A stretch of 64,000 nucleotides of DNA from Bigelowiella natans CCMP2755 (Eukaryota; Protista; Cercozoa). The position numbers were made by a program, and so were the translations under genes. How positions within the stretch are numbered: position 1 is the stretch's first letter; the number at the start of each line of letters is the position of its first letter. Below the pieces are notes generated by a model. The model was given only the letters and a program-made list of their open reading frames with translations, was not told the origin of the DNA and made no database searches. The stretch covers positions 1-64,000 of the forward strand of contig ADNK01002621.1 of assembly GCA_000320545.1 (NCBI GenBank). The letters are read 5' to 3'. Shown in pieces: positions 1-64,000 of this stretch.

Positions 1-51
1 CTCTCTCTCTCTCTCACTCACTGCCACCCCGCGCGCAAGCGACACCCCCCC

Positions 52-54
<3 letters not shown>

Positions 55-118
<64 letters not shown>
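55..118. repeat. (TA)n microsatellite, intronic; representative of many (TA)n, (GA)n, (CA)n, (CAT)n, (TAC)n and (CAG)n tracts
   Basis: Directly visible. Similar tracts at e.g. 3050-3095, 3221-3278, 15043-15087, 33178-33265, 47066-47145 and 50625-50726. Confidence 0.95.
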
Positions 119-121
<3 letters not shown>

Positions 122-137
122 ATATGGTTGCAGTGAC

Positions 138-1354
138 GTTTCTTGCTGTCCTGCAAACGAGGCGTCAGGTAGATCTTCAGCGGTAGCCGATGAGCGGACA
201 GCTAGGGCAGCATTTTCATCCCCCCCCGTCACACTCTCCCAGCTCTCCAGCATAGCGCGTTCCAATTCCGGGGAGAAGGGGGTGGCAAGGATCTTATCTC
301 GGATGTACTTGCCCGTCTCTTGTAGCTTTCGTACGTCTGTGTACACCTCTGGGTTCTGGAGAAGAGTGTCGATCTCTTCCGCTAATCCACTTTGCGCCAG
401 GAACAATCGGTATCTATATAAGGAAGGAAGGAAGGAAAGAGAGAGAGGTGTAAAAGAGGGGATGTATGGTGGTGATGGTGATGGTGATGGTGATGGTGAT
501 AGTGATGGCTGTGGGAATACACCCCCCCCCTCCTCTCCCCCTTTCTCTATGTGTGCTGTCATCGTTTTCCTCCTCCTCCTCCTCCTGCTGCTGCTGCTGC
601 TGCTGCTGCTGTGTAAGATATTGTTTTTTTGAGTAGTACGCGTGTGCCGTGGTGCTGAAGCCTCCTGGGACTGGTACATCGGCTGATGCAAGCTCACTGA
701 TCATCTCGCCAAGACTTGCGCTCTTTCCCCCAACGTACTCTACATCATTGTTATTCAACTGCTCGAGGGGGATGCAGAAGGCTGTTGCCTTCGCTACTGA
801 AACGCCCTCCTGTGCAGCTGTTGATCGTGCTCGCCATGGTGCTGTCCGTTGGGGTTGGTTGATGGGATTGGGGAAGAATGGCTGCTGCTGCTGCTGCTGC
901 TGCTTCTGCTTGGAGTCTAACGATTGATAGAGACCGTTCGTAGGCGCTCCAAAAAACATCCTTCTTGTATTCTGATGGGGGAAGCTGCTGATACTACGTC
1001 CTCTGGTTGTTCCGGAAGTAGTAGCACTTCCTAGGAAGGAGGAATAGGTGACATATATGTGGCCGGTCGAGATGATGGTGATGATGATGATTATGCTGAT
1101 GAAGTTGTTGATGATGATTATGACTAAAAGCCGGGAGATGAAAAGCCCATGCAATGGCAACAGCATAGCAACGACCCATTTCCTGGTTGTGAGCAGTGCT
1201 TACATGTATTGTTATCATCGGTTTCACTCCACGGCAATACCATACCTAGTAGCTCTTGTGGGCCTGTGGGTTGAAGGAGTAACACAGCAATGCCGAATAG
1301 CGCCGCCACGAAAGGCACCAGATTCAAGCTGCTTCTTTGGTGACGTAATCGCAT
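138..1354 (-). CDS. ppsA: Phosphoenolpyruvate synthase (pyruvate,water dikinase), 5' part, with bipartite signal+transit leader; gene continues past the window start
   Basis: Exons ~1354-1246, 1030-640 and 413-138 splice in frame at GT-AG. They give [27 protein letters not shown]..., then [29 protein letters not shown] and [22 protein letters not shown], which are PpsA nucleotide-binding-domain motifs. Confidence 0.92.
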
Positions 1355-2238
1355 CTAAAATAATAAAAATCAATTAGGCATGCCTGCGTGTTTTCGTGAA
1401 CAAAGTAACACGTGATTTGAGTCCTGAAATCGAATTTGCGACTCGATACGAAGAGAAAACATGTGCATTGCAGAGGTATATTGTATACATCCATTCAAGA
1501 TCCTCAAAAGCAAATCTGTCCCGCACGATGAGCACGATGACAAACGAGCCGACACACACACGCGCAGCACACAGTAACACATGCAAAAATCCATACGGTA
1601 TTTTATCGATAACATTCCCCGCCCGGGAGAAAATGCTTCAACAGATCAATGTGAATCTCGTTTACAATGTACAATGTCCACAGAAAGAGAGCGCGATAAT
1701 ACCATGTGAGGAAAAGGAAGCGAACTGCGGATGCTGCTTTCGGATAATGAGGTCGGGCGTGCGCGCCAGAAAAGTCAGAGCGAACTTCCGGAGAGTATCT
1801 GCCGATTTTCACCGAAATCCCTTTCAACTGGGCGCTGCGACATCCAAAAACACGCGCAAATATCGGAGAAACCCGTACTCTCACACGATCTCTGGCGGAT
1901 AATTTTTCCGAACCAGCACAATGATTCTCGAGGTGGGATGGTGTGAAAAGCGCAGGAGGGTTCCACCTCTTAAAAGCAAAGAAGTTGCCGAATTTACATG
2001 GGAATTCGCCCAAAACCATCCGGAGACAGTGCTACCCCTTCTTTTACATCTCGGTCGAAACGCAGGGGATTTTGTTTGGATTTGCTCTGAAACGGCAGGA
2101 TGTGATGGTACTTGCGGAAGAAACCGCTTCTCTTGTATTGGACGGTGATTCATGATCGATTCAGGTGGGTGGCCGTGTGGTCTTGGTCGGCTCGAATTCC
2201 TGCCCAGCGCGATCATCTAAACAGCCACGCCCGCCAGC
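1355..2238. promoter_or_regulatory. Putative bidirectional promoter between PEP synthase and its regulator
   Basis: About 880 bp between divergent ATGs at 1354(-) and 2239(+). No microsatellites and no recognisable protein. Confidence 0.5.
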
Positions 2239-2719
2239 ATGGCGGCACAGCTCCCGATGCAACTGTGTGTGCGACAAGTTTGCTTCCTGGCCATGATTCT
2301 GGCCTTGAGCGGCCAACAGCTCTTCTCCGTAAAGAAGATCTCTACGAGCTTCCCAATTCGTAGTCGCTATGTTCCGAGTCGTCCCAGTCGATTACGCCAT
2401 TTCCCTTCGCTTATTGCCCAAAATCTCGTTCGGCGGCCGTATGGCCCAAGCTGCCAAGCCCTGAGGGAGAATCATGTCCTTTAAACCGTGAACCGTAGCG
2501 CACTTGCATCATTTTCATATCCATAATTCCTACACCTCTGGCATCATCATCATCATCCTGTATTCGTTGTGTGAAAATAGGAGGAGGAGGAGGAGGGCAC
2601 GAAGATCGTCAAGGTGGAGGACAGCGTTCCTGTCGAGCCTGCTAAGGAGAAGACATCGTACCTAAAGGTGGTATTAGAATAATACACTTAATGGCGAGGA
2701 AAGAAGAGAGGAAAGGCGT

Positions 2720-2752
<33 letters not shown>

Positions 2753-3058
2753 GTAGGTGGCGATGCTGATATAGAGTGATTTCGATATCTTGAATGAAAT
2801 TGAACATATCTTACCACATCTTGATGCTCCGCCTGCATCTTCACTGGTACAAAAGCAAGCTTAAGCATTATTAAATGGGGGGTGTGTACCTAGGGAGGGA
2901 GGGGATAGGGTACAGCAGGGTTTCCTCATCACGAATGGCGAACAATATACACGTGAAGGCACGATTGAGGGCGAAACTTTGTAGCCTGAAGGAGATCGTC
3001 GCCTTTCAGAAAGTCCCTGATGGCCTCGATGAGGTATTATGCACGCACGCACACACAC

Positions 3059-3098
<40 letters not shown>

Positions 3099-3219
3099 GT
3101 TGCATATATTGTATTTGTGAAATATCAAGCACCTGAATCCGGAGAGGCCATGTATACAAATACAAATACAAAGTGAAATCGTGTGTGGCAAATACGATGC
3201 AGAGAGAGAAGGAGAGGCA

Positions 3220-3284
<65 letters not shown>

Positions 3285-3923
3285 TGCTAAATACAACCTA
3301 CTAGGTAATAGATAAGATGCGGCTGCACAATGTACCCCAAGGGACTCGTATTTTCCAACAAGGAGAGGCTGGCGATCGGATGTAGTATTAAGTACCAGCG
3401 GACAGACAGAGAGACCACCACACCTAAGAATAGAATTCTTGTCAATAAGACGCTCGTGTAGCACCTAAAAAAGTCTTTCTCCCCCCCCACCCCCCCTCTA
3501 TGTGATGTGTGGTGTGTGTGTGTGTGTTTGTATGTGTGCAAATGTGCATTCTTTAATGACCGAAACTAAGGTACATCATCGAGTCGGGTGCTGTGGAGAT
3601 CATGAAGTCCGAAAACCCTGCTGGTGATAAGATAAATGAATAGATGATTGAAAATAACAGATTGGTAGTCACTACCTTCAACGTTATGATTGCCCAGTGA
3701 TAGCATAATTCTCACAATACATTACTCACTTCCCCAATGCATGCCAGACTGCAGCTTCGAATCATATTAATAAGCAAATGGTGATTCTGATTACTCCTCA
3801 TAATTTCTTCATGTGCAGCACCGGGAGAGAAGGAAGTGAGAGTTGGGTCGTATCAACCTGGTAGTTTCTAATCCATCATCCTTCGCTCATAATAATCAGC
3901 ATCATCACACGATGACTACTACG

Positions 3924-3955
<32 letters not shown>

Positions 3956-4364
3956 AACTACTGATGCTGGTGATGTGCAGGAGAATGTGTGGGTCATCTC
4001 TCCCTCCTAGATTCTCGACCCAGGGCTGCAAGTGCCGTGGTGACCAAGGTACCTGCTGCTCAGTGTGAATGATTCTCATCGTTGCTCGACTAGAAGAAGT
4101 TCTAAGAATTAAAGAGAGGATGAGGACATGTTGCGCCAATACATGCGGTTTCGGGAGAAGATCGCCGTTGTGCGGAAGAGTAACCTGAGTGCCCATGCAT
4201 GCGACTGTGTTTGCATTTTGATCAATAGAGATGTGTGAATGTACGTGAAAGGAATCTGTGCTATGGTCACTTGATCGAAAGACTTTGCAAGACTTTATGG
4301 CGGGAGGCGTTGATATGGTATTCACTTGTCGCTCATCATGATTATGCGACTAGTACATAATAAC

Positions 4365-4402
<38 letters not shown>

Positions 4403-4443
4403 TACCGACACCCACTCCTTTCACTATCAATATCACCACCACC

Positions 4444-4477
<34 letters not shown>

Positions 4478-4609
4478 CCATCTCCCAGACGTATGAGGAG
4501 AGCGAGGACGACATCTGTGTGCTGCCACGAGAGGTGTTTGTCATCTCAGACTCAACGGGAGAAAGTGCTGTCAGCGCGGTCTTTAGATAGACAATAGATA
4601 CAGCGAGAA

Positions 4610-4650
<41 letters not shown>

Positions 4651-6025
4651 GAATGAGTATCATCATCGAGACAACGTTGTGCGTGCGTGCACTCATATGG
4701 GAGCCATGATTGTGCAGTTGTAAACTGAAGGGCCGTCGCAAGTGTAAGTAGTTTTGATGTTGTCTTTCTGGGCGTCCTCTCCCTTCTTCAAGGTACGAAA
4801 GTGTATCATGCAATTCACCCACTGCGACGCCTGGGAGATGTGCAATATCGTCACCTACCGCTTTGTGAACTCGAAGCAGCAAATAAAGCACGTAGCAGAG
4901 CAGGTAACACACCAAGAAGGCCACTAAAGAAAGGAGAGGGAAAACGATAAACTAAAGACTATCCATCTGGATGCAGGCCGATCGAAGGGACGCCATCATT
5001 GTGTACACCATCGTGGATGCTGCCAACAAACAGGTTTGATGTGGGGAGGAGGAGGAGGAGGAATAGTCTGCAATTTTTAACTTGTTCGTTGTTTAAAAAT
5101 ACATAATAATGATAGTTATTAAAATAGCAATACAAAACAATCAAAACAAACATAATTTTAACAACAATAGGGATATGATAGTGATAAATAATAATAATAA
5201 AAACAACGATGCTGTTGGTTAGTTTCTTGAGGAGGAGGCATCGAAGCGCAACGTATCTCTCGTGGACTTGTAATACCGGCCATTCATCGATTCTACGACA
5301 ATAATAAAAGAGGAGGAGGAGGAGGAGACTATCGCACCACCACCCCCACCCTTTTCGCTTCCTCCATCGTTTTTCCTTTCACACAATCACGAATGAATAA
5401 AGCAGCAGATGATGAGATGGGCAAGGGATGAGGATGTGACCCCCCCATTTCAATGCAGTTGATCCTTCAAGGAATTTGCTAATCATTGATTGATGTCGCT
5501 GCAAGCTAAGATACTCGTATATCACATCATGAAAGATACGGGCCTCTCATATCGACGTTCGAAACGGCTTTTGGAACCAAAATAACTGGAAAGCCTGGTA
5601 GTTTGTTATTGCTAGTGTTGCCTTCATTCATTCGTAGCTCTTGCCATGCGTAGTAACCACCTTTCTTCTGACCAGTCTTAACAACTGCTGAGCCTCTGTT
5701 TGTTTTATCATGTGTTGTGATCTTTGTTTAGGAAGGAAACAGCCTGTAGATGAGAGCTACATGGACCTCATGGATTGCATTGAGTATATAGTGCTAGAAT
5801 TGTCGCTGATGCTGCTGTTGTTATTGTTGTCACATCCTGAGATTTTCCATAATTGCTTTCGGCCTAAGGTACACAAGGCGTATGGATGATGGCATTAACC
5901 CTCGTGAATGGGACGAAGCTGATCTAATCATTGTGGGGCCAAGCCGAGCAGGTGGCGGTGGAGGAGATGTTGACTGTATAAAATGACATCAGCTTTCTAC
6001 AGCTCATATACGCACAGCCAGACGC

Positions 6026-6069
<44 letters not shown>

Positions 6070-6393
6070 TACCCCCGATTATCCAATTTCTTTCTGTTTG
6101 TGATCCTTTCCATTAATGATCAGGAAAAACTCCACTGAGCTTCTACCTAGGGCTGCGCGGCTTTAAAGTCGCAAACTATCCCATCGTATGTTTTTCACCC
6201 ATTGATCAACACTTTACACCACCATCTCATCCTGATGTTGTCGTTGTCATCATCATTCTCAGGTTATAGGAGAAGATCCCCCCCCTGAACTGTTTGAGTG
6301 GCCTGAGAAGGTCTTCATCGCATAAAGTGGTGGTGATTAGAAGAGGAGGGAAGAAATAGATAGAGAAAGAATTAAAGGGAGAGGGGGGGGAGA

Positions 6394-6435
<42 letters not shown>

Positions 6436-6875
6436 CATTGTCTTATTTTGCTTGATCGCTACTTCCTCAGGTGATAGCTCTGACGATTCAGCCTGAGAGG
6501 TTGTCCTTCATCCGCCAACAACGAATGAGGCAGTTCGGACGGTAAGCTGTATTGCGATCGATCACCTTGTAATTCCGCGTCACTTTTTTCAATTTGTATC
6601 CCTGCCCCCCTCTGATGCTTAGCTCCAAATTCTTATATATTCTCAAAAATGCTGCATCATCGCCGTGTAGGTCCGAATCAACATACTCGAACATCAATGA
6701 AGTGAGGCAGGAGATGAACGAGATTGAGCGTTTCTACAAGCGTAACCCACGGTGGTTCGTCATCGACACCACCAACTCTGGGCTTGAAGAGACCGCCGGA
6801 GAAATATTTCGCCATATAGATATGCAATCTGGAAGGGACAACATTATGCCTGCTCAGATGCGGGGATTCATTTAG
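2239..6875 (+). CDS. ppsR: PEP synthase/PPDK regulatory kinase-pyrophosphorylase (DUF299; PSRP/PDRP) with N-terminal cNMP-binding domain and bipartite leader
   Basis: Many short exons. Leader MAAQLPMQLCVRQVCFLAMILALS.... cNMP domain IFQQGEAGDRMYIIESGAVEI..GECVGHLSLLDSRPRAASAVV..LWSLDRKT (3305-4317). DUF299 motifs VFVISDSTGESA (~4530), [33 protein letters not shown] (5870-6160), KVANYP, IALTIQPERLSFIRQQR and VIDTTNSGLEETA. Stop at 6875. Confidence 0.9.
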
Positions 6876-7549
6876 TGCGAGTGTGAACGTGCATCGGTCA
6901 ATTAATAAATAATAGCGTTCATTACATCATTTGAGCGTGCTATACAGACTAAGTTGTTTGTGCTGTGCTGTCTACAACTACAACTGACTGTGTGGCCGTA
7001 AGCACTATCATTAGCAGCCAAACTACCTCGTGGCCCGATTCGCATTGTTAGGCCAAGCTAGCAAGGCAATACGATTATAACCAATTGACGCAGCGTACGC
7101 TATGTAATAGTCAATGCGGCCATGTCTAATGCACTAAGACAGATGTAATCAATTATTAAATTGTAAATTAAATTTGCTCAACATATAGTCTAATGCACTA
7201 AGGAAATTTGAATTCACCGTATCGTAAGCATGATCTTGCTAGATCTACAGCATCAATGCAGAAAGCCATGCCATGAGTCTAGATGTCGTTATTTATCAAC
7301 GCAATAACATGCGTCATTCATTGAGCGCATCGAGTAGTATTAGAGTAGTCTAGTAGTGCGCTGCGGCATGCTAGCATGCATGGCTGTTCTCCGGCATTCC
7401 TCGCATAATGTAGGATTTCATCTATGTAATCATTCTGTGTTTGTCCCACGGCTGCGGTATTTTTTATGATGGACCGTGATTACATGTATATTTGGATCAT
7501 CGTCATCATTATCATTCATCGGATGTTACTGGTATTGCTCATCACCCAT

Positions 7550-9458
7550 CTACCGTGTGCCAGCGAATGGCTGCCATTGGAAACCACCGTCTACAACACC
7601 TGGCATCTGTTTGGGTAGGAACGCATTGGCGTTGGCCTGAATTTCGCGCGGATGGTGCGCAAATGAGCACTGCTCTCCCCGTACACATTTTCCCTGCTGG
7701 AAGTAGATGCACATCTTGCGCTTGTAAGGGACGCCGGTGGGGCGATAGGGCTGATTTCTTGTGTGACCGAGAACGTCAAGTGCCACTCGGATGGGTCGGT
7801 AGTACAAGAGAGTGCCGTCGAGCTTCACAGCTGCTTGCGCACCTATTAGAAGGAGGCAATATGTCAAGACATGAGCTAAAAAGAGTTGAAAAATTGAGTA
7901 TTATCACGTCGGCACGCTGTCAATTTCTGTACACGACCAAGAAACGCACAGGCTGATCATTGAAAAATAATATCATCTAGTACCTTCTTCCGAGTCAAAC
8001 TCCATGAAGCAGATGCCCCTATGTGGCGCCTGCTGCTGCTGCATCATCGCGCCAGGCATCGGCCGCTTCCGCATGTTGTTTTTGGGCATGTTGGCGTCGA
8101 CAATCCGCCCGCACTGCTTAAATACAGTCCTAACATCCGAGAGCTTCGCTTCGAAAGGGATATTACTAAATGATAGCCAAAAATCAAGTATCAGCTGGGA
8201 AATTTGTTCTTCTATTACGACAACGACGACGATTACTACCACTACCACTACTGCTACCACCTTATAAAGACGTGTCGTTTGGTGGTTTGTGGCTGTTGGG
8301 GTGGGACAGGAATGCCCCCATATTGACCACTTGCTACAGCGGCTTGATGTGCGGCCGCAGCACGCGCAGCTGCTGCATTTATAGCAGCCATTCGTGCAGC
8401 ATTGGCGGCTTCTGATTATTTTTCAAAAGTGAGAGCCATCAGATGACAGGTATGAGACAGACACTAATTTATCTGTACACACACTCACACTCACACCCAC
8501 ACAATAATGTGTTTAAATATGTATGTGCGTGCTAAATAATGCCTTCTTCAAAACCAATATGATGAGACAGAACAGAATCATATACAACGCGAGGATCAAG
8601 TCTAACCCATTGCCGCTTTCTTTGCGTTTGCAGCCTGCAGTTCTTTTTCTTTCCGTTCTCTTTCCGCGGCCTCACGTTTCGCCTTTTCTTCAGCTTCTTT
8701 CCTTGCCTTCTCGGCATCTCGCTCGGCCTTCTTCATGACCTGCGATTTCTCCTCCCCCTCTATCCATCCTACCTCAAGCGCAGCTAAGCTCTTGCCCCCT
8801 ACCAGCCTACGGATCTTGTGGAGGCTCTTGTCGTCATCAACAGTAGTTGGGGCAGCAGTGACGGCGTTCCCATCAGCTTTCGTGTCCCCTTCTCCCCCCT
8901 CCTCTTTGCTGCTGCTACGGCTACTCCCATCAGCTTTTGTGTCCCCTCCTCCCTCCTTTGCAGAGGCTTCCGCCGCAACCTTTCAAAATTCAGAGTAGGG
9001 ATAATCAATCGATGTAACTAACGGAAAAGATTCGAGTACAGGATGAAATCCAATTTTGTGAGATTGTAGCCCTCACAAACAAATTACTACTTTGCCATCG
9101 CCATCGGTACTACTGGAGGCGGAGACGGGATCCTTGTGCTTCTTCTTATGCGTGTCCGCAAAGCAAACAACACAAAAGTAGAGCTTGCAGTCCTTGCAGA
9201 AAAGATCTGCATCCCGCTCACCATTACAATTTCTGCATATCATCTCGCCAAAGTCTCCACCCTACGAGTATTTGTGCAGAGATAAGAAAATATGCGCAGT
9301 CGTCTATTATCTTCAATTTATACCTCTCCATCCATGTTATTGCCTTGTCCACCCTCCTCTCCAGGATCCTGGGAGTCAGAATCTTCGTCCGAGTCGCTGA
9401 CTTCCCATTTTTTCTTAACCACGGCGGTTTTCTGCCGCTTTCTCATAAAGAAAGACAT
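7550..9458 (-). CDS. RNA-binding protein: B-box-like Zn finger + coiled region + RRM + CCCH zinc finger
   Basis: CRNC..FCKDCKLYFCVVCFADTH (~9150-9240). RRM VFISNIPFEA...RGICFMEFDSEEGAQAAVKLDG. CCCH finger YKRKMCIYFQQGKCVRGEQCSFAH. Stop at 7550. Confidence 0.8.
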
Positions 9459-10329
9459 CGCGCGCTGTCTGCGTTAAACGAGTGTTAGTAAACCAATCCT
9501 CCTCGGGTTCTCCATTTCTGCAGAAATGTTCGAAGGCTTGAACCAAACCTTCGAAATTGTTGATTTTTTCCTACATATGAGCTAGTTTAAGGAATCGTAG
9601 AGCAGAAGCGCGCCTCGGAATTTGATGCTCTACCGACTCGGTTTTTGGGAAAAATCGACTCTGTACACGTCGTGGGCGACAGAATGGCGCTGGAAAGTTG
9701 TCGAAATTCTCACCATTTCGTGAGTTCATATATACATGAGCATATTATCGGTATCAAATGTACTATTGATCCAGTAACAACACTAAAGGTGGGACGAAAA
9801 GGGGGGGGACGGAAAGCACACTCTTTCTCGTGAGTACCTTTTGGGGAATTATGTGTCTGTTCTTTCTCCTATCTCGCTATATTTGGATACTACGACAAAG
9901 TATTTATTTTGATTTATTACAAAAATCGGGGCTTTATCTATGAAACCCTATGCCTCCGTACTGAATAATTGATTCTGATTTAGGGATCCCGAAGAAATAA
10001 GTTAGGGCTTTAGCTGGTAATTCAGACATATCTTTTCTCCAAAATCTCTTGAAACCCCGTGGATATTTTTCGATTATTCGTGAATTTGATACGTTTCATA
10101 GCTAAAATAAAGCATATTTATCTCATCGCTTACAGCTAAAAATCTGCGGCTATGAGCGAGGCTCACATCAAACTCAATCCTCGTCAATGGATAAATTGAA
10201 CACTAATTTAGTATACGACATATTATATTGGTATTATATGATCATAAATGCCCTATCAATGTTCTCAAAATAGTGTCTGACTTGAGTCTGAATTGGTGAG
10301 GAGGAGTCAATGACGTCGAGGTGCTCTCA

Positions 10330-11168
10330 ATGGATGCATCGTCTTCTTCCGTGATGTTATTCGTGGCGATTGTCTTGCTTCCTTGGGTGTGTGACCTAAC
10401 GTATGCCACACACTGTCAGAGTTGTATTCGGAACGGGCGCGGTCTTCGTGATGCTCTATGGAGTGGTGTTTGCGCTGTCGAAATCCAGCAAGAATGCCAA
10501 GAACGTTCTTCACAAGTTCAACATGTGGATCCACGGGGTAGTTGCATGCAAAGGGGCGCGCTGTGGTGCCTTAACATCAAAATTTTATGGGATTGTTTTT
10601 AGCGCGCCTTTTGTTTTTTTCAAATTACACGGCTTCCGTGGTCGCAGTAAATCGATAAGAAATTGGATGGATGATCCAATGTCCCTTTGTGGTTGTTATT
10701 AGGTCGTACATCTGATCTTCACGCAAGAGACCCGCTGGAAACCGGAGAAACTTGATGATCCAGGTGAACCGTCCACACACAAGTACCTGCCAGCCATGGA
10801 GGACATGTACCTTCTCCGGCTCGCCCTCTGTTTTGGATTGTAATCGGAAGATACATAAGTGCACATCGATGCAAAATACATTTTAATGATATACAACTTT
10901 AATATATGTTGAATCAGCGACTCTGCTGGAGGCGAAGGAGTCAGGGCAGGAAGTGGTGAAGAAAACCATCATCTTCATTCGTCATGGAGAATCGCAGTGG
11001 AACTGGGTACTAATAATCAAGAATCATAACCATGTAGAATGCTAGCCGATGACCAACCTGTGCGTTTTTTTGTGCATATGTCCCCTTATCCCCTTTTCCC
11101 TTCCCGATATTATATCTATATCTACATATATTATTGAATTTCAATAATTAATGTAAATACACACACAC

Positions 11169-11206
<38 letters not shown>

Positions 11207-11934
11207 AATATGTATTAATATATATTATGTAACGAGGATTGCGATCGATAGGTATTCAACGACGGAAAGAGTCCGCTTCGGTTCCTGAAACCTAGCTTTT
11301 TCATCAATCTTGCGACAGCTATGTTCTACGAGACTCTGTACGTGTCATATATGCTTCATGCTACCCGTCAAAAGAACGGCAAGATGAGATATTCTGCGAG
11401 AGGACAAACTAATCAATCGTTATCCACACTTGCACCGCAACCATTATCACTATCGTTATTATGATGATCACAATCGCTGTTGCCTACGTTCACCATGTTA
11501 TATGAATGAAAAATCTAGTTATGAAGACAGTCGTGTGCTGTTGGTGGTGGTGCTACTACCATCATGTAGGGATGCTGTTACCGGTGATTCGGTCTTTTTG
11601 GACTCTCCACTCAGCCAGGAAGGGGTGAACAACACTTGGAATATATAAAGATCTACACTCGTGCGAAAATGAATGTTTACTGCTGCTACGATTGATAGGT
11701 CGAGCAGGCACGGTCCCTGTCGGAGTTCTTGGAGCAAAAGGAACCCCATGAAGATAAAGAGGTCATCAGTCAGTCAGTCAGTCAGTCAGTCAGCGTGTTG
11801 TTGTTTTCTTTTGGTGTAAGCACGGACAGAGACCAAGACACCTGAGTATTCAGGGAAAGCACGTCAAATACACATCATGTAAACGATGATGATGATGATA
11901 CATATCGCACAGGATGATAGCAGAAGGAATGGTG

Positions 11935-11968
<34 letters not shown>

Positions 11969-12844
11969 CTAGATTGAGAAGATGCGACAAATCCTTCTCG
12001 GTAATGAGACGGAATCAATTGTGTGCAGCTCGAATCTTAGGTATGTGTACGTGTGTTTGTGTGTGTACATTGTGTTGTTGTTGTTGTTGTTGTTGTAGCG
12101 TGCTCTCAACAGGGCTCTGTCGCCATGATTTTATTGCATCGTTATTAATGTCATTCTGGGTTGGAAAATCCTCTCTCAACCCTCTTCATTTGAGCAGCGA
12201 CAAGATGTATTCTTCATGGATACTACCATACGTTTGAAATTCCAACCGATGTTTTTTTGTGATTTGAATCACTTCTAGACGTGCGCTGGTGACTACGGCG
12301 ATCGGTTTATGGCCGAGACTTAAAAAGAAGCAGGAGAAGATGCACATTCTCTCATCGCTGCAGGAAAGCAGTCGCAACGTCGATACGATGTCTCTCAGCC
12401 TGCCAGATTCCTACCCTCCCCTCCCCGTCGCCCAGGTAGCACTAGTATATCAGCTCATTGCGTAGTTTGGACGTATCATCATCATCACCTTTTCATCGTT
12501 TCCGGGTGTTGTTGTTACTAATTTGTTGGAAGTCTCCCACAGTACGATATGATGCATATTTCTCACTCATATGAGTGTGACCGATATTGTCCCCTCCCCC
12601 TCCCTTCCTCCCTTTGGTTCCGTTTCTATCCTTCCAGGATTCGCTCGAGGGCTTCGATCCCGAAAAACTGTTCATCACAGCGGAAAACAAGGGAAACAAG
12701 TCTATCTGTGAGAAGGGCTCGGTCAGGATGTTTGAATTTGCAGAGTGGTACGACTACTGCGTATGTAGGAGCGTCTGAGCGTGTGTGTGTTACTAATGGT
12801 TCAATGGTCATTGGCATCATCGTTCCCTTGCGTGTGTGTATTTG

Positions 12845-12879
<35 letters not shown>

Positions 12880-13464
12880 CAGTATCCTGCAATTTCGCAT
12901 CTAAGCCTTGGCTCCTTTATGACATTTAACTCTACCTTTCCCTTTCTTTTAGGGTGTTTGCCAGCAACAGCGCTGATGTCATCATCGCAGGGGGACACTC
13001 TCTGTACTTTCGAAACTTCTTCCGCAGCTTCCTTCCTCACAGCTCTTGTAAGAAGCAACTGTTGTCATGTGAGCATGAATCATCGCCTGCACCAATGTTT
13101 CTCTCTCCGAATACCGAACCACGAATGACTACTTCCCCCCCCCCCCCTCCCCCTCTTAACCAGCCCACGCAGCGAAGAAGCATAAAATCAAGAACGGCGG
13201 CGCAGTTTCCTTCACTTTCTACAAGTAATGACGATGAGATGATGATGGTGACGATGACGATTATGATGATGATGTCGAGTGATCATGGGGGAGGTGAAAA
13301 TCTAATGCCATGGTGTTATTGCTATGGACGTCCACGTTCCATTCTGCTGCTGGTGGTGGTGCTGGTGCGTGCCACTCATTATTAGGAGCAAGCTTGGTGA
13401 TAAGGAGCTCTACATGGTCGAGGAGAAATCCATCCGGCAAATCCATCTTGGCTTCAATATCTAG
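10330..13464 (+). CDS. Histidine phosphatase (phosphoglycerate-mutase-like) with N-terminal hydrophobic segment
   Basis: Exons give IIFIRHGESQWN (~10970-11005), DSPLSQEG, CSSNLRRALVT, SSLQESSRNVD and IIAGGHSLYFR. Stop at ~13464. Start is uncertain. Confidence 0.8.
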
Positions 13465-14279
13465 ATTATGATAACGGCCCTGCTGGCTTCACTACGCAGC
13501 CAATCGGCTGCCTGTAACAACTCACATTGTGCGGAAATAACCCACAGCCTTATTCACTATATTTTGCACCGGGTGTGATGTCTATGGAGCTGCGCTTGGC
13601 GAACGAGGAAAAAGGCTTATCTAGGCTCTAATCGCAAGCTTCACGCTGCATGCTCGAGTATGTATAGAGGCAGGATGTTTCATACAGCTGGCACACATCG
13701 ATATGTTGAATGCGAATGCTTATGTCGACTTATACGCATCAGCAGAGGATATCGACATTAAAGCCTAGCTAGCTAGTGCCGTCAGGGTGTACTTCTCTCT
13801 ATCTATCTAGAGTGGCATGAATATGTAGCCTTGAGCCGGCGACCGTGCGCCGTCGTGTGCTATGCATGTAATGTGATGACAAACGGCGTTGCATTTTTTC
13901 ATGTTATGGAATGTACGTATTGCGCGCGCACCGACCAAGAATAATAAGTTATCTCCTCGCTTTATTTATTAGGAGATGATTGTATTAAGTGTTTAGCATG
14001 TGCATACACGTGTAATAATAAGTACGATGGACTACGTCATAACTTGCACGTGCGATCGAGCGCAGCCTGCACATAGTACACGCTAGGAAGTACTAGAGTA
14101 GTACAGATGATCGATCGATCCTATCCACAATGCAATAAGGGATGCCATGCTAGCATGCGTCACAGCTGCTGAAACGGATTTCTATTAAACTGGTGTACGA
14201 TTTGCACAACTCTGTGAAAGCGCTGCGCGATAGCGATTCAACTCTTCCAGCTTTGGTGGGACGCACAAGCCGACTATTC

Positions 14280-15036
14280 TCAAAGGGCAGAATCTCGAAG
14301 CCGGGTCTCCTCCGTCAAAGACATACGTGCCTTTTTCCTTTTGGAACTCTTTACAGGCTTGGCGGAATCATACCTTTAACAACATTTATGCATCAGATGC
14401 GCATTTTGTCGAAATACGGAGGGCGTATTCTACAACCTACACAAACGATTGCTGACACACGCTGCTACTACTACTCCTACTGCCAGCCACCACTACCTCC
14501 AGTGCTTGACCCCCAAAGGCCACCTTGGATTCACGTCGACATACTCTTCAACTGTTCCATCGAGTATCTGGAGAAAGTAGTAAGTTAGTAGTGACATTAT
14601 ATATCAGCTAGATCAGCTACAAGTTACTACTAATCCAATCGCATATGCACAAGTATTGCTGCTGTCCGTTTCACAGATGCCATACATCATCCAACACAAG
14701 AAACGAAGTCCCATTCAAACGCAACTTTTCAACACTGTGGTTGTTGTTGTTGCTTCTTCTTCTTCTTCTTCTTCTTCTTCTTCTTCTTCTTCTCGCCGCT
14801 TAATCTTATTTTCTTCTCATAGTGCTATCAGTGACTTCTTGATCGAGCTGCGGTGGCGGAAAGCTGAGGCCTCGTTCTGAATTCACTATTCCTGCCCACG
14901 CCACCATCGCTCCGTTGTCCGTACCTAGAAACAGCATATGATAATACATATTTTTCAAGAAGAAGGAAAGAGGGACGACTTTTCAGAGGTGGGCTGCATG
15001 GTGGCTACGAAGAGATAACTACATGTGTATTTTATC

Positions 15037-15090
<54 letters not shown>

Positions 15091-15988
15091 CACAACATAG
15101 TCGGATCGGTGGGCACTGGAGCTCCATTCCTGCGTCCTGAGCGAGTTGGTCAAGTCGTCGTCGAACCTCAAGGTTTGATGCCACACCGCCAGACAGCACC
15201 AGATGCCGTACCTCTGGGCACTACACAATTTCACTTGATTTAATACATTATCATTGTTTCGTACCAGTAATACTACCCCTCCCCCCCCCTTCTCTCTCTC
15301 GCTCTCTTCCACTCTTTCTTAGGCGCACATATTCCCTCGTGCACACTACCTCTTCTTTGGCCCAGACTAGAGCCCTTTTAGTCCTATCCTCCAAGTGCCG
15401 AATCGCAACCTAAAAGCCAAAGAAAAGTCACGAGAATGTCGCTGCGTGGGTAGTGTGCGGTGCACGATGTCTCTCGAAGCCTATGTGCCGATACCTCTCT
15501 CACTGTGTTTACCGTCAAGACTACCTCTTGGAATGATGCTGCGATATCTGCCTTCTTTGCCTTCTCTTCACTGTCTTCACCGCTCACTTGTGCAATGATA
15601 TTCGTCATATCTTTCATTGTCAGATTGTCCTAAAATCATAGCCACTATGGTTATCATCGCAACCATCTCCATAATCCCAAATGCACTTTTATCGAATATA
15701 CAGAGTCCCCCCCCCCCCCCTCTCAACACGCCGCCCATGAAAGAAAGGACAGCAGATCAATCGCTCCCTCCCTCCCCATAAATATGAACGACCTCGATGC
15801 ACAGCCTTGTCGCTGTTTTGAGACCAGCAAAAGAGAAGTTGCAGTCTCCCTGGTAGTTGATGGTAGCAATTATTAAGTGACGCTTTAAGGAAGGCCAATC
15901 ATATCCAAGTAAACAGCCAACATCGTCGCAAATAAACAAACATATAAGCGCCTGGTGACTCCTTATTCGAGTAATATAAATATATATA

Positions 15989-16030
<42 letters not shown>

Positions 16031-16951
16031 CGGAAGCAACCAGCACCGCTACCCGACCTGCTTGTGGGTGTGTGTGTGTTCGAAACTTGAATTTAAGCGG
16101 ATCGCCTTCTCGCGCCAACTCCTCGACAACAGGCCCCCCACCTCTACTCAAATCTAAGCTCAACAGCCTTGCAACCTACACATGAACAAACATCAAATGC
16201 ACGAAAGAAAGGAGGATGCATCAGTGACTCAAACATTCAAGGGCGGGGGGGGGGGGGGCTTCAGGAGAATGGTGAAGAAATCGGCAGTGAGAATCGTACA
16301 TCAGCAGACATTCTTACCTTATCGTATGCCTCGCCAAGAGAATCATCAACTGTCGAGCCCAGCTCCGTATAATTCCCTACCCCTGATAATGCCATTAGCA
16401 GGGTAGTATTGAGTTGCCAATACTTAAAAATTACTCTTCGATTTGAATTTGACCATGCTTCACAAAAGGGTTGTTTGTTTCGTGAAAATACGTGTGGCGC
16501 AGCTACATAATACCGTGGGCTAGCAAGAGTAGATTGTGTCCCCCGGAGACTAGAAGGCTGACGAAAGGGAACTCTATCCCCGTTTCACTCAACTGAGCAA
16601 CCAGTGCGTGTGCTTCCATATGGTGTACAGGTATTATCGGCACTTGTAGCTTAGCTGCTACCCTTCGTGCTTCTCTAACGCCGACTTGAAGACACGGGCT
16701 CAAGCCAGGGCCTACGGTCACAGCAACGCCCGTTATTCTCGCTCCAGGAGAGTTTTGCTTCATCTCGGATAACGTGGCTTCGATGACACCCTCGATGGCC
16801 TTCTTGTGCGCGTCTTGGGCAAGATTGGGAACAATTCCGCCAAAGCTAGAGTGGATCTCAAACTGATCGAATTCATAATTATCACTACCAGCGAAAGTGT
16901 GCACAGATCTCGAAAACATGATGACGGACAGGAGGTGCCGAGAGCAGCCTA

Positions 16952-16983
<32 letters not shown>

Positions 16984-17583
16984 CTGAGACTTTCTCTTTT
17001 CAGCAAGTATCTTTCGATCGCCCGTGACGACTGCAGCGCATGTATCATCACAGCTTGTCTCGATGCCGAGTATGACCCCATTGCCCCCCTCCTGTCGTTG
17101 ATTGTTGCTTCTGTCTTCTTCCGACGATGCTCTACAGACGGTGCCCGTGCCGGTGGTGGTGGTGGTGGTGGTGGTGGTGGCGAGATGTCGATTGAAGATG
17201 CTGCCTAAGCATAATCTGTGCGATTGTGTTTCTATTGAAGATGATAATCTCTTTGGAGGAAGTGCGGGTCTGTGCAGACGCATACGTTGGAGCAGTAGTA
17301 GACCTGCGAAAGCAGCATATTAAGGGCTATTCTGTGAGGAGTGTGATATGCACTAGGTGGGACGCTCACATGCGACTAAACCTTTGCGACCAAATCTCGA
17401 ATGGAGGGCAGCCTGCCTAGATGACACCCCCAAGGAAGGAATGTTGGACGCAGAGTGCCTTTCCAGCCCGAGTAGTACTACCACTGTGGCGCTCATGCAG
17501 ATAGTTGCTACGAGCAAGGCGGAGTTTCTGTGTCTATCAAAAGGCGAGAGGAATTCCCTGGTCCGTAAATTCCATGGTGTCAT
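14280..17583 (-). CDS. tsaD: Organellar tRNA N6-adenosine threonylcarbamoyltransferase (TsaD/Qri7/OSGEPL1)
   Basis: VILGIETSCDDTCAAVV, GGIVPNLAQDAH, VAVTVGPGL, PVHHMEAHAL, LLVSGGH, TVDDSLGEAYDKVARLL, FSFAGLKT, DIAASFQ, SGGVASN and TDNGAMVAWAG. N-terminal extension present, but its first splice junction is unresolved. Confidence 0.92.
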
Positions 17584-18480
17584 TAATCAATTTCTTCTCT
17601 CTGTGGGGGGGGGTTGGAGAAAGGCGCCGGACGGAACACGATTGATGCTCGAGTGCCGTCGGGCAGGCGTTGGTTACTTCTCAGTTTGGTTTTCTCCTTC
17701 CGATATTCTATCAATGCAAAAACAAAATGGATTTCATGTATGCGACACAGATATTGAGCAGACGTACTGGTGAATTTACCGAAGTACCCGGATTGTATCA
17801 GAATCTTCCAGTCTGAATTCCGTTTGTTGTCCCCTGTTTATTACGATTCGGAAGGGGAAAGGTCACCAGCAATCTTTCACCAGCCATCTTTCCTGCTTTA
17901 CTACTGCGGCAATGACTTGTTCTTACCAAAGAGTTTGCGACCTTCAGCACTAAATTTGTGTACTTCACGCCGACTTTGAAGTTGCCTTTGAAATGAAGCT
18001 CCTCCTTGCATGCCGGCCCCGTGTGACCCAAAATTTTGAGCTCCTGTTGCGGTAGCAAATGGGAGCATGATTGCTTCACGAAATAGGACTCTCTTGTTGG
18101 TATATATGTACATACTTTGCCTCCTTCATATGGGGTAGAGGAATGCAGGAGAATAGCGGAATGAGTAAAGCAAGAAAGTTGACTGGTGTGTGAAGGTACA
18201 TTGTTGGTGATATAAGAACATAACGGAGAAGAAAGCAGCACCAGCGACCACTATATTCAGCCGCTAGCATCGAATGAAATTATCATACAATATAGCATGT
18301 ATAGCATTCAAGGTACATAAATCTAAGACCCTCATCTGATCGCAAGCATAGCGTCGCTTGTTGAATAAGCGTGTTCGTCGCGTGCTCCGCAATACATGCG
18401 ATGCTCGCTTACACATATCAAGTACAGCGAAGAACTAATTACATACGTTATATAAACACAATGTAAATAAATATAAATGC

Positions 18481-18529
<49 letters not shown>

Positions 18530-19189
18530 GACAGTAGACAAAGCCAAATGCCATGCATCTAATATGTAGTGTAGTTTACGTTGCGTCTACTATGACACGG
18601 GTATATATAAGGAAAATAATTACATGTTTCAATAGCCATAATAATATGTAGCTGTACAAAACTGCGGTTACAGATAACAGCGATTACGTTGTGTCTATTA
18701 TATCTAATCACATATAAATGTTACACATAAATGTGAAATAGAAGAAGCGCAGCATTTACCAGCATCGGATGAATATAAGACACTACCCCTAAGCCATGAC
18801 TTGTTAAACGATAGACGTCTAGTAATAGGCATATGTCTAAATATATGCATGCGCATGCAGCAACATGACAACGCATCTTAGCATAGCAAGCCTTTCGCGC
18901 GGAATGCACATACGTTATTGCTATGTTGGAATGCATGTACACACAAACACGTACGTACATACGGGCCATAGATTTACACTGTATGCGTAATGTATAACGT
19001 AATATAGTTGTCTATAATCTATAACATACAGAGTAATGCTGAAAATTTTTAATATATTCATTACATTATCCCGTCTCATAACACGCAGAGCGCTAGCGCG
19101 TGTACAGGGCTGGGTTATGATAAACTAAATGCTACCACAGAGGATTTTGAAAGAGCTGCGATGCTGTAGTTACACAACGTGCCGTGCTC

Positions 19190-20616
19190 AGGTTACTCCC
19201 CGATCACATATATGCTACGCAGCTCTCCAAAGGACACTGAATACTCCTTGGAATCCTGATTACCTTTTATGTCAAAATTTGTCTCAATTCGTCTGGACTC
19301 CGCTGCCATGACTTCTTTCACTGCCATTGCTGCTGCTGTTGCACGTCAGCCCCAATAGAAAAATACTACTCGCGATCATCGATATTGCCTGGTTATTTTA
19401 TCATACAAACCCCAGCATTAGATTTGAGACGACATGAATCAGTAGTGAAATGACCAAGATAGCGAGCTTCTTCGGCTGTCTAGATACTGAACGTATCACA
19501 GATGCCCATCTGGATGATGAAAACTTTGATCTCGCGCGACTTTCCTTATGCTTCTGGCGTATAATTTTGCGGAATTTCTCGTGCATTTGACCGTCGTAGC
19601 ATCTGCTGCACAATATGGAAGCAAGCTCCATCATATCAAGGTGACATCAATGCAGTAGAGATGACTATACGTTGGATCGTCGACGATCTTCATTCCTTGC
19701 TTTTCGCAGAACTCTCTGCCGCTAATGATGGAATAAGACTTTTATCTAGTTCATATACGATCTTAGTCTAATATATTCATTAAACCTTGACACTACATCT
19801 CCCAGCCGCCAGCACAACATCGAGTTGAAAGCGCAAGGAATATATTCGCTTGAGACGCTGAGATGATAGAAGAGGCAAGATGGATGTAGAAAGCACCACA
19901 ATTTAAAAATGGAATGTAGAACCTGCTTGTCGTAAACATTGTATCTGCGCACGCAGCGAACCATTTGTCACATATGGACTGGCACACACCCGTACGCTCG
20001 CCTGTTCCAAATCCAGGCTCGCACTCACTGCACAAAGCCTGAAAATTTCCATTTTTCATATGGGCCAAAAGGAAATGTATAGAATTAAGAAATGCTATTC
20101 TTAACATTAGCTCCCCTCCCCCCCCCCTCCCCCCTCTCTTTCTCTCGCTCGCTCGCTCGCTATCCCTAACCTTGCTTGCGACGTTTCGACATTCGTCTGC
20201 GACGTCAGCGTCAAAGTAGGTCAGAGCACGTCTGAATGAATAATTTTGTGTCATAAAGTGCTGATGGCCAGTTACCGCAGCAACACTGTTATATTTATTT
20301 ATTTTGATACCTTCGCAAGCGGTCGGTGTGTGTCTTATTGCAGCATGTCATCTTTCGAAACTGCTGGCAGTAAGATAGGTTCTCCACCCTCCTAGATTAT
20401 TTGGATCTAGTTTACGTCGGATGACAGAAGCGCAAATACATGGTTGCACCTTGGTGGGGAGTCGGTCTTTCCTATCCGGCAGGTGCTCAGGTCACTCTTT
20501 ATTGATGAGGAAGGCATTGCTAACAAGAGAAGAGGGAGAAGGAAACGAGGGGTGCTCAGTTTTCTCGACAGGAGAGGCAATGCTAAACTCCCTCGCCGAG
20601 AATTGAGCTCGGTCAT
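19190..20616 (-). CDS. Folate-receptor-domain (Cys-rich) secreted/membrane protein
   Basis: Signal-like FLLPLLLLAMP, then Cys pattern C..F...TCC, ECRNV, LCSECEPGFGTG..VCQSICDKWFAAC, and a hydrophobic C-terminal stretch. 3' end is approximate. Confidence 0.62.
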
Positions 20617-21163
20617 GTACACGTCTCTCAGCCCTGCAATGCTGGGGCTCAAGGGTAGGGTTCCTGGGGGTCTGGCGTAGGTGACGAGAAATGATAGGAA
20701 ATCCTGAAATCATTATTTTTCGCATGTCGCATCCAAACAAACCCCCTCCATATTCGATAGACCTTGTCGTATCCCCAAAACTACCTAGATTTCAGGCCCA
20801 GAAGGGGGCACCACTCGGCGGTGCATGCACCAATATTTCTCTTGGAGCCCACGGAGATTTCGGATAAACATTGCCTTAATTTAGGATGTCGTTTGGGGGA
20901 AAACGCATGGATTTCTTTTCTAAAAATGCACCTGTGCACTAATTCGGCCTTAGCAAAGCGTGCTACCTACACACGCTTGCTTTGTTTCCTTCATTTAGCA
21001 ACGGAGGACTTCGCCGCTTTGACCACTCAGCGTGCCTCAGATATTCCATTTTTGGTGACAAAGGGTCGGGCTAGCAATCAGCTGCAGAGATATATTAACT
21101 TAAAAAGGAGTCCAGGAATCTCTCTTGGACACAATCCACCTCGTGGACTTCAGGGAGGACCCG

Positions 21164-24100
21164 ATGATAAGTGGAGACTCGCCAGCTGATGATGAGCGTG
21201 AAAATAAATTTTGTACCAGACAATGGTTTCTTGTCGTGATAAGTGGCCTGGCGTTCTCTCAGGTATCGTTGTAGATCTTGTGGAATATCAAAATTGATTA
21301 TCCATTATCCATCTAAATTCTAAATTACATTAGGCCATTCTTGTTGGGGGAGTGTTTCCATCTGTAGTCTCAACTTTGGAGAGAAGATATGGACTCAACA
21401 GCGTTCGTACAGGAATCATCGCAACAACGTATTCTTCTAGCGATCACTATCCTGCTATTACTACGATTTCAAGACGAAATGATGTAACTTAATGACTTAA
21501 TAGATACGATGTCGGAGTTTTCTCATCCTCATTCATTTATGGATATCTCGCAACTGGAGGTCACAGGCCAAGGCTAATGGTGATGCACCTCTTTAATTAG
21601 TAGATTTATTTATGGTAAGAAATTAATTTGCTGATATGAAATTTAAATTCGCATGTTCGTTTGACGACATCAGGGTATTGGAGGTATTTTCTTGGGTGTA
21701 GGAGCTTTCTTGTTTGGCCTTCCTCAATTAGCCACTGGCAGGTACTAAGTAAATCAAGAGACAAAAGTAGCTATGCCAAACCTTAAGATTGTTCGTCATA
21801 ACACTGAGATATGGATGGCTGCAGGTACGAATTTGTTGATCGAAGTGAAACTGACCTTTGTGGGGATGGCTTAGTACCTCCAGAGGTTGGCTGAACATTA
21901 TTAGTGAGGAGATCATTGGAAAGCGATATTCGAAAAGATTTGGCCATAAACAACACCGGCTTCCTTATCATATTCTTATTTTAGACCTGCGGATCAATTT
22001 CTGGAGGTGTTTACGGTCTCTTCGTCATTGGTCTGAGACAACAGAAGCTAATCTGAACAGTTGCCAATGTAGTAATTTTCCGGCTAATGAGGCTCTCCTC
22101 TATATGTTGTTCAGCTGTTATTTTGGTAGCACTTGGGTCAGCTCCCCTTTGGGCAGTAGGTCTGTGCTTGACTTTCATGGATTTAGAATGATGTAAATGA
22201 AGTGGGTATTAATGCAGGTCCGGCTCATTTGGATTACATAGTTCCACCCCTGGTATTTTTCGGATAAACAATTTCTGTTGCTAATTAATTTTCAAAAGTA
22301 TCAATAAACAGAGTTTGAATACGTGATTCTCAGTTTTTACCTTCATATCTCTCGATATTTTACGTCATTGTTGGAATTGGCACGGCTATTGGGTAAGTAT
22401 GATGCATTCTTTTTTTTAACTTTTCTTACTTCTTACGGGCATTCGAAAATATTTTCATAGGTTTTTGTTCGCCTCATTCACCTTAAGCATTTGGGTGGAC
22501 CCTGGTACACCCCATTTCCTTTCCCTCCCCTTCCCCTATGCTTAAGATTGGTATTCACTGATTCTAACAACTAAGGTGTGGAACCCTCGAATCTGGAGCC
22601 AGAGGATGATAACTGGGTCGGTGCATGGTGGATAGCGTGGTACGTATCACATCCTTTCCAAACAACAGTTGTCTCGTATTCTTGACAGAGCATGTTTGCG
22701 TATTTTTGCATTTTTCGGTCTTTCAGGTTTGTAGTTTCGGGTTTTCTATTCCTCTGGGCAACACCGATGTTAATGTTCCACAGGGGAAACCCTCATACAC
22801 CTTCAACTATCACGGAAACACAAGACAGCAACGAGGAAGATAATATTCCTATGAACAAAGGAGAGTGTAATCACAACACAAGCGACGGCAAAAATGACCT
22901 CAATCAAGTCGACGATAAATCTGCCATTAGCGACAAGTTTCATGAGAAAAACACCAATATTGATATAGCTGCTGCCGTCTCTACTGCATTGACAACTACA
23001 ACAACTACAACATCAACTCCTTCTGAAATTCTCAAAAATCCGGGGACGGTAACAACTGGAAGTTGCCTTAACGATGATTCGAATAAAACGACCAACACCA
23101 ATAGAAACAGTGACTTGACTGCAACGCGCTTACTTCTGCAAAAGTCCAGTACCGCTCCCAATAGTACCCGCGCCCATATGAAGGACAAGGACAAAATGAG
23201 CACAGAAAATTTTGAGGTGAAGGACGGGTCGATTTCCTCTCTCGAATCGGAGAAACCATCGGCACCTCCACCCTTGAGTTCACTACTTAAGCCAATCTTT
23301 TCTTTGAGCTACATTGCTTTCATCATGGGCACCGTTACAGAAACATTTGCTGTCTCAGGTGCCGGGGCTACGACCCAATCCCTCTCACCCAAATGTGTAT
23401 TCACATGGAAAAAACTAGTTCCTCTCTTTCTGATACTTTCTACGGAATGGCGAACATATTTAGGTTTTGGAGTTTTCATTCCAAAAGTCGTTGAGTCCAG
23501 TTTCGCATTGTCATCTTCTCAGTGAGTGCTACTTTTTTGTTGAATAAAATGGCTTAGCTCTTTGATCCAAGTTAATATCCTAAATAGAGCTGCTCTTTTC
23601 GTTGGTATCGTGATCGTTCCAGGAGTTGCTGGGGTCGAAAATTTGTTAACACCTCTTGTTCTAATATTATTCCCAATTTAAATTTAAGAGTTTTTCTTCC
23701 CCACTCCTCTACTACTTTTCCCCTCATCGCAGGGGATATACTTTGGAGGTTGGTTGTCAAAGAGACTAAGGCTTTCACCGCGCCAAAATGCTAAGATGTC
23801 TTGGGTATTGCATTGGAAAATCTTTTGCATTGTATTACCGAATTTACCTTTCGTATAAATAAAAATCGCAAATGCTTCCATGCAAGGACTACATATCTTG
23901 ACTACCATTTCACTAATTTGATTATTTGCAGATTGTTGCTTTGGCTGCGTTACCGCTCATGCCGACCTTCTTCATAGGCTGTGATCCGTTCCCACTTGCG
24001 GTAGTTAAAAATAACATCAGTACCTGTGAAAGTTACAGATGGACACAACGAAAATTTGCATATTTTTCTTCGCAAAAGTCGTTCCCAATTTTTCATCTTC

Positions 24101-25560
24101 TAATCAGGGAGTAAGCGTGCGGTACAATCCTGAGAACAACAATAACGAGATTATTGCAGGAATGGGAGTCAATCTTGATAGTCAGTGCAATCTAGGATGC
24201 GGGTAAGAAGATACAGAACAGATTTTGGGCGAAAGAATAACGACTTATCATGTTGAATATTAATGGATTATTGGGATTATCATCTATCGTAACTTCAGAT
24301 GCAGCAGAACACCGTATTCTCCCGTGTGCGGTCCAGGTGGAATAAACTATTTCTCTTCGTGCTATGCAGGCTGCCAAAGCAGAATCTCTGTAAGTGAATC
24401 TTAACATCGCTATTACTTCATTTTGTCACATCTTCACTTTGCAATAATGATCATGGCAATTATATGATTTTATTTTTTAAATCGGATCTTCTTGTCGATT
24501 TGGTTTTATTTTTTGCATTGGCAGGGTGACACAAGTGGAAATTGTACTTGCACAGCGGCGATGCCGAGCATAATTACACCTGCAATGGTAAGAAAACTCT
24601 CGGCATGTCCACATTTGAAATTGAAATTAGGGGACAAATATTCCTTAATAATTTTACATGATGATTATTTATCAATTAGTTGGAGAGCCAGGCCGTCACA
24701 GATGGCAAGTGCGATCAGGTTCGCGTAGGTGGATGTTAGATAATCTGCTCTCAACACAAACTCAGAACCTCTCTGTTTGATCCTTTTATGTGACACGGAT
24801 TCTTTATCTTCTTAATTATTGTAGGGATGTAGTGGTCGACTGGGAGCATTCCTTATCCTTTTCCTTCTCATCATGTTCGCAACCTTCACCAACAATATCC
24901 CGGTTGGATTACCTACATTGTTCTCATTGTTCTCCTCTCGCTTACTCGAGTCAACTACTTTTTAGAAAATACTACTGGGTTTATTGAAATTAACCCAATT
25001 CTGATTTTGGTTTACTATTCAAGTAACATTCTGATCTCATCACTAGGCTGCTGTGGTAAGCCTAAAAATGCTTCCGGAGGAATCACGGCCGCTCGGAGTT
25101 AGTTTTCAGCAAGTTGTTACACGGGTAAATCATTCAGAGCTATTCCTTTTGGCTCGCATTTTTATCGTGTTAATTTTATTGACATAAAGTGTTAACAACA
25201 GATATTCGGCTCAATCCCTGCACCGTTGATTTTTGGCGCTGTGATAGATAGTTCTTGGTACCCTACATAAAATGATGCTAAAGTTTTAAACATGTAGTTA
25301 CATTTTCTCTCTTCCCCCCCCCCCCCTTCTCTTCAATTTCTCTCCTTATTCTCTCTCCCCTTGTCATTCATGTCTCCTCTCATTCTCCCTTCCACTCTTT
25401 TTCCTGCTTTTCATATTGGTAAGAGAAATACAGATATAGAAAACAGAAAATACTATGTTGAAATTATCATCTTAAAGTGTGTATATGCTGCTGATCTGTA
25501 ATTTGAAAGCATTTTAAAGTCGGATGGATGTAGTGACTCGGACAATTGTTTGGAGTAAGA

Positions 25561-25603
<43 letters not shown>

Positions 25604-25984
25604 ATTCCATACGTTTGATTTTAAACTTATAGAAATTTACACTGTAAAAAAAAATAGCACGTACTAGGATCGAAGCGCTAGCAATTATTTAACTTACAAA
25701 TTGTCAGGTACAACAGTGAGCAGTTCCAGTTGAACTTGTTCCTACTTGCGTTCTTACCAAAACTGTTATCCTTCGTATTCTTCTTCGTGGGATGGTGGAC
25801 ATTTCCAAACACACCTACATCGGATGTGAGGCCCGATTACGAAAATGAAGAGGAAAAACTTCAAAAAATTCATAAGGAAAATTCTCTTGCTGTAAAGGAA
25901 ACGAAGATACAAATGAAGCCACTAAAACGAAACGATACCGATGAAGATGCTGGTGATAAGCTTGAGGGAGATGACACAAAGTGA
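21164..25984 (+). CDS. Organic anion transporting polypeptide (OATP/SLCO family) with Kazal-like loop
   Basis: STLERRYGLNSVRTGIIATTYDVG (21368-21520), OATP signature-like DDNWVGAWW (22605-22632), Kazal-like YSPVCGPGGINYFSSCYAGC (~24315-24375) and FGSIPAPLIFGAVIDSS. Stop at 25984. Start is uncertain. Confidence 0.85.
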
Positions 25985-27131
25985 GAAGTCTACCACCATT
26001 CGCAGCTGAAGAGTAATTTACACATTATTTTATATCGTTTTTTGCCCAAAAGAACGGCGAAAAAAATATGTTGCAACACATCAATTTAAACAGGCAAAAT
26101 ATTTTAACCATGAACTCGCCTTCATCAACCAGGTCTAAAGTAACCGAGCTGCATTCATACAAAGAATCTTCTGTTTCAAAACTTATCGATACGGAAATTT
26201 CAGCAGAAAATTTAATGAAGAATAAGGACGTTGTTTCAGTTTAATTGGTTTACAACATTTTTGAAACGTTTAAGTTTGCTACGCTTTTCAAGAACCAATT
26301 AAGTGAGTACTCTAGGGCTACGCTTGCGATTGCAAAGATCTGACTTTGTCTGCATGAAGTATGTGTAAAATTCTTGGTTCTTTGTGCATGTAATCAGCTG
26401 TGTCAACTGTAGCTTCACTATGGGTTGTTTATGCGTGCTATCGTATAATCGTGGATTTATGTGGTATCGTGGTGTCCATCATCTTCAATTGCCGGATGTG
26501 TCATCAGTGCTGTTGCGCAGTCAGCAGAGCACACGCAAATGTATGATCGCATGTGGGCTTTTTGTAGTGAACAAACTTATTTCGTCACCAACAATCCAAG
26601 AAACACTGCTGACTGCTACGTCAAATTCACTGCGCACTGCTTTTGGAGACTTTTATTTTCTAAAAATTCTTTTGAAATATTTTCTAATTTTTCTAAGTAT
26701 TTGCATCGAAACGTCAAGCTAGCAAGTCCAGACCTGGGTGCTGACCATGTGGGCATGCCAACATGCGCCAAGCTAGCTAGATTCGACAAAAGCCGCGCAA
26801 AAGCCCCCAGCACAAATGAGAAGCATGCACGACAATAGACAAGCTAGCAAGCCGTAGATGATCACATCATGCATCAGCGTCACTGATGCGTAGGACAGGA
26901 GTACGCTAGTACCTAGAGTACGTGTAAATCCAAAAGTCCTTCGGACCAAATTACAGTGATTGCAAAATGCAAAAATGCATGTAAATGCACATGTTCATTG
27001 CGAAGATAATTCAATGTGTTCGATCTAGTGTTTGGTAAATACTGCAATGTGTCATTGCGCCAAAAAATGCAAATGATGTACAATGTTCATCACCCATGCA
27101 TGCCACAATGCACAAAGTCAATCTTGAGATT

Positions 27132-28962
27132 TTAAAGCGCTGGGAAAGGCATTATTCTAGTCTCATATGCCACGTCACCGTGCTTTGGATTGCCCTCAAA
27201 GATCGTCATCTTGCCACCGTTTCGCAGGCTGAAGAGTGCAGTTGCAAGCGTCCAGTCTGATAAGTCTCCGTGTTCATGCGACACGTTGTCGTGAAACACC
27301 TGGCAAATGGCACCGTGAAATCACAGACTACATTATCATTTGAATTGCATGATCTTGTGTGCGTGCGTGGTGTTTTGCCTTTCTTTTTTATAAGCAGAGT
27401 ATAAGTTTCCATGTTCATGTACCGGATAATGCCGATCCTCCTGGTCTCCTAGCACTTCTAATAGCGCAGTCCTATTGTGGGGGATAGGCAGCTCCCGAAC
27501 ACGGGCGAGTCGATGGATGCTGCTATTTGAGAATATCTGCGGCACGCTTAGGGTCTGGTACTGGTTTGCGTGAAAGAAAGGTGTCGCATTGGTGAGATTC
27601 CTTACAGAGACGATCGGCTGTTCGGCTGATCCCCCACCTCCCGGCGATACTTCAACGTTGAGCACTCTCTGATCTCGCTGAGTAGTAGGAGAAATACATG
27701 TTGGTCATTGGGAGGATATTACATTGATGATGAATGTCGTAATGATTACGTACACATCCGCCTATAACCCCTGAAGACTCAAATTACCTGCGAGAAAAGC
27801 TGATAGTTGTGTCCCGTGCTCTGGCCTTCACGTGAGACTTTAGCTACGGCAGCATTTAGAGAAGCAGCATCCAAGAGTGAGCGCGACATAAAACCACGGC
27901 CTAATCCTCCGGTCACGGTATTTTCAGGTCCAAGCCAGTTAAGTGTGAAACCAACACCATGACTGTTGAATCTAATCAATCAATATGCAATTGTGTGCAC
28001 GAAGATTTTATCCCTTAGCACAAAGGCTATTCAACAAATACCTCAATCCATACTACTCACTCACCGACATGAAACATCGTAAATATCGGCAAAGGCAACA
28101 TGCAGAGTTTTAGAGAACAAAGGAATCCACACCCACCCCACCCCCATCGCGGGATGTCCCCATTCCTCTGACTAATTAGCACCACCCGAATGCTCCAGAT
28201 GGAAGATCTCCCATGTACGTGTATGCAATGAAGTTACGAGTTTCAAGTACGAACGCATGGCCTACATCCCGCAGATCGTTGTCTTCATTGTGGCCGATAA
28301 GACACGGTCCAGAGGTCTTTTCACATACGACGTAATCCGAGCATCCGTCAATACCACCTCTATCCTTACCTTTTCAAAAGACATTCTTGAGTTGTTTCAT
28401 CTCAAAAAGCGTAATTTTATATTATTCATTTGTTCTGCTTCTTCAAGGCAACACAGCAGCAGAATACACACCATCTGGCATAGCTGCAGAGAATTCCTCA
28501 AAGAGATTGTTGATAAAAATAGTCTCGAATGCAATTTGCGAGCCATTAGCAATTCCTCGAAGCTCTTCCACATAGTGTGGAAACACGTCTTGATGCTTGG
28601 AGAGAAACTTGGTATAGGTGGCCCTTCCTGCCTCGCTGTGAACATTCATTCATTATTGCGCAGCAGCAGCTTAGGAACTCAATCAGCATACGGAATTTAT
28701 AACGAGCGGCAAACACTGTTTTATATTGATTTTCCTTCACATCGAACCTATGGTAGAAAGGCAACAAGCGAGTCTGCAGTGCCTCGTTTTGGACAACTCG
28801 TTGTCCGATCTCCTTCCTGAACTTAGTCCCCATCGCCAACCCCAGCTCAAAATGATCAATCAGGCTCTCCAGGTTTGATTTGAAACGCAGGACGCTTAGG
28901 GAGCTAGCGAAAGCTGGGAGGAGGGCTGGGACGAGAAGCCTAGCCAGAAGAGATACGAGCAT
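27132..28962 (-). CDS. Secreted peptidase C45 / AAT-family Ntn-hydrolase
   Basis: Signal peptide MLVSLLARLLVPALLPAFA, YVEELRGIANGS, G|CS autocleavage site followed by IGHNED, GFNSHGVGFTLN and FHANQY. Stop at 27132. Confidence 0.85.
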
Positions 28963-29160
28963 GGCTGAGGATGGGGACTTGTGTGCAGAACGTATATTAA
29001 AAATGGCTAATATTCTTATGTCGTAGACTGAAATTGGAACCCAATTTTCTTCGTGTTATCACCAGTAAGGAATATGTAAATTAAACCTTTCATTTACATA
29101 GTGCGACAATGGAAACGGCTCGATTCTACGAAAGATCGCTGCTTCTTCCAAACAGAAAGA

Positions 29161-30401
29161 ATGGGCCTCGTCGACCGGCTCGGGGCATTGCTGCTCGTCA
29201 GCTCTCTGCACCATGTAGGATAACAATCATCGGAGAGAACCTTTATGACATAGATATGAATTTCCAATACTTGCGGTTTTTAAAATAAGTTTTCTGTTTT
29301 GCAAAGTACATCATAGTAAATGCACAAGATGTAGGTAGGTGCACGTGGTCATTTCCATTCTTTGTCGTTGCGCCGAGTTGTTCATTGTTATCTTTGCTAT
29401 AGGCCGCGGCATCGTCATCAGACTCTGATGTTCGCTCGATCTCCCCACCGAGCCCTTCCCCTCCTGTGTGGCCCGAACGCTTTCATGCGGTTCTATTCCA
29501 GAATCGGTCAAACAGCTTAAGCTTTGTCGACTTGTACTACGACTGGCCAAAGGGGAGAAACCTCAATCTCATCCGTGGTCAACATGATGACGACAAAGGA
29601 TCTGCAGGTGCGCGCGCGCGCACACACACACACACACATACACATCAAATTTTGTATCTGCTTACAAATATATGCAGCATTGCATATTTATAGATCTATA
29701 TCTGTATCCACATGTACACGATCTTATTTATTCTAATGTAGAGAGAGAGGGGGAGGGGCGAAGCTTGGGGCGTATCTAGCCTTAACCTCAGTCTATTCTC
29801 AGAGTTATGATGTTACTATCGTGCGTTCCATTAGGAGAACTTTGGGATGTCGAGTTTGGCAATAAGACCAGCTACTACTATTTTCCTCGCACAAAATCAT
29901 GCAAGAAAATGGACTTTCCCGTTGGAATATTGATGTATATTTAAACATATTTGTGGTTTCTTCATAAAATCGTATTAATGGTCAGAGAAATGTTACATCC
30001 TAACCTTATTTCATCACCATCGCACCTATTTATTACGACTGGTAGGCCCAATTGGCTGGAAAACGCGACATTCCTTGGCACCGAGCAGGTCGATGGGTAC
30101 TCCTGCAACGTGTGGACAAAAGCAGATGGATTCATTACCTATTGGGAAGACATAGCAACGACGAAGCCGGTAATACAAGATGAAAGATAAATCAAATCGC
30201 CATTCTCAGTCTCTGGTGATGGTTTAGGTGAAGTGGATCTTCGGCTCAGGAATGGAGGAGCATGTGATGAAATGGGTCATTAACGAAACGCTTCCTGATG
30301 AGCAATGGGAGATTCCTTCCTACTGTAGTCAAGACTCTGCGATACTGCAGAGTGATGATACTAACGAGGTAGCATATTCTTCGCGCAGATTTCTACCCTA
30401 G
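29161..30401 (+). CDS. Secreted protein resembling plant At4g14100-type (ependymin-like) proteins
   Basis: Signal peptide, then [69 protein letters not shown] and WEIPSYC. Five GT-AG exons. Confidence 0.75.
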
Positions 30402-31024
30402 TCAAGACTTTCAACATTCGCCTCAAAGTGAATTATGTACTTCTTTATTTAAATAAAATGCATATGGCATAGTGTCACTGGCAGCATGGCAAAGCCAAAG
30501 AAACATATACGTGCCTGTATTTATGCATAGAGATAGTGCTAGTGTACGCTGCTCATTCGCTCAGCTGGAGCAAGCTCATTATCTATTGCCAAACCGTGTG
30601 CGTGTATAAGATCAATGAATGCTGTGTCCCTTATTGACCAGAAGCACAACTTGCATAGCTAGATAGGCTATGCATTATATGAACACGCAATGTGTAAAGA
30701 ACACCATGGATACTGTCTAGCTGTGTCTACATATATGATGACTTCAGCCACTCTAGCACTGCGCAACACGTGCTGGTATAATATTAATAAATGATGGCAG
30801 CATCACACACCGCGCAAACGCGTCATAGTAACGTCAGCATAGCGATGTTATTCTGGTATTACTCTATATAACTGTTATGCTATCAGCAAACAGGTGCTTT
30901 CATACCAGGACCAGACGTTCCATTAAGATGCACAAACATGTACGTAAAAACTTAAAGGTGCCATGGTGTAAGTTCGGGCTGGCATGTTCCCTTTGATCCG
31001 ACTATCAGCATCGTGTGCTCCAAA

Positions 31025-32781
31025 TCAAAATAATCCGGCGGTCTTTTTCAGTCTTCTCTGTCGCCAGCCTAGCAAATTTGTACGTATTTCCTCTTGTGTT
31101 TTCCTCAAATGTACTAATGAATGAACTTAATACGCCAAGCATGCTTGTACAGCACTCGCAATATTATCATATTGCATCATTATCATCGTCGTCGTCGTCA
31201 TCATTATCATTATCATCGTCAACACACATTGAATATCCAATTACGTTGCCTAAACACACCTGGTAACTTGTAGAAAGCTTGTTGATTCATACCAAACACA
31301 TCGGTGAATTCCTTCGGTGATAGAAAGTCCTGCAATAATGACACAATGTGCGATGGTGTTAATTGGGCAGTGAGGACGGGGAGATGATGATACGTGAAAC
31401 GGCCACGTTGAAGGCGAAAGACGTTGAGAAACAAAGAGCCTTCATAATCCATTCCTATAATCAATTGATTTCGCCAAGGTCTCGCTCACCTGCTTTCTCC
31501 AAGCTTCCACACCATCAGGAAGTACTGTTTCTCTCAGCTGCTCAAGGCTGTAGTACTTCTTCTTCTTGTTATTGCTTCTCTTCTCTTTCTCCATCCCACT
31601 TTCCGTACTGCTGTCTTCCGCTTTCCCCTTCCCTTCCCCTCCTTTGGAATTGGATGAGGTAGAGGAGGGAGAGGAGCTGCTTGCTTTTCGAGAAAGTAAT
31701 CTTGCCAAAGAACCGAGAGCAGCTAGAGAAACAACTGCGTCAGCAGGAGGAGGAGGAGAAGAAGTGGTAGTGGAGGAGGACACATTTTCCCGGATGATCC
31801 CTCCTTTCAACTTGGAGTCATTTCCTTCGGATGGCTGCTGCTCCTCCTGGTTCTTCCCTGTCCTCCTCCTCCTCCTCCTCCCTGTTCCAGAGAAAGTCTT
31901 GAGCTGCTTGCCCACAAGCAGTCCACTGACCGACTTGTATCTGCGGATATAAGTGAGTGTCAGATGATGAAGCAACAGCAGCATCACATGCACCCCAAAA
32001 TAAACCGTTTGCCGATGTTCTTGCACATGTATACATGTAGATGTGTCACTGCTGATGATAATTGTGATTGGTTCCTCAAAAGGTGATGATCGATCGATAT
32101 AGCACAGCCCGTTTTAGTTGTTTGAGAGAGATGTTGATCACATTGCTTTGGTGCTTCGATAGTTGCGCGACAAGACTACCTATTTTCAGGGTGTAAGTCT
32201 CCCGGGGACGAGGACCCCACTCCCAAAGCTTTCCTCCTGTAGTACTGCGTTCTTCGTGATTCCATCGACTTTGAACGAGCAAGGTGCTGTGAGCCAGCTT
32301 CCTTCATCGCGCGCAACAACCTGATTTATTTGTTGATATTTAGTTGAAAAGGGAGAGAGAAGGGGGGGGGGGGGGCATGTCCCTTTATACGGTTAACGTC
32401 ATTTTTGCAGCACCATTCGATTCTCCCCCCTTATCATTCTCCTCCTCCTCCCACCCCTTCAACATTGAATAGTCTGCATAGCCTGTCGGCCAGCCTCTTC
32501 GCCTAAATTTACACATTTTATGTTCATTACCTTTTCCTCAGCTCGATCACTTTGTTGCTCTTTGACCCCCCCTTTCCTCCTCCATGAATATGCAGCAGCC
32601 ATTCACGAAAGCAAAACGCGCTGTCCATAGCAGTGAAAACAGCATGGTTTGCGCCAGTACCCTACGCACAAAATTGAATACAAAAACACAAGATATATCA
32701 CACGACGATATATCCCCTAGTATTGCTGTTACTTCTCCTCGACGTTGTATGTAATATATTCATTGATGTGAGCAATAATTA

Positions 32782-32812
<31 letters not shown>

Positions 32813-33174
32813 TATTATTGAAATTCATTGAAAATATATATACCTGGGGCCAGAAGGGGGCAAGGCATGCATCACCCGCCAAAAAGACCGGAACAGCATC
32901 GAGACCGTAGTTGTTATTATCGTCGTCATCGTTGAGAAGCAACATTGCATTTGTTGTGTGGTGTTTATCTGAGAAGTCAAATAGCGCCACGTCCTCTCCC
33001 CCTCCTCCTCCTCCTCCTCCTCCTTCTCCACGAATTTTGTTCTTTGAAAACTTCTTCTCCTTGCACTCTCCCTCCCCAGCCGCCATTTCCCCGCACTCAA
33101 GGCCTGTTGATAATGCGGTGGCCTAAAAGAGGGAGACAACACGGTAATACACCATGATCACACGTATACTAATA

Positions 33175-33213
<39 letters not shown>

Positions 33214-33234
33214 ATATGTATATGTGTGTGTGCG

Positions 33235-33266
<32 letters not shown>

Positions 33267-33723
33267 AGGGGCATATGCATGAGTGCGCGAGTGTGCATTT
33301 TCAGCACCTCGTCGATGTCATCAATCTTGCGACAGAATGGCGTGTTGGGAGGTAGCTTGAAATAGGGTTCAGTGCTGCTAAGCAACCTGCATGCTGTTAG
33401 CAATGCCTCCTGATATGATACGTCGATTATGCACCCAATAGCACGGCAGCACTAAGATTGTAGATTAATCTTCTGGCGACTGCGAGGAAGGCTAGTAATA
33501 CTAAGCTACAACGTAAACTGTTCGCAAGTAAATGGCTAATGCTAGGTAACGACAAGATGATTTAGGAGAGGGAGAGGATGAGGGAAAGCGGACGGGGGAG
33601 GGAGGGGACAAGAGATAGGAAAAGGAACATGATGGCTATTCTCACTCACTCGATCAATGTTGTCTCTATGCAATAAACCTTCTCCAATAGTTCTGCATGG
33701 TGCATCACCGGTCAGTAGTTTCA

Positions 33724-33765
<42 letters not shown>

Positions 33766-35111
33766 GTTGCATTTAAAAGAAAAACAGCAAAGTGTGTGAA
33801 GAAGGCGGAAGAAAGAGGGGGAGGGGAAGAAGAAGAAGAAGAAGAATAACAAGAGATAGTGGCGGTCGATGCTGATCTTCTCTGCTGTTGATATGCAAAA
33901 TGATTAGTATAAGAGCTACTTGCTTTCTTTGAGGATTCCAGCTGCTAGCAGCGAACTCTTCGTGGGTGTCGCTACAAAGTAGTGATTGTACTCGCAGGTA
34001 AACGACACTACATTCTCCTGATGACACAGTATGATGATGATGATGATGATGATGACGACGACGACGATGTATTATGGATGGATTAATCAATCAATCAACT
34101 ATAAGTAGTAATATATACTACAGATAACAAAGAGAAGATGATGAAGAATTGATTGTAGTAAAAACGATGATCGGGTTGTATTCAACTTGTCCCCAATATG
34201 ACGACGGTGCCATCGCCATTATTGCCATCATTATGTTCATCATCATTATCATCATCATCATCATCATCAATTTTCATATTGAGGACCATATCCAGCTTTG
34301 TTCTCTTACGAATGGGCCCGAATATCTCCCCTTTCCTGCACACCACAGACGACGACGGAACATGTAATGAAGCGATGTATAAGCAGCACACGCAGATAAC
34401 TTTGAAGCAAGCACGGCATAAGACGAGACAAATACCGAACAACGAGCATAAAGAAGAGTAGGTGAGAGTTCTATGACCGCAGCAGCGTGAAATTAGAAGA
34501 TGAGGAGAAAGGTATTTGATGATATTGATGATGATGATGAGTTGTATTCTGAGCGCCACACGCTAAGTAGTCGCTTTTATTTCTCCTATTCTCTACCGCT
34601 TTTCTTCGGTGCAAGAGGTCACAACCCCATCACCACCACCACCACCACCACCAGCATCATCATCATCATCATCATCATCATTATCATCACTATTATTATC
34701 TCCTACACTCACCTATCAAACTGAACTGCGAATTTCTGATCACGCATTTGCCTCTCCTGAATAAATAGCACAGCATCATCATAGACATCAACCTGCCTCC
34801 CCGATTCCTCCCTCCTCCTATTTCTTGTCCTCCTCCCTATCATCATCCTCATCAGCATCATCATCAGCATCATCTTTACGTTCATCGAGCACAGATGAAT
34901 CGAAGAATAACCTGCTTTGTTTTAAGATTCACGAAGTTGCACGTGAGGCCAATTGCCATGCCGCCCCTATTACGACGTACACTCCATGATCGATTATCAT
35001 CCTCCTCCTCATCATTATCACCATCGTCATTGTCATCGCCATTACATCTCATACAAACACTATTTTCAAAATGGACATATACTACTCGTCTCTGCATGCC
35101 TACTACTACTG

Positions 35112-35144
<33 letters not shown>

Positions 35145-36417
35145 TGATCGCTTAACGTCGAAACCGGCCAATTTAGCTACCTATCATTGCCCATCATCAC
35201 CGCAAATAAAGAACAACAGACACATCGTCACCATCATAATCATCATGATAAAAACGTAGAAGTTAGTAACGATCTTAATGATGATGATAATGAGAGAGAG
35301 AGCAAGAGGACAATATATAACCATTGTCGGTCAACGTCCCCCCCCCCCCCCCTGCAATCAATACATTAACGAGGAATGCCATGGCAAGACTACATCACGG
35401 TAACAAATAGCTTCATATTGATTCCTACCCACCCCTCTAGAAACACTGGAAGAGCCATCACATCCAAAAAGCGCATCGAAGGTAATGACACTCTCCTGCT
35501 TCTTCCCCATCTTCGTAATAGTGCTAATATGTGCAGAGTAGCCACCATTTTCATCACCCCCTCCTCGCTGTATATCATTGAGTGTTGTGGACTTTAAGAA
35601 TCGAACGCCAAGCATGAGGCAAGCCTTTAGGAGGCACGTCTGGAATGTCCCTGACGAACAAAAGCCTTCTTAGAAAGATGAAATCGACAAGTATTTGTGT
35701 AGCCATGCAAAGGAGGCCGGATACAGCAGCGGCGCAATGTTACTACTCGCGAAACTATTATTAACATGATTTATTATTTTCATTTTTATTACGGATAGGG
35801 ACTGTTTGACTTTTGCTTTGCCCCGAACCTGTGTGTGTTTGTTTCTATGAGCCTTCACCACACACACAATATCAATATATTTAACACTGCCGTGTGTTTT
35901 TTTGTATGGGTCTTTACTACAAATACATACTAGACACATATTATTCAACTTTTCAAATTATAATTCGGAAATGCATCAGTGACAACTAGTATATGGCGAC
36001 CACATCGGTGTTCTTTCTCTCCTTCTTCTTCTTCTTCTTCTTCTTCTTCTTCTCTCTCTCTCTCACTCACTTTGGTTTTGAAAATTTTATTCCAAGATTT
36101 TTCAGATCAGTTACGATCTAAGGATAAGACGATAATGATGAGAATAATAACAACGACGCCACTGGCGAATCAAAGAAGGAACTCAGTAGTGTGGTAGTAG
36201 TAGTAGTAGTAGTTTTAGTGGTAGTAGAGAAAGGTAAGAGGATAGTAGCTGGATTTAATAGTGTTGGTCTCTCACTAACGCCGTCCTCTTCCTCCCTCCC
36301 CTCGTATATTAAATAAAACAGTCCCCGCATACACTTATAGGCCACGCACCAAATCCCAGATGTGCAACACATTCCAGCGAGTGAAACTGAATAAAACGTA
36401 GGTAGAAAGTATGATCG

Positions 36418-36448
<31 letters not shown>

Positions 36449-37529
36449 CCGGCAACAACGGCAGTGAGAGAGAATTCGTCAAAAGTGCCGAGGTATTGCA
36501 GAAGTCATAGATTTCAATCTCTTGGTCACCTTTCTATTCCACACTCATCCGAATCACCCATACGTATTATCATCCCATCTAGTCTCTTACCCCTTCCTTT
36601 TCTCGATCACTGTGACGTCAGCTCCAAGCAGAGCGCACTCTATTGCACAACGTAGACCGGCAGGACCGCCCCCTACGACCAACACCCTGAAACCTGGTGG
36701 CCAACATCATATGAGCACTTATTCGCCCAAAGCATGTAATACACACTAGCAGAAAGGGGCTGCACTGCATGAACCACCCTTTGCGGGATAATTTTCGTAT
36801 TCCTGGGAATCCCATCGGTCCAGCAGCTGCTGACAGTAACGCTTCTCTTTGCATCTTCGATGACCCGGCATCGCGTCTCGGATGTACATCTATAAATATC
36901 GTCATCGTTATGAGCAGCAGCAGCTGTTTTCTTGAAACGCTGATATGAAGCAATTGGAGGCGCTGCGGAGCTCATTAAAATGGACTGATTCTTTCAAATT
37001 TGAAGAGATCAAATATATCTCAAATGGGCGAAAACAATACCAGAGCTCTTTTCGAATCATGGTCAAAATTAGGATCCTTGATCTTCTTTATGTAAGGAAC
37101 TGCTGCGAGCTTCAACCTAGGTAAGTCGCAACAGTTAGGGGAGAGGGCGGGGCGCGGGGGAACGAGATATAGCGGCTAAGAATTTTTATGATGAATCCGT
37201 TTGATTTTTACATCGTTGTCGTACAAACCGGTGTGCTGAGTCTACAACTTGCTCCATTCCCTCCGCCTCTTGAAAATCCTAACAATTGAGGAGGAGGAGG
37301 GAGTTCGTTGGTTGCGATCACCTTTTCTTGATGGCACGTAAGCATTAGATAACCTTAAAAGCAAGGCGAACAGACTCTGGATCTTTCGTTCTACGCTGTC
37401 TCCATCGCCTCTGGATGAGGACGATGAACCGCAGAGCGAGCACGCGGAACGAGTCGTCTTCGGTAGCCATTGTGAATTTTCGTATGTTTCGCTAAGAAAT
37501 GCCGGGGAATTCGTCTGTACGACAACCAC
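31025..37529 (-). CDS. MICAL-like FAD-dependent monooxygenase with C-terminal villin headpiece
   Basis: [79 protein letters not shown] and [17 protein letters not shown] appear in MICAL monooxygenase order. The protein ends [45 protein letters not shown]. The ORF at 37242-37529 and an exon at ~37116-37045 appear to splice in frame. True start is unresolved. Confidence 0.85.
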
Positions 37530-38287
37530 TTTTTACGTCATATTCGCATAGAAACAGCTCACAAGAGTATGCCGTCCATCGGCCCTTCGATTAGTAGATA
37601 GATAGATGGATAGAAAGACGTCATAGGGCGAGCTGTGGTTGGACAACGATAATCCCGTTGTTGGCGCCTGCTGCGGGTCTGTCAATACCGTTAATGAATA
37701 CTCTGGGGCAACAAATATGTTCGCCGACCTGGGTGTTGAAGAAAGAAGGACCTGGCGGGATCATGTGTCGTAGGATGTTGTTGTTGGAGCCTCTTGGATC
37801 TTAGCGATTGTCATTAAACTCCTTACATGTTAATTATAGAGGGGAGATTGTTCTATCACACTTTTGCACCACATCTATGCATCCATGCATGCAACTAAAG
37901 TCGCAAAAATTTCGAACCAGCAACATGATCGGCGTGCACTGTCGCATCGGAGGTCACATGCTGAGCACTCTAGAGCTACAGCAATGACTAGGTGACGCAT
38001 GGCCGACGTACATTTACTAGGGACACGATAAATGTTGTATTGTATGCCGATGCATTTCTGTGTTCAAATGCATGCGATCCACAAACCATGGAAGTGCATT
38101 GGTCGATTTAAACGTGTACGTACATCGTACAACTCTGCAACACACGGCAGACATGTCTGTCTACATGTGTCCCGTTTGCGAGCGGACACATGCTGCTATG
38201 CTAGGTTTTGCGAAGCGGTAATTCCCCATGATAACTAGATAATTGTGGCAACAACAAACATGACACATCAAATGAGCACGTACAGTA

Positions 38288-41200
38288 TCATATTCGCGTG
38301 GGCGTGGCACGAGAGCCTTCTTTAGCTAGCAAGGCTTGGTTTCTACTAGAATCATTAGACGGCATGATTGAGGATGTCTGCACTACGACACCATCTACTA
38401 CAGATGAGGGAGCTTGCTGTGCTCTCCTAGAGGTCGACGGCACTAGTAAGCCTCTGATGGAAGACTGTGCACGCCGAGAGAGTCCAACATCAGAGCTCAA
38501 CTCTGGAACTCCTCGATGACTGGTCAACGGCGTACCAACTTGCGAACCTCCAATGGGTGTGTGAGGGGTGGAAGGGTCTCTTGAATTGTTGAAGTCTGAT
38601 CCTTGAGAGGCTACATTTTTTTCCTGGGGGTGTCGTTGCTTCGAGTCCATGACATTGAGCTCCAGAGGAGAAGGGGAGTGTCTTCCAGACTTATCCTTTG
38701 CAAGTCGACCTCTAGCTCCACCCTGCCCTCTCCACTTCAAGTACCAATATATCCCACCACACAACATGACCGCAACTGCAACCATAACTATTATGATGGG
38801 CAAAGCTAACAGCTTGTCATCGCTATCATTAACACTCCCTTCATCGATCTCAATGCTATCACTCTCGGAGAATGCCGTCGAGAATGCAGTTAGATGCGTG
38901 CACCTGCACAATGTTGATAGTTCGCGTATCTCATGCACCAAGCAACCAGTAGTTGACCAAGCCTGAGCCTCAACGTCGAAGTATCTGCAGGATCTTCTTC
39001 CTCCGCTGTTCCTGCTGAGGGCGTTGGTTGACAAGGGGATGGTGATATCGATCGGGCCGGTCCCATTGATTGTTATTTCTCTTCCTCCGTATGCATCATG
39101 AAAGGAGAGGACGACAATATCAGAATTGGTCGTGTTGCCTATGTCCGCAAAGCTATAAGCTTCTTTATTCAGCCTGTAGAAACGGGTCTCTAGCTCCTGG
39201 ACCCCAGAGAAGTTGGCACCTTGAAAAACACGGCTGCTGACCACAAACTTGGGCCTATCTGGCCCTTGCTCCCCAAACAGTACTCCCGGAGCGTCTTCAT
39301 CGCTCTCATCGACAAACGCAGCGACATAATCCTTTCTAACTTTGACTTCTGTGTTATCATCGGTCCTAATACTCAAGTTCTGTCCAGGCACGATGCCCTT
39401 GGCTAACGCTCCAGAGACTTCGTCCAGAATCCTTGAAAAAGACCTTAGACGACCCCCGCCTCCACTCCCGGCCCTCGATGATGAGGAAGAATTTGAGGGA
39501 GAATAGGATAAGGAGTCGACGTATGTAGCTACTGACGAAGAGGTCACAATATCCAAAGCCATGGTGGGGCTAAGAGCCAATTCATTGGTATTTACGGTAC
39601 TGAGAACAGCTAACGTCGAGCTTAATACTTCCTCTCCAACACTCTCAGAGCTCTCAGACTTTGAACCAAATACGATTCGAAGGAGAGCCAGACCTTGCTC
39701 GACCTCGGTTTGAGTGCTTGCATTCGTAATGACGTTCTTTGTGGAGCGCAATATACTCTCTTTGATGTTACGGTTACGCCTTAGCCTCTCGGCCCGTTGG
39801 GCGCTATTACCAGCAGCATCTGTTTGTAGTATTTCTTCAATGGCAGCAGCGATCTGCAACGCCTGGCCTAGCTCACCGTTACTGACTGAGTTGCTCAGCT
39901 CTCGGTCAATTATCGAGAGAGAGGTCTCCTCCACGTTATTGGTGGTCGAGCTTGCGGAGCTCGATGTGTTAAACTGAAGCAGTGATGGTCGCACGGTCAC
40001 GTCGAAGTCCGTGTATGCCATGGCTCCTTCACCATTTCGAGGGTCTGAATCACTGATGCATGCCCTCACCTTCTGTTTGTATGCGTTGGCCTCTAGCCCT
40101 GCTGGCAGTGCTCTCACCGTTATCGTAGGCGACTGCGCCCAATCTCCAAGCATATAATCTTCTGAAACGTCTCCTCCCACGCTACTCTTCAGCATCACGA
40201 AGCGATACCACAAGGAGGAGGAGGAGGAACCGCTAGGATCGTCTGGATCTGACCATCCACTGCAGCTGAAGGTGAAGTAGTCGAAATCGAGAGTCGTACC
40301 GTTGTCCTGTGATGCGATACAGGAGCCGCCGGAGGCTGGCGCATCTGCAACGAGGATGACGTGAGCCGTCCCAGACCTCCTGCCAGCCCCCCTCACATTG
40401 ACCGTACAGGTCGTCTGGCGGCCTGCAGCTAGCTGGGACTTTGGAATGCGTAGATATGATGATGAGAGAGAACCAGCAGCTCCTGTGTTGAAACCGCCTC
40501 CTGCACACGCCCACTCAAAGGTGTAGGCTCTAAACTGGGCGAGATCTGCCGCATCGAAGGTGGCTGAGAGAACGATATCCCTACTTGGGTCGACAAGATG
40601 CACCTCAGATTCATTCATTGGCTTACTTGGGGAGACGACCTCTACCCCAACAAGAATCGTCGGGCTAAGAGACACAGAGATCTTGACCCTCGCTGTCGCA
40701 GATCGAGTGTCGTAGGCTGAGCTCACATCCAGGTAGAAGTAGTAGTCTTGGCCTCCCTCTAGCGCGTTGGCGGGGACTAAAAGTTTGGAGGACGCCATAG
40801 AAGGGGGCATCGCATTTGCGGAGAAGCAAGGGGCCGTGCTCGAAGAGAAGACACGTTCGCACCGCCAACGGTAACCTATGTCATATCTTCTCGAGCTCCG
40901 CTGAGCTGGGTCTTTTGATGTGGAGCCGTCGAGGATAAATGATCGAGTGACAGATACGAGTCTATCACCGCCTCTTATTCTTGCCTTGATATCCTTTGCT
41001 ATAGCGTCGATACAAACGTCCTGTGTCTTAGTGTTCGACCACGCGCCAATACCCGCCTGGATCCCCATAGCACTGTAGGAAACCTTGAAGCAGTACACAA
41101 AGCCTGGAGTTAAGCTGTATTTTGGAATGAGTAACTTGTTTGAAGTTGGTCGTTTAATCTCCACATAGGGCCCAGACGTCTGGCGCCATAGGTAATGCCG

Positions 41201-44200
41201 CATTTTGGGGTCGCACACCTTTACAATACCTCGAGCTTTAATATTGACCCATCGTGAGGTATACAGAGTGCGGTTCTGTGGGCCAATGATTGAAAGCACC
41301 ATCGTGGGATAGTCAATACCGCACTCTTTGCATCGAAGGTTCGGCTTGTACAGACTGCCAGGACTTCTGCATGAATATTCGCGCGTCATCCTCGAGCCAA
41401 CAGGATAATACCCCACTTTACAATCGACGGTGCAGCTTGACCCCGAATCCAATATCTGACCTTCTAAGCAGCCTCCAGTGGCCGCACCTTTTACTCCAGG
41501 TTGAAACTCCCCGGGAAGCTCGCAAGTCACAGCCGGGCTTGTATCTGTTATAGCTATACACGACAGCGTTGGTGCCTCCAAAGTGCCTTCATGGCAATGG
41601 TATATACTTGTGCCTGAGGCCGAATAGTATCCACTCGCACATCCGACTTTGCAGAACGACCCACCCTCCAGCCGTGCTCCAGCAAAGCACTTAACGCTAC
41701 TGCCACCACTTGGTACTACATTGTTGGTGAAGAAGGATGGGAGCTGACATGAAGCCTCTTGGCACTTTAGCGCTGGCCTCAAGAGCCTACCTTCTACTGA
41801 GCAAACGAATTGGGATGGATTTATGTTTGTGGTTGTGGTGGGAACGTATCCTATGGCGCAGGATACTGTGCAGCTTGTTCCCCTCGATAGGTAGTTGTTC
41901 GATAAAGAGCCAGGGTCTGGGCAAGTATTATGTATAATGCCCCTGCCGTAGTACCGAGGCAGCTTGCAATCGGCTCGAGTGGGTTGACTTGTTGGAAGGC
42001 GAATGATTCGAGGTGAGGGAGCCTTTGTTGGAAGCCTTGATGGATAGCGTGTGGGACGGTGCGAGGGAGGAAGAGGGTCTGTGTTGGGTTGGCGCGTTGG
42101 AAAGCGTGTGGGGTATGGAGTTTGAAGGAATGTGGGCTGTCTCGTTGGCACAAGAGGAAGGTAGGTTGGCAGTTTAGTCGGAATAGGGTTTGGATACGGA
42201 GTTGGATATGATGATGATGATGAGGAAGGCGTTGGCCGAGATGTGGTTGGAACACCCGTGGAGATACCGGCACATTGAACAACAGGTGCAGGCGTGGGCT
42301 GAGAAGCAATGCCGATGGAACTGGTCGTCACCTTGAGCCGAGGCGGTTGACTTCCGCGACGGCTGTAACATTTGAAGCCTTTGTAGTCTGTATTCGGCTC
42401 AACCCAGAATGTGACCCACTGAGCTGATCGGGCCAGCGCACCGACCAGATGAGCCTTCACGTCAAATTCGAAGTAACGATTGGTGGCGTTGACCGCTAGT
42501 TCCGTGATCTTGCTTCCTTTCAAAGGGCTACTCGACCACGTTACTGATCCTTCGTTGATCGACGAGTCGCTTTGCGCAGCAAACACAGAAAACACGCCGC
42601 CGCCATTTTTTAACGTTACAGCATAAAGACGAAGCTGAGCCATCCGTACTTCGCCTCCCATTCCCAAGAAATGTGACACATTAAAGTTGAAGAGCCCCAC
42701 AATCTTGGCATTTGCATTACGGTACACCTCCACATTGGACCAGTCGCCTGTAGAGGTCGGAGAAGCCTCTCGAATCGATGCGTCGTTGTCGCACACATCT
42801 GAAACCGTCGAGATTGTTGCCCCTGCAGTGACGTACACAGATTTGGAAGTTCCCTGGCCACCGGCTGCATCAACCGCTACAGCTCGCAAGGCGTAAGACC
42901 CAGGCGATGGTGGACTCCAATCTACGGTGTATGGCGCTTGGGTGTCAACGCCAATCGACACACCACTTGCAAAAAACTCCACCCGTGACACAGTGCCGTC
43001 GCTGTCTTCTGCTGCTGCGGCAATGACAGCGCTTTGCCCAACCTGTAAGTTGGTGAGAGCGGCAGGCGAGATGATCAAGGCCGAGGGCAGACGATTCCCA
43101 ACAAACACATCTACTGTCAACGACGTAGCATTGTTGCCATCAGTATCCTTGGCGACCGCCTTGATTGAGTATGAACCATCTGGAGGAGTGAATCCAATAC
43201 GGAAAGGAGGAGGAGCTCGAGACACGCCAATAAGGCAATCGCCGGCGAAGAATAAAACCTTTTCGATGCCCCCAGGGCTTCCAATCTTTGAGCCAGAAGG
43301 ATCTGTGGCATTAGCATAGATCTCAATGTTCTGCCCCGAGATGAAACTGGTGCCGTTTGAGGGAGAGACAACGGAAATGGTGGGAAGGTGACTTTGATCC
43401 TGTATCCACAGAGACATGGAAGTGTCGATGAAGGTGGAGATACGAACAGCGTCAAAATAAAGCGTCCTCATATCTCGGATCTCTGTGTACATGCCAAACT
43501 TGATGTATCCTCTTGACGAGGAGCTCGCGAGGTTTCGTCCTAGGTGTTCAAAGGCAAGTTTGCCATTGAGCCAGACGCGGATGATGCCGCTACTTGACGT
43601 CGAAGACTTGTAGTACACCTTCACGTCTGTCCAAGCGTCTCGCTTTGCATAGCCAATAGGCGTTCCTTCGTCGGTCGGGCTCGTGAAGTACTCGCCCCTG
43701 AAAAACAACCTGTAGTCGCCCAAGTTGCTCATCCTCAGCGCAGCTGGGGGGTTGCCTCCTCCGACCTGCTTCCATTGCGAGATGACACATGAGTATCTGG
43801 AAACTTGGTCCCAAGTGAAATCAGGCCTGAAGCTCATCGTGTAGTAATATTCATCACCGGGGTAGAACTTGTACGCCTCAGCACTCGTATCTAACTCGGC
43901 ACGGTAGGCATAGTCGCTATTGGGGTAACTTCGGCCGTCCGCCTGCACTTTGAGCACATATCGTCCTTCTCTGGCCCAATCTACCTCAACGACCGAATGG
44001 TTGTGCAGTTTGCTAGGACCGATGTTAGTGCCACCTTTCCTCACCGAGCTATCTCCATTCTCTGAGTACGTTGGAGTCAGAGGTACAACAAGCCCCGATT
44101 CCACCGTCCCGCTTTCCCATGAGGCAGAGACTGCACGTCCCCCACCCTGGCTTCGTGTGTTGGGGGCGTGTGTGGGCTGGCGAGAAAGAGGAGAAGGGGG

Positions 44201-47065
44201 AGCTCCAGGGTCAAGTGTGGGTTGTAGGGCCGGTTGATTGGTGGGGTGCCTTGTAGGTTGTTGCGTAGGCAGAGGTTGTTTAGTCGGCTGCAGCGTTGGC
44301 ATTGGAGTTGGATTGGAAGGCGACCGGCTTGGATATGGAGTTGGAGCTTTTGTTGGTGAATGCGTTGGGAATGGAGTCGGATTTGATGGTACTCTGTTAG
44401 GATCGTAGAAGGATGGGTATTTAGTTGGCTGCTTTGTAGGCTGGCGGGTAGAGGGTGCCGGTGATGCAGCTGTAGGATACGCTGTCGGATAATTCGATGG
44501 GGAGGTAAGTGGGCTTACAGTTGCTGTTGGCGATGCTGTTAAGGCTGCTCCAAATAGAGCAGGAAATGATATTGAAGCACCAGCATAATAGCTTGTAGAG
44601 TGATTGTAGTATTCTGCCTGGGACGGATGGGGAAGGGGGACTTCCAACAGGGTCACAGAGCTAGTTGAACGTATCACAACCTTGCTGAGGGATTGCTTTG
44701 GCCACACACCCTGGAATGCGAATGGAATTGAGGCATCTTCGAAGATTTGAGGTAATGAGAAGCGTACGGTTAACTTCGGCAGTGGAGATGAAGAATAGCT
44801 GGGAACCAAAGGCCAGCCAGGAATCTGACTCAGCGTGCGGTTGGCGAGTGCAACAGTCAAGTTCCACTTAGATTCGGTTGAAGGGCGCCTGAGTTGCAGT
44901 AGAACAGCCTGCTCTGCGATGACATCAATGTTAGAGCCACCTGGGCCGATAGGTAGCGTGATTGATGTCTGAGGCTTATAGAACGCTGCCTGGATGCTTT
45001 TTGGTCTGCGAAAAGACCCCTCTCGATAATCTACAACCACTTGTGCGTGCTCATCGTTGCGGAGGACTACAATACCCGTTGAGGTAAATAGTGTCTTTGC
45101 AAGGTCTCCTATCTCATTGGGATTCTTGGATGGGACTACGGCGTACTTATATTCTGCATCGGAGGGGTTCGCACCGTGGTCAATAACGATTAGCATGATG
45201 TAGTCTGAGTTTTCGTACTCTCCACCACTCACCCACCTTCTCTTCTCTCCCCAGCTACGGCTTGACTTGGCGCTGCTATCTGTAGCCACCACATCACTGT
45301 AGCCGCATCTGAGCTCCAAATTTATAGCTTGATTGGAAAATGGGTTTGATATTATGTATCCAACACCAGCTTGGTGGATCCACGCAGCCTGCAACGGCTG
45401 GATAGCGATCGATGTTGTGCAGCCATTACTTGTGGAGAAGGGAATTACGGTCGCAGCCGAAGGAGATGTAGCTGAAACTTTGTATGTTATTTCCCCACGC
45501 CACCGCGTTTGGTCAACCGTCGTAACGATTGGCCTACCCTGCCCTGCCTTAATTCTGTTTATGGAGTTGCCCAATAGGACAGCCCCAAAGTCCATGAAGA
45601 AGAAACCCTTGTTGGCTGTAGCTGTGTTGTAATCTTCAGTCTCCTGCAAGCTTTGGCTGTACCGAAAGGCAGAAATTCCTATCTCCCCATCAGAGACGGT
45701 GCCGGCAAATGAATTTCCTCCACACCGATATCCTTTCTTTGGAATATTATCTGTCCGCCATTCCTCAGTGACTCCTAGTTGAAGTATGTGGTTGGTGTGA
45801 GAAGAGAATAAGTGAAATAATGGTGATGATGATGATGATGATGATGATAAGAAGGATGAGGAGAAGGAGGAGGATGGGGAGGGGTTTGGAAAGTACAAAA
45901 ACAACGGTGAATCGGTGGGTGTGGTTGATACCCGGGAGCACGTGCCAATCCATTCTGGCCCTTATCATATCATATTCATCCCCGTAAACCTTGACCTGGA
46001 AGAGCCCCGACCCCATATGCCATGACTTGCCTGGTGACTCAAAATCCTCTGCTCCTTGTGCCATATTCGATCGCATCCTCACAGACATATACCAGCCATT
46101 CACTCGGTGTACCATTGCATTGACATTCCAAAAAGCTGTGTTTCCGTTCCTTGCTGGTTGTGGTCCCTCGGATGACGAAGTACTTGCTCTTAAAGCCTCA
46201 AGTACAGTTTCTCCACAAGTGGAGGATATCTCAGCGGCAAAATAGTCAACAATGATATCAACGGCTTCCCTAAATATCCTACTCCAAAATTCAAACATGA
46301 AGTCGGAAAAGTAGCTCCGTCCGCTAAACCCAAAATCAAGGTGCCCTTTGAAGACGATCTTTGGGTATGTATACACGAGAAATTTGGCTGGTGTCTCGAA
46401 CCAAGATGCCGGAAAAGCGTAGCGGGTTTGTCGGACGATCTTGGCCACCTTGAATTTGTTTGTGTGAGTGTGCGCGTGTGTGCGTGTGTGCATGTGTGTG
46501 TGTGCGCGTGTGTGCGTGTGCGCGTGCGAATGTGAAAAGGTTTTTAAAAAAATAATGGCAAAACATTGGATGTTGCGACACCTTGAGAGGATCGTTGAGC
46601 CATTCAAATCCATAGGCCCATAAAGCACTATCCTGGCAATTATCACAGTGGTGCGAAATCATGCCATCCGGCAAAAATCCGGACATGAACATCATTTTTG
46701 GCCTAGTATAAACGTCTAGCAAAAGAGAACGGACATCTTCGAAAACACCTGTTCGAAAACAAAGTATTTGTTGTGAGTGAAACAACGTGACGGTTAAAGA
46801 TGGTGCCTTGCCTTGCGGTGTTGGAAGAGCATGAATGAAAGCAAAGTTTGAGGTTATTGATTTCCCAGAGGAAAAGGATCTTGAATCGGTGTAGTCCAAT
46901 GAAAAGTTGTAACTATTGGAGTACCTGTGTATTTTATGCGTGTATCGATCTATGTAATCATAATTCGACACTTTATCACGACTTTATGTACGAACACAAA
47001 TATACTTACTAATCTGATTTCATGTAGTGAGTGGTGAATGTTTTGCGTGCGTATGTATTGGATCT

Positions 47066-47145
<80 letters not shown>

Positions 47146-48205
47146 ATGCGTGCGTGCGTGCATGTGTTGGTAGCGGAATATTTGGCAAAAACGACTGCAA
47201 GAACCAGCTAAAGTTCTTCGAATATCGCTACTAACACACATAAAATAGCAGATGCCATCGTAGCTCGCTTACCAATATGGCATGTAGCTGAATGGTTTGT
47301 TGTAGTCTTGCCATATTCCCATAAGTGCCACCCATCCTCGAAGCCGATGAGCTTGATTCGCGTCCTGCCAAAGGCCTGTGCTGTAGTTAGCATTTAGCAA
47401 GTCGCCCCAGCGGCCTTTAAGATACCCAAGCCATCGACGCCTGGGTGTAACGCAGAACCTGTTTGAACACGCACACAAGCATACTATCACAATATGATCC
47501 CAACGAAGCTTGTTCCGGGGAAAGAAACGCCCCTCTCCAACCCCTCTCTCATCTTCTTGAGGGTGGTGCATTTGTGGTCAAAAGCATTGTTCTCTTACTG
47601 CGTGGAGAGGAGACGATCTACGCCACTTTCAAACACCGATGCGATCTCCTTGTCAGCGCCTTGAGCTCGAATTTCCGCCCTCGCCCATTTCGACACCAGT
47701 AATGCAGGCAACCCGAGAGGATCCGTCAGGTCCCACTGGTGTGTAACCTGGTTGTGCGATAGCGTGTTTCTATTATAATCTACATACCCCTCGCACCGAA
47801 GGTTCTTGCGCGAGTCTTGAAGTAATGCGAATTCAGAGGGTGTCCACAAGTCACTCACGTCCACCGGTATAGCGGGTGCAAGCGCTCCGATCGAGCTCGC
47901 GATTGAGACAAGCAGCCGGCTCCTCGTTGCATTGTCAAGGCTATTAACCCTGCCGGTGTACGCGTAACCGAGCTTACCGATGTCCTCAGTCGCGCCCTGC
48001 CACTTTGAGTACAGACTACTGCTGCTGCGCCTCTGTGTTGGGGTCCATGTGTACATCGGCAGGTTCTTCAGCTGCCCTGCATTTGACTCGATATAGTTCA
48101 TTTCTGATAGAACCTGTAGAATATAGCAAATGAAATTTGTGCGCGTATACATGCATACACATGCCCCCCCTCCCCCTCCCCACTACGAACATGGATGGAG
48201 AAGGA

Positions 48206-48245
<40 letters not shown>

Positions 48246-48834
48246 CCCTTACGAATGTTATATCTTTGGTGTACTCTAAATTAATCCACCCTTCTTTCCC
48301 CTAATATCCATTTTCCCTGCTCCGCATAGATATACAAACCTGTGAGTCGCTGAAGGAGCCTCTTCCATAGGTCCGGGGTTCGGTGTATAGATATTCTAGG
48401 ATCCGACGGGACACGATTTCTTGTAGCGTCTGCTCCACTACCCTTATCTCAAATTCCACGGGGCATTCCCCCCCTCCACCTCCTATAGATCGAAGCTCTG
48501 CCCTCAGCGTGTACACCACCCCAACCTCCCCGGATGTGTTTTGGGGTGCCACTCTCAGAGCACCGAACAGCCTCCCTGCCTTGTCTCTTTCGTTAACCAC
48601 CTCGAACCGCCGCCCCGCACTCTCAATTAATACGTACTCTGTCCCATTCATAGACGATGAAGAGGAGGAGGAGACGAGACGGTTGGCAAGCGGATTGAGA
48701 CGGCCATGGACATATGTCCCTGCACTACTCCCAGCAGCTATGTCGAAGTAGCCTGCGAGAGTGTGCTGCGCATCGGGACAGAGGACAGAAGAGGCGGATA
48801 TAAGGGGAATGCAAAGGAAGACTAATTGCAGCAT
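38288..48834 (-). CDS. Giant type-I membrane protein: signal, cadherin/Ig-like, PL8-like lyase, PT repeats, second (jelly-roll) polysaccharide lyase, 2x bacterial Ig, DNRLRE-like, PT repeats, sushi-like repeats, PKD/REJ, GAIN/GPS, one TM, cytoplasmic tail
   Basis: Signal MLQLVFLCIPLISAS (48834; an upstream in-frame ATG lies at 48978). PL8-like GFLPDGMISHH..AYG, SGRSY, WYMSVRMRS, SWHMGSG..GDEY..MDWHVLPG, NSFAGTVSDG, ANKGFFF, TTVDQ and IDHG. Second lyase YRAEL..VISQWK..YIKFGMY. REJ IRGGDR..LDGSTSKDP and FSCSGWSD. GPS CRYFD..AWSTTGC..CRCTHLTAFS. TM LLALPIIIVMVAVAVMLCGGIYWYL. The final exon is 45774-38288. Confidence 0.85.
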
Positions 48835-49154
48835 TTGGCAATTGTTGCTCCCGTGTGTGCAGCGTGTGTCCCTTTTGAGTTGCCTGCCTCCAGGGTGTCC
48901 AGCTGTTGTTCCCTTTGAGTTCCCCCCCCTCGGAGTTGTAATGATTGTATTAAGATGCGTTCCACGCAAATCCGGCATAACGTTGCCGTTTTTCGGGGGA
49001 TCCCGGGGAAGGAAAATTCAGACGCCCCAACATTTTTGTGGTCGGTCAAACTCACACAGTGCTACCCAAAAACAACCTCATTTGGTTTGCATGCGACAAG
49101 AACGAAAAACTATAATGTTTCTCTTTTCGTCGTCCATGAATCGGTGACCACGTC

Positions 49155-49208
49155 TAGATCTACGAGTACTCGTAGATCTATGTAGATCTACAGGCCTGTA
49201 GATCTACA
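49155..49208. repeat. Two abutting perfect palindromes built from TAGATCTA
   Basis: tagatctacgagtactcgtagatcta (49155-49180) and tgtagatctacaggcctgtagatctaca (49181-49208). Confidence 0.9.
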
Positions 49209-49368
49209 GCAGAATGGCACAGAGCTTAAACATGTAACGGCCCGTGGCTCGTGGCTGATTTAAGGTGTTTCGTAACTTTACTATGTAAGATCAAAGTTGC
49301 CACAAGTTGCCATAGGCCATAATAGACCTACGACATCCAGTGCGACTAGATCTAATTTCAAGACGAAA

Positions 49369-50619
49369 ATGTCCAGTCGTTTGATGCTAATCCGCTGCGT
49401 TTTTCCTCTCCGTTGGAAGGTGCCGAGTAGTCCCTCTTTTTAAAGACTGATACACACCCACGTGCACACGTATACAGCGTTGTAAAATTATGATGATGAT
49501 AGCGGTACGTCCCATCACCGTCTTCAAGAACAGCCTGCTGGTGCTCGCGATCCTACCTTCTATTTTATTCTCCACGATCTACTGCGAGGCTTCAAGACTC
49601 TCCTCAAACTCAAAATTCTCGGTGTGTGGTGTTCCATTGATAGAAGAGTACGATTGATGAGCTGATACTTGTTTTTCTATCATGAAGGCTGCGGCACCAT
49701 CGTTCCTTTTGAAGCGTGGATCCAGTCGGGGAATATTTCCTAGATTACAACAATCAATCAGTATAGGAAAAAGCTCACCATTCCATAGTCGCCGCAACCT
49801 GCTACCACCGGTGTTAGCGTATAACGACGTTTTCGAGGAAGTTCTTTTCGTTGAGTGCGGGTAACATTCGCCATTACAACCAAGCCATGACATCTGAATG
49901 ACATTACGCGAAGATGTATCATTTTACGTGTTTTAGATACTAGGAGTTGATTTTATGACCTTGACTTCATAGATGTTCTCCCATTTAGGTTCGGGTGTGA
50001 CCAACATGGGCAGGTACAGATACGACTTCCAGTTGTAGTATGGTGTGGAAAGAGTAATGGCAATAACCCTAATACTGTTTGTATAATGAGACGAGTATTG
50101 TTCTCTTAGCAGAGATTGATTGCCAACGTCATCTTCATCATTTCACCCAGAATGCGACGAAGGCTGCAGTCAGAGCGTGCAGAAATGCCATTGAATTCAA
50201 TAGCTTACCAGGGATTCGAAAAGTTATCCCAGGAGGGAAAGACAACATGAAGCTTCAAGTATCCGTGCAATTAAATACTGTTTTAAGATTACCATAAACA
50301 ATAAGGGACTACCTGCCCATCTAGTATTGATTTCAGGCCTAAAATAGGAGTTTGATTTGCGTCAGCATTCTCTTCCACTTCCTTTAAAATATAACTTTGA
50401 GGTATTATCTAAACAAATTTAATATATTAGGTGCAACTTGGAGTACCAGTTGACGCGGATGAAGTTGATTTAGAACAAGTTGCGAAGGTCTTTCCTTACG
50501 GAAAACTACAACCAATTATCGTAAGGCCTCATATTTGCAGATAATGCAATCATCAATCAATAATACTTAATCCCCACGTATGATACATGGAAGCAATGTA
50601 CTCTTATGAAAAATTTATA

Positions 50620-50667
<48 letters not shown>

Positions 50668-50687
50668 GATATTGTATGTGTGTGTTT

Positions 50688-50730
<43 letters not shown>

Positions 50731-51034
50731 CATTTATAAATTTAAGTGTTTTTAGAATTTTTTTTGCTTTCACAGTATCCATTATATAATAACTCTTTCT
50801 ACTATTTGAATTAAAATTTTTCATTAGGTTGAAAAGGGAGGACTTATAGGTAAAAGTGGTATCGCTCTTGCAGAACTAGGTCGTATTGATTGCTAACAAG
50901 AAACTACTGTAGTCTATCGTTACCTATATCGTATTTCCACGTCTTTTGTTTTGTTCTAATTCCTTGCGATAACATCAGGAGATAAAAACGAAGATATGAT
51001 CATTGTGGTTGCTTGTATCAGTGTTGGATATTGA
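49369..51034 (+). CDS. Lin0512-family protein with long N-terminal targeting leader
   Basis: LFVECGFGCDQHGQNATKAAVRACRNAIEFNSLPG, VQLGVP..VDLEQVAKVFPYG, VEKGGL and IIVVACISVGY*. Upstream exons encode a hydrophobic segment and a Ser/Arg-rich leader. Confidence 0.8.
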
Positions 51035-51197
51035 GCTCGCCAAGTCCTCATATCTATGAAAATCTGTAACAGTTATGTCTAAAGTAAAAATAATCTGTTT
51101 GCACACACGCAGTACCCTAATGAGCCTGACCATATAATCATCATGCACTATGCCTTGCGCGGATGATATGTGAATCACTGCACACGTATACGACTAG

Positions 51198-51241
<44 letters not shown>

Positions 51242-52083
51242 TGTATGCATGTGCACTATGTACATTGTGAATCTATAGTACCGACAACAGCAGGTCGCTG
51301 CATGCGATGTCTCGATGTCTGCGAGCATTGCAATGTCTAGATGTGCTTGTTCCTTGTCTTATTAGATTATGAGACTGATTTAATTAATGTGTTCGATTTT
51401 TTCAATAATGCTAGAATGATCATCATAATTTGTGATCCTAATGTAGGCGTACAAAGCAATCTAGCAATGGCGCACTTTGCACAACATTGTTTTGCTGCAC
51501 ATTGATCATGTCATTGTGACTACGGCTACAGCGTTGATGCTTTGTGTCACATTGTGCTACACATACATTGGTCATGCTAGCATGTTGTTGCGACAGATGT
51601 AGTGGAGCCACACTTCGAATAGCGAATCGATGCACCATTGCGTTGTAGGCACGCATCCATACTAGCATAGCGCATGCTCTGGTTCTTGTATGATTTGCGA
51701 TGCAAGCCCGCATGTTTTTTCTAACAAATCTCTTCACATTTGTTTCATTTGTAGATAACAGCTCTAGAGCTAAGCCGGCTAGCCGGGTAGCTTGTTGCCT
51801 ATGCCCTGCTAGCTATCAGTACAATCAGCTAACTTCATAAACCGCAGCTCAAGAATCATTGCTACGCCACCTCGATGTTCTAGATGTTCTGTATGGGATG
51901 CAAGGAAATACATGGTTTGCAATGCTTCTAGGAACAACATATTCAGGGTTGCTCTACAATGTATAGGTCAGGTAGCACCACATCAACAAAATTGGTTCGC
52001 AACTCGAGCACAATTTCAGGCTTCTCGCGTTCTATAGAGCGCTTATGATAATGAAGACTAGTTGTTGAGATTAATGCCTTTTG

Positions 52084-52341
52084 CTATTCAATGCCCCCTC
52101 TCCATTCTCCTACTACTTCTTTTGCGTCGCCCCTCTTTTGACGTAGAAAAGTAGGTATGCATCCGAGGTCCTCACTTTCTCAGGGGACATCCGTGATACA
52201 GAGGAATCGTTTAAAGTGTACCATTTCTGCTCATAATAAATATATTCACCCAAAAGCAGCAGTAACCACCATTAGTTGTGAGGACATAGGACGTCGATCA
52301 ATCGGATAACGTCTAGAAGTCCTACTCACACGACTATGTGG

Positions 52342-52378
<37 letters not shown>

Positions 52379-53428
52379 GAGATTACCTTATCAATGAGGT
52401 TCTTGGCGTATGCCCAGTAATGGCCTCCTCCTAAGCCTCCGCCGTGGCACGATACAGCAAAAAGATCGTAAGTCGAGTCCTTTTTCTGAGCTTCACATCT
52501 CGTCCACGGGGACATGTCAAGCCCCTCAAGGGGATATTCCACATACGTTTCGATTTTGCTGCGATAATGCCTCGTATATTGAAATCGCTTCAACTGAAAA
52601 ACAAGATAAAGGGGAGGGAAGAAGAATAAAGAAGAGAAATAAAGAAGAAGAGGATTTTTTTTTGGTATTTTTACGAGCAGGAAGACACAAAGAGGTAGCT
52701 ACATTACAAAGGAAATCGGTAGTTCCTTGATAATTTACGCGACGATTTAACAACCATTATTACTCAATTTCATTCCTCCTCCTCCTCCTCCTCCTCCTCC
52801 TCCTCCTCCCCTCCTTCCCCCTTCCACCACCACCACCACCACCTGTATGATAAGGATATTCGGTAGCCGCCACAAGTCGAGTTTTTTCTTTCCTCGACCC
52901 TCATGTCCGCACTGAGAATTGATTACATAACATCGATTATGGAGTACAGAAGAAGAGGAGGAGGAGAAGGAGGAGGAGATTTTGTCAAATGATCGCCATA
53001 GCAACCACTACTCACTGTCGTATAGTTTGTTTCTAGAAGACTGTAGCGTAATGTACATTAAAAGGAAGCAAGCAATTGTGCAGAGGTAGATTGGCGAATA
53101 GCACGATAAATATTGCTAATCAGAGCATCCTCCTTCTTCTTCTTCTTCTTATGATGTTCTTCTTACATGGTCGCATTTATATTCGTTGCCTGCGCTAAGA
53201 AGTTCCTCCTTTGTGAAACCTCTCAGACATCCTTCCAGCGTCACTACCTCGCCCCCCGATCCTCCACCGGAGGACTGCAAAGACTTGTCTTTCTTAATCT
53301 GAATTTGTAGAACAACGACGATGTTATGAATACACACAAGAAATAGAGGTGGGTGAAGGACAGAATTAATAAAGTAGACGAGTTACTGCTCTAAAAAGAG
53401 GAAGAGGAGGGGGAGGAGGAAGATGTGG

Positions 53429-53462
<34 letters not shown>

Positions 53463-53463
53463 C

Positions 53464-53497
<34 letters not shown>

Positions 53498-56490
53498 GCA
53501 TGCCACCCACCCCTGCAGGTTGATAGTAGTCCTTCTTCTCCCAGAAGAGAGCTGCCTCGAAACTTCTTCCGAACTGGATCTTTTCACCGTTTTTATACTC
53601 CTTGAAGTCGTCATATCCCTGCTTAAACATGACCTTGAATCGAGAAGGAGCAGCCGCCTCAGATGATGACGAAGTGGCAGCAGTGTTAGTGTTCTCCACA
53701 TGCATCATAGCCTTTTCTCGGATGATTCTTTGCGCTTTCTCTGCACTGATATACTCGTCGTCGTCATCATAACTAGCACTACTAGCACCGCTGCTTCTTC
53801 GCTCTAAAGGAAGAGTGAGCAGAAACGGGGTCCCGAAATCTTGGTCGTAGTAGCTGCTGCCCCCACTGACCTTGTGGTTTACCGCGATGATGACATTGTC
53901 ACGGTCCTTGCCCTCCTTGAGGTCTGGGCATTCAAAGGCATAGATCTTGTCGTTGGCCATAATCGATTCCAGCTGGTGGCGCGGGGAGAATATCTTATAT
54001 ACTTTGCTCTGATAGATCTCACAGCTCACCAGTTTCTTGGCGTTGACACCTGCTGCCATTTTCGCCAACTCTTGATGGAGGTCGATAACTGACCCATTCT
54101 TCGGAACTGCAACTGCATATGCCCTTCTTGGAAGCTCGGGGTTCGCCCTGACGAGAGTCACGACCTGCACTTTCGTATCAACGTTGGGAAATGGGAGCTG
54201 CAAGATGCCACATGGGTCGAACTTGACACTAGCTCGGTTGCAGGCCGGACAGATGACCTGTGAGCGTATCTGCCCGTAGATGTTATCGATAATCACGGAA
54301 TCTTCACGCTTACGATGCTTCGACCAGCTCAACTGAGCCTTCTCCTCATCATCTTCTCCATTTCCGATAACAGGGTTCGGGTCATAGGGTTTCTTTCTCA
54401 CCCTATTTAAGTCCTCGTGCAACCCCTCTAGCAAGGCTGCTAAGAGCTCTTGAGAATCCTGCTGCTGGTACCCACTGAACCTATCCGAGTAGTCGCCAAT
54501 GGCACTCTTGAATCTAGACGGAGTCACGGTGTGAGGCCGCCTGTCCCACATCTCCTTTAATAGTTTGCCAAATTCGCGCGCAATACGCCCGTGAGACCTA
54601 ACAGACACGACACGATTTTGAGAAGTACAGCGATGCAACCAGAAGAAACATACTTTGTGAAATGCGAGAGCTTGAGGAAATGTTCGTATTTTGCGTAGGT
54701 TTGTGTGCAATACTTCCAACATAAACATCCTCTCGTAATTCTATTAATTACTTATATGCGTCCGGATTGATCTCGCTGGTGTAGTCTCCATCGACGAAAA
54801 AGTCAGCAAGAACTGGAGTGGCATTCATGCATTGTAATGTTGAATTCATAAAGCATGTGTTTCCAAGGTTCCGAAGGCCAACTGATCCTCTTACGCCGCC
54901 GCCACTGTATCCCCCCCCTCCTCCTCGCCAATCTCCATCGTCATAGTCCATCCTACGTGAGAATTCTTTTCTCTCACAGTGAGTGCCTGCCTTCGCAAGG
55001 CGCTCGGAATTAGTGTCGATCCATTCGTTCCAATCACGCTCGTATCCTATGTATGTGACGTAAATGCGATTATTATTAACTTGCAGCACTTGTGCCGCGA
55101 GCCAGTGGTTCTCGGTATCCAGGCAGTCGATCTCGTCATTAACCTCAAAATCACGCCAATCTCTCACCTGGATAGACATGTTATCTGTTAAGAAAGAACA
55201 AATTGATACAATTGTGTAGGTAGGTGGGAGGGAGAGAAGAAGTTGAGGAGGAGGAGGAGGAGGAGGAGGAGGAGGAGAAAGAAGAAGAAGGGTTGTGCGG
55301 GGAAGAAAGGGAGGGGGGCTGGGGTTGTAGAAGACCTTGATCTCTCGAACCCATGTTCCATCCGTTTTCTTTGTTTCCAGCATGAGCTTGCAAACTCGGT
55401 TGGACACTAGAGAGAAGTTAGGATCACCCAACTGCACCCTAAGTTGCATATCGTTGACGGGCTTCCAACTAATTATCTTCTCCCCCTCCCCAGGCAAGAG
55501 TTTCTCTCGCCTGATCAACTTCACCTTTGTGGTGGGTTTTGATTTCTTATCTTTATCTTCGTCACATAATACTACGAAGCGATTGTGCGGATCCTTGTCA
55601 GCGAGATGAAGGAGGTCGCCAGGGTACCACTCGCCGCGATAACAAGCCTCAACTCTTTCGCCAACTTCATAAGGAAATGTTCTTCGCGTCTCCTCTCGAT
55701 ACCAAAGCCGAACAGCTGCCTCCTTATTTTTCTCTTCCTTGTCTTCGCTCTTTGTCGGCGTGCTCGCTGCTTCCGCAGCAGATTTCCTATCAGCAGCGCC
55801 TACATCCTCCTCTTCCATCTTATCAATTTTTGGTGTTCCCTGTTCTCCTTCTTCTGTGTTCATAGCTTTTGTTCCGCTAGCGCTCTTATACCTCTTCGCT
55901 TCATCTTCCAAGACCTTCTGAAGTGTTGCATCACGAGGATAAGGGCGCACAGCGGCAGTATCGAATTTGACGATGTCGTTTTCGGATGATGATTTGCAAG
56001 GGGCCAGCACAACGTATACAGGGTGCAAGTCCACTTTCACCCTCTTCGTGATTACCCCTGCCATTTTGGTTGTACGCTTGATAAGTGGTCCTCCAGTGTA
56101 CCATCCACAAAGAGTCTCCCATACTGGGAGGGGTAAGAAGAAAAAATCTTGAATCTCTTGGGCGCTCATACGCAAGTGCACGATGCCGTCCGGTAAGTTC
56201 TTTTCCTCCTTATCTTCATTACTATCTTTTACTTCCAGCAACACACTATTCTCAATAGGCCCTGGAACAATAGCACTGGACATCGAATTGTCTTCTTCCG
56301 GCCTGTATTGCCAGAATGCCTTGGACCCTGTGTAGTCGATCCATGTTTCCAACCATTTGGAGGATATCAGGCACCACGTCTGGCCCGCCTCCATTTTACC
56401 ATGCTTCTTCATCATATCAGCGATAATACCACATTGCTCTTTCGGAGCAGGTCGTCCGACCGTCTTTTGATGAGTTTCCATCGAAGCCAT
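52084..56490 (-). CDS. Ubiquitin-specific protease of the USP4/11/15 type (DUSP + Tudor/MBT-like inserts + split catalytic domain)
   Basis: [23 protein letters not shown]. Cys box [53 protein letters not shown]. His box [21 protein letters not shown], then AYLLFY. Confidence 0.93.
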
Positions 56491-57119
56491 TCTCGTTCCT
56501 CCACAGCTGCTGGTTTACTGGAAATATATGACAGACCGCGTTGAAGAATCCAAACAAATGCGAAATCGCTGCTGATCACTACTACTAAGCCTGGATGCTC
56601 TGAGATTTACCACTTTTCGAGTTTGAGGAAAGATCGGGCAGAGCCAGAGAGGTGATTCCCAGAGCCTTCTTCGTACAGGATGAGTTCTCGCTTCACAGAG
56701 ATAAGACCGAAAGGAAGCAAGATCAGGAGACTTTTTATCGTAAATAATCCTAAAGATTTTGTGCGACATGACACAAAGAATGTCTTAGTATCGGAACATG
56801 TAAACGAATGATTTCCTGATTTCCCAGGAAAGAAATCGCTGCATCAATCCAATTCGCCGACAGGAAGGTTTGATTTGATTTTTAAGACACATTGACTTAT
56901 TAATTTCATTCTCTATTCGAAATTTCTCTGGATTTTGCAATTTTCCCTCTGGGTTTACAGCAACTTGTGAGCGTTTTGGTCCTTTTCTTCGATCAAGTAA
57001 GCTCTTATTAAAATCTCGTATTGTTATTGTTTCAAGGAGAGAGGAGGAGAGGGAAGAGCTCCCTCACAAAGCACGATAAACGAAAACAGGAGGAAAGAGG
57101 AGGAGTCTTTCCACACGTT

Positions 57120-58520
57120 ATGATTTGCCTATGGATTTTGTTGAGCCTTTCTCTTCAGAGCACAACAATGGCTTCAAGGTGCGAAGAGGCGAGGGAAACT
57201 CTTGATAAAAACTGGGTTGGATCTTCCACGATCCCTGCGTTTGGGTTATATCCTCATCAATGGAGTTGGGATACGGCATTTATTACGTATGGACATGCAA
57301 CTTACAACACAACCAAGGCGCAAATCGAATTGGAGAGCCTCTTTGAAGGCCAGTGGGAAAACGGCTTGTTGCCACACATTGTGTTTAACCCCAACGTCGC
57401 TCCCTCAGCCTATTTTCCTGGATCTGACTACTGGCTGTCCTCAACAATGTCCAACGACCTTGCACCACTTGGAGTTGAAACCTCTGGAATCGTTAATCCT
57501 CCTGTACATGTCTCTGCTGTTTTGAACTTGGTTCGTCGTGATCCATCAAGCCCTCAAACTGCATCGTTTCTTCACCGCATTTATCCAAAGCTTTCTCGAT
57601 GGATGGGATACCTTCTTAATGAACGCGATCCTGATGGCAACAGTCTTGTGTACATTCGTCATCCGTGGGAGTCAGGCATGGACAATGCCCCTCAATGGGA
57701 TGCGGTCCTTGATAATATCACAGTGCCATCCGGCTCCATCCCGCCTTATCATCGCACCGATCTCAATCACTCTAATCCAAAAGATCGACCCTCAAATTGG
57801 ACCTATGACAGATTCGTTTTCCTCATGATTTGCGCCAGAAATAGGAGCTACTCTGAAGCTGCTATCTCTGCATCAGACGGCACAGGATGCCCATTCATCG
57901 TGGAGGACCCTTTGTTTAACTCAATTCTTGTTCAAGCCGCAAAGGACATGGCAGAGCTTGCTCTTTTGCTAAAACCGGCAAACCCAACGGAGTCCAAGCA
58001 TTGGATGGAGGTGGCTAGTCGCGTAGCAAAGGCCCTCGAAAGTCTTTGGAGCGATGAGCTCCGCATGCTTGCGAGTCGAGATATGCGTACGAAGAAACCC
58101 CTACTTTCACGCGTTATTGCAGGGTTTGCACCGCTGCTGATTCGACAACCGTTTCCAGGAGGACCTCCAAGCTACTACGATAATCTACTGCGATCGCTGC
58201 AGTCCCCAGCTACTTTCTGGAGCCAATACGGAGTACCAACTCTTGCAATCGACGATCCAAGATTTAATAGGCGTCTTTATTGGCGTGGTCCGGCTTGGTA
58301 TAATATGGATTGGCTGTTCCTTCGTGGACTGCAAACAGTCGGAAGCAACGCCACAGATACAGTAGCGGAAGGGCTGTTGAATCGGATGGAATCGATGGTG
58401 GATGAATCCGGCATGCGGGAATATTGGGATCCATTGAACGGCACAGCCCACGGTACAAATAGTTTTTCATGGACTGCTGCGTTGCACCTCGATGTTTTCT
58501 GTGATCAAAATGTAAACTAA
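57120..58520 (+). CDS. Secreted, intronless GH63-like glycoside hydrolase (glucosyl/mannosyl-glycerate hydrolase-like (alpha/alpha)6 barrel)
   Basis: Signal MICLWILLSLSLQS, LYPHQWSWDTAF, HPWESGMDNAPQWD, YWRGPAWYNMDW and REYWDP..G..FSWTAAL in one continuous ORF. Confidence 0.85.
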   Translation: MICLWILLSLSLQSTTMASRCEEARETLDKNWVGSSTIPAFGLYPHQWSWDTAFITYGHATYNTTKAQIELESLFEGQWENGLLPHIVFNPNVAPSAYFPGSDYWLSSTMSNDLAPLGVETSGIVNPPVHVSAVLNLVRRDPSSPQTASFLHRIYPKLSRWMGYLLNERDPDGNSLVYIRHPWESGMDNAPQWDAVLDNITVPSGSIPPYHRTDLNHSNPKDRPSNWTYDRFVFLMICARNRSYSEAAISASDGTGCPFIVEDPLFNSILVQAAKDMAELALLLKPANPTESKHWMEVASRVAKALESLWSDELRMLASRDMRTKKPLLSRVIAGFAPLLIRQPFPGGPPSYYDNLLRSLQSPATFWSQYGVPTLAIDDPRFNRRLYWRGPAWYNMDWLFLRGLQTVGSNATDTVAEGLLNRMESMVDESGMREYWDPLNGTAHGTNSFSWTAALHLDVFCDQNVN

Positions 58521-58579
58521 TACGGTAGAACTGCGCGAACATGGCAGCTCTTTACACACAAACAAAAATTTACAGCTAT

Positions 58580-58706
58580 GCAGCAATGCATGAGTCGGAT
58601 GTAATGAAATGATTACATTCTTCCAATTGTTACGCATGTGTGCATACGATGTAAATGTGCACATGTGTATGCATGCATGCATGTCTTGTGTGTGTATGCA
58701 TGCATG

Positions 58707-58745
<39 letters not shown>

Positions 58746-59585
58746 ATTTGCACATGTGTGCATTCATGCATGCAAACCGCTGTGCACAGCTACATTGAAA
58801 CGATGACCACTGAAAAATGTCATCCTTCCATTGCATCTGTCTCAGTCTGTATGTGTGTTTGCGTGCGTGTGCGCGCGTCTAGGCGTGCATGCTAGCATGA
58901 ATGCACATGAGTGGTGTAGCCACACCGCTGCGAGCAATTCGATCGATGCGATGTGTGCTGTGCTCCAAGATCTTCCTGACATTGCACGTCCACACCACAT
59001 TGTCGTTTTCATGAGTGCAGCACGTGTTTGGAACACATGCTGTCGACATCAACTGTGTTGCAGCACTGTGTTCTGAACACACATTGCCACACAACATGTG
59101 CATGTTGTTGACAGTCTAGCAGTGCATGATTCTCACAAACATTGTGTGTTCAAACTCATCAACAAAAACCTGTGACAATGCATTTTGCTGAATTGTTGAT
59201 TTGAAAACACACATGACATGATCATGCACATGCTGTCATCATCATTTGTTGCAAAACATGTGTTGTCATTGACATTGTGCGCATGTTGCCACAGTGTGTG
59301 TTCTGAAATGCATTGCCACAGACGTTGGAAAGCCACTGCGTTGTGCGTGCGTGTCGAAATCATCGGTCGGTTTTTCCTGCACAACGCTAGAACGTGTTTG
59401 ATCTTGGCTTTGTCCATTGCAGGAAAAAACGGTCTGGAAGAATAGGACATTGCAATTGAGAGGCACAAGGCATTGAATGTGCAAATCAACATTGCACTCT
59501 GCAAGAGCCCAAGTCAGCAACCATTCAAGTGAGCGACACGAACGCTTCGCTTCCGTGTGTGCGGTGGTGGGCCCAGTTTTTTTTC
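58580..59585. other. Intergenic TpA-depleted, TG/CA-rich tract (possible hypermutated repeat relic)
   Basis: Only 3 TA dinucleotides counted in 58921-59585; dense tgca/catg/caca words. Confidence 0.7.
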
Positions 59586-59853
59586 TAATTTAGGCTTGTT
59601 GTCTCTGCATTTTTTCAAAAACTACCTGCATTTTATCTTTAAATTTTTTGCTGAATTAATAGCACGTGCTCGTCAGGGGCTCAACACACAAATTACGATG
59701 ACAATGACAGCGAAAAGACGAGGAGGAGGAGGCTGAGGATGCTGCTGCTGCTGATGATGATGATCCAAAAGAGGACATCAATGATGATGAGCAAAGGACA
59801 CGATATCTAATCGCCACAAGTTTAACTGAAGAACTAATAAAAACCTATCTGCG

Positions 59854-60839
59854 ATGGCCGAGGAGGGGCAGCTCCCACGGACGCATCGAGGAAGCCACGC
59901 GTCAAGGACAAGATCGGTGACTATCACAGTATTACTGTGATCTACTGGCTTACCTTAATATTTGATGTGTCTATTATCAGAGTGATGTCTTTGCAACCTC
60001 GAACGAAAACTTTCGTCAAATGGGACTCAGCGCTGCAGTGCTCAAGGGACTAGATGCAGCAGGTTTTCACAAACCATCGCCCATCCAACTCGAAGCAATT
60101 CCACTTGGACGTTTTGGTAAAGATCTTATCGCACAGGTGTAAACAAGTAGTGGTGAGGACGATGACTACGGTTATTGTGTAGACAGATAATTATGGTAAT
60201 GATGACAATTGCGATATTATTGACGGTGGCCGCGTTGCTTATAGGTGAGTGTCCACGAATGAACATTATCTTGTGCTCTAACGACGTATAATCACAATAA
60301 CGTTGAATAGGCTAAATCAGGGACCGGCAAGACATGTGTATTTTCGGTCATCATGTTGGAAAATCTGGGTTTGCTGCAACTCTACTACTCGTTTTCTCTC
60401 CTCTCTCTTTTAATTTTCACTCTTTGCATTTCTGAATTAGATGTCGATTCCAAAAGACCACAAGCAGTCACAGTAGCTCCAACACGCGAGATTGCAGTGC
60501 AGATAAGGGACGTTGTCTGCACCATCGGAAAATTCTTGCCCGTAATGTAAGTTAGCTGCATAATAAAAAGGAGGGAGACTTTCTGCCAACAATACGCGAT
60601 AATGATCAAAAAACAGGTTACCTTTCAACTGAACATAATGTGTTTTTTGCAGCTGTAACTTCTTCATAGGAGGACTTTCAGTTGCTGGAGATAAACTGAA
60701 GATTGGCACAACACAAATAGTTGTGGTACGAAATCACCTCCACGATAATAACGTATTTAATGATAATGGCAAATTGTATCATCACTATTTGGAGCAACCC
60801 TGATCTAGTAGTAGTAGTAGTAGTAGTAGCAGTAGCAGT

Positions 60840-60876
<37 letters not shown>

Positions 60877-62957
60877 CGCAGGTAGAGCGACAATGAGGTA
60901 TATATGTGAGAAGAGGAGGCGGCTTCTTTCTTCTTTGTCCATACTACTATATACTATTAGTCCGTTGCTTTTTTCATTGTCATCACCTATTAGGGCACTC
61001 CCGGACGGCTTCTATCCCTTCTCCAAATGAAAAATAACAGCAGTTACAAGCATCAAACCTCCTCCTCCTCCTCCTCATCATCATCATCATCATCATCATG
61101 TTTCCAGTCGGTGCGAACATTCGTACTTGACGAGGCGGACCAGCTTCTGGCACCTGAGTTTGCAGTTTCTGTAGCTAAAATTGCTTCATTGCTTCCGAGA
61201 CACAAGCAGGTTATGACCTTCTCAGCTACATACACTGAGCGAGCTCTTATTCTTGCTAGAAAGCTAATGTCAAAGCCATACATGCTTCGACTCTCAAAAG
61301 ACGAGCCTTCATTGAAAGGGGTCAAGCAATACTACATGTACGCCATCTCCGAAGAAGATAGTAGTTCTAGTGCTGATGATGATAACGTTGATGAAGAAGA
61401 CTCTGAAGCATATAGTGCTGCGCCCGATGGCAATCTGGAGAATGATAAGAAGAAACAAAGGAAAAAGAAAAAGAAAAAGAAAAAGATCATCAGGACTACG
61501 AGGCCACACGAGCTATTTGCCATGAAGGTGCGTGCAACCACCACTCTTTAGAGCGCGCGTCCTGACGACAACAAACGCCAGTACCGAAAATGCTGATTGT
61601 CTGATATATGGTTGATAAGGTCCGCAAGGTTCTCTGGGTGCTTGGAAACATCGTCTTTCACCAGTGTGTGATCTTCTCCAACTTCAAAGCACAGGCAGAG
61701 GAGCTCGTGGACATCCTCAACGACAATGGCTTCCCATCATGCTGCATTGCCGGTGAACAGCAACAGCGTGAGCGCCTTGAAGCAATAGCCAAGATCCGGG
61801 CATTTGAAGCACGAGTGCTGGTGAGCACGGATCTCTCTTCTCGTGGAGTTGATATAGAGCGTATCAGTCTTGTGATCAATCTTGATTTGCCATCTAATCC
61901 CAATGTGTATCTCCATCGTGTTGGTCGCACGGGGCGTTTCGGCACACGGGGCCTCGCAATCACAGTAGTCTCGGGTGAAGGAACCAAGGAGGAAAGACGC
62001 TTACAGAATATTAAGAGGCAATTCAACACACAAATAGAGCCGTTGACTGACACCACCACCAGCTCTCTTATGGAACTTTCTAAAAGTCTGCTAGAAAGCC
62101 TCGGAGAAGAGACGGATGAGAAACAACTGGAGACTATGCAGAAAGTACGTCTTGAAGCAGCTCGAAGAACATCGCAGGAACAGGCAAAACTTCGACGACG
62201 GAATCATTGCCACGGCAATGGTGACCGAAGCGAGAACGTTATTATATCAGAGAAAACGAGGACGCTGTTACGAAAAATGATGATGAAGAAATTCGATTCA
62301 TCATCATCGTCACCAGCAGCAGCAGCAGCAGCAGCACTGCCCTCATCATCATCGTCGTCATCTAAGGGAGATCAATGGGGGGGGGCAGCAGGACAACGGG
62401 TCAACAAAGCATCATCGTCATCATCACCACCACCACCACCGTCAGCACGATTGTCACAAGAAAGAAATCATCGGCGGGGCGGAGGACAACCAGAAGCCTA
62501 TAATGCATTGTTTCCAGAGGTAGCAGCCACCGCCGCAGTAGCAGAAAGTCATACTCATGAACAGCTACCATCGTACCCATCGCTGGTGTCGTATGCGAAA
62601 GGGAATGGTAATAATTATGACAACAAAAATAGTCACCACCACCAGCCCTATCATAGCCATGAAGATCAATTTCATCACTACCATCCATCGATTCCATTTC
62701 ATCTCTTGGAACGCTACCGAAGGCAAACAGCCACGGTAGGACGACATCTTAATCGCCATGCTGATTATCAGCAGCATAACCTTCATCATGAGCCCCAACA
62801 ACCACTTCAGCATGAGACATTCAATCCTTCTATCATCGATGACCCGGTACTTTCAATGCTGGCGAACGATGAAAGCCCTAGTTTTGCTAGGGACCTTTGG
62901 ACGAATGCACTTAATGCCGCCGCAGACTATAGAAAAGGTCGTAATCTTCGACAATGA
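59854..62957 (+). CDS. DDX20: DEAD-box RNA helicase, DDX20/Gemin3-like
   Basis: Q motif [70 protein letters not shown] and [12 protein letters not shown]. Long low-complexity C-terminal tail. Confidence 0.85.
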
Positions 62958-64000
62958 AACTTATCTTAAGATGCTGATCAAGCTAATGGTTTTTGAGATG
63001 TTGCTGCTTGTGTAGTGCGTTGTCTTTTGCCATCCATAAAACCATTGGCGTAGCCATGCAGTTTTACATGAGGAGGGGGAGGAGGGCCTGGGGTGTCCCA
63101 GCCCTACTATTCTGCTATTGGCAGCCAAAAATACCACCACCGTTTTCAAGTTTTCTGAAAGTTTGAGCATACTAAATCGCCCCTAGCAAGGTTTAGATAC
63201 TGAATTGTCAGAACGAATGAAAATTGGAGAGCAAGCTGCCATTGTATGCAGCTCTTTTGGATATGTAAGTAAGGCGTGGGGATTTCGGTGGATTTTACTT
63301 CATCACACGGCAAGTGTTGTCAGCAAGCTCGCGCATGGCCACTTGGGACCTGCCTTGCTAGCTTGTGCATGTGACGCATGCAATACTTCCGCATAGGCGC
63401 GCATTGGAGCTGTTGGAAAAGTGTAAATATTTCATTACATCCGTCTGTAGGTCTCCTAGTCGCGCATTGCGGTTTTCAAGTTTCACCTTTATTGAAGCGA
63501 TCATGCACTTTCATAAAGTATGTCAAATGCAGGATCACGTCTCGCTGTGTGATGGCTAGATGGTACATGCCATTGCTGCTTATGCTCTTACACATTTGCA
63601 ATCAAGTCACATTTATTGTCCGTGATGCACCAATACAATGTGGCTGCGAATAAATGATCGACGCTCGCCGAGTCAGCAATTTTGCGTTGTGCGTAGTGCT
63701 GCGGCATTATGATTCTATGACACGTCCTCGCTCAGGCTCTGTGTCTATAATCGCAAATTGATCGCAAGGTGCAGGTATATGGCGTGCAAAATGAAATTTG
63801 ATGTGCCTGTGCCATGCAGCATGTGCTGCACCCAAACCTCGTGCACACCGAAAGAGAGTTGTGAATGTGCAAGATGGCCGATTGTTTCCGCTTTTCCTGC
63901 AAGAACCACTTTCTCCATTCCAGCTAGTGTAACTTGTGTATGCATCGTTGCCCCTTAGTGTGGTTTCTTGCGTCCTCCACCGTTTTGAAATCTCCCGCTG

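Follow-up and report, generated by a model that had tools for sequence, protein, structure and literature searches.

The start of a nuclear contig of Bigelowiella natans, analysed here as a window of 64,000 nt, carries a PpsA-type PEP synthase gene on the minus strand and a gene for a 530-aa regulator on the plus strand; transcription of the two starts in opposite directions from a ~0.4-kb region that they share (Table 1). The regulator combines in one polypeptide, in this order, a bipartite-looking leader, a cNMP-type (CNB) domain, an acidic linker and a complete DUF299 kinase/pyrophosphorylase. The fusion is a real, conserved and unstudied arrangement, and a variant within the known PSRP/PDRP regulator family. 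Our reading of the locus as a whole, which we consider probable though well short of certain, is that of a divergent pair in which the fused regulator would switch PEP synthase in the plastid, with a CNB ligand shifting the balance.

The two genes lie head-to-head with 884 bp between their ATGs, in agreement with the ~880-bp spacer proposed in a first-pass annotation of this DNA. RNA depth across 1746-2143 is near zero in three runs, with trace depth in bin 1746-1944 in one run. The PEP synthase gene is cut by the contig end at position 1, and the window holds only its first third; further parts lie on two neighbouring contigs (C1117 and C1118). Compared exon by exon (whole-protein cut-offs do not apply to single exons), NF005057 and TIGR01418 fit every exon far better than the PPDK model does; NF005057 matches four exons at 1e-26 to 2.5e-41, against a best value of 1.3e-5 for PPDK. 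The exons share 53-75% of their residues with E. coli PpsA, and the PPDK_N and PEP-utilizers_C domains are located on C1116, C1117 and C1118, while the phospho-His domain, site of the Thr-x-His motif, falls in assembly gaps. In the 877-aa orthologue from Amorphochlora, PPDK_N, PEP-utilizers (His domain) and PEP-utilizers_C are all present and the Thr-x-His motif is kept (GGRTCHAA).

Table 1. Features of the divergent PEP synthase/regulator locus (positions counted from the start of the window).
Feature	Position	Strand	Basis
PEP synthase intron reaching contig end, (TA)n-rich	1..137	-	GT donor after exon end 138
PEP synthase coding exon 3 (E. coli PpsA residues 56-149)	138..413	-	PPDK_N 32-127, E 5.3e-21; NF005057 2.8e-26; frame-consistent splice model
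PEP synthase coding exon 2, transit-like peptide and mature enzyme start	640..1030	-	RNA joint 1029>1245, CT..AC; PPDK_N 2-56; spliced model
PEP synthase coding exon 1, ATG at 1354, signal-peptide-like hydrophobic core	1246..1354	-	RNA contig pieces 1245-1354; translation; mean KD 2.75, aa 12-26
PEP synthase 5'-UTR intron, 348 bp, ends directly before ATG	1355..1702	-	RNA joint 1354>1703, CT..AC, two runs
PEP synthase 5'-UTR exon, upstream end approximate	1703..1745	-	Joint at 1703; depth in bin 1547-1745 amounts to ~36-43 nt of contig
Shared divergent promoter region	1746..2158	.	Without transcript evidence; regulator RNA contig begins 2159
Regulator 5' UTR	2159..2238	+	RNA contig pieces start 2159 or 2172; 2239 is first in-frame ATG after stop
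Regulator exon 1, signal-like core and basic Ser/Arg/Pro-rich transit-like peptide, aa 1-79	2239..2475	+	Joint 2475>2581; composition; disordered in AF2 model
Regulator exon 2, acidic linker and N-terminal helix, aa 80-108	2581..2667	+	RNA joints shifted to GT..AG
Regulator exon 3, cNMP-type domain start	2959..3033	+	Joint 2664>2956; contig piece ends 3031
Regulator exon 4, cNMP-type domain	3305..3381	+	Contig piece from 3303; joint 3381>3571
Regulator exon 5, cNMP-type domain beta strands	3571..3623	+	Joint 3381>3571; sequence; model equals P0133
Regulator exon 6, cNMP-type domain	3819..3860	+	Sequence with AG/GT borders; RNA length match; P0133 identity
Regulator exon 7, phosphate-binding cassette, His196/Arg205	3981..4048	+	Sequence; P0133 identity; alignment to PKA RII-alpha cassette
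Regulator exon 8, cNMP-type domain last strand and C-helix	4252..4317	+	Sequence; P0133 identity
Regulator intron between sensor and DUF299 exons	4318..4488	+	Spanned by RNA contigs X1 record 2 and X3 record 8; proteins P0019, P0133, P0134
Regulator exon 9, acidic linker leading into first DUF299 strand (SDSTGES)	4489..4578	+	Contig pieces 4491-4577; joint 4577>4792; model
Regulator exon 10 (DUF299)	4793..4903	+	RNA joints, shifted
Regulator exon 11 (DUF299)	4977..5033	+	RNA joints, shifted
Regulator exon 12 (DUF299)	5223..5269	+	RNA joints, shifted
Regulator exon 13 (DUF299)	5536..5597	+	RNA joints, shifted
Regulator exon 14 (DUF299)	5732..5783	+	RNA joints, shifted
Regulator exon 15 (DUF299), first P-loop residues GPSRA	5869..5951	+	PF03618 positions 121-149; RNA joints
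Regulator exon 16, most of P-loop (GKTP)	6124..6185	+	PF03618 positions 148-188; invariant S400, R401, K404, T405, P406
Regulator exon 17 (DUF299)	6263..6310	+	RNA joints, shifted
Regulator exon 18 (DUF299)	6471..6541	+	PF03618 positions 186-210; RNA joints
Regulator exon 19, DUF299 C-terminus and stop	6671..6875	+	PF03618 positions 211-255; contig pieces 6670-6900

The regulator gene is complete, with 19 exons and 18 GT..AG introns between the ATG at 2239 and the stop at 6873-6875, and its 3' UTR extends past 6900. Listed RNA joints define fifteen introns and a contig piece one more; for introns 5-8 the sequence itself gave the positions. The spliced model gives a clean 1593-nt ORF identical to a public protein (P0133; JGI Bigna1 90566), and a 531-aa MMETSP transcript ORF falls in the same cluster. 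Between 2664 and 4491 the model predicts 386 nt, exactly the length that a 1090-nt RNA contig has between these two positions, and one RNA contig together with spliced GT..AG joints links exon 1 to exons 9-10. The earlier proposal that the cNMP and DUF299 exons form a single transcript was borne out by RNA over 4317-4489, where spliced contigs span the junction, and by the identity to P0133.

Pfam searches of the full-length protein recovered both domains: cNMP_binding (PF00027) at 141-230 (68.9 bits vs. a cut-off of 27.5, 3.8e-19) and Kinase-PPPase (PF03618) at 251-508 (257.5 bits vs. 23.5, 2e-76, profile positions 1-255 of 256). Scans of individual exons had not picked up the cNMP domain, whose exons, at 14-26 codons each, are too short for this. 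The regulator scores 257 bits against NF003742 (PSRP/PDRP, a mixed PPDK/PEPS regulator subfamily; cut-off 225) and only 145.3 bits against the enterobacterial PpsR equivalog NF049928 (cut-off 350), which places it in the wider subfamily but not in the equivalog. It is the sole DUF299 locus in the B. natans genome. Its motifs are SDSTGES (255-261) and the P-loop GPSRAGKTP (398-406), in which S255, D256, G259, S400, R401, K404, T405 and P406 do not vary among 46 relatives. In Foldseek comparisons, the AF2 model matched maize PDRP (5D0N; E 1.1e-20, TM 0.78, 29% identity), and its CNB part matched the CNB domains of PKA, PKG and CRP (TM up to 0.85); inter-domain geometry in the model is uncertain (pTM 0.45).

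The CNB-type cassette aligns residue for residue, without gaps, with that of PKA RII-alpha, including the phosphate-binding Arg205, which lies in Pro-Arg-Ala-Ala-Ser (Pro-Arg-Ala-Ala-Thr in PKA RII-alpha). Gly-Glu of the cassette is replaced by Gly-His (His196) in B. natans and in four other chlorarachniophyte sequences; in PKA, this conserved Glu contacts the ribose 2'-OH. Most dinoflagellate relatives have Ala in place of the Glu (Ser in one) and Gln, His or Tyr in place of the Arg. With both residues replaced in most dinoflagellate fusions, the fusion family overall is therefore not a canonical cNMP binder. The cyclic-nucleotide-sensing gate of the first-pass annotation remains an inference: a cNMP-type domain is fused and its Arg is kept, but the cassette Glu is His and most dinoflagellate proteins have neither residue.

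Among five orthologues, conservation is 72% for the CNB domain, 69% for the catalytic domain and 19% for the leader, so the sensor, as conserved as the catalytic domain, appears to be under selection. A serious possibility, although not one we favor, is that the domain senses neither cAMP nor cGMP and instead binds another ligand (a nucleoside, AMP or a metabolite) or acts as a ligand-free regulatory/dimerisation module on an ordinary PSRP. The His in every chlorarachniophyte orthologue and the dinoflagellate substitutions point in this direction, and strong conservation despite an altered cassette fits a changed rather than a lost function; in trypanosomatids, PKA regulatory subunits whose cassettes are altered bind nucleosides in place of cAMP. 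Against this, the chlorarachniophyte cassette retains the phosphate-binding Arg in its Pro-Arg-Ala-Ala-Ser setting, the alignment to PKA RII-alpha is gapless, the domain as a whole closely resembles true cAMP binders (E 1.5e-21), and Epac proteins, with Gln at the Glu position, still bind cAMP.

The CNB-DUF299 fusion recurs in many sequences from dinoflagellates and in four others from chlorarachniophytes. Amorphochlora, a second chlorarachniophyte genus, also has the head-to-head pair, so the linkage in related algae that the earlier annotation looked for is found there; no linkage is seen in Polarella, and none of the nearest bacterial DUF299 genes checked adjoins ppsA. As to the architecture being unreported, our literature search found no paper describing the fusion, but the B. 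natans protein was already public as a JGI model, and dinoflagellate genomes carry the architecture as automatic annotation.

Both proteins begin, as previously proposed, with what by composition resembles a signal peptide followed by a transit-like peptide. In the regulator, whose leader of ~80 aa is disordered in the AF2 model, a hydrophobic core (aa 9-23) precedes a basic Ser/Thr-rich stretch (10 K+R vs. 1 D+E); in PEP synthase, the core spans aa 12-26 and the stretch has 9 K+R vs. 2 D+E. A bipartite leader alone does not separate plastid stroma from periplastidial compartment, and chlorarachniophyte periplastidial proteins likewise use a signal peptide plus transit-like peptide. We nevertheless think it unlikely that the two proteins act in the periplastidial compartment or at some other point of the secretory route: each transit-like stretch has a strong net positive charge, a property that published work on B. 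natans reportedly ties to stromal import, and centric diatoms are known to have a plastid PEP synthase.

The genome also encodes two PPDKs, but both ORFs open directly at the mature domain, in agreement with the leaderless PPDKs of Hopkins et al. 2012 (PMC3542566). Since the regulator and PEP synthase have leaders and neither PPDK does, PEP synthase is the likely target of the regulator. That the regulator is a PDRP acting on PPDK, instead of or besides PEP synthase, would fit the single DUF299 gene alongside two PPDK genes, the score within a mixed PPDK/PEPS subfamily rather than the PpsR equivalog, and the best structural match to maize PDRP, and would make the PEP synthase adjacency uninformative, but we regard it as the least probable alternative given two leaderless PPDKs, the regulator's own leader and a PEP synthase linkage conserved across two genera.

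In the reading we prefer, with PEP synthase as the target, leader composition suggests that both proteins would be routed via the ER into the complex plastid. By analogy with E. coli PpsR, the DUF299 part would inactivate PEP synthase by using ADP to phosphorylate the Thr next to the catalytic His and reactivate it through Pi-dependent dephosphorylation. The CNB domain may bind a small ligand, for which cAMP or cGMP is the leading but not a secure candidate, and may act via its C-helix and the short linker to shift the balance between these two activities. Such a sensor-fused regulator could place plastid PEP supply under signal control.

The closest bacterial parallel is E. coli PpsR (YdiA, PSRP), which shares full-length DUF299 (30% identity over 279 residues), the P-loop and the N-terminal motif with the algal regulator. 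In E. coli K-12, ppsR is head-to-head with ppsA across a 332-bp spacer, and the likeness noted earlier between the two divergent pairs, each with a PpsA-type enzyme, holds from the exon-level model matches and the E. coli gene order. PpsR is a single-domain protein of 277 aa with neither sensor nor leader, whereas the algal regulator has both, scores under the PpsR equivalog cut-off, and is encoded by a gene with 18 introns, unlike ppsR. A plastid PEP synthase as such is already known: centric diatoms (Thalassiosira/Cyclotella) have a PpsA-type enzyme assigned to the complex plastid of a secondary alga, in a different lineage and with no linked CNB-fused regulator reported (PMC5124317; PMC9292941). 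PDRP of maize and Arabidopsis (RP1) is nucleus-encoded and organelle-targeted, as the algal regulator is read to be, but its substrate is PPDK, it has no CNB domain, and a simple transit peptide takes the place of the bipartite leader.

For the sensor, CNB-A of PKA RII-alpha is the closest solved sequence relative (E 1.5e-21), with the same fold and the cassette likeness described above; the algal cassette starts with Gly-His rather than Gly-Glu, and its single CNB domain is fused to an enzyme, not to an inhibitor segment. The mycobacterial cAMP-activated acetyltransferase Pat (NF058543) matches the regulator weakly and at CNB level (27.6 bits vs. a cut-off of 460 bits), so the regulator is not a member of that family, and the GNAT catalytic domain and acetyl-CoA synthetase target of Pat are both unrelated to the algal system. 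Pat nonetheless provides an analogy for the design, in that an N-terminal CNB domain is joined to an enzyme that switches, by protein modification, an enzyme of central metabolism.

The plus-strand gene of the window, in a 19-exon model, encodes an uninterrupted protein of 530 amino acids in which a leader is followed by a cNMP_binding (CNB) domain and a DUF299 domain, the latter typical of the PSRP/PDRP regulators of PEP synthase and PPDK. RNA evidence over 950-6900, drawn from three transcriptome-contig runs and one raw RNA-seq run, yields 13 plus-strand GT..AG joints; introns 5-8 are absent from these joints and were positioned from sequence. Between 2664 and 4491 the model leaves 386 nt, exactly the length contained in a 1090-nt RNA contig. 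RNA contigs connect exon 1 (2159-2475) and exon 2 with 4491-4577, and one of them (X3 record 8) extends into 4792-4899, bearing out the proposal of the first-pass annotation that the sensor and DUF299 exons belong to a single transcript. The model is identical to public protein P0133 (cluster entry ‘jgi/Bigna1/90566’, EP00466_Bigelowiella_natans), which was reached from a search with the last exon through a relative, P0001, and its cluster; P0133 or one of its relatives was the query in all searches thereafter.

Features of the divergent gene pair in the window
Feature	Position	Strand	Evidence
PPDK_N exons	131-415 and 564-740	minus	six-frame Pfam scan
PEP synthase coding exons	1354-1246, 1030-640, 413-138	minus
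PEP synthase introns	1031-1245 and 1355-1702	minus	RNA contigs
PF03618 (DUF299) exons	5867-6806	plus	Pfam scan

A PF03618 scan of the 91.4-Mb, 3736-contig assembly recovered the DUF299 locus of the window as the only one in the B. natans genome. The CNB domain had no matches when ten open segments were scanned against Pfam exon by exon, and none of the 61 matches in a genome-wide six-frame PF00027 scan lies on the contig of the window; both misses are false negatives, since its exons span just 14-26 codons each. In the spliced protein, Pfam places cNMP_binding at residues 141-230 (3.8e-19) and Kinase-PPPase at 251-508 (2e-76). P0133 scores above the cut-off for the PPDK/PEPS-regulator subfamily NF003742 and below that of the enterobacterial PpsR equivalog. 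Its AF2 model has a disordered leader (residues 1-85), confident CNB and DUF299 domains and a weak linker (236-242), and Foldseek matches it to maize PDRP (5D0N, E 1.1e-20, TM 0.78) as well as to the CNB domains of PKA, PKG and CRP. The P-loop and SDSTGES residues of DUF299 are invariant in 46 relatives.

The PEP synthase gene extends beyond the window, which covers positions 1-64000 of contig C1116. In two neighboring contigs, six-frame Pfam scans located more of its exons, for PPDK_N on C1117 and for PEP-utilizers_C at the end of C1118, indicating that the gene spans two assembly gaps, with its pieces at C1118:26701-27870, C1117:1-1652 and window positions 1-1354. Aligned to E. coli PpsA at 53-75% identity, these pieces cover residues 15-149 (window), 164-345 (C1117) and 562-790 (C1118); residues 346-561, including the phospho-His (PEP-utilizers) domain, have no counterpart in the B. 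natans assembly. For every exon, NF005057 and TIGR01418, both PEP synthase models, give a far better fit than the model for PPDK does. The start coordinate of the first-pass annotation, 138, is indeed the lower end of a coding exon. The ~880-bp ‘spacer’ it placed between the genes, 884 bp from ATG to ATG, is in large part transcribed and spliced, because a 5'-UTR intron directly abuts the PEP synthase ATG at 1354. The anatomy of the fused regulator as modeled here is nearly certain.

The next gene downstream of the regulator (7466-8300, minus strand) is convergent with the regulator's 3' end; its open frames include a CCCH zinc-finger-like motif at 7550-7867 and, at 7973-8260, an RRM-like segment. 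Introns are filled with microsatellites, including (TA)n, (TG)n/(CA)n and trinucleotide runs (53-120, 1065-1130, 2712-2763, 3035-3105 and others), and these repeats also occur on many other contigs of the B. natans genome.

Fusion of CNB and DUF299 in one protein also occurs in Lotharella globosa, Amorphochlora amoebiformis and two chlorarachniophyte-like environmental transcripts and, at ~40% identity, in Durusdinium, Polarella and many environmental transcripts. In the DUF299 tree a clade of eukaryote-like proteins stands separate from bacterial PpsR (SH-aLRT 96); inside this clade the fused proteins group together (SH-aLRT 80), with a few unfused or truncated members nested between them and five label changes. 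A search with the CNB region only returned chlorarachniophyte orthologs as its sole close relatives. Odd architectures among the eukaryote-like relatives are spread over P0004, P0043, P0035, P0037 and P0038; these relatives include a tandem double DUF299 protein (769 aa), a Durusdinium protein joining ADP-ribosylglycohydrolase (PF03747) to DUF299, and proteins extended at the N-terminus by 260-360 aa of sequence lacking a Pfam match.

Linkage of the two genes in related algae, which the first-pass annotation had proposed as a check, is found in Amorphochlora, where the fusion gene lies head-to-head with a gene for an 877-aa PEP synthase that retains the GGRTCHAA motif; both loci are orthologs of the pair in the window. 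In Polarella, no PEP synthase lies within 10 kb of the fusion gene. Among those checked, the nearest bacterial DUF299 genes (Myxococcota) do not adjoin ppsA and thus point to no donor operon.

In both the regulator and PEP synthase a hydrophobic core at the N-terminus precedes a basic stretch rich in Ser/Thr, a composition from which we predict a plastid location for the two proteins. The two PPDK genes of B. natans (C691:1254-4755 and C2706:4787-7831), each with its PEP-utilizers_C domain in a single long exon, start at the mature domain without an N-terminal leader, in agreement with Hopkins et al. 2012, who judged both enzymes cytosolic (PMC3542566). The presence of leaders on the regulator and PEP synthase and their absence from the PPDKs favor PEP synthase as the substrate, and it is likely the target of the regulator. 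Plastid PEP synthase has already been reported in centric diatoms (PMC5124317, PMC9292941).

Among solved proteins, the closest relative of the sensor is CNB-A, a domain of PKA RII-alpha (1.5e-21). The phosphate-binding cassettes of the two align without gaps and the regulator retains Pro-Arg-Ala-Ala-Ser, but Gly-Glu of PKA RII-alpha is replaced by Gly-His; the residues in question are His196 and Arg205. All four of the other chlorarachniophyte sequences share His at the Glu position. Most dinoflagellate-clade fusions have Ala (in one case Ser) in place of the Glu, and Gln, His or Tyr in place of the Arg; P0033 has both Glu and Arg, and P0036 has Glu without Arg. Conservation across chlorarachniophytes is as high in the CNB domain as in the catalytic domain (72% vs. 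69%, compared with 19% for the leader), a level of sequence constraint which argues that the CNB domain is functional. Gating of the regulator by a ligand of this domain is plausible, and the chances that the ligand is canonical cAMP or cGMP appear evenly balanced.

PEP in the complex plastid supplies gluconeogenesis and aromatic amino-acid synthesis, and to our knowledge PSRP/PDRP proteins have been understood as stand-alone regulators sensing ADP and Pi only. A conserved and strongly constrained sensor on such a protein would bring a signaling input to the pyruvate/PEP node of a complex plastid. The architecture was unfamiliar to the first-pass annotation among characterized PSRP/PDRP proteins, and our literature search returned no paper on the fusion, nor on PEP synthase in B. 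natans; the fusion itself is already present in public gene models and automatic annotation.

Taken together, the CNB-gated regulator might be a ligand switch on plastid pyruvate-to-PEP conversion common to chlorarachniophytes and dinoflagellates, its ligand not a canonical cyclic nucleotide because the cassette has diverged (His for Glu, with Arg gone in most dinoflagellates), and the head-to-head pair a bacterial neighborhood preserved on transfer to an intron-rich nuclear genome; as a whole, we regard this combination as rather unlikely. The diverged cassettes would make a natural series in which to study how CNB domains switch ligand. The gene pair, oriented as are ppsA and ppsR in E. coli, represents a rare case of an enzyme-regulator neighborhood fixed in an intron-rich eukaryotic nucleus, in at least two genera.

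Follow-up and report, generated by a model that had tools for sequence, protein, structure and literature searches.

The MICALs are described as an animal family: the available text of PMC9982024 treats them as reaching from Drosophila to human and, as far as the accessible part of PMC3305314 goes, a LIM-based survey traces the MICAL class to the stem of the metazoans, with none in its non-animal genomes. The window analysed here, i.e. the whole stretch of 64,000 nucleotides from Bigelowiella natans, holds on its minus strand (37470-31025) a gene of 22 exons whose spliced model encodes a protein of ~779 aa, in which a linker that is basic and rich in Ser connects a MICAL-type flavin monooxygenase (MO) to a villin headpiece at the C-terminus. 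Like animal MICAL1-3 and Drosophila Mical, this protein has an N-terminal MO with a helical cap, three flavin motifs and an N123/Y293/W400-type active site. Unlike the animal proteins (~31% identity over 464 columns), it has a headpiece in place of CH, LIM and bMERB, poly-Gly and acidic inserts and a diverged actin-protected face, and it lies outside their core clade. With villin, advillin, dematin, ABLIM and plant villin-4 it shares a headpiece of ~64 aa at the end of the chain, including the W, the K and the C-terminal F, but it differs from them in that it lacks a gelsolin core, has Gln at E39 and KKTA for KKEK, and is attached to an enzyme.

Judged by its sequence, the MICAL catalytic domain occurs widely outside animals, in amoebae, Rhizaria, choanoflagellates, dinoflagellates and oomycetes; in the literature we found no description of the function of non-animal MICAL-type MOs. 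The MO-headpiece fusion, as a likely filament-tethered actin oxidiser, hints that redox control of the cytoskeleton may be older than animals, and it would offer a small and direct test of whether protist MOs oxidise actin, and hence of when such control arose, and the B. natans protein would show MICAL action without the CH-LIM-Rab brake.

Gene structure and transcription

The gene consists of the following parts (joints and pieces are those of spliced contigs from runs X1, X2, X4 and X5).

37354..37470, minus strand: exon 1, ATG, aa 1-39, IQ-like stretch (by eye only; no Pfam match); X5 record 3 piece 37353-37469
37229..37278, minus strand: exon 2, MO N-terminal helical region; predicted from GT-AG sites, frame and a 52-nt depth share in its bin
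37041..37116, minus strand: exon 3; predicted from GT-AG sites, frame and a 73-nt depth share in its bin
36778..36889, minus strand: exon 4; 3' joint 36691/36776 seen, 5' end predicted
36591..36693, minus strand: exon 5, GxGxxG Rossmann motif (GGGPAG) and EKR; joints, FAD families (Pfam)
36350..36386, minus strand: exon 6, RWNVLHIW; joints
36071..36117, minus strand: exon 7; 5' joint seen, donor predicted
35793..35828, minus strand: exon 8, window frame off by one base (461 against 460 nt); relative P0298 has F-G here
35433..35650, minus strand: exon 9, DG motif (CDG); piece 35431-35649 in X1, X2, X4 and X5
35143..35180, minus strand: exon 10; 5' joint seen, donor predicted
34912..34966, minus strand: exon 11, a MICAL string of 10 residues; 3' joint seen, acceptor predicted
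34713..34756, minus strand: exon 12; both joints
34287..34335, minus strand: exon 13; 5' joint seen, donor predicted
33920..34017, minus strand: exon 14, MICAL-specific ENVV..HYFV; PF25413, E 1.4e-4
33650..33692, minus strand: exon 15; both joints
33308..33409, minus strand: exon 16; both joints
32844..33122, minus strand: exon 17, poly-Gly insert, DVALFDF, AGD..PFWPQ; both joints
32531..32661, minus strand: exon 18, GTGANHA; piece and joints on X5 record 1
32180..32320, minus strand: exon 19, MO C-terminal segment ending P..RY; piece, joints and alignment
31490..31940, minus strand: exon 20, basic Ser/Thr-rich linker and headpiece N-terminal subdomain; piece in X1, X2, X4 and X5
31260..31329, minus strand: exon 21 (70 nt), villin headpiece core; PF02209, E 1.7e-7; villin-4 headpiece 5vnt, E 6e-4
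31025..31068, minus strand: exon 22, coding part, W-R...LKKTAGLF and stop; PF02209, E 0.0045; joint 31067/31259
30789..31024, minus strand: 3' UTR; contig pieces to 30789 (X5) and 30828 (X1)

The flavin and MICAL motifs, linker and headpiece that an earlier note on this DNA had recognised all fall in one frame of the spliced model, and its gene boundary at 37529 moves to a likely start at the ATG at 37470, the 5' contig beginning at 37469. For 15 of the 21 introns the contigs of run X5 show a CT..AC joint (of the other six, three lie outside the matches listed and three were dropped at repeats), and seven of these 15 are listed for X1, X2 and X4 too. X5 record 1 (1254 nt; pieces 32985-32843, 32660-32529, 32318-32180, 31940-31489 and 31067-30789, with joints to exon 21 as well) is a single spliced contig that leads from the GD, PFWP and GTG motifs through the headpiece into the 3' UTR. 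Because one contig thus spans the C-terminal motifs of the MO and the headpiece, the latter does not belong to a separate gene, which would have refuted the reading of the earlier note. Transcription is demonstrated by the spliced joints, none of the runs listed being registered as RNA; raw X21 reads lie on the minus strand at 30585-31218.

The canonical exons 2-8 sum to 461 nt and the transcript contig to 460 nt, and the genomic frame breaks at exon 7/8. The break is likely a one-base assembly excess at the G run 35821-35824, and a 12-nt micro-exon combined with a later acceptor in exon 8 would likewise account for the 460 nt of the contig; shortening exon 8 with no micro-exon gives 448 nt, which do not match, and was rejected. 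It is very improbable that the gene is broken by this frameshift or that its halves are separate transcripts, as could be argued from the one-base break in the window, from contig alignment tables that list no indel and from the GGA repeat of exon 17, which no single contig crosses. Against this, the contig's 460 nt over exons 2-8 are in frame and agree with the MICAL length there, the two contigs stop inside one and the same repeat (GGA) of a single open exon, the last MO motifs sit on the headpiece contig, and the spliced contigs come from four runs of four studies.

The monooxygenase domain and its relatives

The joined model scores 338.6 bits against a MICAL profile built from 18 sequences and reaches E 6e-42 with ORFs of animal MICALs, and exon 14 alone matches the Pfam family Rossman_Mical (PF25413), under the curated cut-off because it covers only 32 aa; these matches support the assignment to the MICAL type, as opposed to a generic hydroxylase. 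In the PDB, exon 14 comes closest to mouse MICAL1, at E values (0.67-1.3) that carry no significance by themselves. All flavin motifs (GxGxxG, DG and GD) are present in the MO, and 14 of the 16 checked FAD/active-site positions are kept (K115, R116, R121, N123, H126, I157, R158, N243, Y293, D360, D393, F399, W400 and P401), T291 and position 122 being those that differ; the numbers are those of mouse MICAL1 in the available parts of PMC3645671 and PMC11315924, transferred by motif through fish MICAL1. Over the whole MO, 108 of 245 animal-invariant residues are kept. PF25413, the N-terminal helical cap and the P..RY end, which are features of MICAL only, argue against a metabolic hydroxylase of the PHBH/phenol hydroxylase type; the trees covered MICAL-type MOs.

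As the earlier note had read from the sequence, CH, LIM and a Rab-binding coiled coil are absent: none of seven seeds for CH, LIM, bMERB and gelsolin matched the model at E<60 (three of them, used as controls, matched 181, 172 and 91 stored proteins), and the protein terminates at the headpiece, i.e. without the C-terminal Rab-binding coiled coil of the MICAL1/3 type. Exon 9 alone retrieved nothing by word search (49 candidates) or in the PDB, and viral contigs yielded no relative (0 pattern matches; four candidates, none confirmed). Placing 15 exon pieces on two scaffolds with MAFFT gave an alignment of poor quality, which was discarded.

The best 120 of 197 matches in the first homologue search were mostly animal MICALs. 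Among the protist entries of databases MICAL-type MOs are common (amoebae, Paulinella, choanoflagellates, dinoflagellates and oomycetes), some of them automatically annotated as MICAL, so that a protist MICAL is not the rarity that had been implied. The same MO is shared by uncharacterised protist PF25413 proteins, namely P0298, Paulinella micropora P0246/P0326, Balamuthia KAL6074477.1, Monosiga A9V176 and the Globisporangium 'Mical-like protein', none of which has a headpiece; where partner regions are present, the MO is mostly C-terminal and follows a long N-terminal region that has a zinc finger, EF-hand, PH or LIM domain. P0298 is the nearest relative (36% over 461 columns, SH-aLRT 99) and has RWNVLHIW and PFWPQGTGAN in common with the B. 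natans MO. In the tree the latter is not part of the core clade formed by six animal rows. Grouping it alone with these six rows was rejected (p-AU 0.0025), as was grouping it alone with eight animal-side rows (p-AU 0.034); a grouping of it and P0298 with the animal-side rows was not rejected (p-AU 0.40), and when Paulinella and P0315 were included along with P0298 the grouping outscored the free tree by 10.9 lnL (p 0.74). The first tree paired it with L045, a long-branch join to which no weight is given.

No headpiece was found in the 380 MO proteins examined and P0298 carries a RanBP2 zinc finger instead, in keeping with the independent assembly that had been proposed; of 758 representatives at E<=1e-30, 150 were covered. 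Gelsolin or LIM occurs in three of the 62 non-animal-like MO proteins scanned, and 53 have no recognised partner domain. Actin-linked architectures outside animals include LRR-gelsolin-LIM-MO (P0337/P0338), MO-LIM-PDZ (P0307) and LIM-MO (P0315). The first is found in three near-identical records (P0337-P0339), which also combine a MICAL-type MO with a module of an actin-binding family outside the animal clade but differ from the B. natans protein in their Flightless-like N-terminus, in having the MO last and in their tree branch; P0199, an MO fragment of this architecture, groups with Balamuthia, and the Atlas yielded no usable match for P0337. We tentatively suggest, at somewhat less than even chances, that redox actin disassembly is an ancient eukaryotic process in which one MICAL MO was repeatedly fitted with actin modules, the B. 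natans protein being a brake-less, headpiece-tethered actin methionine oxidase. In animals the module would then be CH-LIM, in other protists LRR-gelsolin-LIM or LIM-PDZ, and in the present protein the headpiece.

The headpiece and the possible substrate

That the C-terminal domain is a real villin headpiece is confirmed by the PF02209 and 5vnt matches, which lie at the extreme C-terminus. It is encoded by exons 20-22, ends in a stretch of 12 residues and is preceded by a linker (aa 593-719) with 25 K+R and 34 S+T among 127 residues and a pI of 10.4. Counted from the C-terminus, W815, K821 and F827 of villin correspond to W767, K773 and F779, and K816 to R768 (conservative). According to the accessible part of PMC7525818, loss of W815, K816, K821 or F827 stops bundling by human villin and a change of KEK to AAA does not, so that KKTA for KKEK should be tolerated. 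R740/K741 correspond to villin R788/K789, and Gln742 (read across the joint 31328/31489) occupies the E39/E790 position. Packer et al. reportedly found in 2011 that a buried E39-K70 salt bridge is required for actin binding by isolated HP67; with Gln742 in the place of this Glu, the pair is absent here. Not every natural headpiece binds actin. That W, K and the terminal F are conserved over three exons, along with the hydrophobic core and the R-K pair, suggests a folded headpiece under selection.

In the available text of PMC11557892, F-actin protects segments of the human MICAL1 MO from exchange, and in three of these the B. natans protein keeps 2/8, 2/15 (the limits for beta11-alpha11 being approximate) and 0/10 animal-invariant residues. 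On the flavin side, segment 278-300 retains just 10/21 and segment 390-411 just 9/17. The poorly kept protected segments, together with the Gln at the salt-bridge Glu, weaken the earlier conclusion that actin is the substrate.

We see about an even chance that the protein is tethered to filaments and oxidises methionines 44/47 of actin, a reading supported by the other non-animal MOs with actin-linked modules. The headpiece, aided by the basic linker, would bind the side of F-actin, FAD/NADPH turnover through a PHBH-type cycle would consume NADPH and oxygen, and oxidation of the D-loop methionines 44/47 would weaken the filament. The tether may compensate for the diverged actin-contact face; in the available part of PMC11315924, the active form of MICAL1 is the MO fragment alone. 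Without the CH-LIM-coiled-coil brake of MICAL1/3 activity would be constitutive or controlled otherwise, conceivably through the IQ-like N-terminus.

Rather unlikely, but deserving weight, is a tethered oxidase with another target, which would oxidise an actin-associated protein or release hydrogen peroxide locally. Kept actin residues in the headpiece beside a diverged actin-protected face and diverged substrate-side loops of the MO would fit this, and NADPH oxidase activity as well as targets other than actin are known from animal MICALs; on the other hand, all characterised members of the MICAL MO family act, to our knowledge, on actin, and the divergence is common to other protist MOs and may reflect a lost coiled-coil contact. 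Less probable still is an MO whose substrate has nothing to do with actin, the headpiece being either a protein-interaction tag or a degenerate relic that no longer binds; for this reading Gln742, the 53 MOs without a recognised partner, the EF-hand, PH, CEP19-like and RanBP2 zinc-finger domains of other MOs and the absence of a headpiece from P0298 could be cited; the conserved residues and core of the headpiece speak against it, as does an MO that by sequence does not look like a PHBH-type metabolic hydroxylase.

The F-actin-protected face is in animals a binding site of the autoinhibitory helix as well, and low conservation at the protected segments is shared by four other protist MOs. The N-terminal subdomain of the headpiece, taken alone, matches only designed propeller repeats, by chance.

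Gene structure and transcripts

In a three-frame reading of the minus strand the motifs of the monooxygenase (MO) and the headpiece lie dispersed across short exons, with repeat-rich introns between them. The gene model has 22 exons, runs from an ATG at 37470 to a stop at 31025 and encodes 779 residues. When the contigs of X5, one of the public sequencing runs that cover the region, were aligned to the window, 15 joints were listed (three more lie beyond these and three were dropped at repeats). All 15 read CT..AC on the plus strand and thus represent GT-AG introns of a minus-strand gene; seven of them recur in the lists for X1, X2 and X4, the runs of three other studies. The remaining 6 of the 21 introns were placed by canonical sites, frame, contig depth shares and record coordinates. 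The case for splicing is made by the joints themselves, the RNA nature of the runs being only guessed. Intron 15 (33410-33649) is covered unspliced by X1, X2 and X5 contigs (window 33380-33678), which suggests some intron retention or DNA.

The first X5 record (1254 nt) runs from 32985-32843, where exon 17 ends with AGD..PFWPQ, through exons 18, 19 and 20 and a 70-nt gap that equals the length of exon 21 and has both its joints listed, to 31067-30789; in X1, as in X2, a single record shows exon 20 and the last exon at the same 70-nt spacing. The last MO motifs and the headpiece are therefore carried by a single spliced molecule. The earlier note had described a gene joining MO and headpiece, an observation that was right and is now supported by spliced transcripts; the alternative, a headpiece encoded by a separate gene, is not borne out. 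No X1, X2, X4 or X5 contig spans the GGA repeat of exon 17; the 5' contig would extend to 33002 and the 3' contig begins near 33024, both within this repeat and within one open exon.

The genomic reading frame breaks exactly at exon 7/8: with canonical sites, exons 2-8 amount to 461 nt in the window and to 460 nt in the contig between the same points. At 460 nt the frame is open and the W to I-R spacing is, by alignment, that of MICAL. The simplest cause would be a single surplus base in the G run 35821-35824, since the nearest relative, P0298, has F-G at this site and the window's exon 8 also reads F-G ahead of the shift; a 12-nt micro-exon combined with a later acceptor would also match the length. 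No indel at exon 8, which adjoins a skipped repeat, is listed in the contig alignments, and the residue at the break was read as X in the protein model.

The monooxygenase and its relatives

Pfam matches exon 5 to FAD Rossmann families and exon 14 to Rossman_Mical (PF25413, E 1.4e-4). The model keeps 108 of the 245 columns that are invariant in four animal MICALs, and four protist-type MOs keep 87-135 of them. Of 16 positions taken from the accessible text of PMC3645671 and PMC11315924, with numbers transferred by motif via fish MICAL1, 14 are kept (K115, R116, R121, N123, H126, I157, R158, N243, Y293, D360, D393, F399, W400, P401) and two are changed (Trp stands at position 122, and Asn replaces T291). 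The MO looks like an intact MICAL-type flavoenzyme. Animal MICALs are defined as a family by CH-LIM, so that the model, a MICAL-type MO without CH-LIM, falls outside that definition; none of seven seeds for CH, LIM, bMERB and gelsolin matches it, and three seeds serving as controls matched 181, 172 and 91 stored proteins.

In a quick LG+G4 tree (32 chosen rows, no hydroxylase outgroup) the query is a long branch, sister to P0298 (36% identity, SH-aLRT 99) and outside the supported animal core, and a FastTree of 92 rows groups it with Paulinella, P0315, P0298 and L045, another row (support 97); the backbone is without resolution. Joining the query alone to the animal rows is rejected (p-AU 0.0025 and 0.034), joining it there together with P0298 is not (0.40), and a position with Paulinella is preferred (lnL +10.9, p 0.74). 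A rhizarian affinity of the MO would be compatible with these placements.

A profile built from ten protist-type sequences recovered 758 representatives (E<=1e-30), and 77 of the best 150 of these are less than 50% identical to the MICAL2 MO, a proxy for non-animal-like that admits a few animal proteins, e.g. one from a sea cucumber. Named carriers are Balamuthia (auto-annotated MICAL3), Thecamoeba, Paulinella (two), a dinoflagellate, Salpingoeca, Monosiga and Effrenium; a protein of the oomycete Globisporangium is annotated 'Mical-like', and Oomycota and Bacillariophyta are commonest among Atlas clusters with PF25413. Given these named proteins and clusters, a protist MICAL-type MO is already present in the databases and is not new there. 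A metagenome motif scan gave at least 119 loci (about 420 estimated), the model's best matches listed among their ORFs being an arthropod-like MO-CH-LIM MICAL (E 6e-42) and MO-only proteins. Our literature search, short on subscription papers, found no description of MICAL-type enzymes in protists or of a MICAL-headpiece fusion. The family is described from Drosophila to humans (accessible text of PMC9982024; title of PMC5772675), and a LIM-based survey (accessible text of PMC3305314) found LIM proteins of the MICAL class in none of the non-animal genomes it covered; being LIM-based, that search would not pick up PH-MO proteins such as those of Monosiga and Salpingoeca. In the accessible text of PMC12050087 MICAL is named in a reference only.

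Partner domains were scanned in 62 non-animal-like proteins (30, plus 32 of 35 for which the best five families were considered). No partner was seen in 53; the others have a RanBP2 zinc finger (1), EF-hand (2), PH (2), CEP19-like (1), LIM-MO (1), MO-LIM-PDZ (1) or LRR-gelsolin-LIM-MO (1) arrangement. The EF-hands offer a hint of calcium control. In the model itself, exon 1 (37354-37470, minus) has an IQ-like stretch (I-Q-x-x-x-R) ahead of the MO, with no Pfam match to an IQ domain. With phmmer the model headpiece had no match among 477 stored proteins and ORFs (380 with MO), a set without positive control, and neither the Pfam scans of MO proteins nor 120 homologue domain lists contain a headpiece (VHP). 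There is no second MO-headpiece protein among the proteins examined, which cover a minority of the 758 representatives.

The 1700-aa proteins P0337-P0339 (three records that share 1696-1698 of their 1700 residues) combine LRR, two gelsolin repeats, LIM, a weak EF-hand and a C-terminal MICAL-type MO. In this architecture a MICAL enzyme is joined to a Flightless-like protein; it is a second MO fusion to an actin-binding family and possibly a stronger lead than the MO-headpiece gene. Their branch also holds the Balamuthia and Thecamoeba proteins. The choanoflagellate PH-MO proteins, P0239 (Salpingoeca) and P0264 (Monosiga), stand apart from animal MICALs in the trees; other fusions include P0307 (MO-LIM-PDZ) and P0315 (LIM-MO).

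The headpiece and the predicted activity

Exons 21 and 22 match VHP in Pfam, and the best PDB match of exon 21 is the villin-4 headpiece; the preceding linker (127 aa, pI 10.4) is basic and Ser/Thr-rich. Human villin numbering (accessible text of PMC7525818), carried over by a gap-free count back from the terminal Phe, equates W815, K816, K821, F827, R788 and K789 with W767, R768, K773, F779, R740 and K741. The first four are required for villin bundling and a change of KEK to AAA is tolerated (same source), so that KKTA in the model is no defect. Villin position 790 (E39 in HP67 numbering) is Gln742 in the model. Packer et al. reportedly found in 2011 that a buried E39-K70 salt bridge is required for folding of the N-terminal subdomain and for actin binding. 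Gln742 would thereby be the main doubt about the predicted actin binding of the headpiece; that the protein has a non-actin role altogether we regard as improbable.

The most probable reading, to which we give an even chance, is that the protein works like a headpiece-tethered MICAL. F-actin-protected segments of the human MICAL1 MO include 148-158, 253-277 and 440-453 (accessible text of PMC11557892), in which the model keeps 2 of 8, 2 of 15 (limits approximate and set by us) and 0 of 10 animal-invariant residues; on the flavin side it keeps 10 of 21 in 278-300 and 9 of 17 in 390-411. This poor retention would count against an unchanged substrate, as expected of an actin-tethered oxidase acting on another target, which is rather unlikely though less so than a non-actin role. 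The loss at the protected face is ambiguous, because the same face binds the autoinhibitory coiled-coil helix (PMC11557892, accessible text), which the protist proteins are without, and because other protist rows are likewise low at these segments. The actin-based reticulose pseudopodia of chlorarachniophytes (accessible text of 10.1101/064030) are the sole link to the guess in the earlier note of a role in filopodia or reticulopodia.

Neighbouring loci

Other features of the window:
14-1199, minus: PEP synthase-like gene (by eye)
29400-30467, plus: spliced gene converging on the MICAL-type gene (joints 29934/30046, 30168/30227)
37560-37921, plus-strand reads: short stretch immediately upstream of the MICAL-type gene (X2 and X4 contigs, X21 raw reads)
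38288-45961, minus: open frame of 2557 aa whose domains are polysaccharide lyase 8 super-sandwich, Polysacc_lyase, Ig (Big_7), CBM96, REJ and GPS
53493-56514, minus: USP deubiquitinase, split across two frames (by eye)
57012-58520, plus: glycoside hydrolase-like ORF, secreted (by eye)
60994-62957, plus: DEAD-box helicase (by eye)

The four loci assigned by eye are ordinary in appearance. Three exon frames of the converging gene have no Pfam match, and the upstream stretch, apparently a divergent transcript, has no Rfam match and no clear ORF. The 2557-aa frame has a hydrophobic stretch close to its C-terminus and would encode a polycystin-like protein of the cell surface that bears carbohydrate-active domains; it has no introns across 7.7 kb, though the genome is intron-rich.

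Follow-up and report, generated by a model that had tools for sequence, protein, structure and literature searches.

A bacterial-type polysaccharide lyase cassette joined to a sushi-REJ-GAIN stalk in a single transcribed gene of Bigelowiella natans

A gene that joins a bacterial-type polysaccharide lyase cassette to a host REJ-GAIN stalk was identified in the photosynthetic marine protist Bigelowiella natans CCMP2755. The gene lies on the minus strand of contig ADNK01002621.1 (38288-48834), within the 64,000-nucleotide stretch analysed here (the window), and has seven exons and a product of about 3,159 aa. Its architecture is transcribed as one spliced mRNA. As a whole, the reading we favor, with moderate confidence, is that of a type I surface protein in which a bacterial-type lyase cassette is carried on a host scaffold of sushi-like repeats, REJ, GAIN, and one transmembrane (TM) helix. 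From the residues retained, the protein is predicted to be a surface-anchored and probably active uronate-polysaccharide lyase, and its GPS is probably cleaved. No report of bacterial-type lyases combined with a REJ-GAIN stalk was found in the literature searched, and the parts themselves are known. A full-text search returned no paper naming polysaccharide lyase, REJ, and GPS together, and no enzyme-bearing GAIN protein is described in the adhesion GPCR (aGPCR) and GAIN literature searched. An earlier note on this DNA had raised the possibility of an undescribed type of enzyme-bearing GAIN protein. The combination is indeed absent from that literature, but every part is of a known kind, and the gene reflects domain shuffling specific to one lineage, not a new family of proteins.

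The first six exons code for the earlier part of the PL8-type enzyme, whose module spans about model residues 66-1140. The coding part of exon 1 (48340..48834) begins with an ATG at 48834 and a signal-peptide-like hydrophobic segment, followed by an N-terminal domain with a YFDI..G motif that is conserved across the PL8 subfamily. There is an alternative upstream ATG at 48978, and the transcript contig begins at 48982. Exon 2 (47599..48113) encodes an N-terminal part of the enzyme that has no Pfam match and is homologous to the same region in relatives. Exon 3 (47273..47458) holds a family-invariant DAN..HR motif with Asn419 as the candidate catalytic Asn, and exon 4 (46812..46924) is a short Ser/Asn-rich segment. 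The intron directly after it (46749-46811) is the only GC-AG intron. Exon 5 (46582..46748) contains the catalytic-type motif DGMISHH...AYG, with His517/His518 and Tyr530, and exon 6 (45932..46448) contributes Arg584, Glu674, and the start of the Lyase_8 super-sandwich domain.

Exon 7 encodes the remainder of the protein, and a minus-strand open reading frame of 2,538 codons (38288-45904) runs from the PL8 sandwich through the TM helix without a stop. The rest of the super-sandwich and the C-terminal part of the PL8 module (44492..45774) are followed by a Pro/Thr-rich linker (44126..44491), a PF14099 "Polysacc_lyase" module (43442..44116; the Pfam match itself covers 43442-43990), two bacterial Ig-like Big_7 domains (42872..43375), and a CBM96 (DNRLRE-type) module (42323..42787) that ends the bacterial-type block. 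A second Pro/Thr-rich linker (41969..42322) contains the point of fusion between cassette and stalk. Beyond it lie three sushi-like repeats of ~70 aa with six Cys each (41330..41968), a REJ domain (39929..41143; the match in the genome search covers 39977-41146), and a GAIN-type domain (38852..39919) whose helical half precedes a beta half ending in the GPS. The GPS motif (38879-38992) has four Cys and a Trp, and its H-L|T at 38896-38888, which the earlier note had recorded, is read directly from the sequence; the His and Thr are residues 3006 and 3008 of the model. One strong hydrophobic segment past the GPS forms a single TM helix (38738..38806), and a Ser/Pro-rich cytoplasmic tail of ~149 aa (38288..38737) runs to the stop codon at 38288-38290. 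No Pfam domain and no signaling domain were found in the tail. The proposal of a single TM helix with neither a 7TM nor a channel part is thus borne out by the one hydrophobic segment, the polar tail, and the stop codon.

A spliced transcript contig of 9,669 nt (run X1) starts at 48982, crosses six introns, and enters the large exon. It was aligned down to 43400, and its remainder, if colinear, ends ~40 nt beyond the stop. The same splice joints occur in contigs of two further studies, so the joints are seen in three studies altogether. Five of the introns are GT-AG and one is GC-AG, which rules out dinoflagellate-type non-canonical splicing. Further downstream exons with additional TM helices were also considered and were rejected based on where the contig, if its remainder is colinear, ends.

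Pfam and other databases were searched with the gene product exon by exon using curated cut-offs. Matches above the cut-off were obtained for REJ (PF02010; 2.2e-33, 391 of 452 profile positions, upstream of the GPS), Big_7 (1.8e-25, two stretches), Polysacc_lyase (PF14099; 3.1e-23, 83 bits versus a cut-off of 29.9), Lyase_8 (PF02278; 9.5e-22 in the long open reading frame and 1e-13 in the upstream exon), CBM96 (PF24517; 7.9e-13, 49 bits versus 26), and GPS (PF01825; 1.6e-07, 32 bits versus 22.5). The sushi-like repeats are borderline for Pfam Sushi, with 19.6 bits in this gene and 21.5 bits in a stalk relative (L017) against a cut-off of 20.7. Together, these matches and our reading of the sequence support the earlier description of one gene joining lyases, a Big_7 pair, a DNRLRE module, Pro/Thr linkers, sushi-like repeats, REJ, GPS, and a TM helix, with positions agreeing to within a few bases. 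The second lyase-like jelly-roll domain of that description is the PF14099 module.

At the level of sequence, the PL8 catalytic-type residues are conserved. A profile of the subfamily matches chondroitinase AC (1HM2) at 3.6e-57, and in this alignment Tyr234, Arg288, and Glu371 of chondroitinase AC correspond to Tyr530, Arg584, and Glu674. The suggestion that the PL8-like part keeps a catalytic-type motif agrees with both the aligned Tyr and the subfamily-invariant His517/518. Near-invariant subfamily columns are kept at 88 of 94 positions, among them Asn419 and His517/518; one subfamily-invariant Arg is replaced by Met669, and Arg292 of chondroitinase AC is not conserved. Asn419 and His518 are candidate equivalents of Asn175 and His225, based on their invariance and motif position; they fall outside the alignment to solved PL8 enzymes because the PDB alignments begin at residue 231 or later. 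Lyase_8_N and Lyase_8_C were matched in bacterial members of the subfamily, and neither had a Pfam match in exon-wise searches of this protein, in which the N-terminal ~450 aa have no assigned fold. A phmmer search using exon 5 alone produced just a low-complexity match.

Among PDB sequences, the PF14099 module matched the PL20 glucuronan lyase 2ZZJ alone, and weakly so (E = 0.017). In this marginal alignment, the Tyr of a ...G-x-Y motif is paired with Tyr200 of 2ZZJ. A phmmer search of PDB sequences with the single module returned no match, and an AlphaFold model from a three-row alignment was unusable (pLDDT 36). Pilgaard and colleagues are said to have described, in 2022, a Trichoderma glucuronan lyase system with families PL7, PL8, PL20, and PL38. 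The founding CBM96 is an alginate binder (PMC9971899).

The lyase half is bacterial in type and unique in this genome. In profile searches of the 91-Mb genome, Lyase_8, PF14099, and CBM96 were found in this gene only; REJ had at least 100 matches in the same genome. The PF14099-Big_7-Big_7-CBM96 block is colinear with, and 46% identical over 606 aa to, a protein (P0002) on a contig of planctomycete type, with neighboring PSD, PSCyt, and HXXSHH genes. The PL8 subfamily is rare and divergent (220 matches among 1.84 billion representatives). A PL8 tree placed the protein, on a long terminal branch (0.97), in a protist clade of eight rows with support of 100/100, and this clade grouped with a Verrucomicrobiota/Lentisphaerota clade at 98/95. 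Since the tree is unrooted, the direction of transfer is one that we infer. In a Verrucomicrobiota MAG (locus L041), 50 nt separate a 1,375-aa member of this PL8 subfamily from a PF14099 gene that comes next on the same strand and is only distantly related to the module here. This distant relationship supports a link between the PL8 and PF14099 families, but not direct ancestry. In a word search with the full-length protein, most returns were Big_7 repeat proteins and the genome's own model was missing; the PL8 half and the stalk, searched separately, gave one match each.

The lyase half pre-exists in other marine protists as a stand-alone, surface-anchored cassette. Four such homologs (L018, L019/P0180, L016, and P0181) share the 100/100 PL8 clade with this gene, and none has a REJ or GAIN part. 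A TARA scaffold (L018) has the order CBM96-PL8-PF14099-Big_7-CBM96 and thus, like this gene, has PF14099-Big_7-CBM96 behind PL8. An extra CBM96 match occurs upstream of PL8 in L016, L018, and L019, but not in this gene. P0180, encoded on L019 among eukaryotic neighbor genes, has a C-terminal TM helix, and the MMETSP protein P0181 combines a signal peptide with a C-terminal end that is hydrophobic. Judging by these ends, both look surface-anchored.

The cassette was joined to a small single-pass sushi-REJ-GAIN-TM subfamily within a very large REJ expansion. Two stalk paralogs (C3352 and C2648) are ~40% identical to this protein from about model residue 1922 to the GPS and have no lyase, and C3352 is single-pass like this gene. 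The fusion point was placed in the second Pro/Thr linker because homology to the stalk paralogs begins at this residue. A profile of the GAIN region matches ~200 residues of the ADGRL3 GAIN domain (3.6e-5) and the ADGRF1 GPS (9e-7). A low-confidence AlphaFold model from a seven-row alignment (pLDDT 50) has eight helices followed by strands, and its eight best Foldseek matches were without exception GAIN domains, at low TM-scores (0.15-0.34). No longer contigs of the stalk relative were found in two metagenome scans, and the ESM Atlas gave no usable match. The first 160 nt of the stalk relative L017 resemble the CBM96 end over ~9 residues, which is too short to assign a lyase cassette to it.

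Under the favored reading, the outer half (~1,800 aa) would be a bacterial-type cassette for uronic-acid polysaccharides, made up of PL8, a PL20-like PF14099 module, Big_7 spacers, and CBM96. The inner half would be the host scaffold, in which sushi-like repeats and REJ lead to a GAIN domain whose GPS is intact, and then to a single TM helix with a short tail. The PL8 module would act by beta-elimination on an acidic polysaccharide at the cell surface, with glucuronan, alginate, or related bacterial or algal exopolymers as candidates, and the PF14099 module and CBM96 may cooperate on the same polymer. The GAIN domain would cut itself at HL|T, leaving an enzyme-bearing fragment of ~2,960 aa held non-covalently on a 200-aa membrane stub, from which force could free it; the sheddable multi-enzyme put forward in the earlier note is likewise conjectural. 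For its origin, we propose that marine protists acquired PVC-type bacterial lyase genes and then fused them into a cassette. Relatives would anchor this lyase cassette at the surface by other means, and in this lineage a Pro/Thr linker would have connected it to a single member of the small single-pass sushi-REJ-GAIN family.

Other readings differ mainly in what the stalk and the lyase modules do. It is possible, though we think it doubtful, that the lyase is active and the stalk serves purely as an anchor and a long spacer, with the GPS uncleaved, or cleaved without a role, and the enzyme never freed. A tethered agonist would find neither a 7TM nor a channel to act upon here, a simple TM helix suffices for surface display in relatives, and uncleaved GAIN domains exist; the BAI3 GAIN domain was solved uncleaved by Araç et al. 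(2012), showing that an intact motif is not always cleaved (PMC3321182). Against this, both this gene and the single-pass paralog C3352 retain the GPS with its HL|T triad, four Cys, and Trp, which suggests selection on the cleavage site itself.

We consider it unlikely that the protein is a receptor and not an enzyme, with lyase-like modules that bind an acidic polysaccharide so that the polymer is sensed. Such a protein could respond to prey capsule, biofilm, or a mating or settlement cue, in the manner of the sea-urchin egg-jelly receptor, and GAIN and REJ could relay force or binding to membrane proteins that act as partners or to the short tail. In favor, receptors are known among REJ-GPS proteins, whose family has expanded enormously in this genome, CBM96 serves for binding, the PL8 has a long branch and has lost one subfamily-invariant Arg, and the PF14099 module, with its weak PL20 match and unusable model, is a putative enzyme only. 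However, the retention of the catalytic-type Tyr, Arg, Glu, and both His, along with 88 of the 94 near-invariant positions, is unexpected for a purely binding relic. The tail is also without a signaling domain, and in relatives, which have no receptor parts, the same cassette is attached to ends that are simple TM segments or resemble lipid anchors.

A more speculative idea, to which we give little credence at present, is that the GAIN domain serves as a release latch. The head would cut polymer on prey, biofilm, or particles, a pull would leave the ~2,960-aa fragment on the target, and the stub would report contact; REJ-GAIN stalks might then be a general display-and-release scaffold for acquired bacterial modules. 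Finally, it is highly improbable that the gene is an artefact of contamination by bacteria, of chimeric assembly, or of a gene model fused in error: the lyase modules are bacterial in type and unique in the genome, and the genome's own protein models are absent from search returns, but the reading is already contradicted by the single 7.6-kb open reading frame that connects the PL8 sandwich with REJ, GPS, and TM, by the six spliceosomal introns that break the PL8 part and are spliced out in contigs from three studies, and by the host-type Pro/Thr linkers that connect the modules.

GAIN and REJ domains have been studied almost only in receptors (polycystin-1 and aGPCRs), and here the stalk bears a predicted catalytic cargo. 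As there is no 7TM or channel, the gene offers a natural test of what GAIN cleavage does alone, whether it holds an ectodomain, spaces it, or lets it go. In carbohydrate enzymology and the ocean carbon cycle, the gene brings to light a protist clade, within a rare PL8 subfamily, that is predicted to be displayed on the cell surface. The fusion also provides an argument that PL8 and PF14099 lyases share one substrate, which their adjacency in Verrucomicrobiota backs. For genome evolution, this is a clean, transcribed case in which modules of bacterial type acquired introns and host linkers and were attached to a receptor family that is expanding in the host.

The closest enzymes are the PL8 lyases, including chondroitinase AC of Pedobacter heparinus (1CB8/1HM2), xanthan lyase, and the fungal mannuronate lyase 7R2X. 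This gene shares with them the super-sandwich domain, the catalytic Tyr/Arg/Glu, and a His-His pair just upstream of the Tyr. Unlike them, its subfamily carries an additional domain at the N-terminus and inserted sequence between the motifs of the Asn and the His, and Arg292, which recognizes a sugar substituent in chondroitinase AC, is absent here. The Trichoderma reesei PL20 glucuronan lyase (2ZZJ) has a PF14099 jelly-roll module as here, with marginal similarity. A bacterial PL20 protein, Galbibacter HX109, has the order DNRLRE-FN3-PL20-T9SS signal (PMC10483417) and, like this gene, combines a PF14099 jelly-roll with a DNRLRE/CBM96 module and Ig-like spacers. In contrast to both, the PF14099 module here is fused behind PL8 and carried on a eukaryotic stalk.

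Among stalk proteins, aGPCRs share the GAIN-type domain, as seen from the GPS and the ~200 residues that match the ADGRL3/ADGRF1 profiles. They have a 7TM after the GPS, whereas here one hydrophobic segment, a 149-aa polar tail, and a stop follow, so that a tethered-agonist mechanism would have no receptor to act on. No ectodomain with a polysaccharide lyase is described in the aGPCR literature searched. In the polycystin-1 (PKD1) family, as in this gene, GAIN/GPS comes after REJ and HL|T lies shortly ahead of the first TM helix; here a PLAT domain was not matched, there is one TM helix instead of eleven, and there is no PKD2-like partner region. The sea-urchin protein suREJ1 has an acidic polysaccharide, the fucose sulfate polymer, as its ligand. 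Together with other single- or few-pass REJ-GPS proteins, suREJ1 resembles this gene in having an extracellular REJ, a GPS, and an anchor without the channel half, but it carries lectin and EGF modules and no enzymes, and here the distal half is a bacterial-type lyase cassette (PMC1934368).

Public transcript runs from the same species were aligned to positions 43400–49300, with the repeat tracts in the introns skipped. One run (X1) holds a single spliced contig of 9,669 nt that starts at 48982, has six introns removed, and has an aligned part reaching 43400; if the rest beyond 43400 is colinear, it ends ~40 nt past the stop codon. The same splice joints occur in contigs from two other studies (X5 and X8). 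With canonical placement of the splice sites, five introns are GT-AG and one, intron 4 (46749–46811, 63 nt), is GC-AG, and each of the six junctions has a G directly after the acceptor AG. Counted from the ATG at 48978, the open joined frame spans 3,207 codons; from the ATG at 48834, directly after which lies a signal-peptide-like segment, it spans 3,159. Positions 38288–45904 (minus strand) form a single long ORF. This ORF and the spliced contigs from three studies bear out the claim of the earlier note that one gene unites the lyase, REJ, GPS, and transmembrane parts. A raw-read RNA run gave just five reads, too few for an expression level. Microsatellites of (GA)n or (CA)n occur in introns 1 (48200–48260), 3 (47060–47170), and 5 (46450–46540), and intron 6 (45810–45890) has a CTT/CAT-rich tract. 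Database searches and fold predictions were run per exon or with homologous relatives as query.

The architecture of the gene is solid. Pfam matches in the ORF at 38288–45904, all over curated cut-offs, are the Lyase_8 super-sandwich, PF14099 ("Polysacc_lyase"), two Big_7 domains, CBM96 (formerly the DNRLRE-type module), REJ, and GPS; the beginning of the Lyase_8 sandwich is matched in the next ORF upstream. Each of the PL8-like, second lyase-like, paired bacterial Ig, DNRLRE-like, REJ, and GPS parts read earlier from the sequence thus has its own match. No Pfam match was found in the N-terminal ~450 residues. The modules are set apart by two Pro/Thr-rich linkers, and ahead of REJ are three repeats of ~70 aa with six Cys each, for which the Pfam Sushi match is borderline (19.6 bits versus a cut-off of 20.7) in this gene and 21.5 bits in a stalk relative (L017). 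The single transmembrane helix proposed earlier agrees with the sole strong hydrophobic segment (38738–38806, minus strand), C-terminal of the GPS and followed by a polar tail of 149 aa.

A profile of the PL8 subfamily matches chondroitinase AC (1HM2) at 3.6e-57. The catalytic Tyr234, Arg288, and Glu371 of that enzyme are aligned with Tyr in the motif AYG, Arg in GRSY, and Glu in GAEDF of this protein. Arg292, which helps to recognize GalNAc substituents in chondroitinase AC, has no conserved equivalent, which fits a substrate other than that of chondroitinase AC. Thirteen full-length homologues define 94 near-invariant columns, 88 of which are kept in this protein, including Asn419 (in a DAN..HR motif) and a His-His pair 12 residues N-terminal to the Tyr. 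The motif His and Tyr said to be retained are therefore both in place, the Tyr aligned with Tyr234 and the His-His pair matching near-invariant columns. His and Asn are candidate catalytic residues; alignments to solved PL8s stop short of both. Met669 (46458–46460) replaces an Arg that is invariant in the 13 homologues and corresponds to Arg366 of chondroitinase AC, five residues ahead of the catalytic Glu.

The sole sequence relative of the PF14099 module in the PDB is the PL20 glucuronan lyase 2ZZJ, a weak match (E = 0.017) in which Tyr200 aligns with the Tyr of FGMYTE. Structure prediction of this module gave no usable model. A fungal glucuronan-degrading system is known, and it reportedly unites PL8 and PL20 enzymes. 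The founding CBM96 binds alginate (PMC9971899), and a bacterial PL20 protein has DNRLRE and Ig-like modules (PMC10483417). Because of these three parallels, our guess for the substrate is a uronate polymer, either glucuronan or alginate or one related to them.

The lyase half is by sequence of bacterial type and unique in the B. natans genome: in profile searches of the 91.4 Mb assembly, Lyase_8, PF14099, and CBM96 each match this gene alone. The PF14099-Big_7-Big_7-CBM96 block shares 46% identity over 606 residues, colinear and nearly gap-free, with the C-terminal part of a bacterial protein of 2,276 aa (P0002). This protein is encoded on a metagenomic contig where neighboring genes have PSD/PSCyt/HXXSHH domains, families typical of Planctomycetota and their kin. 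The PL8 subfamily is rare: of 1.84 billion representatives searched, 220 match at E <= 0.001, and just eight of these fall below 1e-30. An unrooted maximum-likelihood PL8 tree of 43 rows was constructed without same-gene or same-cluster duplicates (L016, L018, P0033, P0035), two long rows (P0065, P0070), and matches shorter than ~280 residues. The window sequence and seven others form one clade (100/100), which includes a protein flanked by the eukaryotic genes CCDC93 and MSS51 (P0180), one from MMETSP eukaryote transcriptomes (P0181), and two on GC-rich, fragmented marine scaffolds (L016, L018). This clade is joined to a Verrucomicrobiota/Lentisphaerota clade at 98/95, and Chloroflexota, Gammaproteobacteria, and Puniceicoccaceae are on the opposite side of the tree. 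Transfer was probably from bacteria to eukaryotes, because the distribution is broad in the former and patchy in the latter.

PF14099 matches occur on the same contig number as PL8 in two of the five genomes of the Verrucomicrobiota/Lentisphaerota clade. At L041:441–5805, in a Verrucomicrobiota MAG, a gene for a 1,375-aa PL8 of the same rare subfamily is followed after 50 nt by a 395-aa PF14099 gene on the same strand. The pair is operon-like, and its order mirrors the two modules of the protist fusions. Since the module of this gene and the L041 PF14099 are no more than distant relatives, the adjacency supports a working partnership of both families, not direct descent.

The cassette occurs in other protists with no such stalk, and the REJ-GAIN stalk on a PL8 cassette was seen in this gene only. 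L018 has CBM96-PL8-PF14099-Big_7-CBM96 at ~40–43% identity and ends shortly after; P0180 (L019:8001–12407) has CBM96-PL8-CBM96 and a single C-terminal transmembrane helix. In each of them, the PL8 gene as called lies downstream of the first CBM96 match. P0181 carries a signal peptide, and its hydrophobic C-terminus may be a lipid-anchor signal. Given the helix of P0180 and the lipid-anchor-like tail of P0181, surface display of this PL8 clade seems to be recurrent and to have arisen in several ways. CBM96 is upstream of PL8 in three marine relatives (L016, L018, L019) and missing from that position in this gene; L016 and L018 are split into several frames by short introns or assembly errors.

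The stalk, judged by homology, is a host module. REJ has 103 matches in the 91.4 Mb assembly, on many contigs and many in ORFs of 1,000–2,800 aa. A genome search with the REJ-GAIN part identified two paralogs (contigs C3352 and C2648; 36–42% identity), with homology running from model residue ~1922, where the second Pro/Thr linker ends, across the sushi-like repeats, REJ, and GAIN as far as the GPS. The cassette/stalk junction therefore lies in that linker. The C-terminal end of the C3352 paralog consists of the same GPS motif followed by one transmembrane segment and a short tail. No enzyme domain was recognizable upstream of the stalk in either paralog. Seven long ORFs at other REJ loci were also scanned; six contain REJ with or without GPS, and the remaining one (locus L025), upstream of a REJ ORF, has C-type lectin and RCC1-like repeats. 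Among the two paralogs and seven ORFs, no REJ-GPS gene with a recognizable swapped N-terminal enzyme, as envisaged in the earlier note, was seen. L017, a transcript-like contig, matches model residues 1872–3063 at 45% identity and is broken off inside the linker. Upstream of the C2648 paralog (L076:6634–9389), ~2 kb is open in all three forward frames, which points to a long low-complexity repeat without a Pfam domain.

The GPS motif reads C-x-C-T-H-L-T-A-F, with the His-Leu-Thr at 38896–38888 (minus strand), precisely where an intact cleavage site had been placed, and two more Cys and a Trp lie N-terminal to it at canonical spacing. With a profile of the GAIN region and its paralogs, the ADGRL3 GAIN domain is matched at 3.6e-5 over ~200 residues and the ADGRF1 GPS at 9e-7. 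The predicted model of this region is weak (pLDDT 50), with a helical half followed by strands, and the best eight Foldseek matches to that weak model are all GAIN domains. Cleavage requires the whole GAIN domain, the fragments remain associated, and protists also have GAIN domains (Araç et al., PMC3321182). GPS cleavage is likely in this protein.

A search of a full-text library found no paper combining a polysaccharide lyase, REJ, and GPS, and no hydrolase or lyase is mentioned in a wide-ranging survey of receptors with GAIN domains in animal relatives. Every part of the protein is a member of a known family, and its mechanism is putative. Single-pass REJ-GPS proteins are already known from the sea-urchin REJ family (PMC1934368), and polysaccharide lyases are known in protists (PMC11890756). 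We found no earlier description of a REJ-GAIN stalk that bears a catalytic CAZyme cassette.
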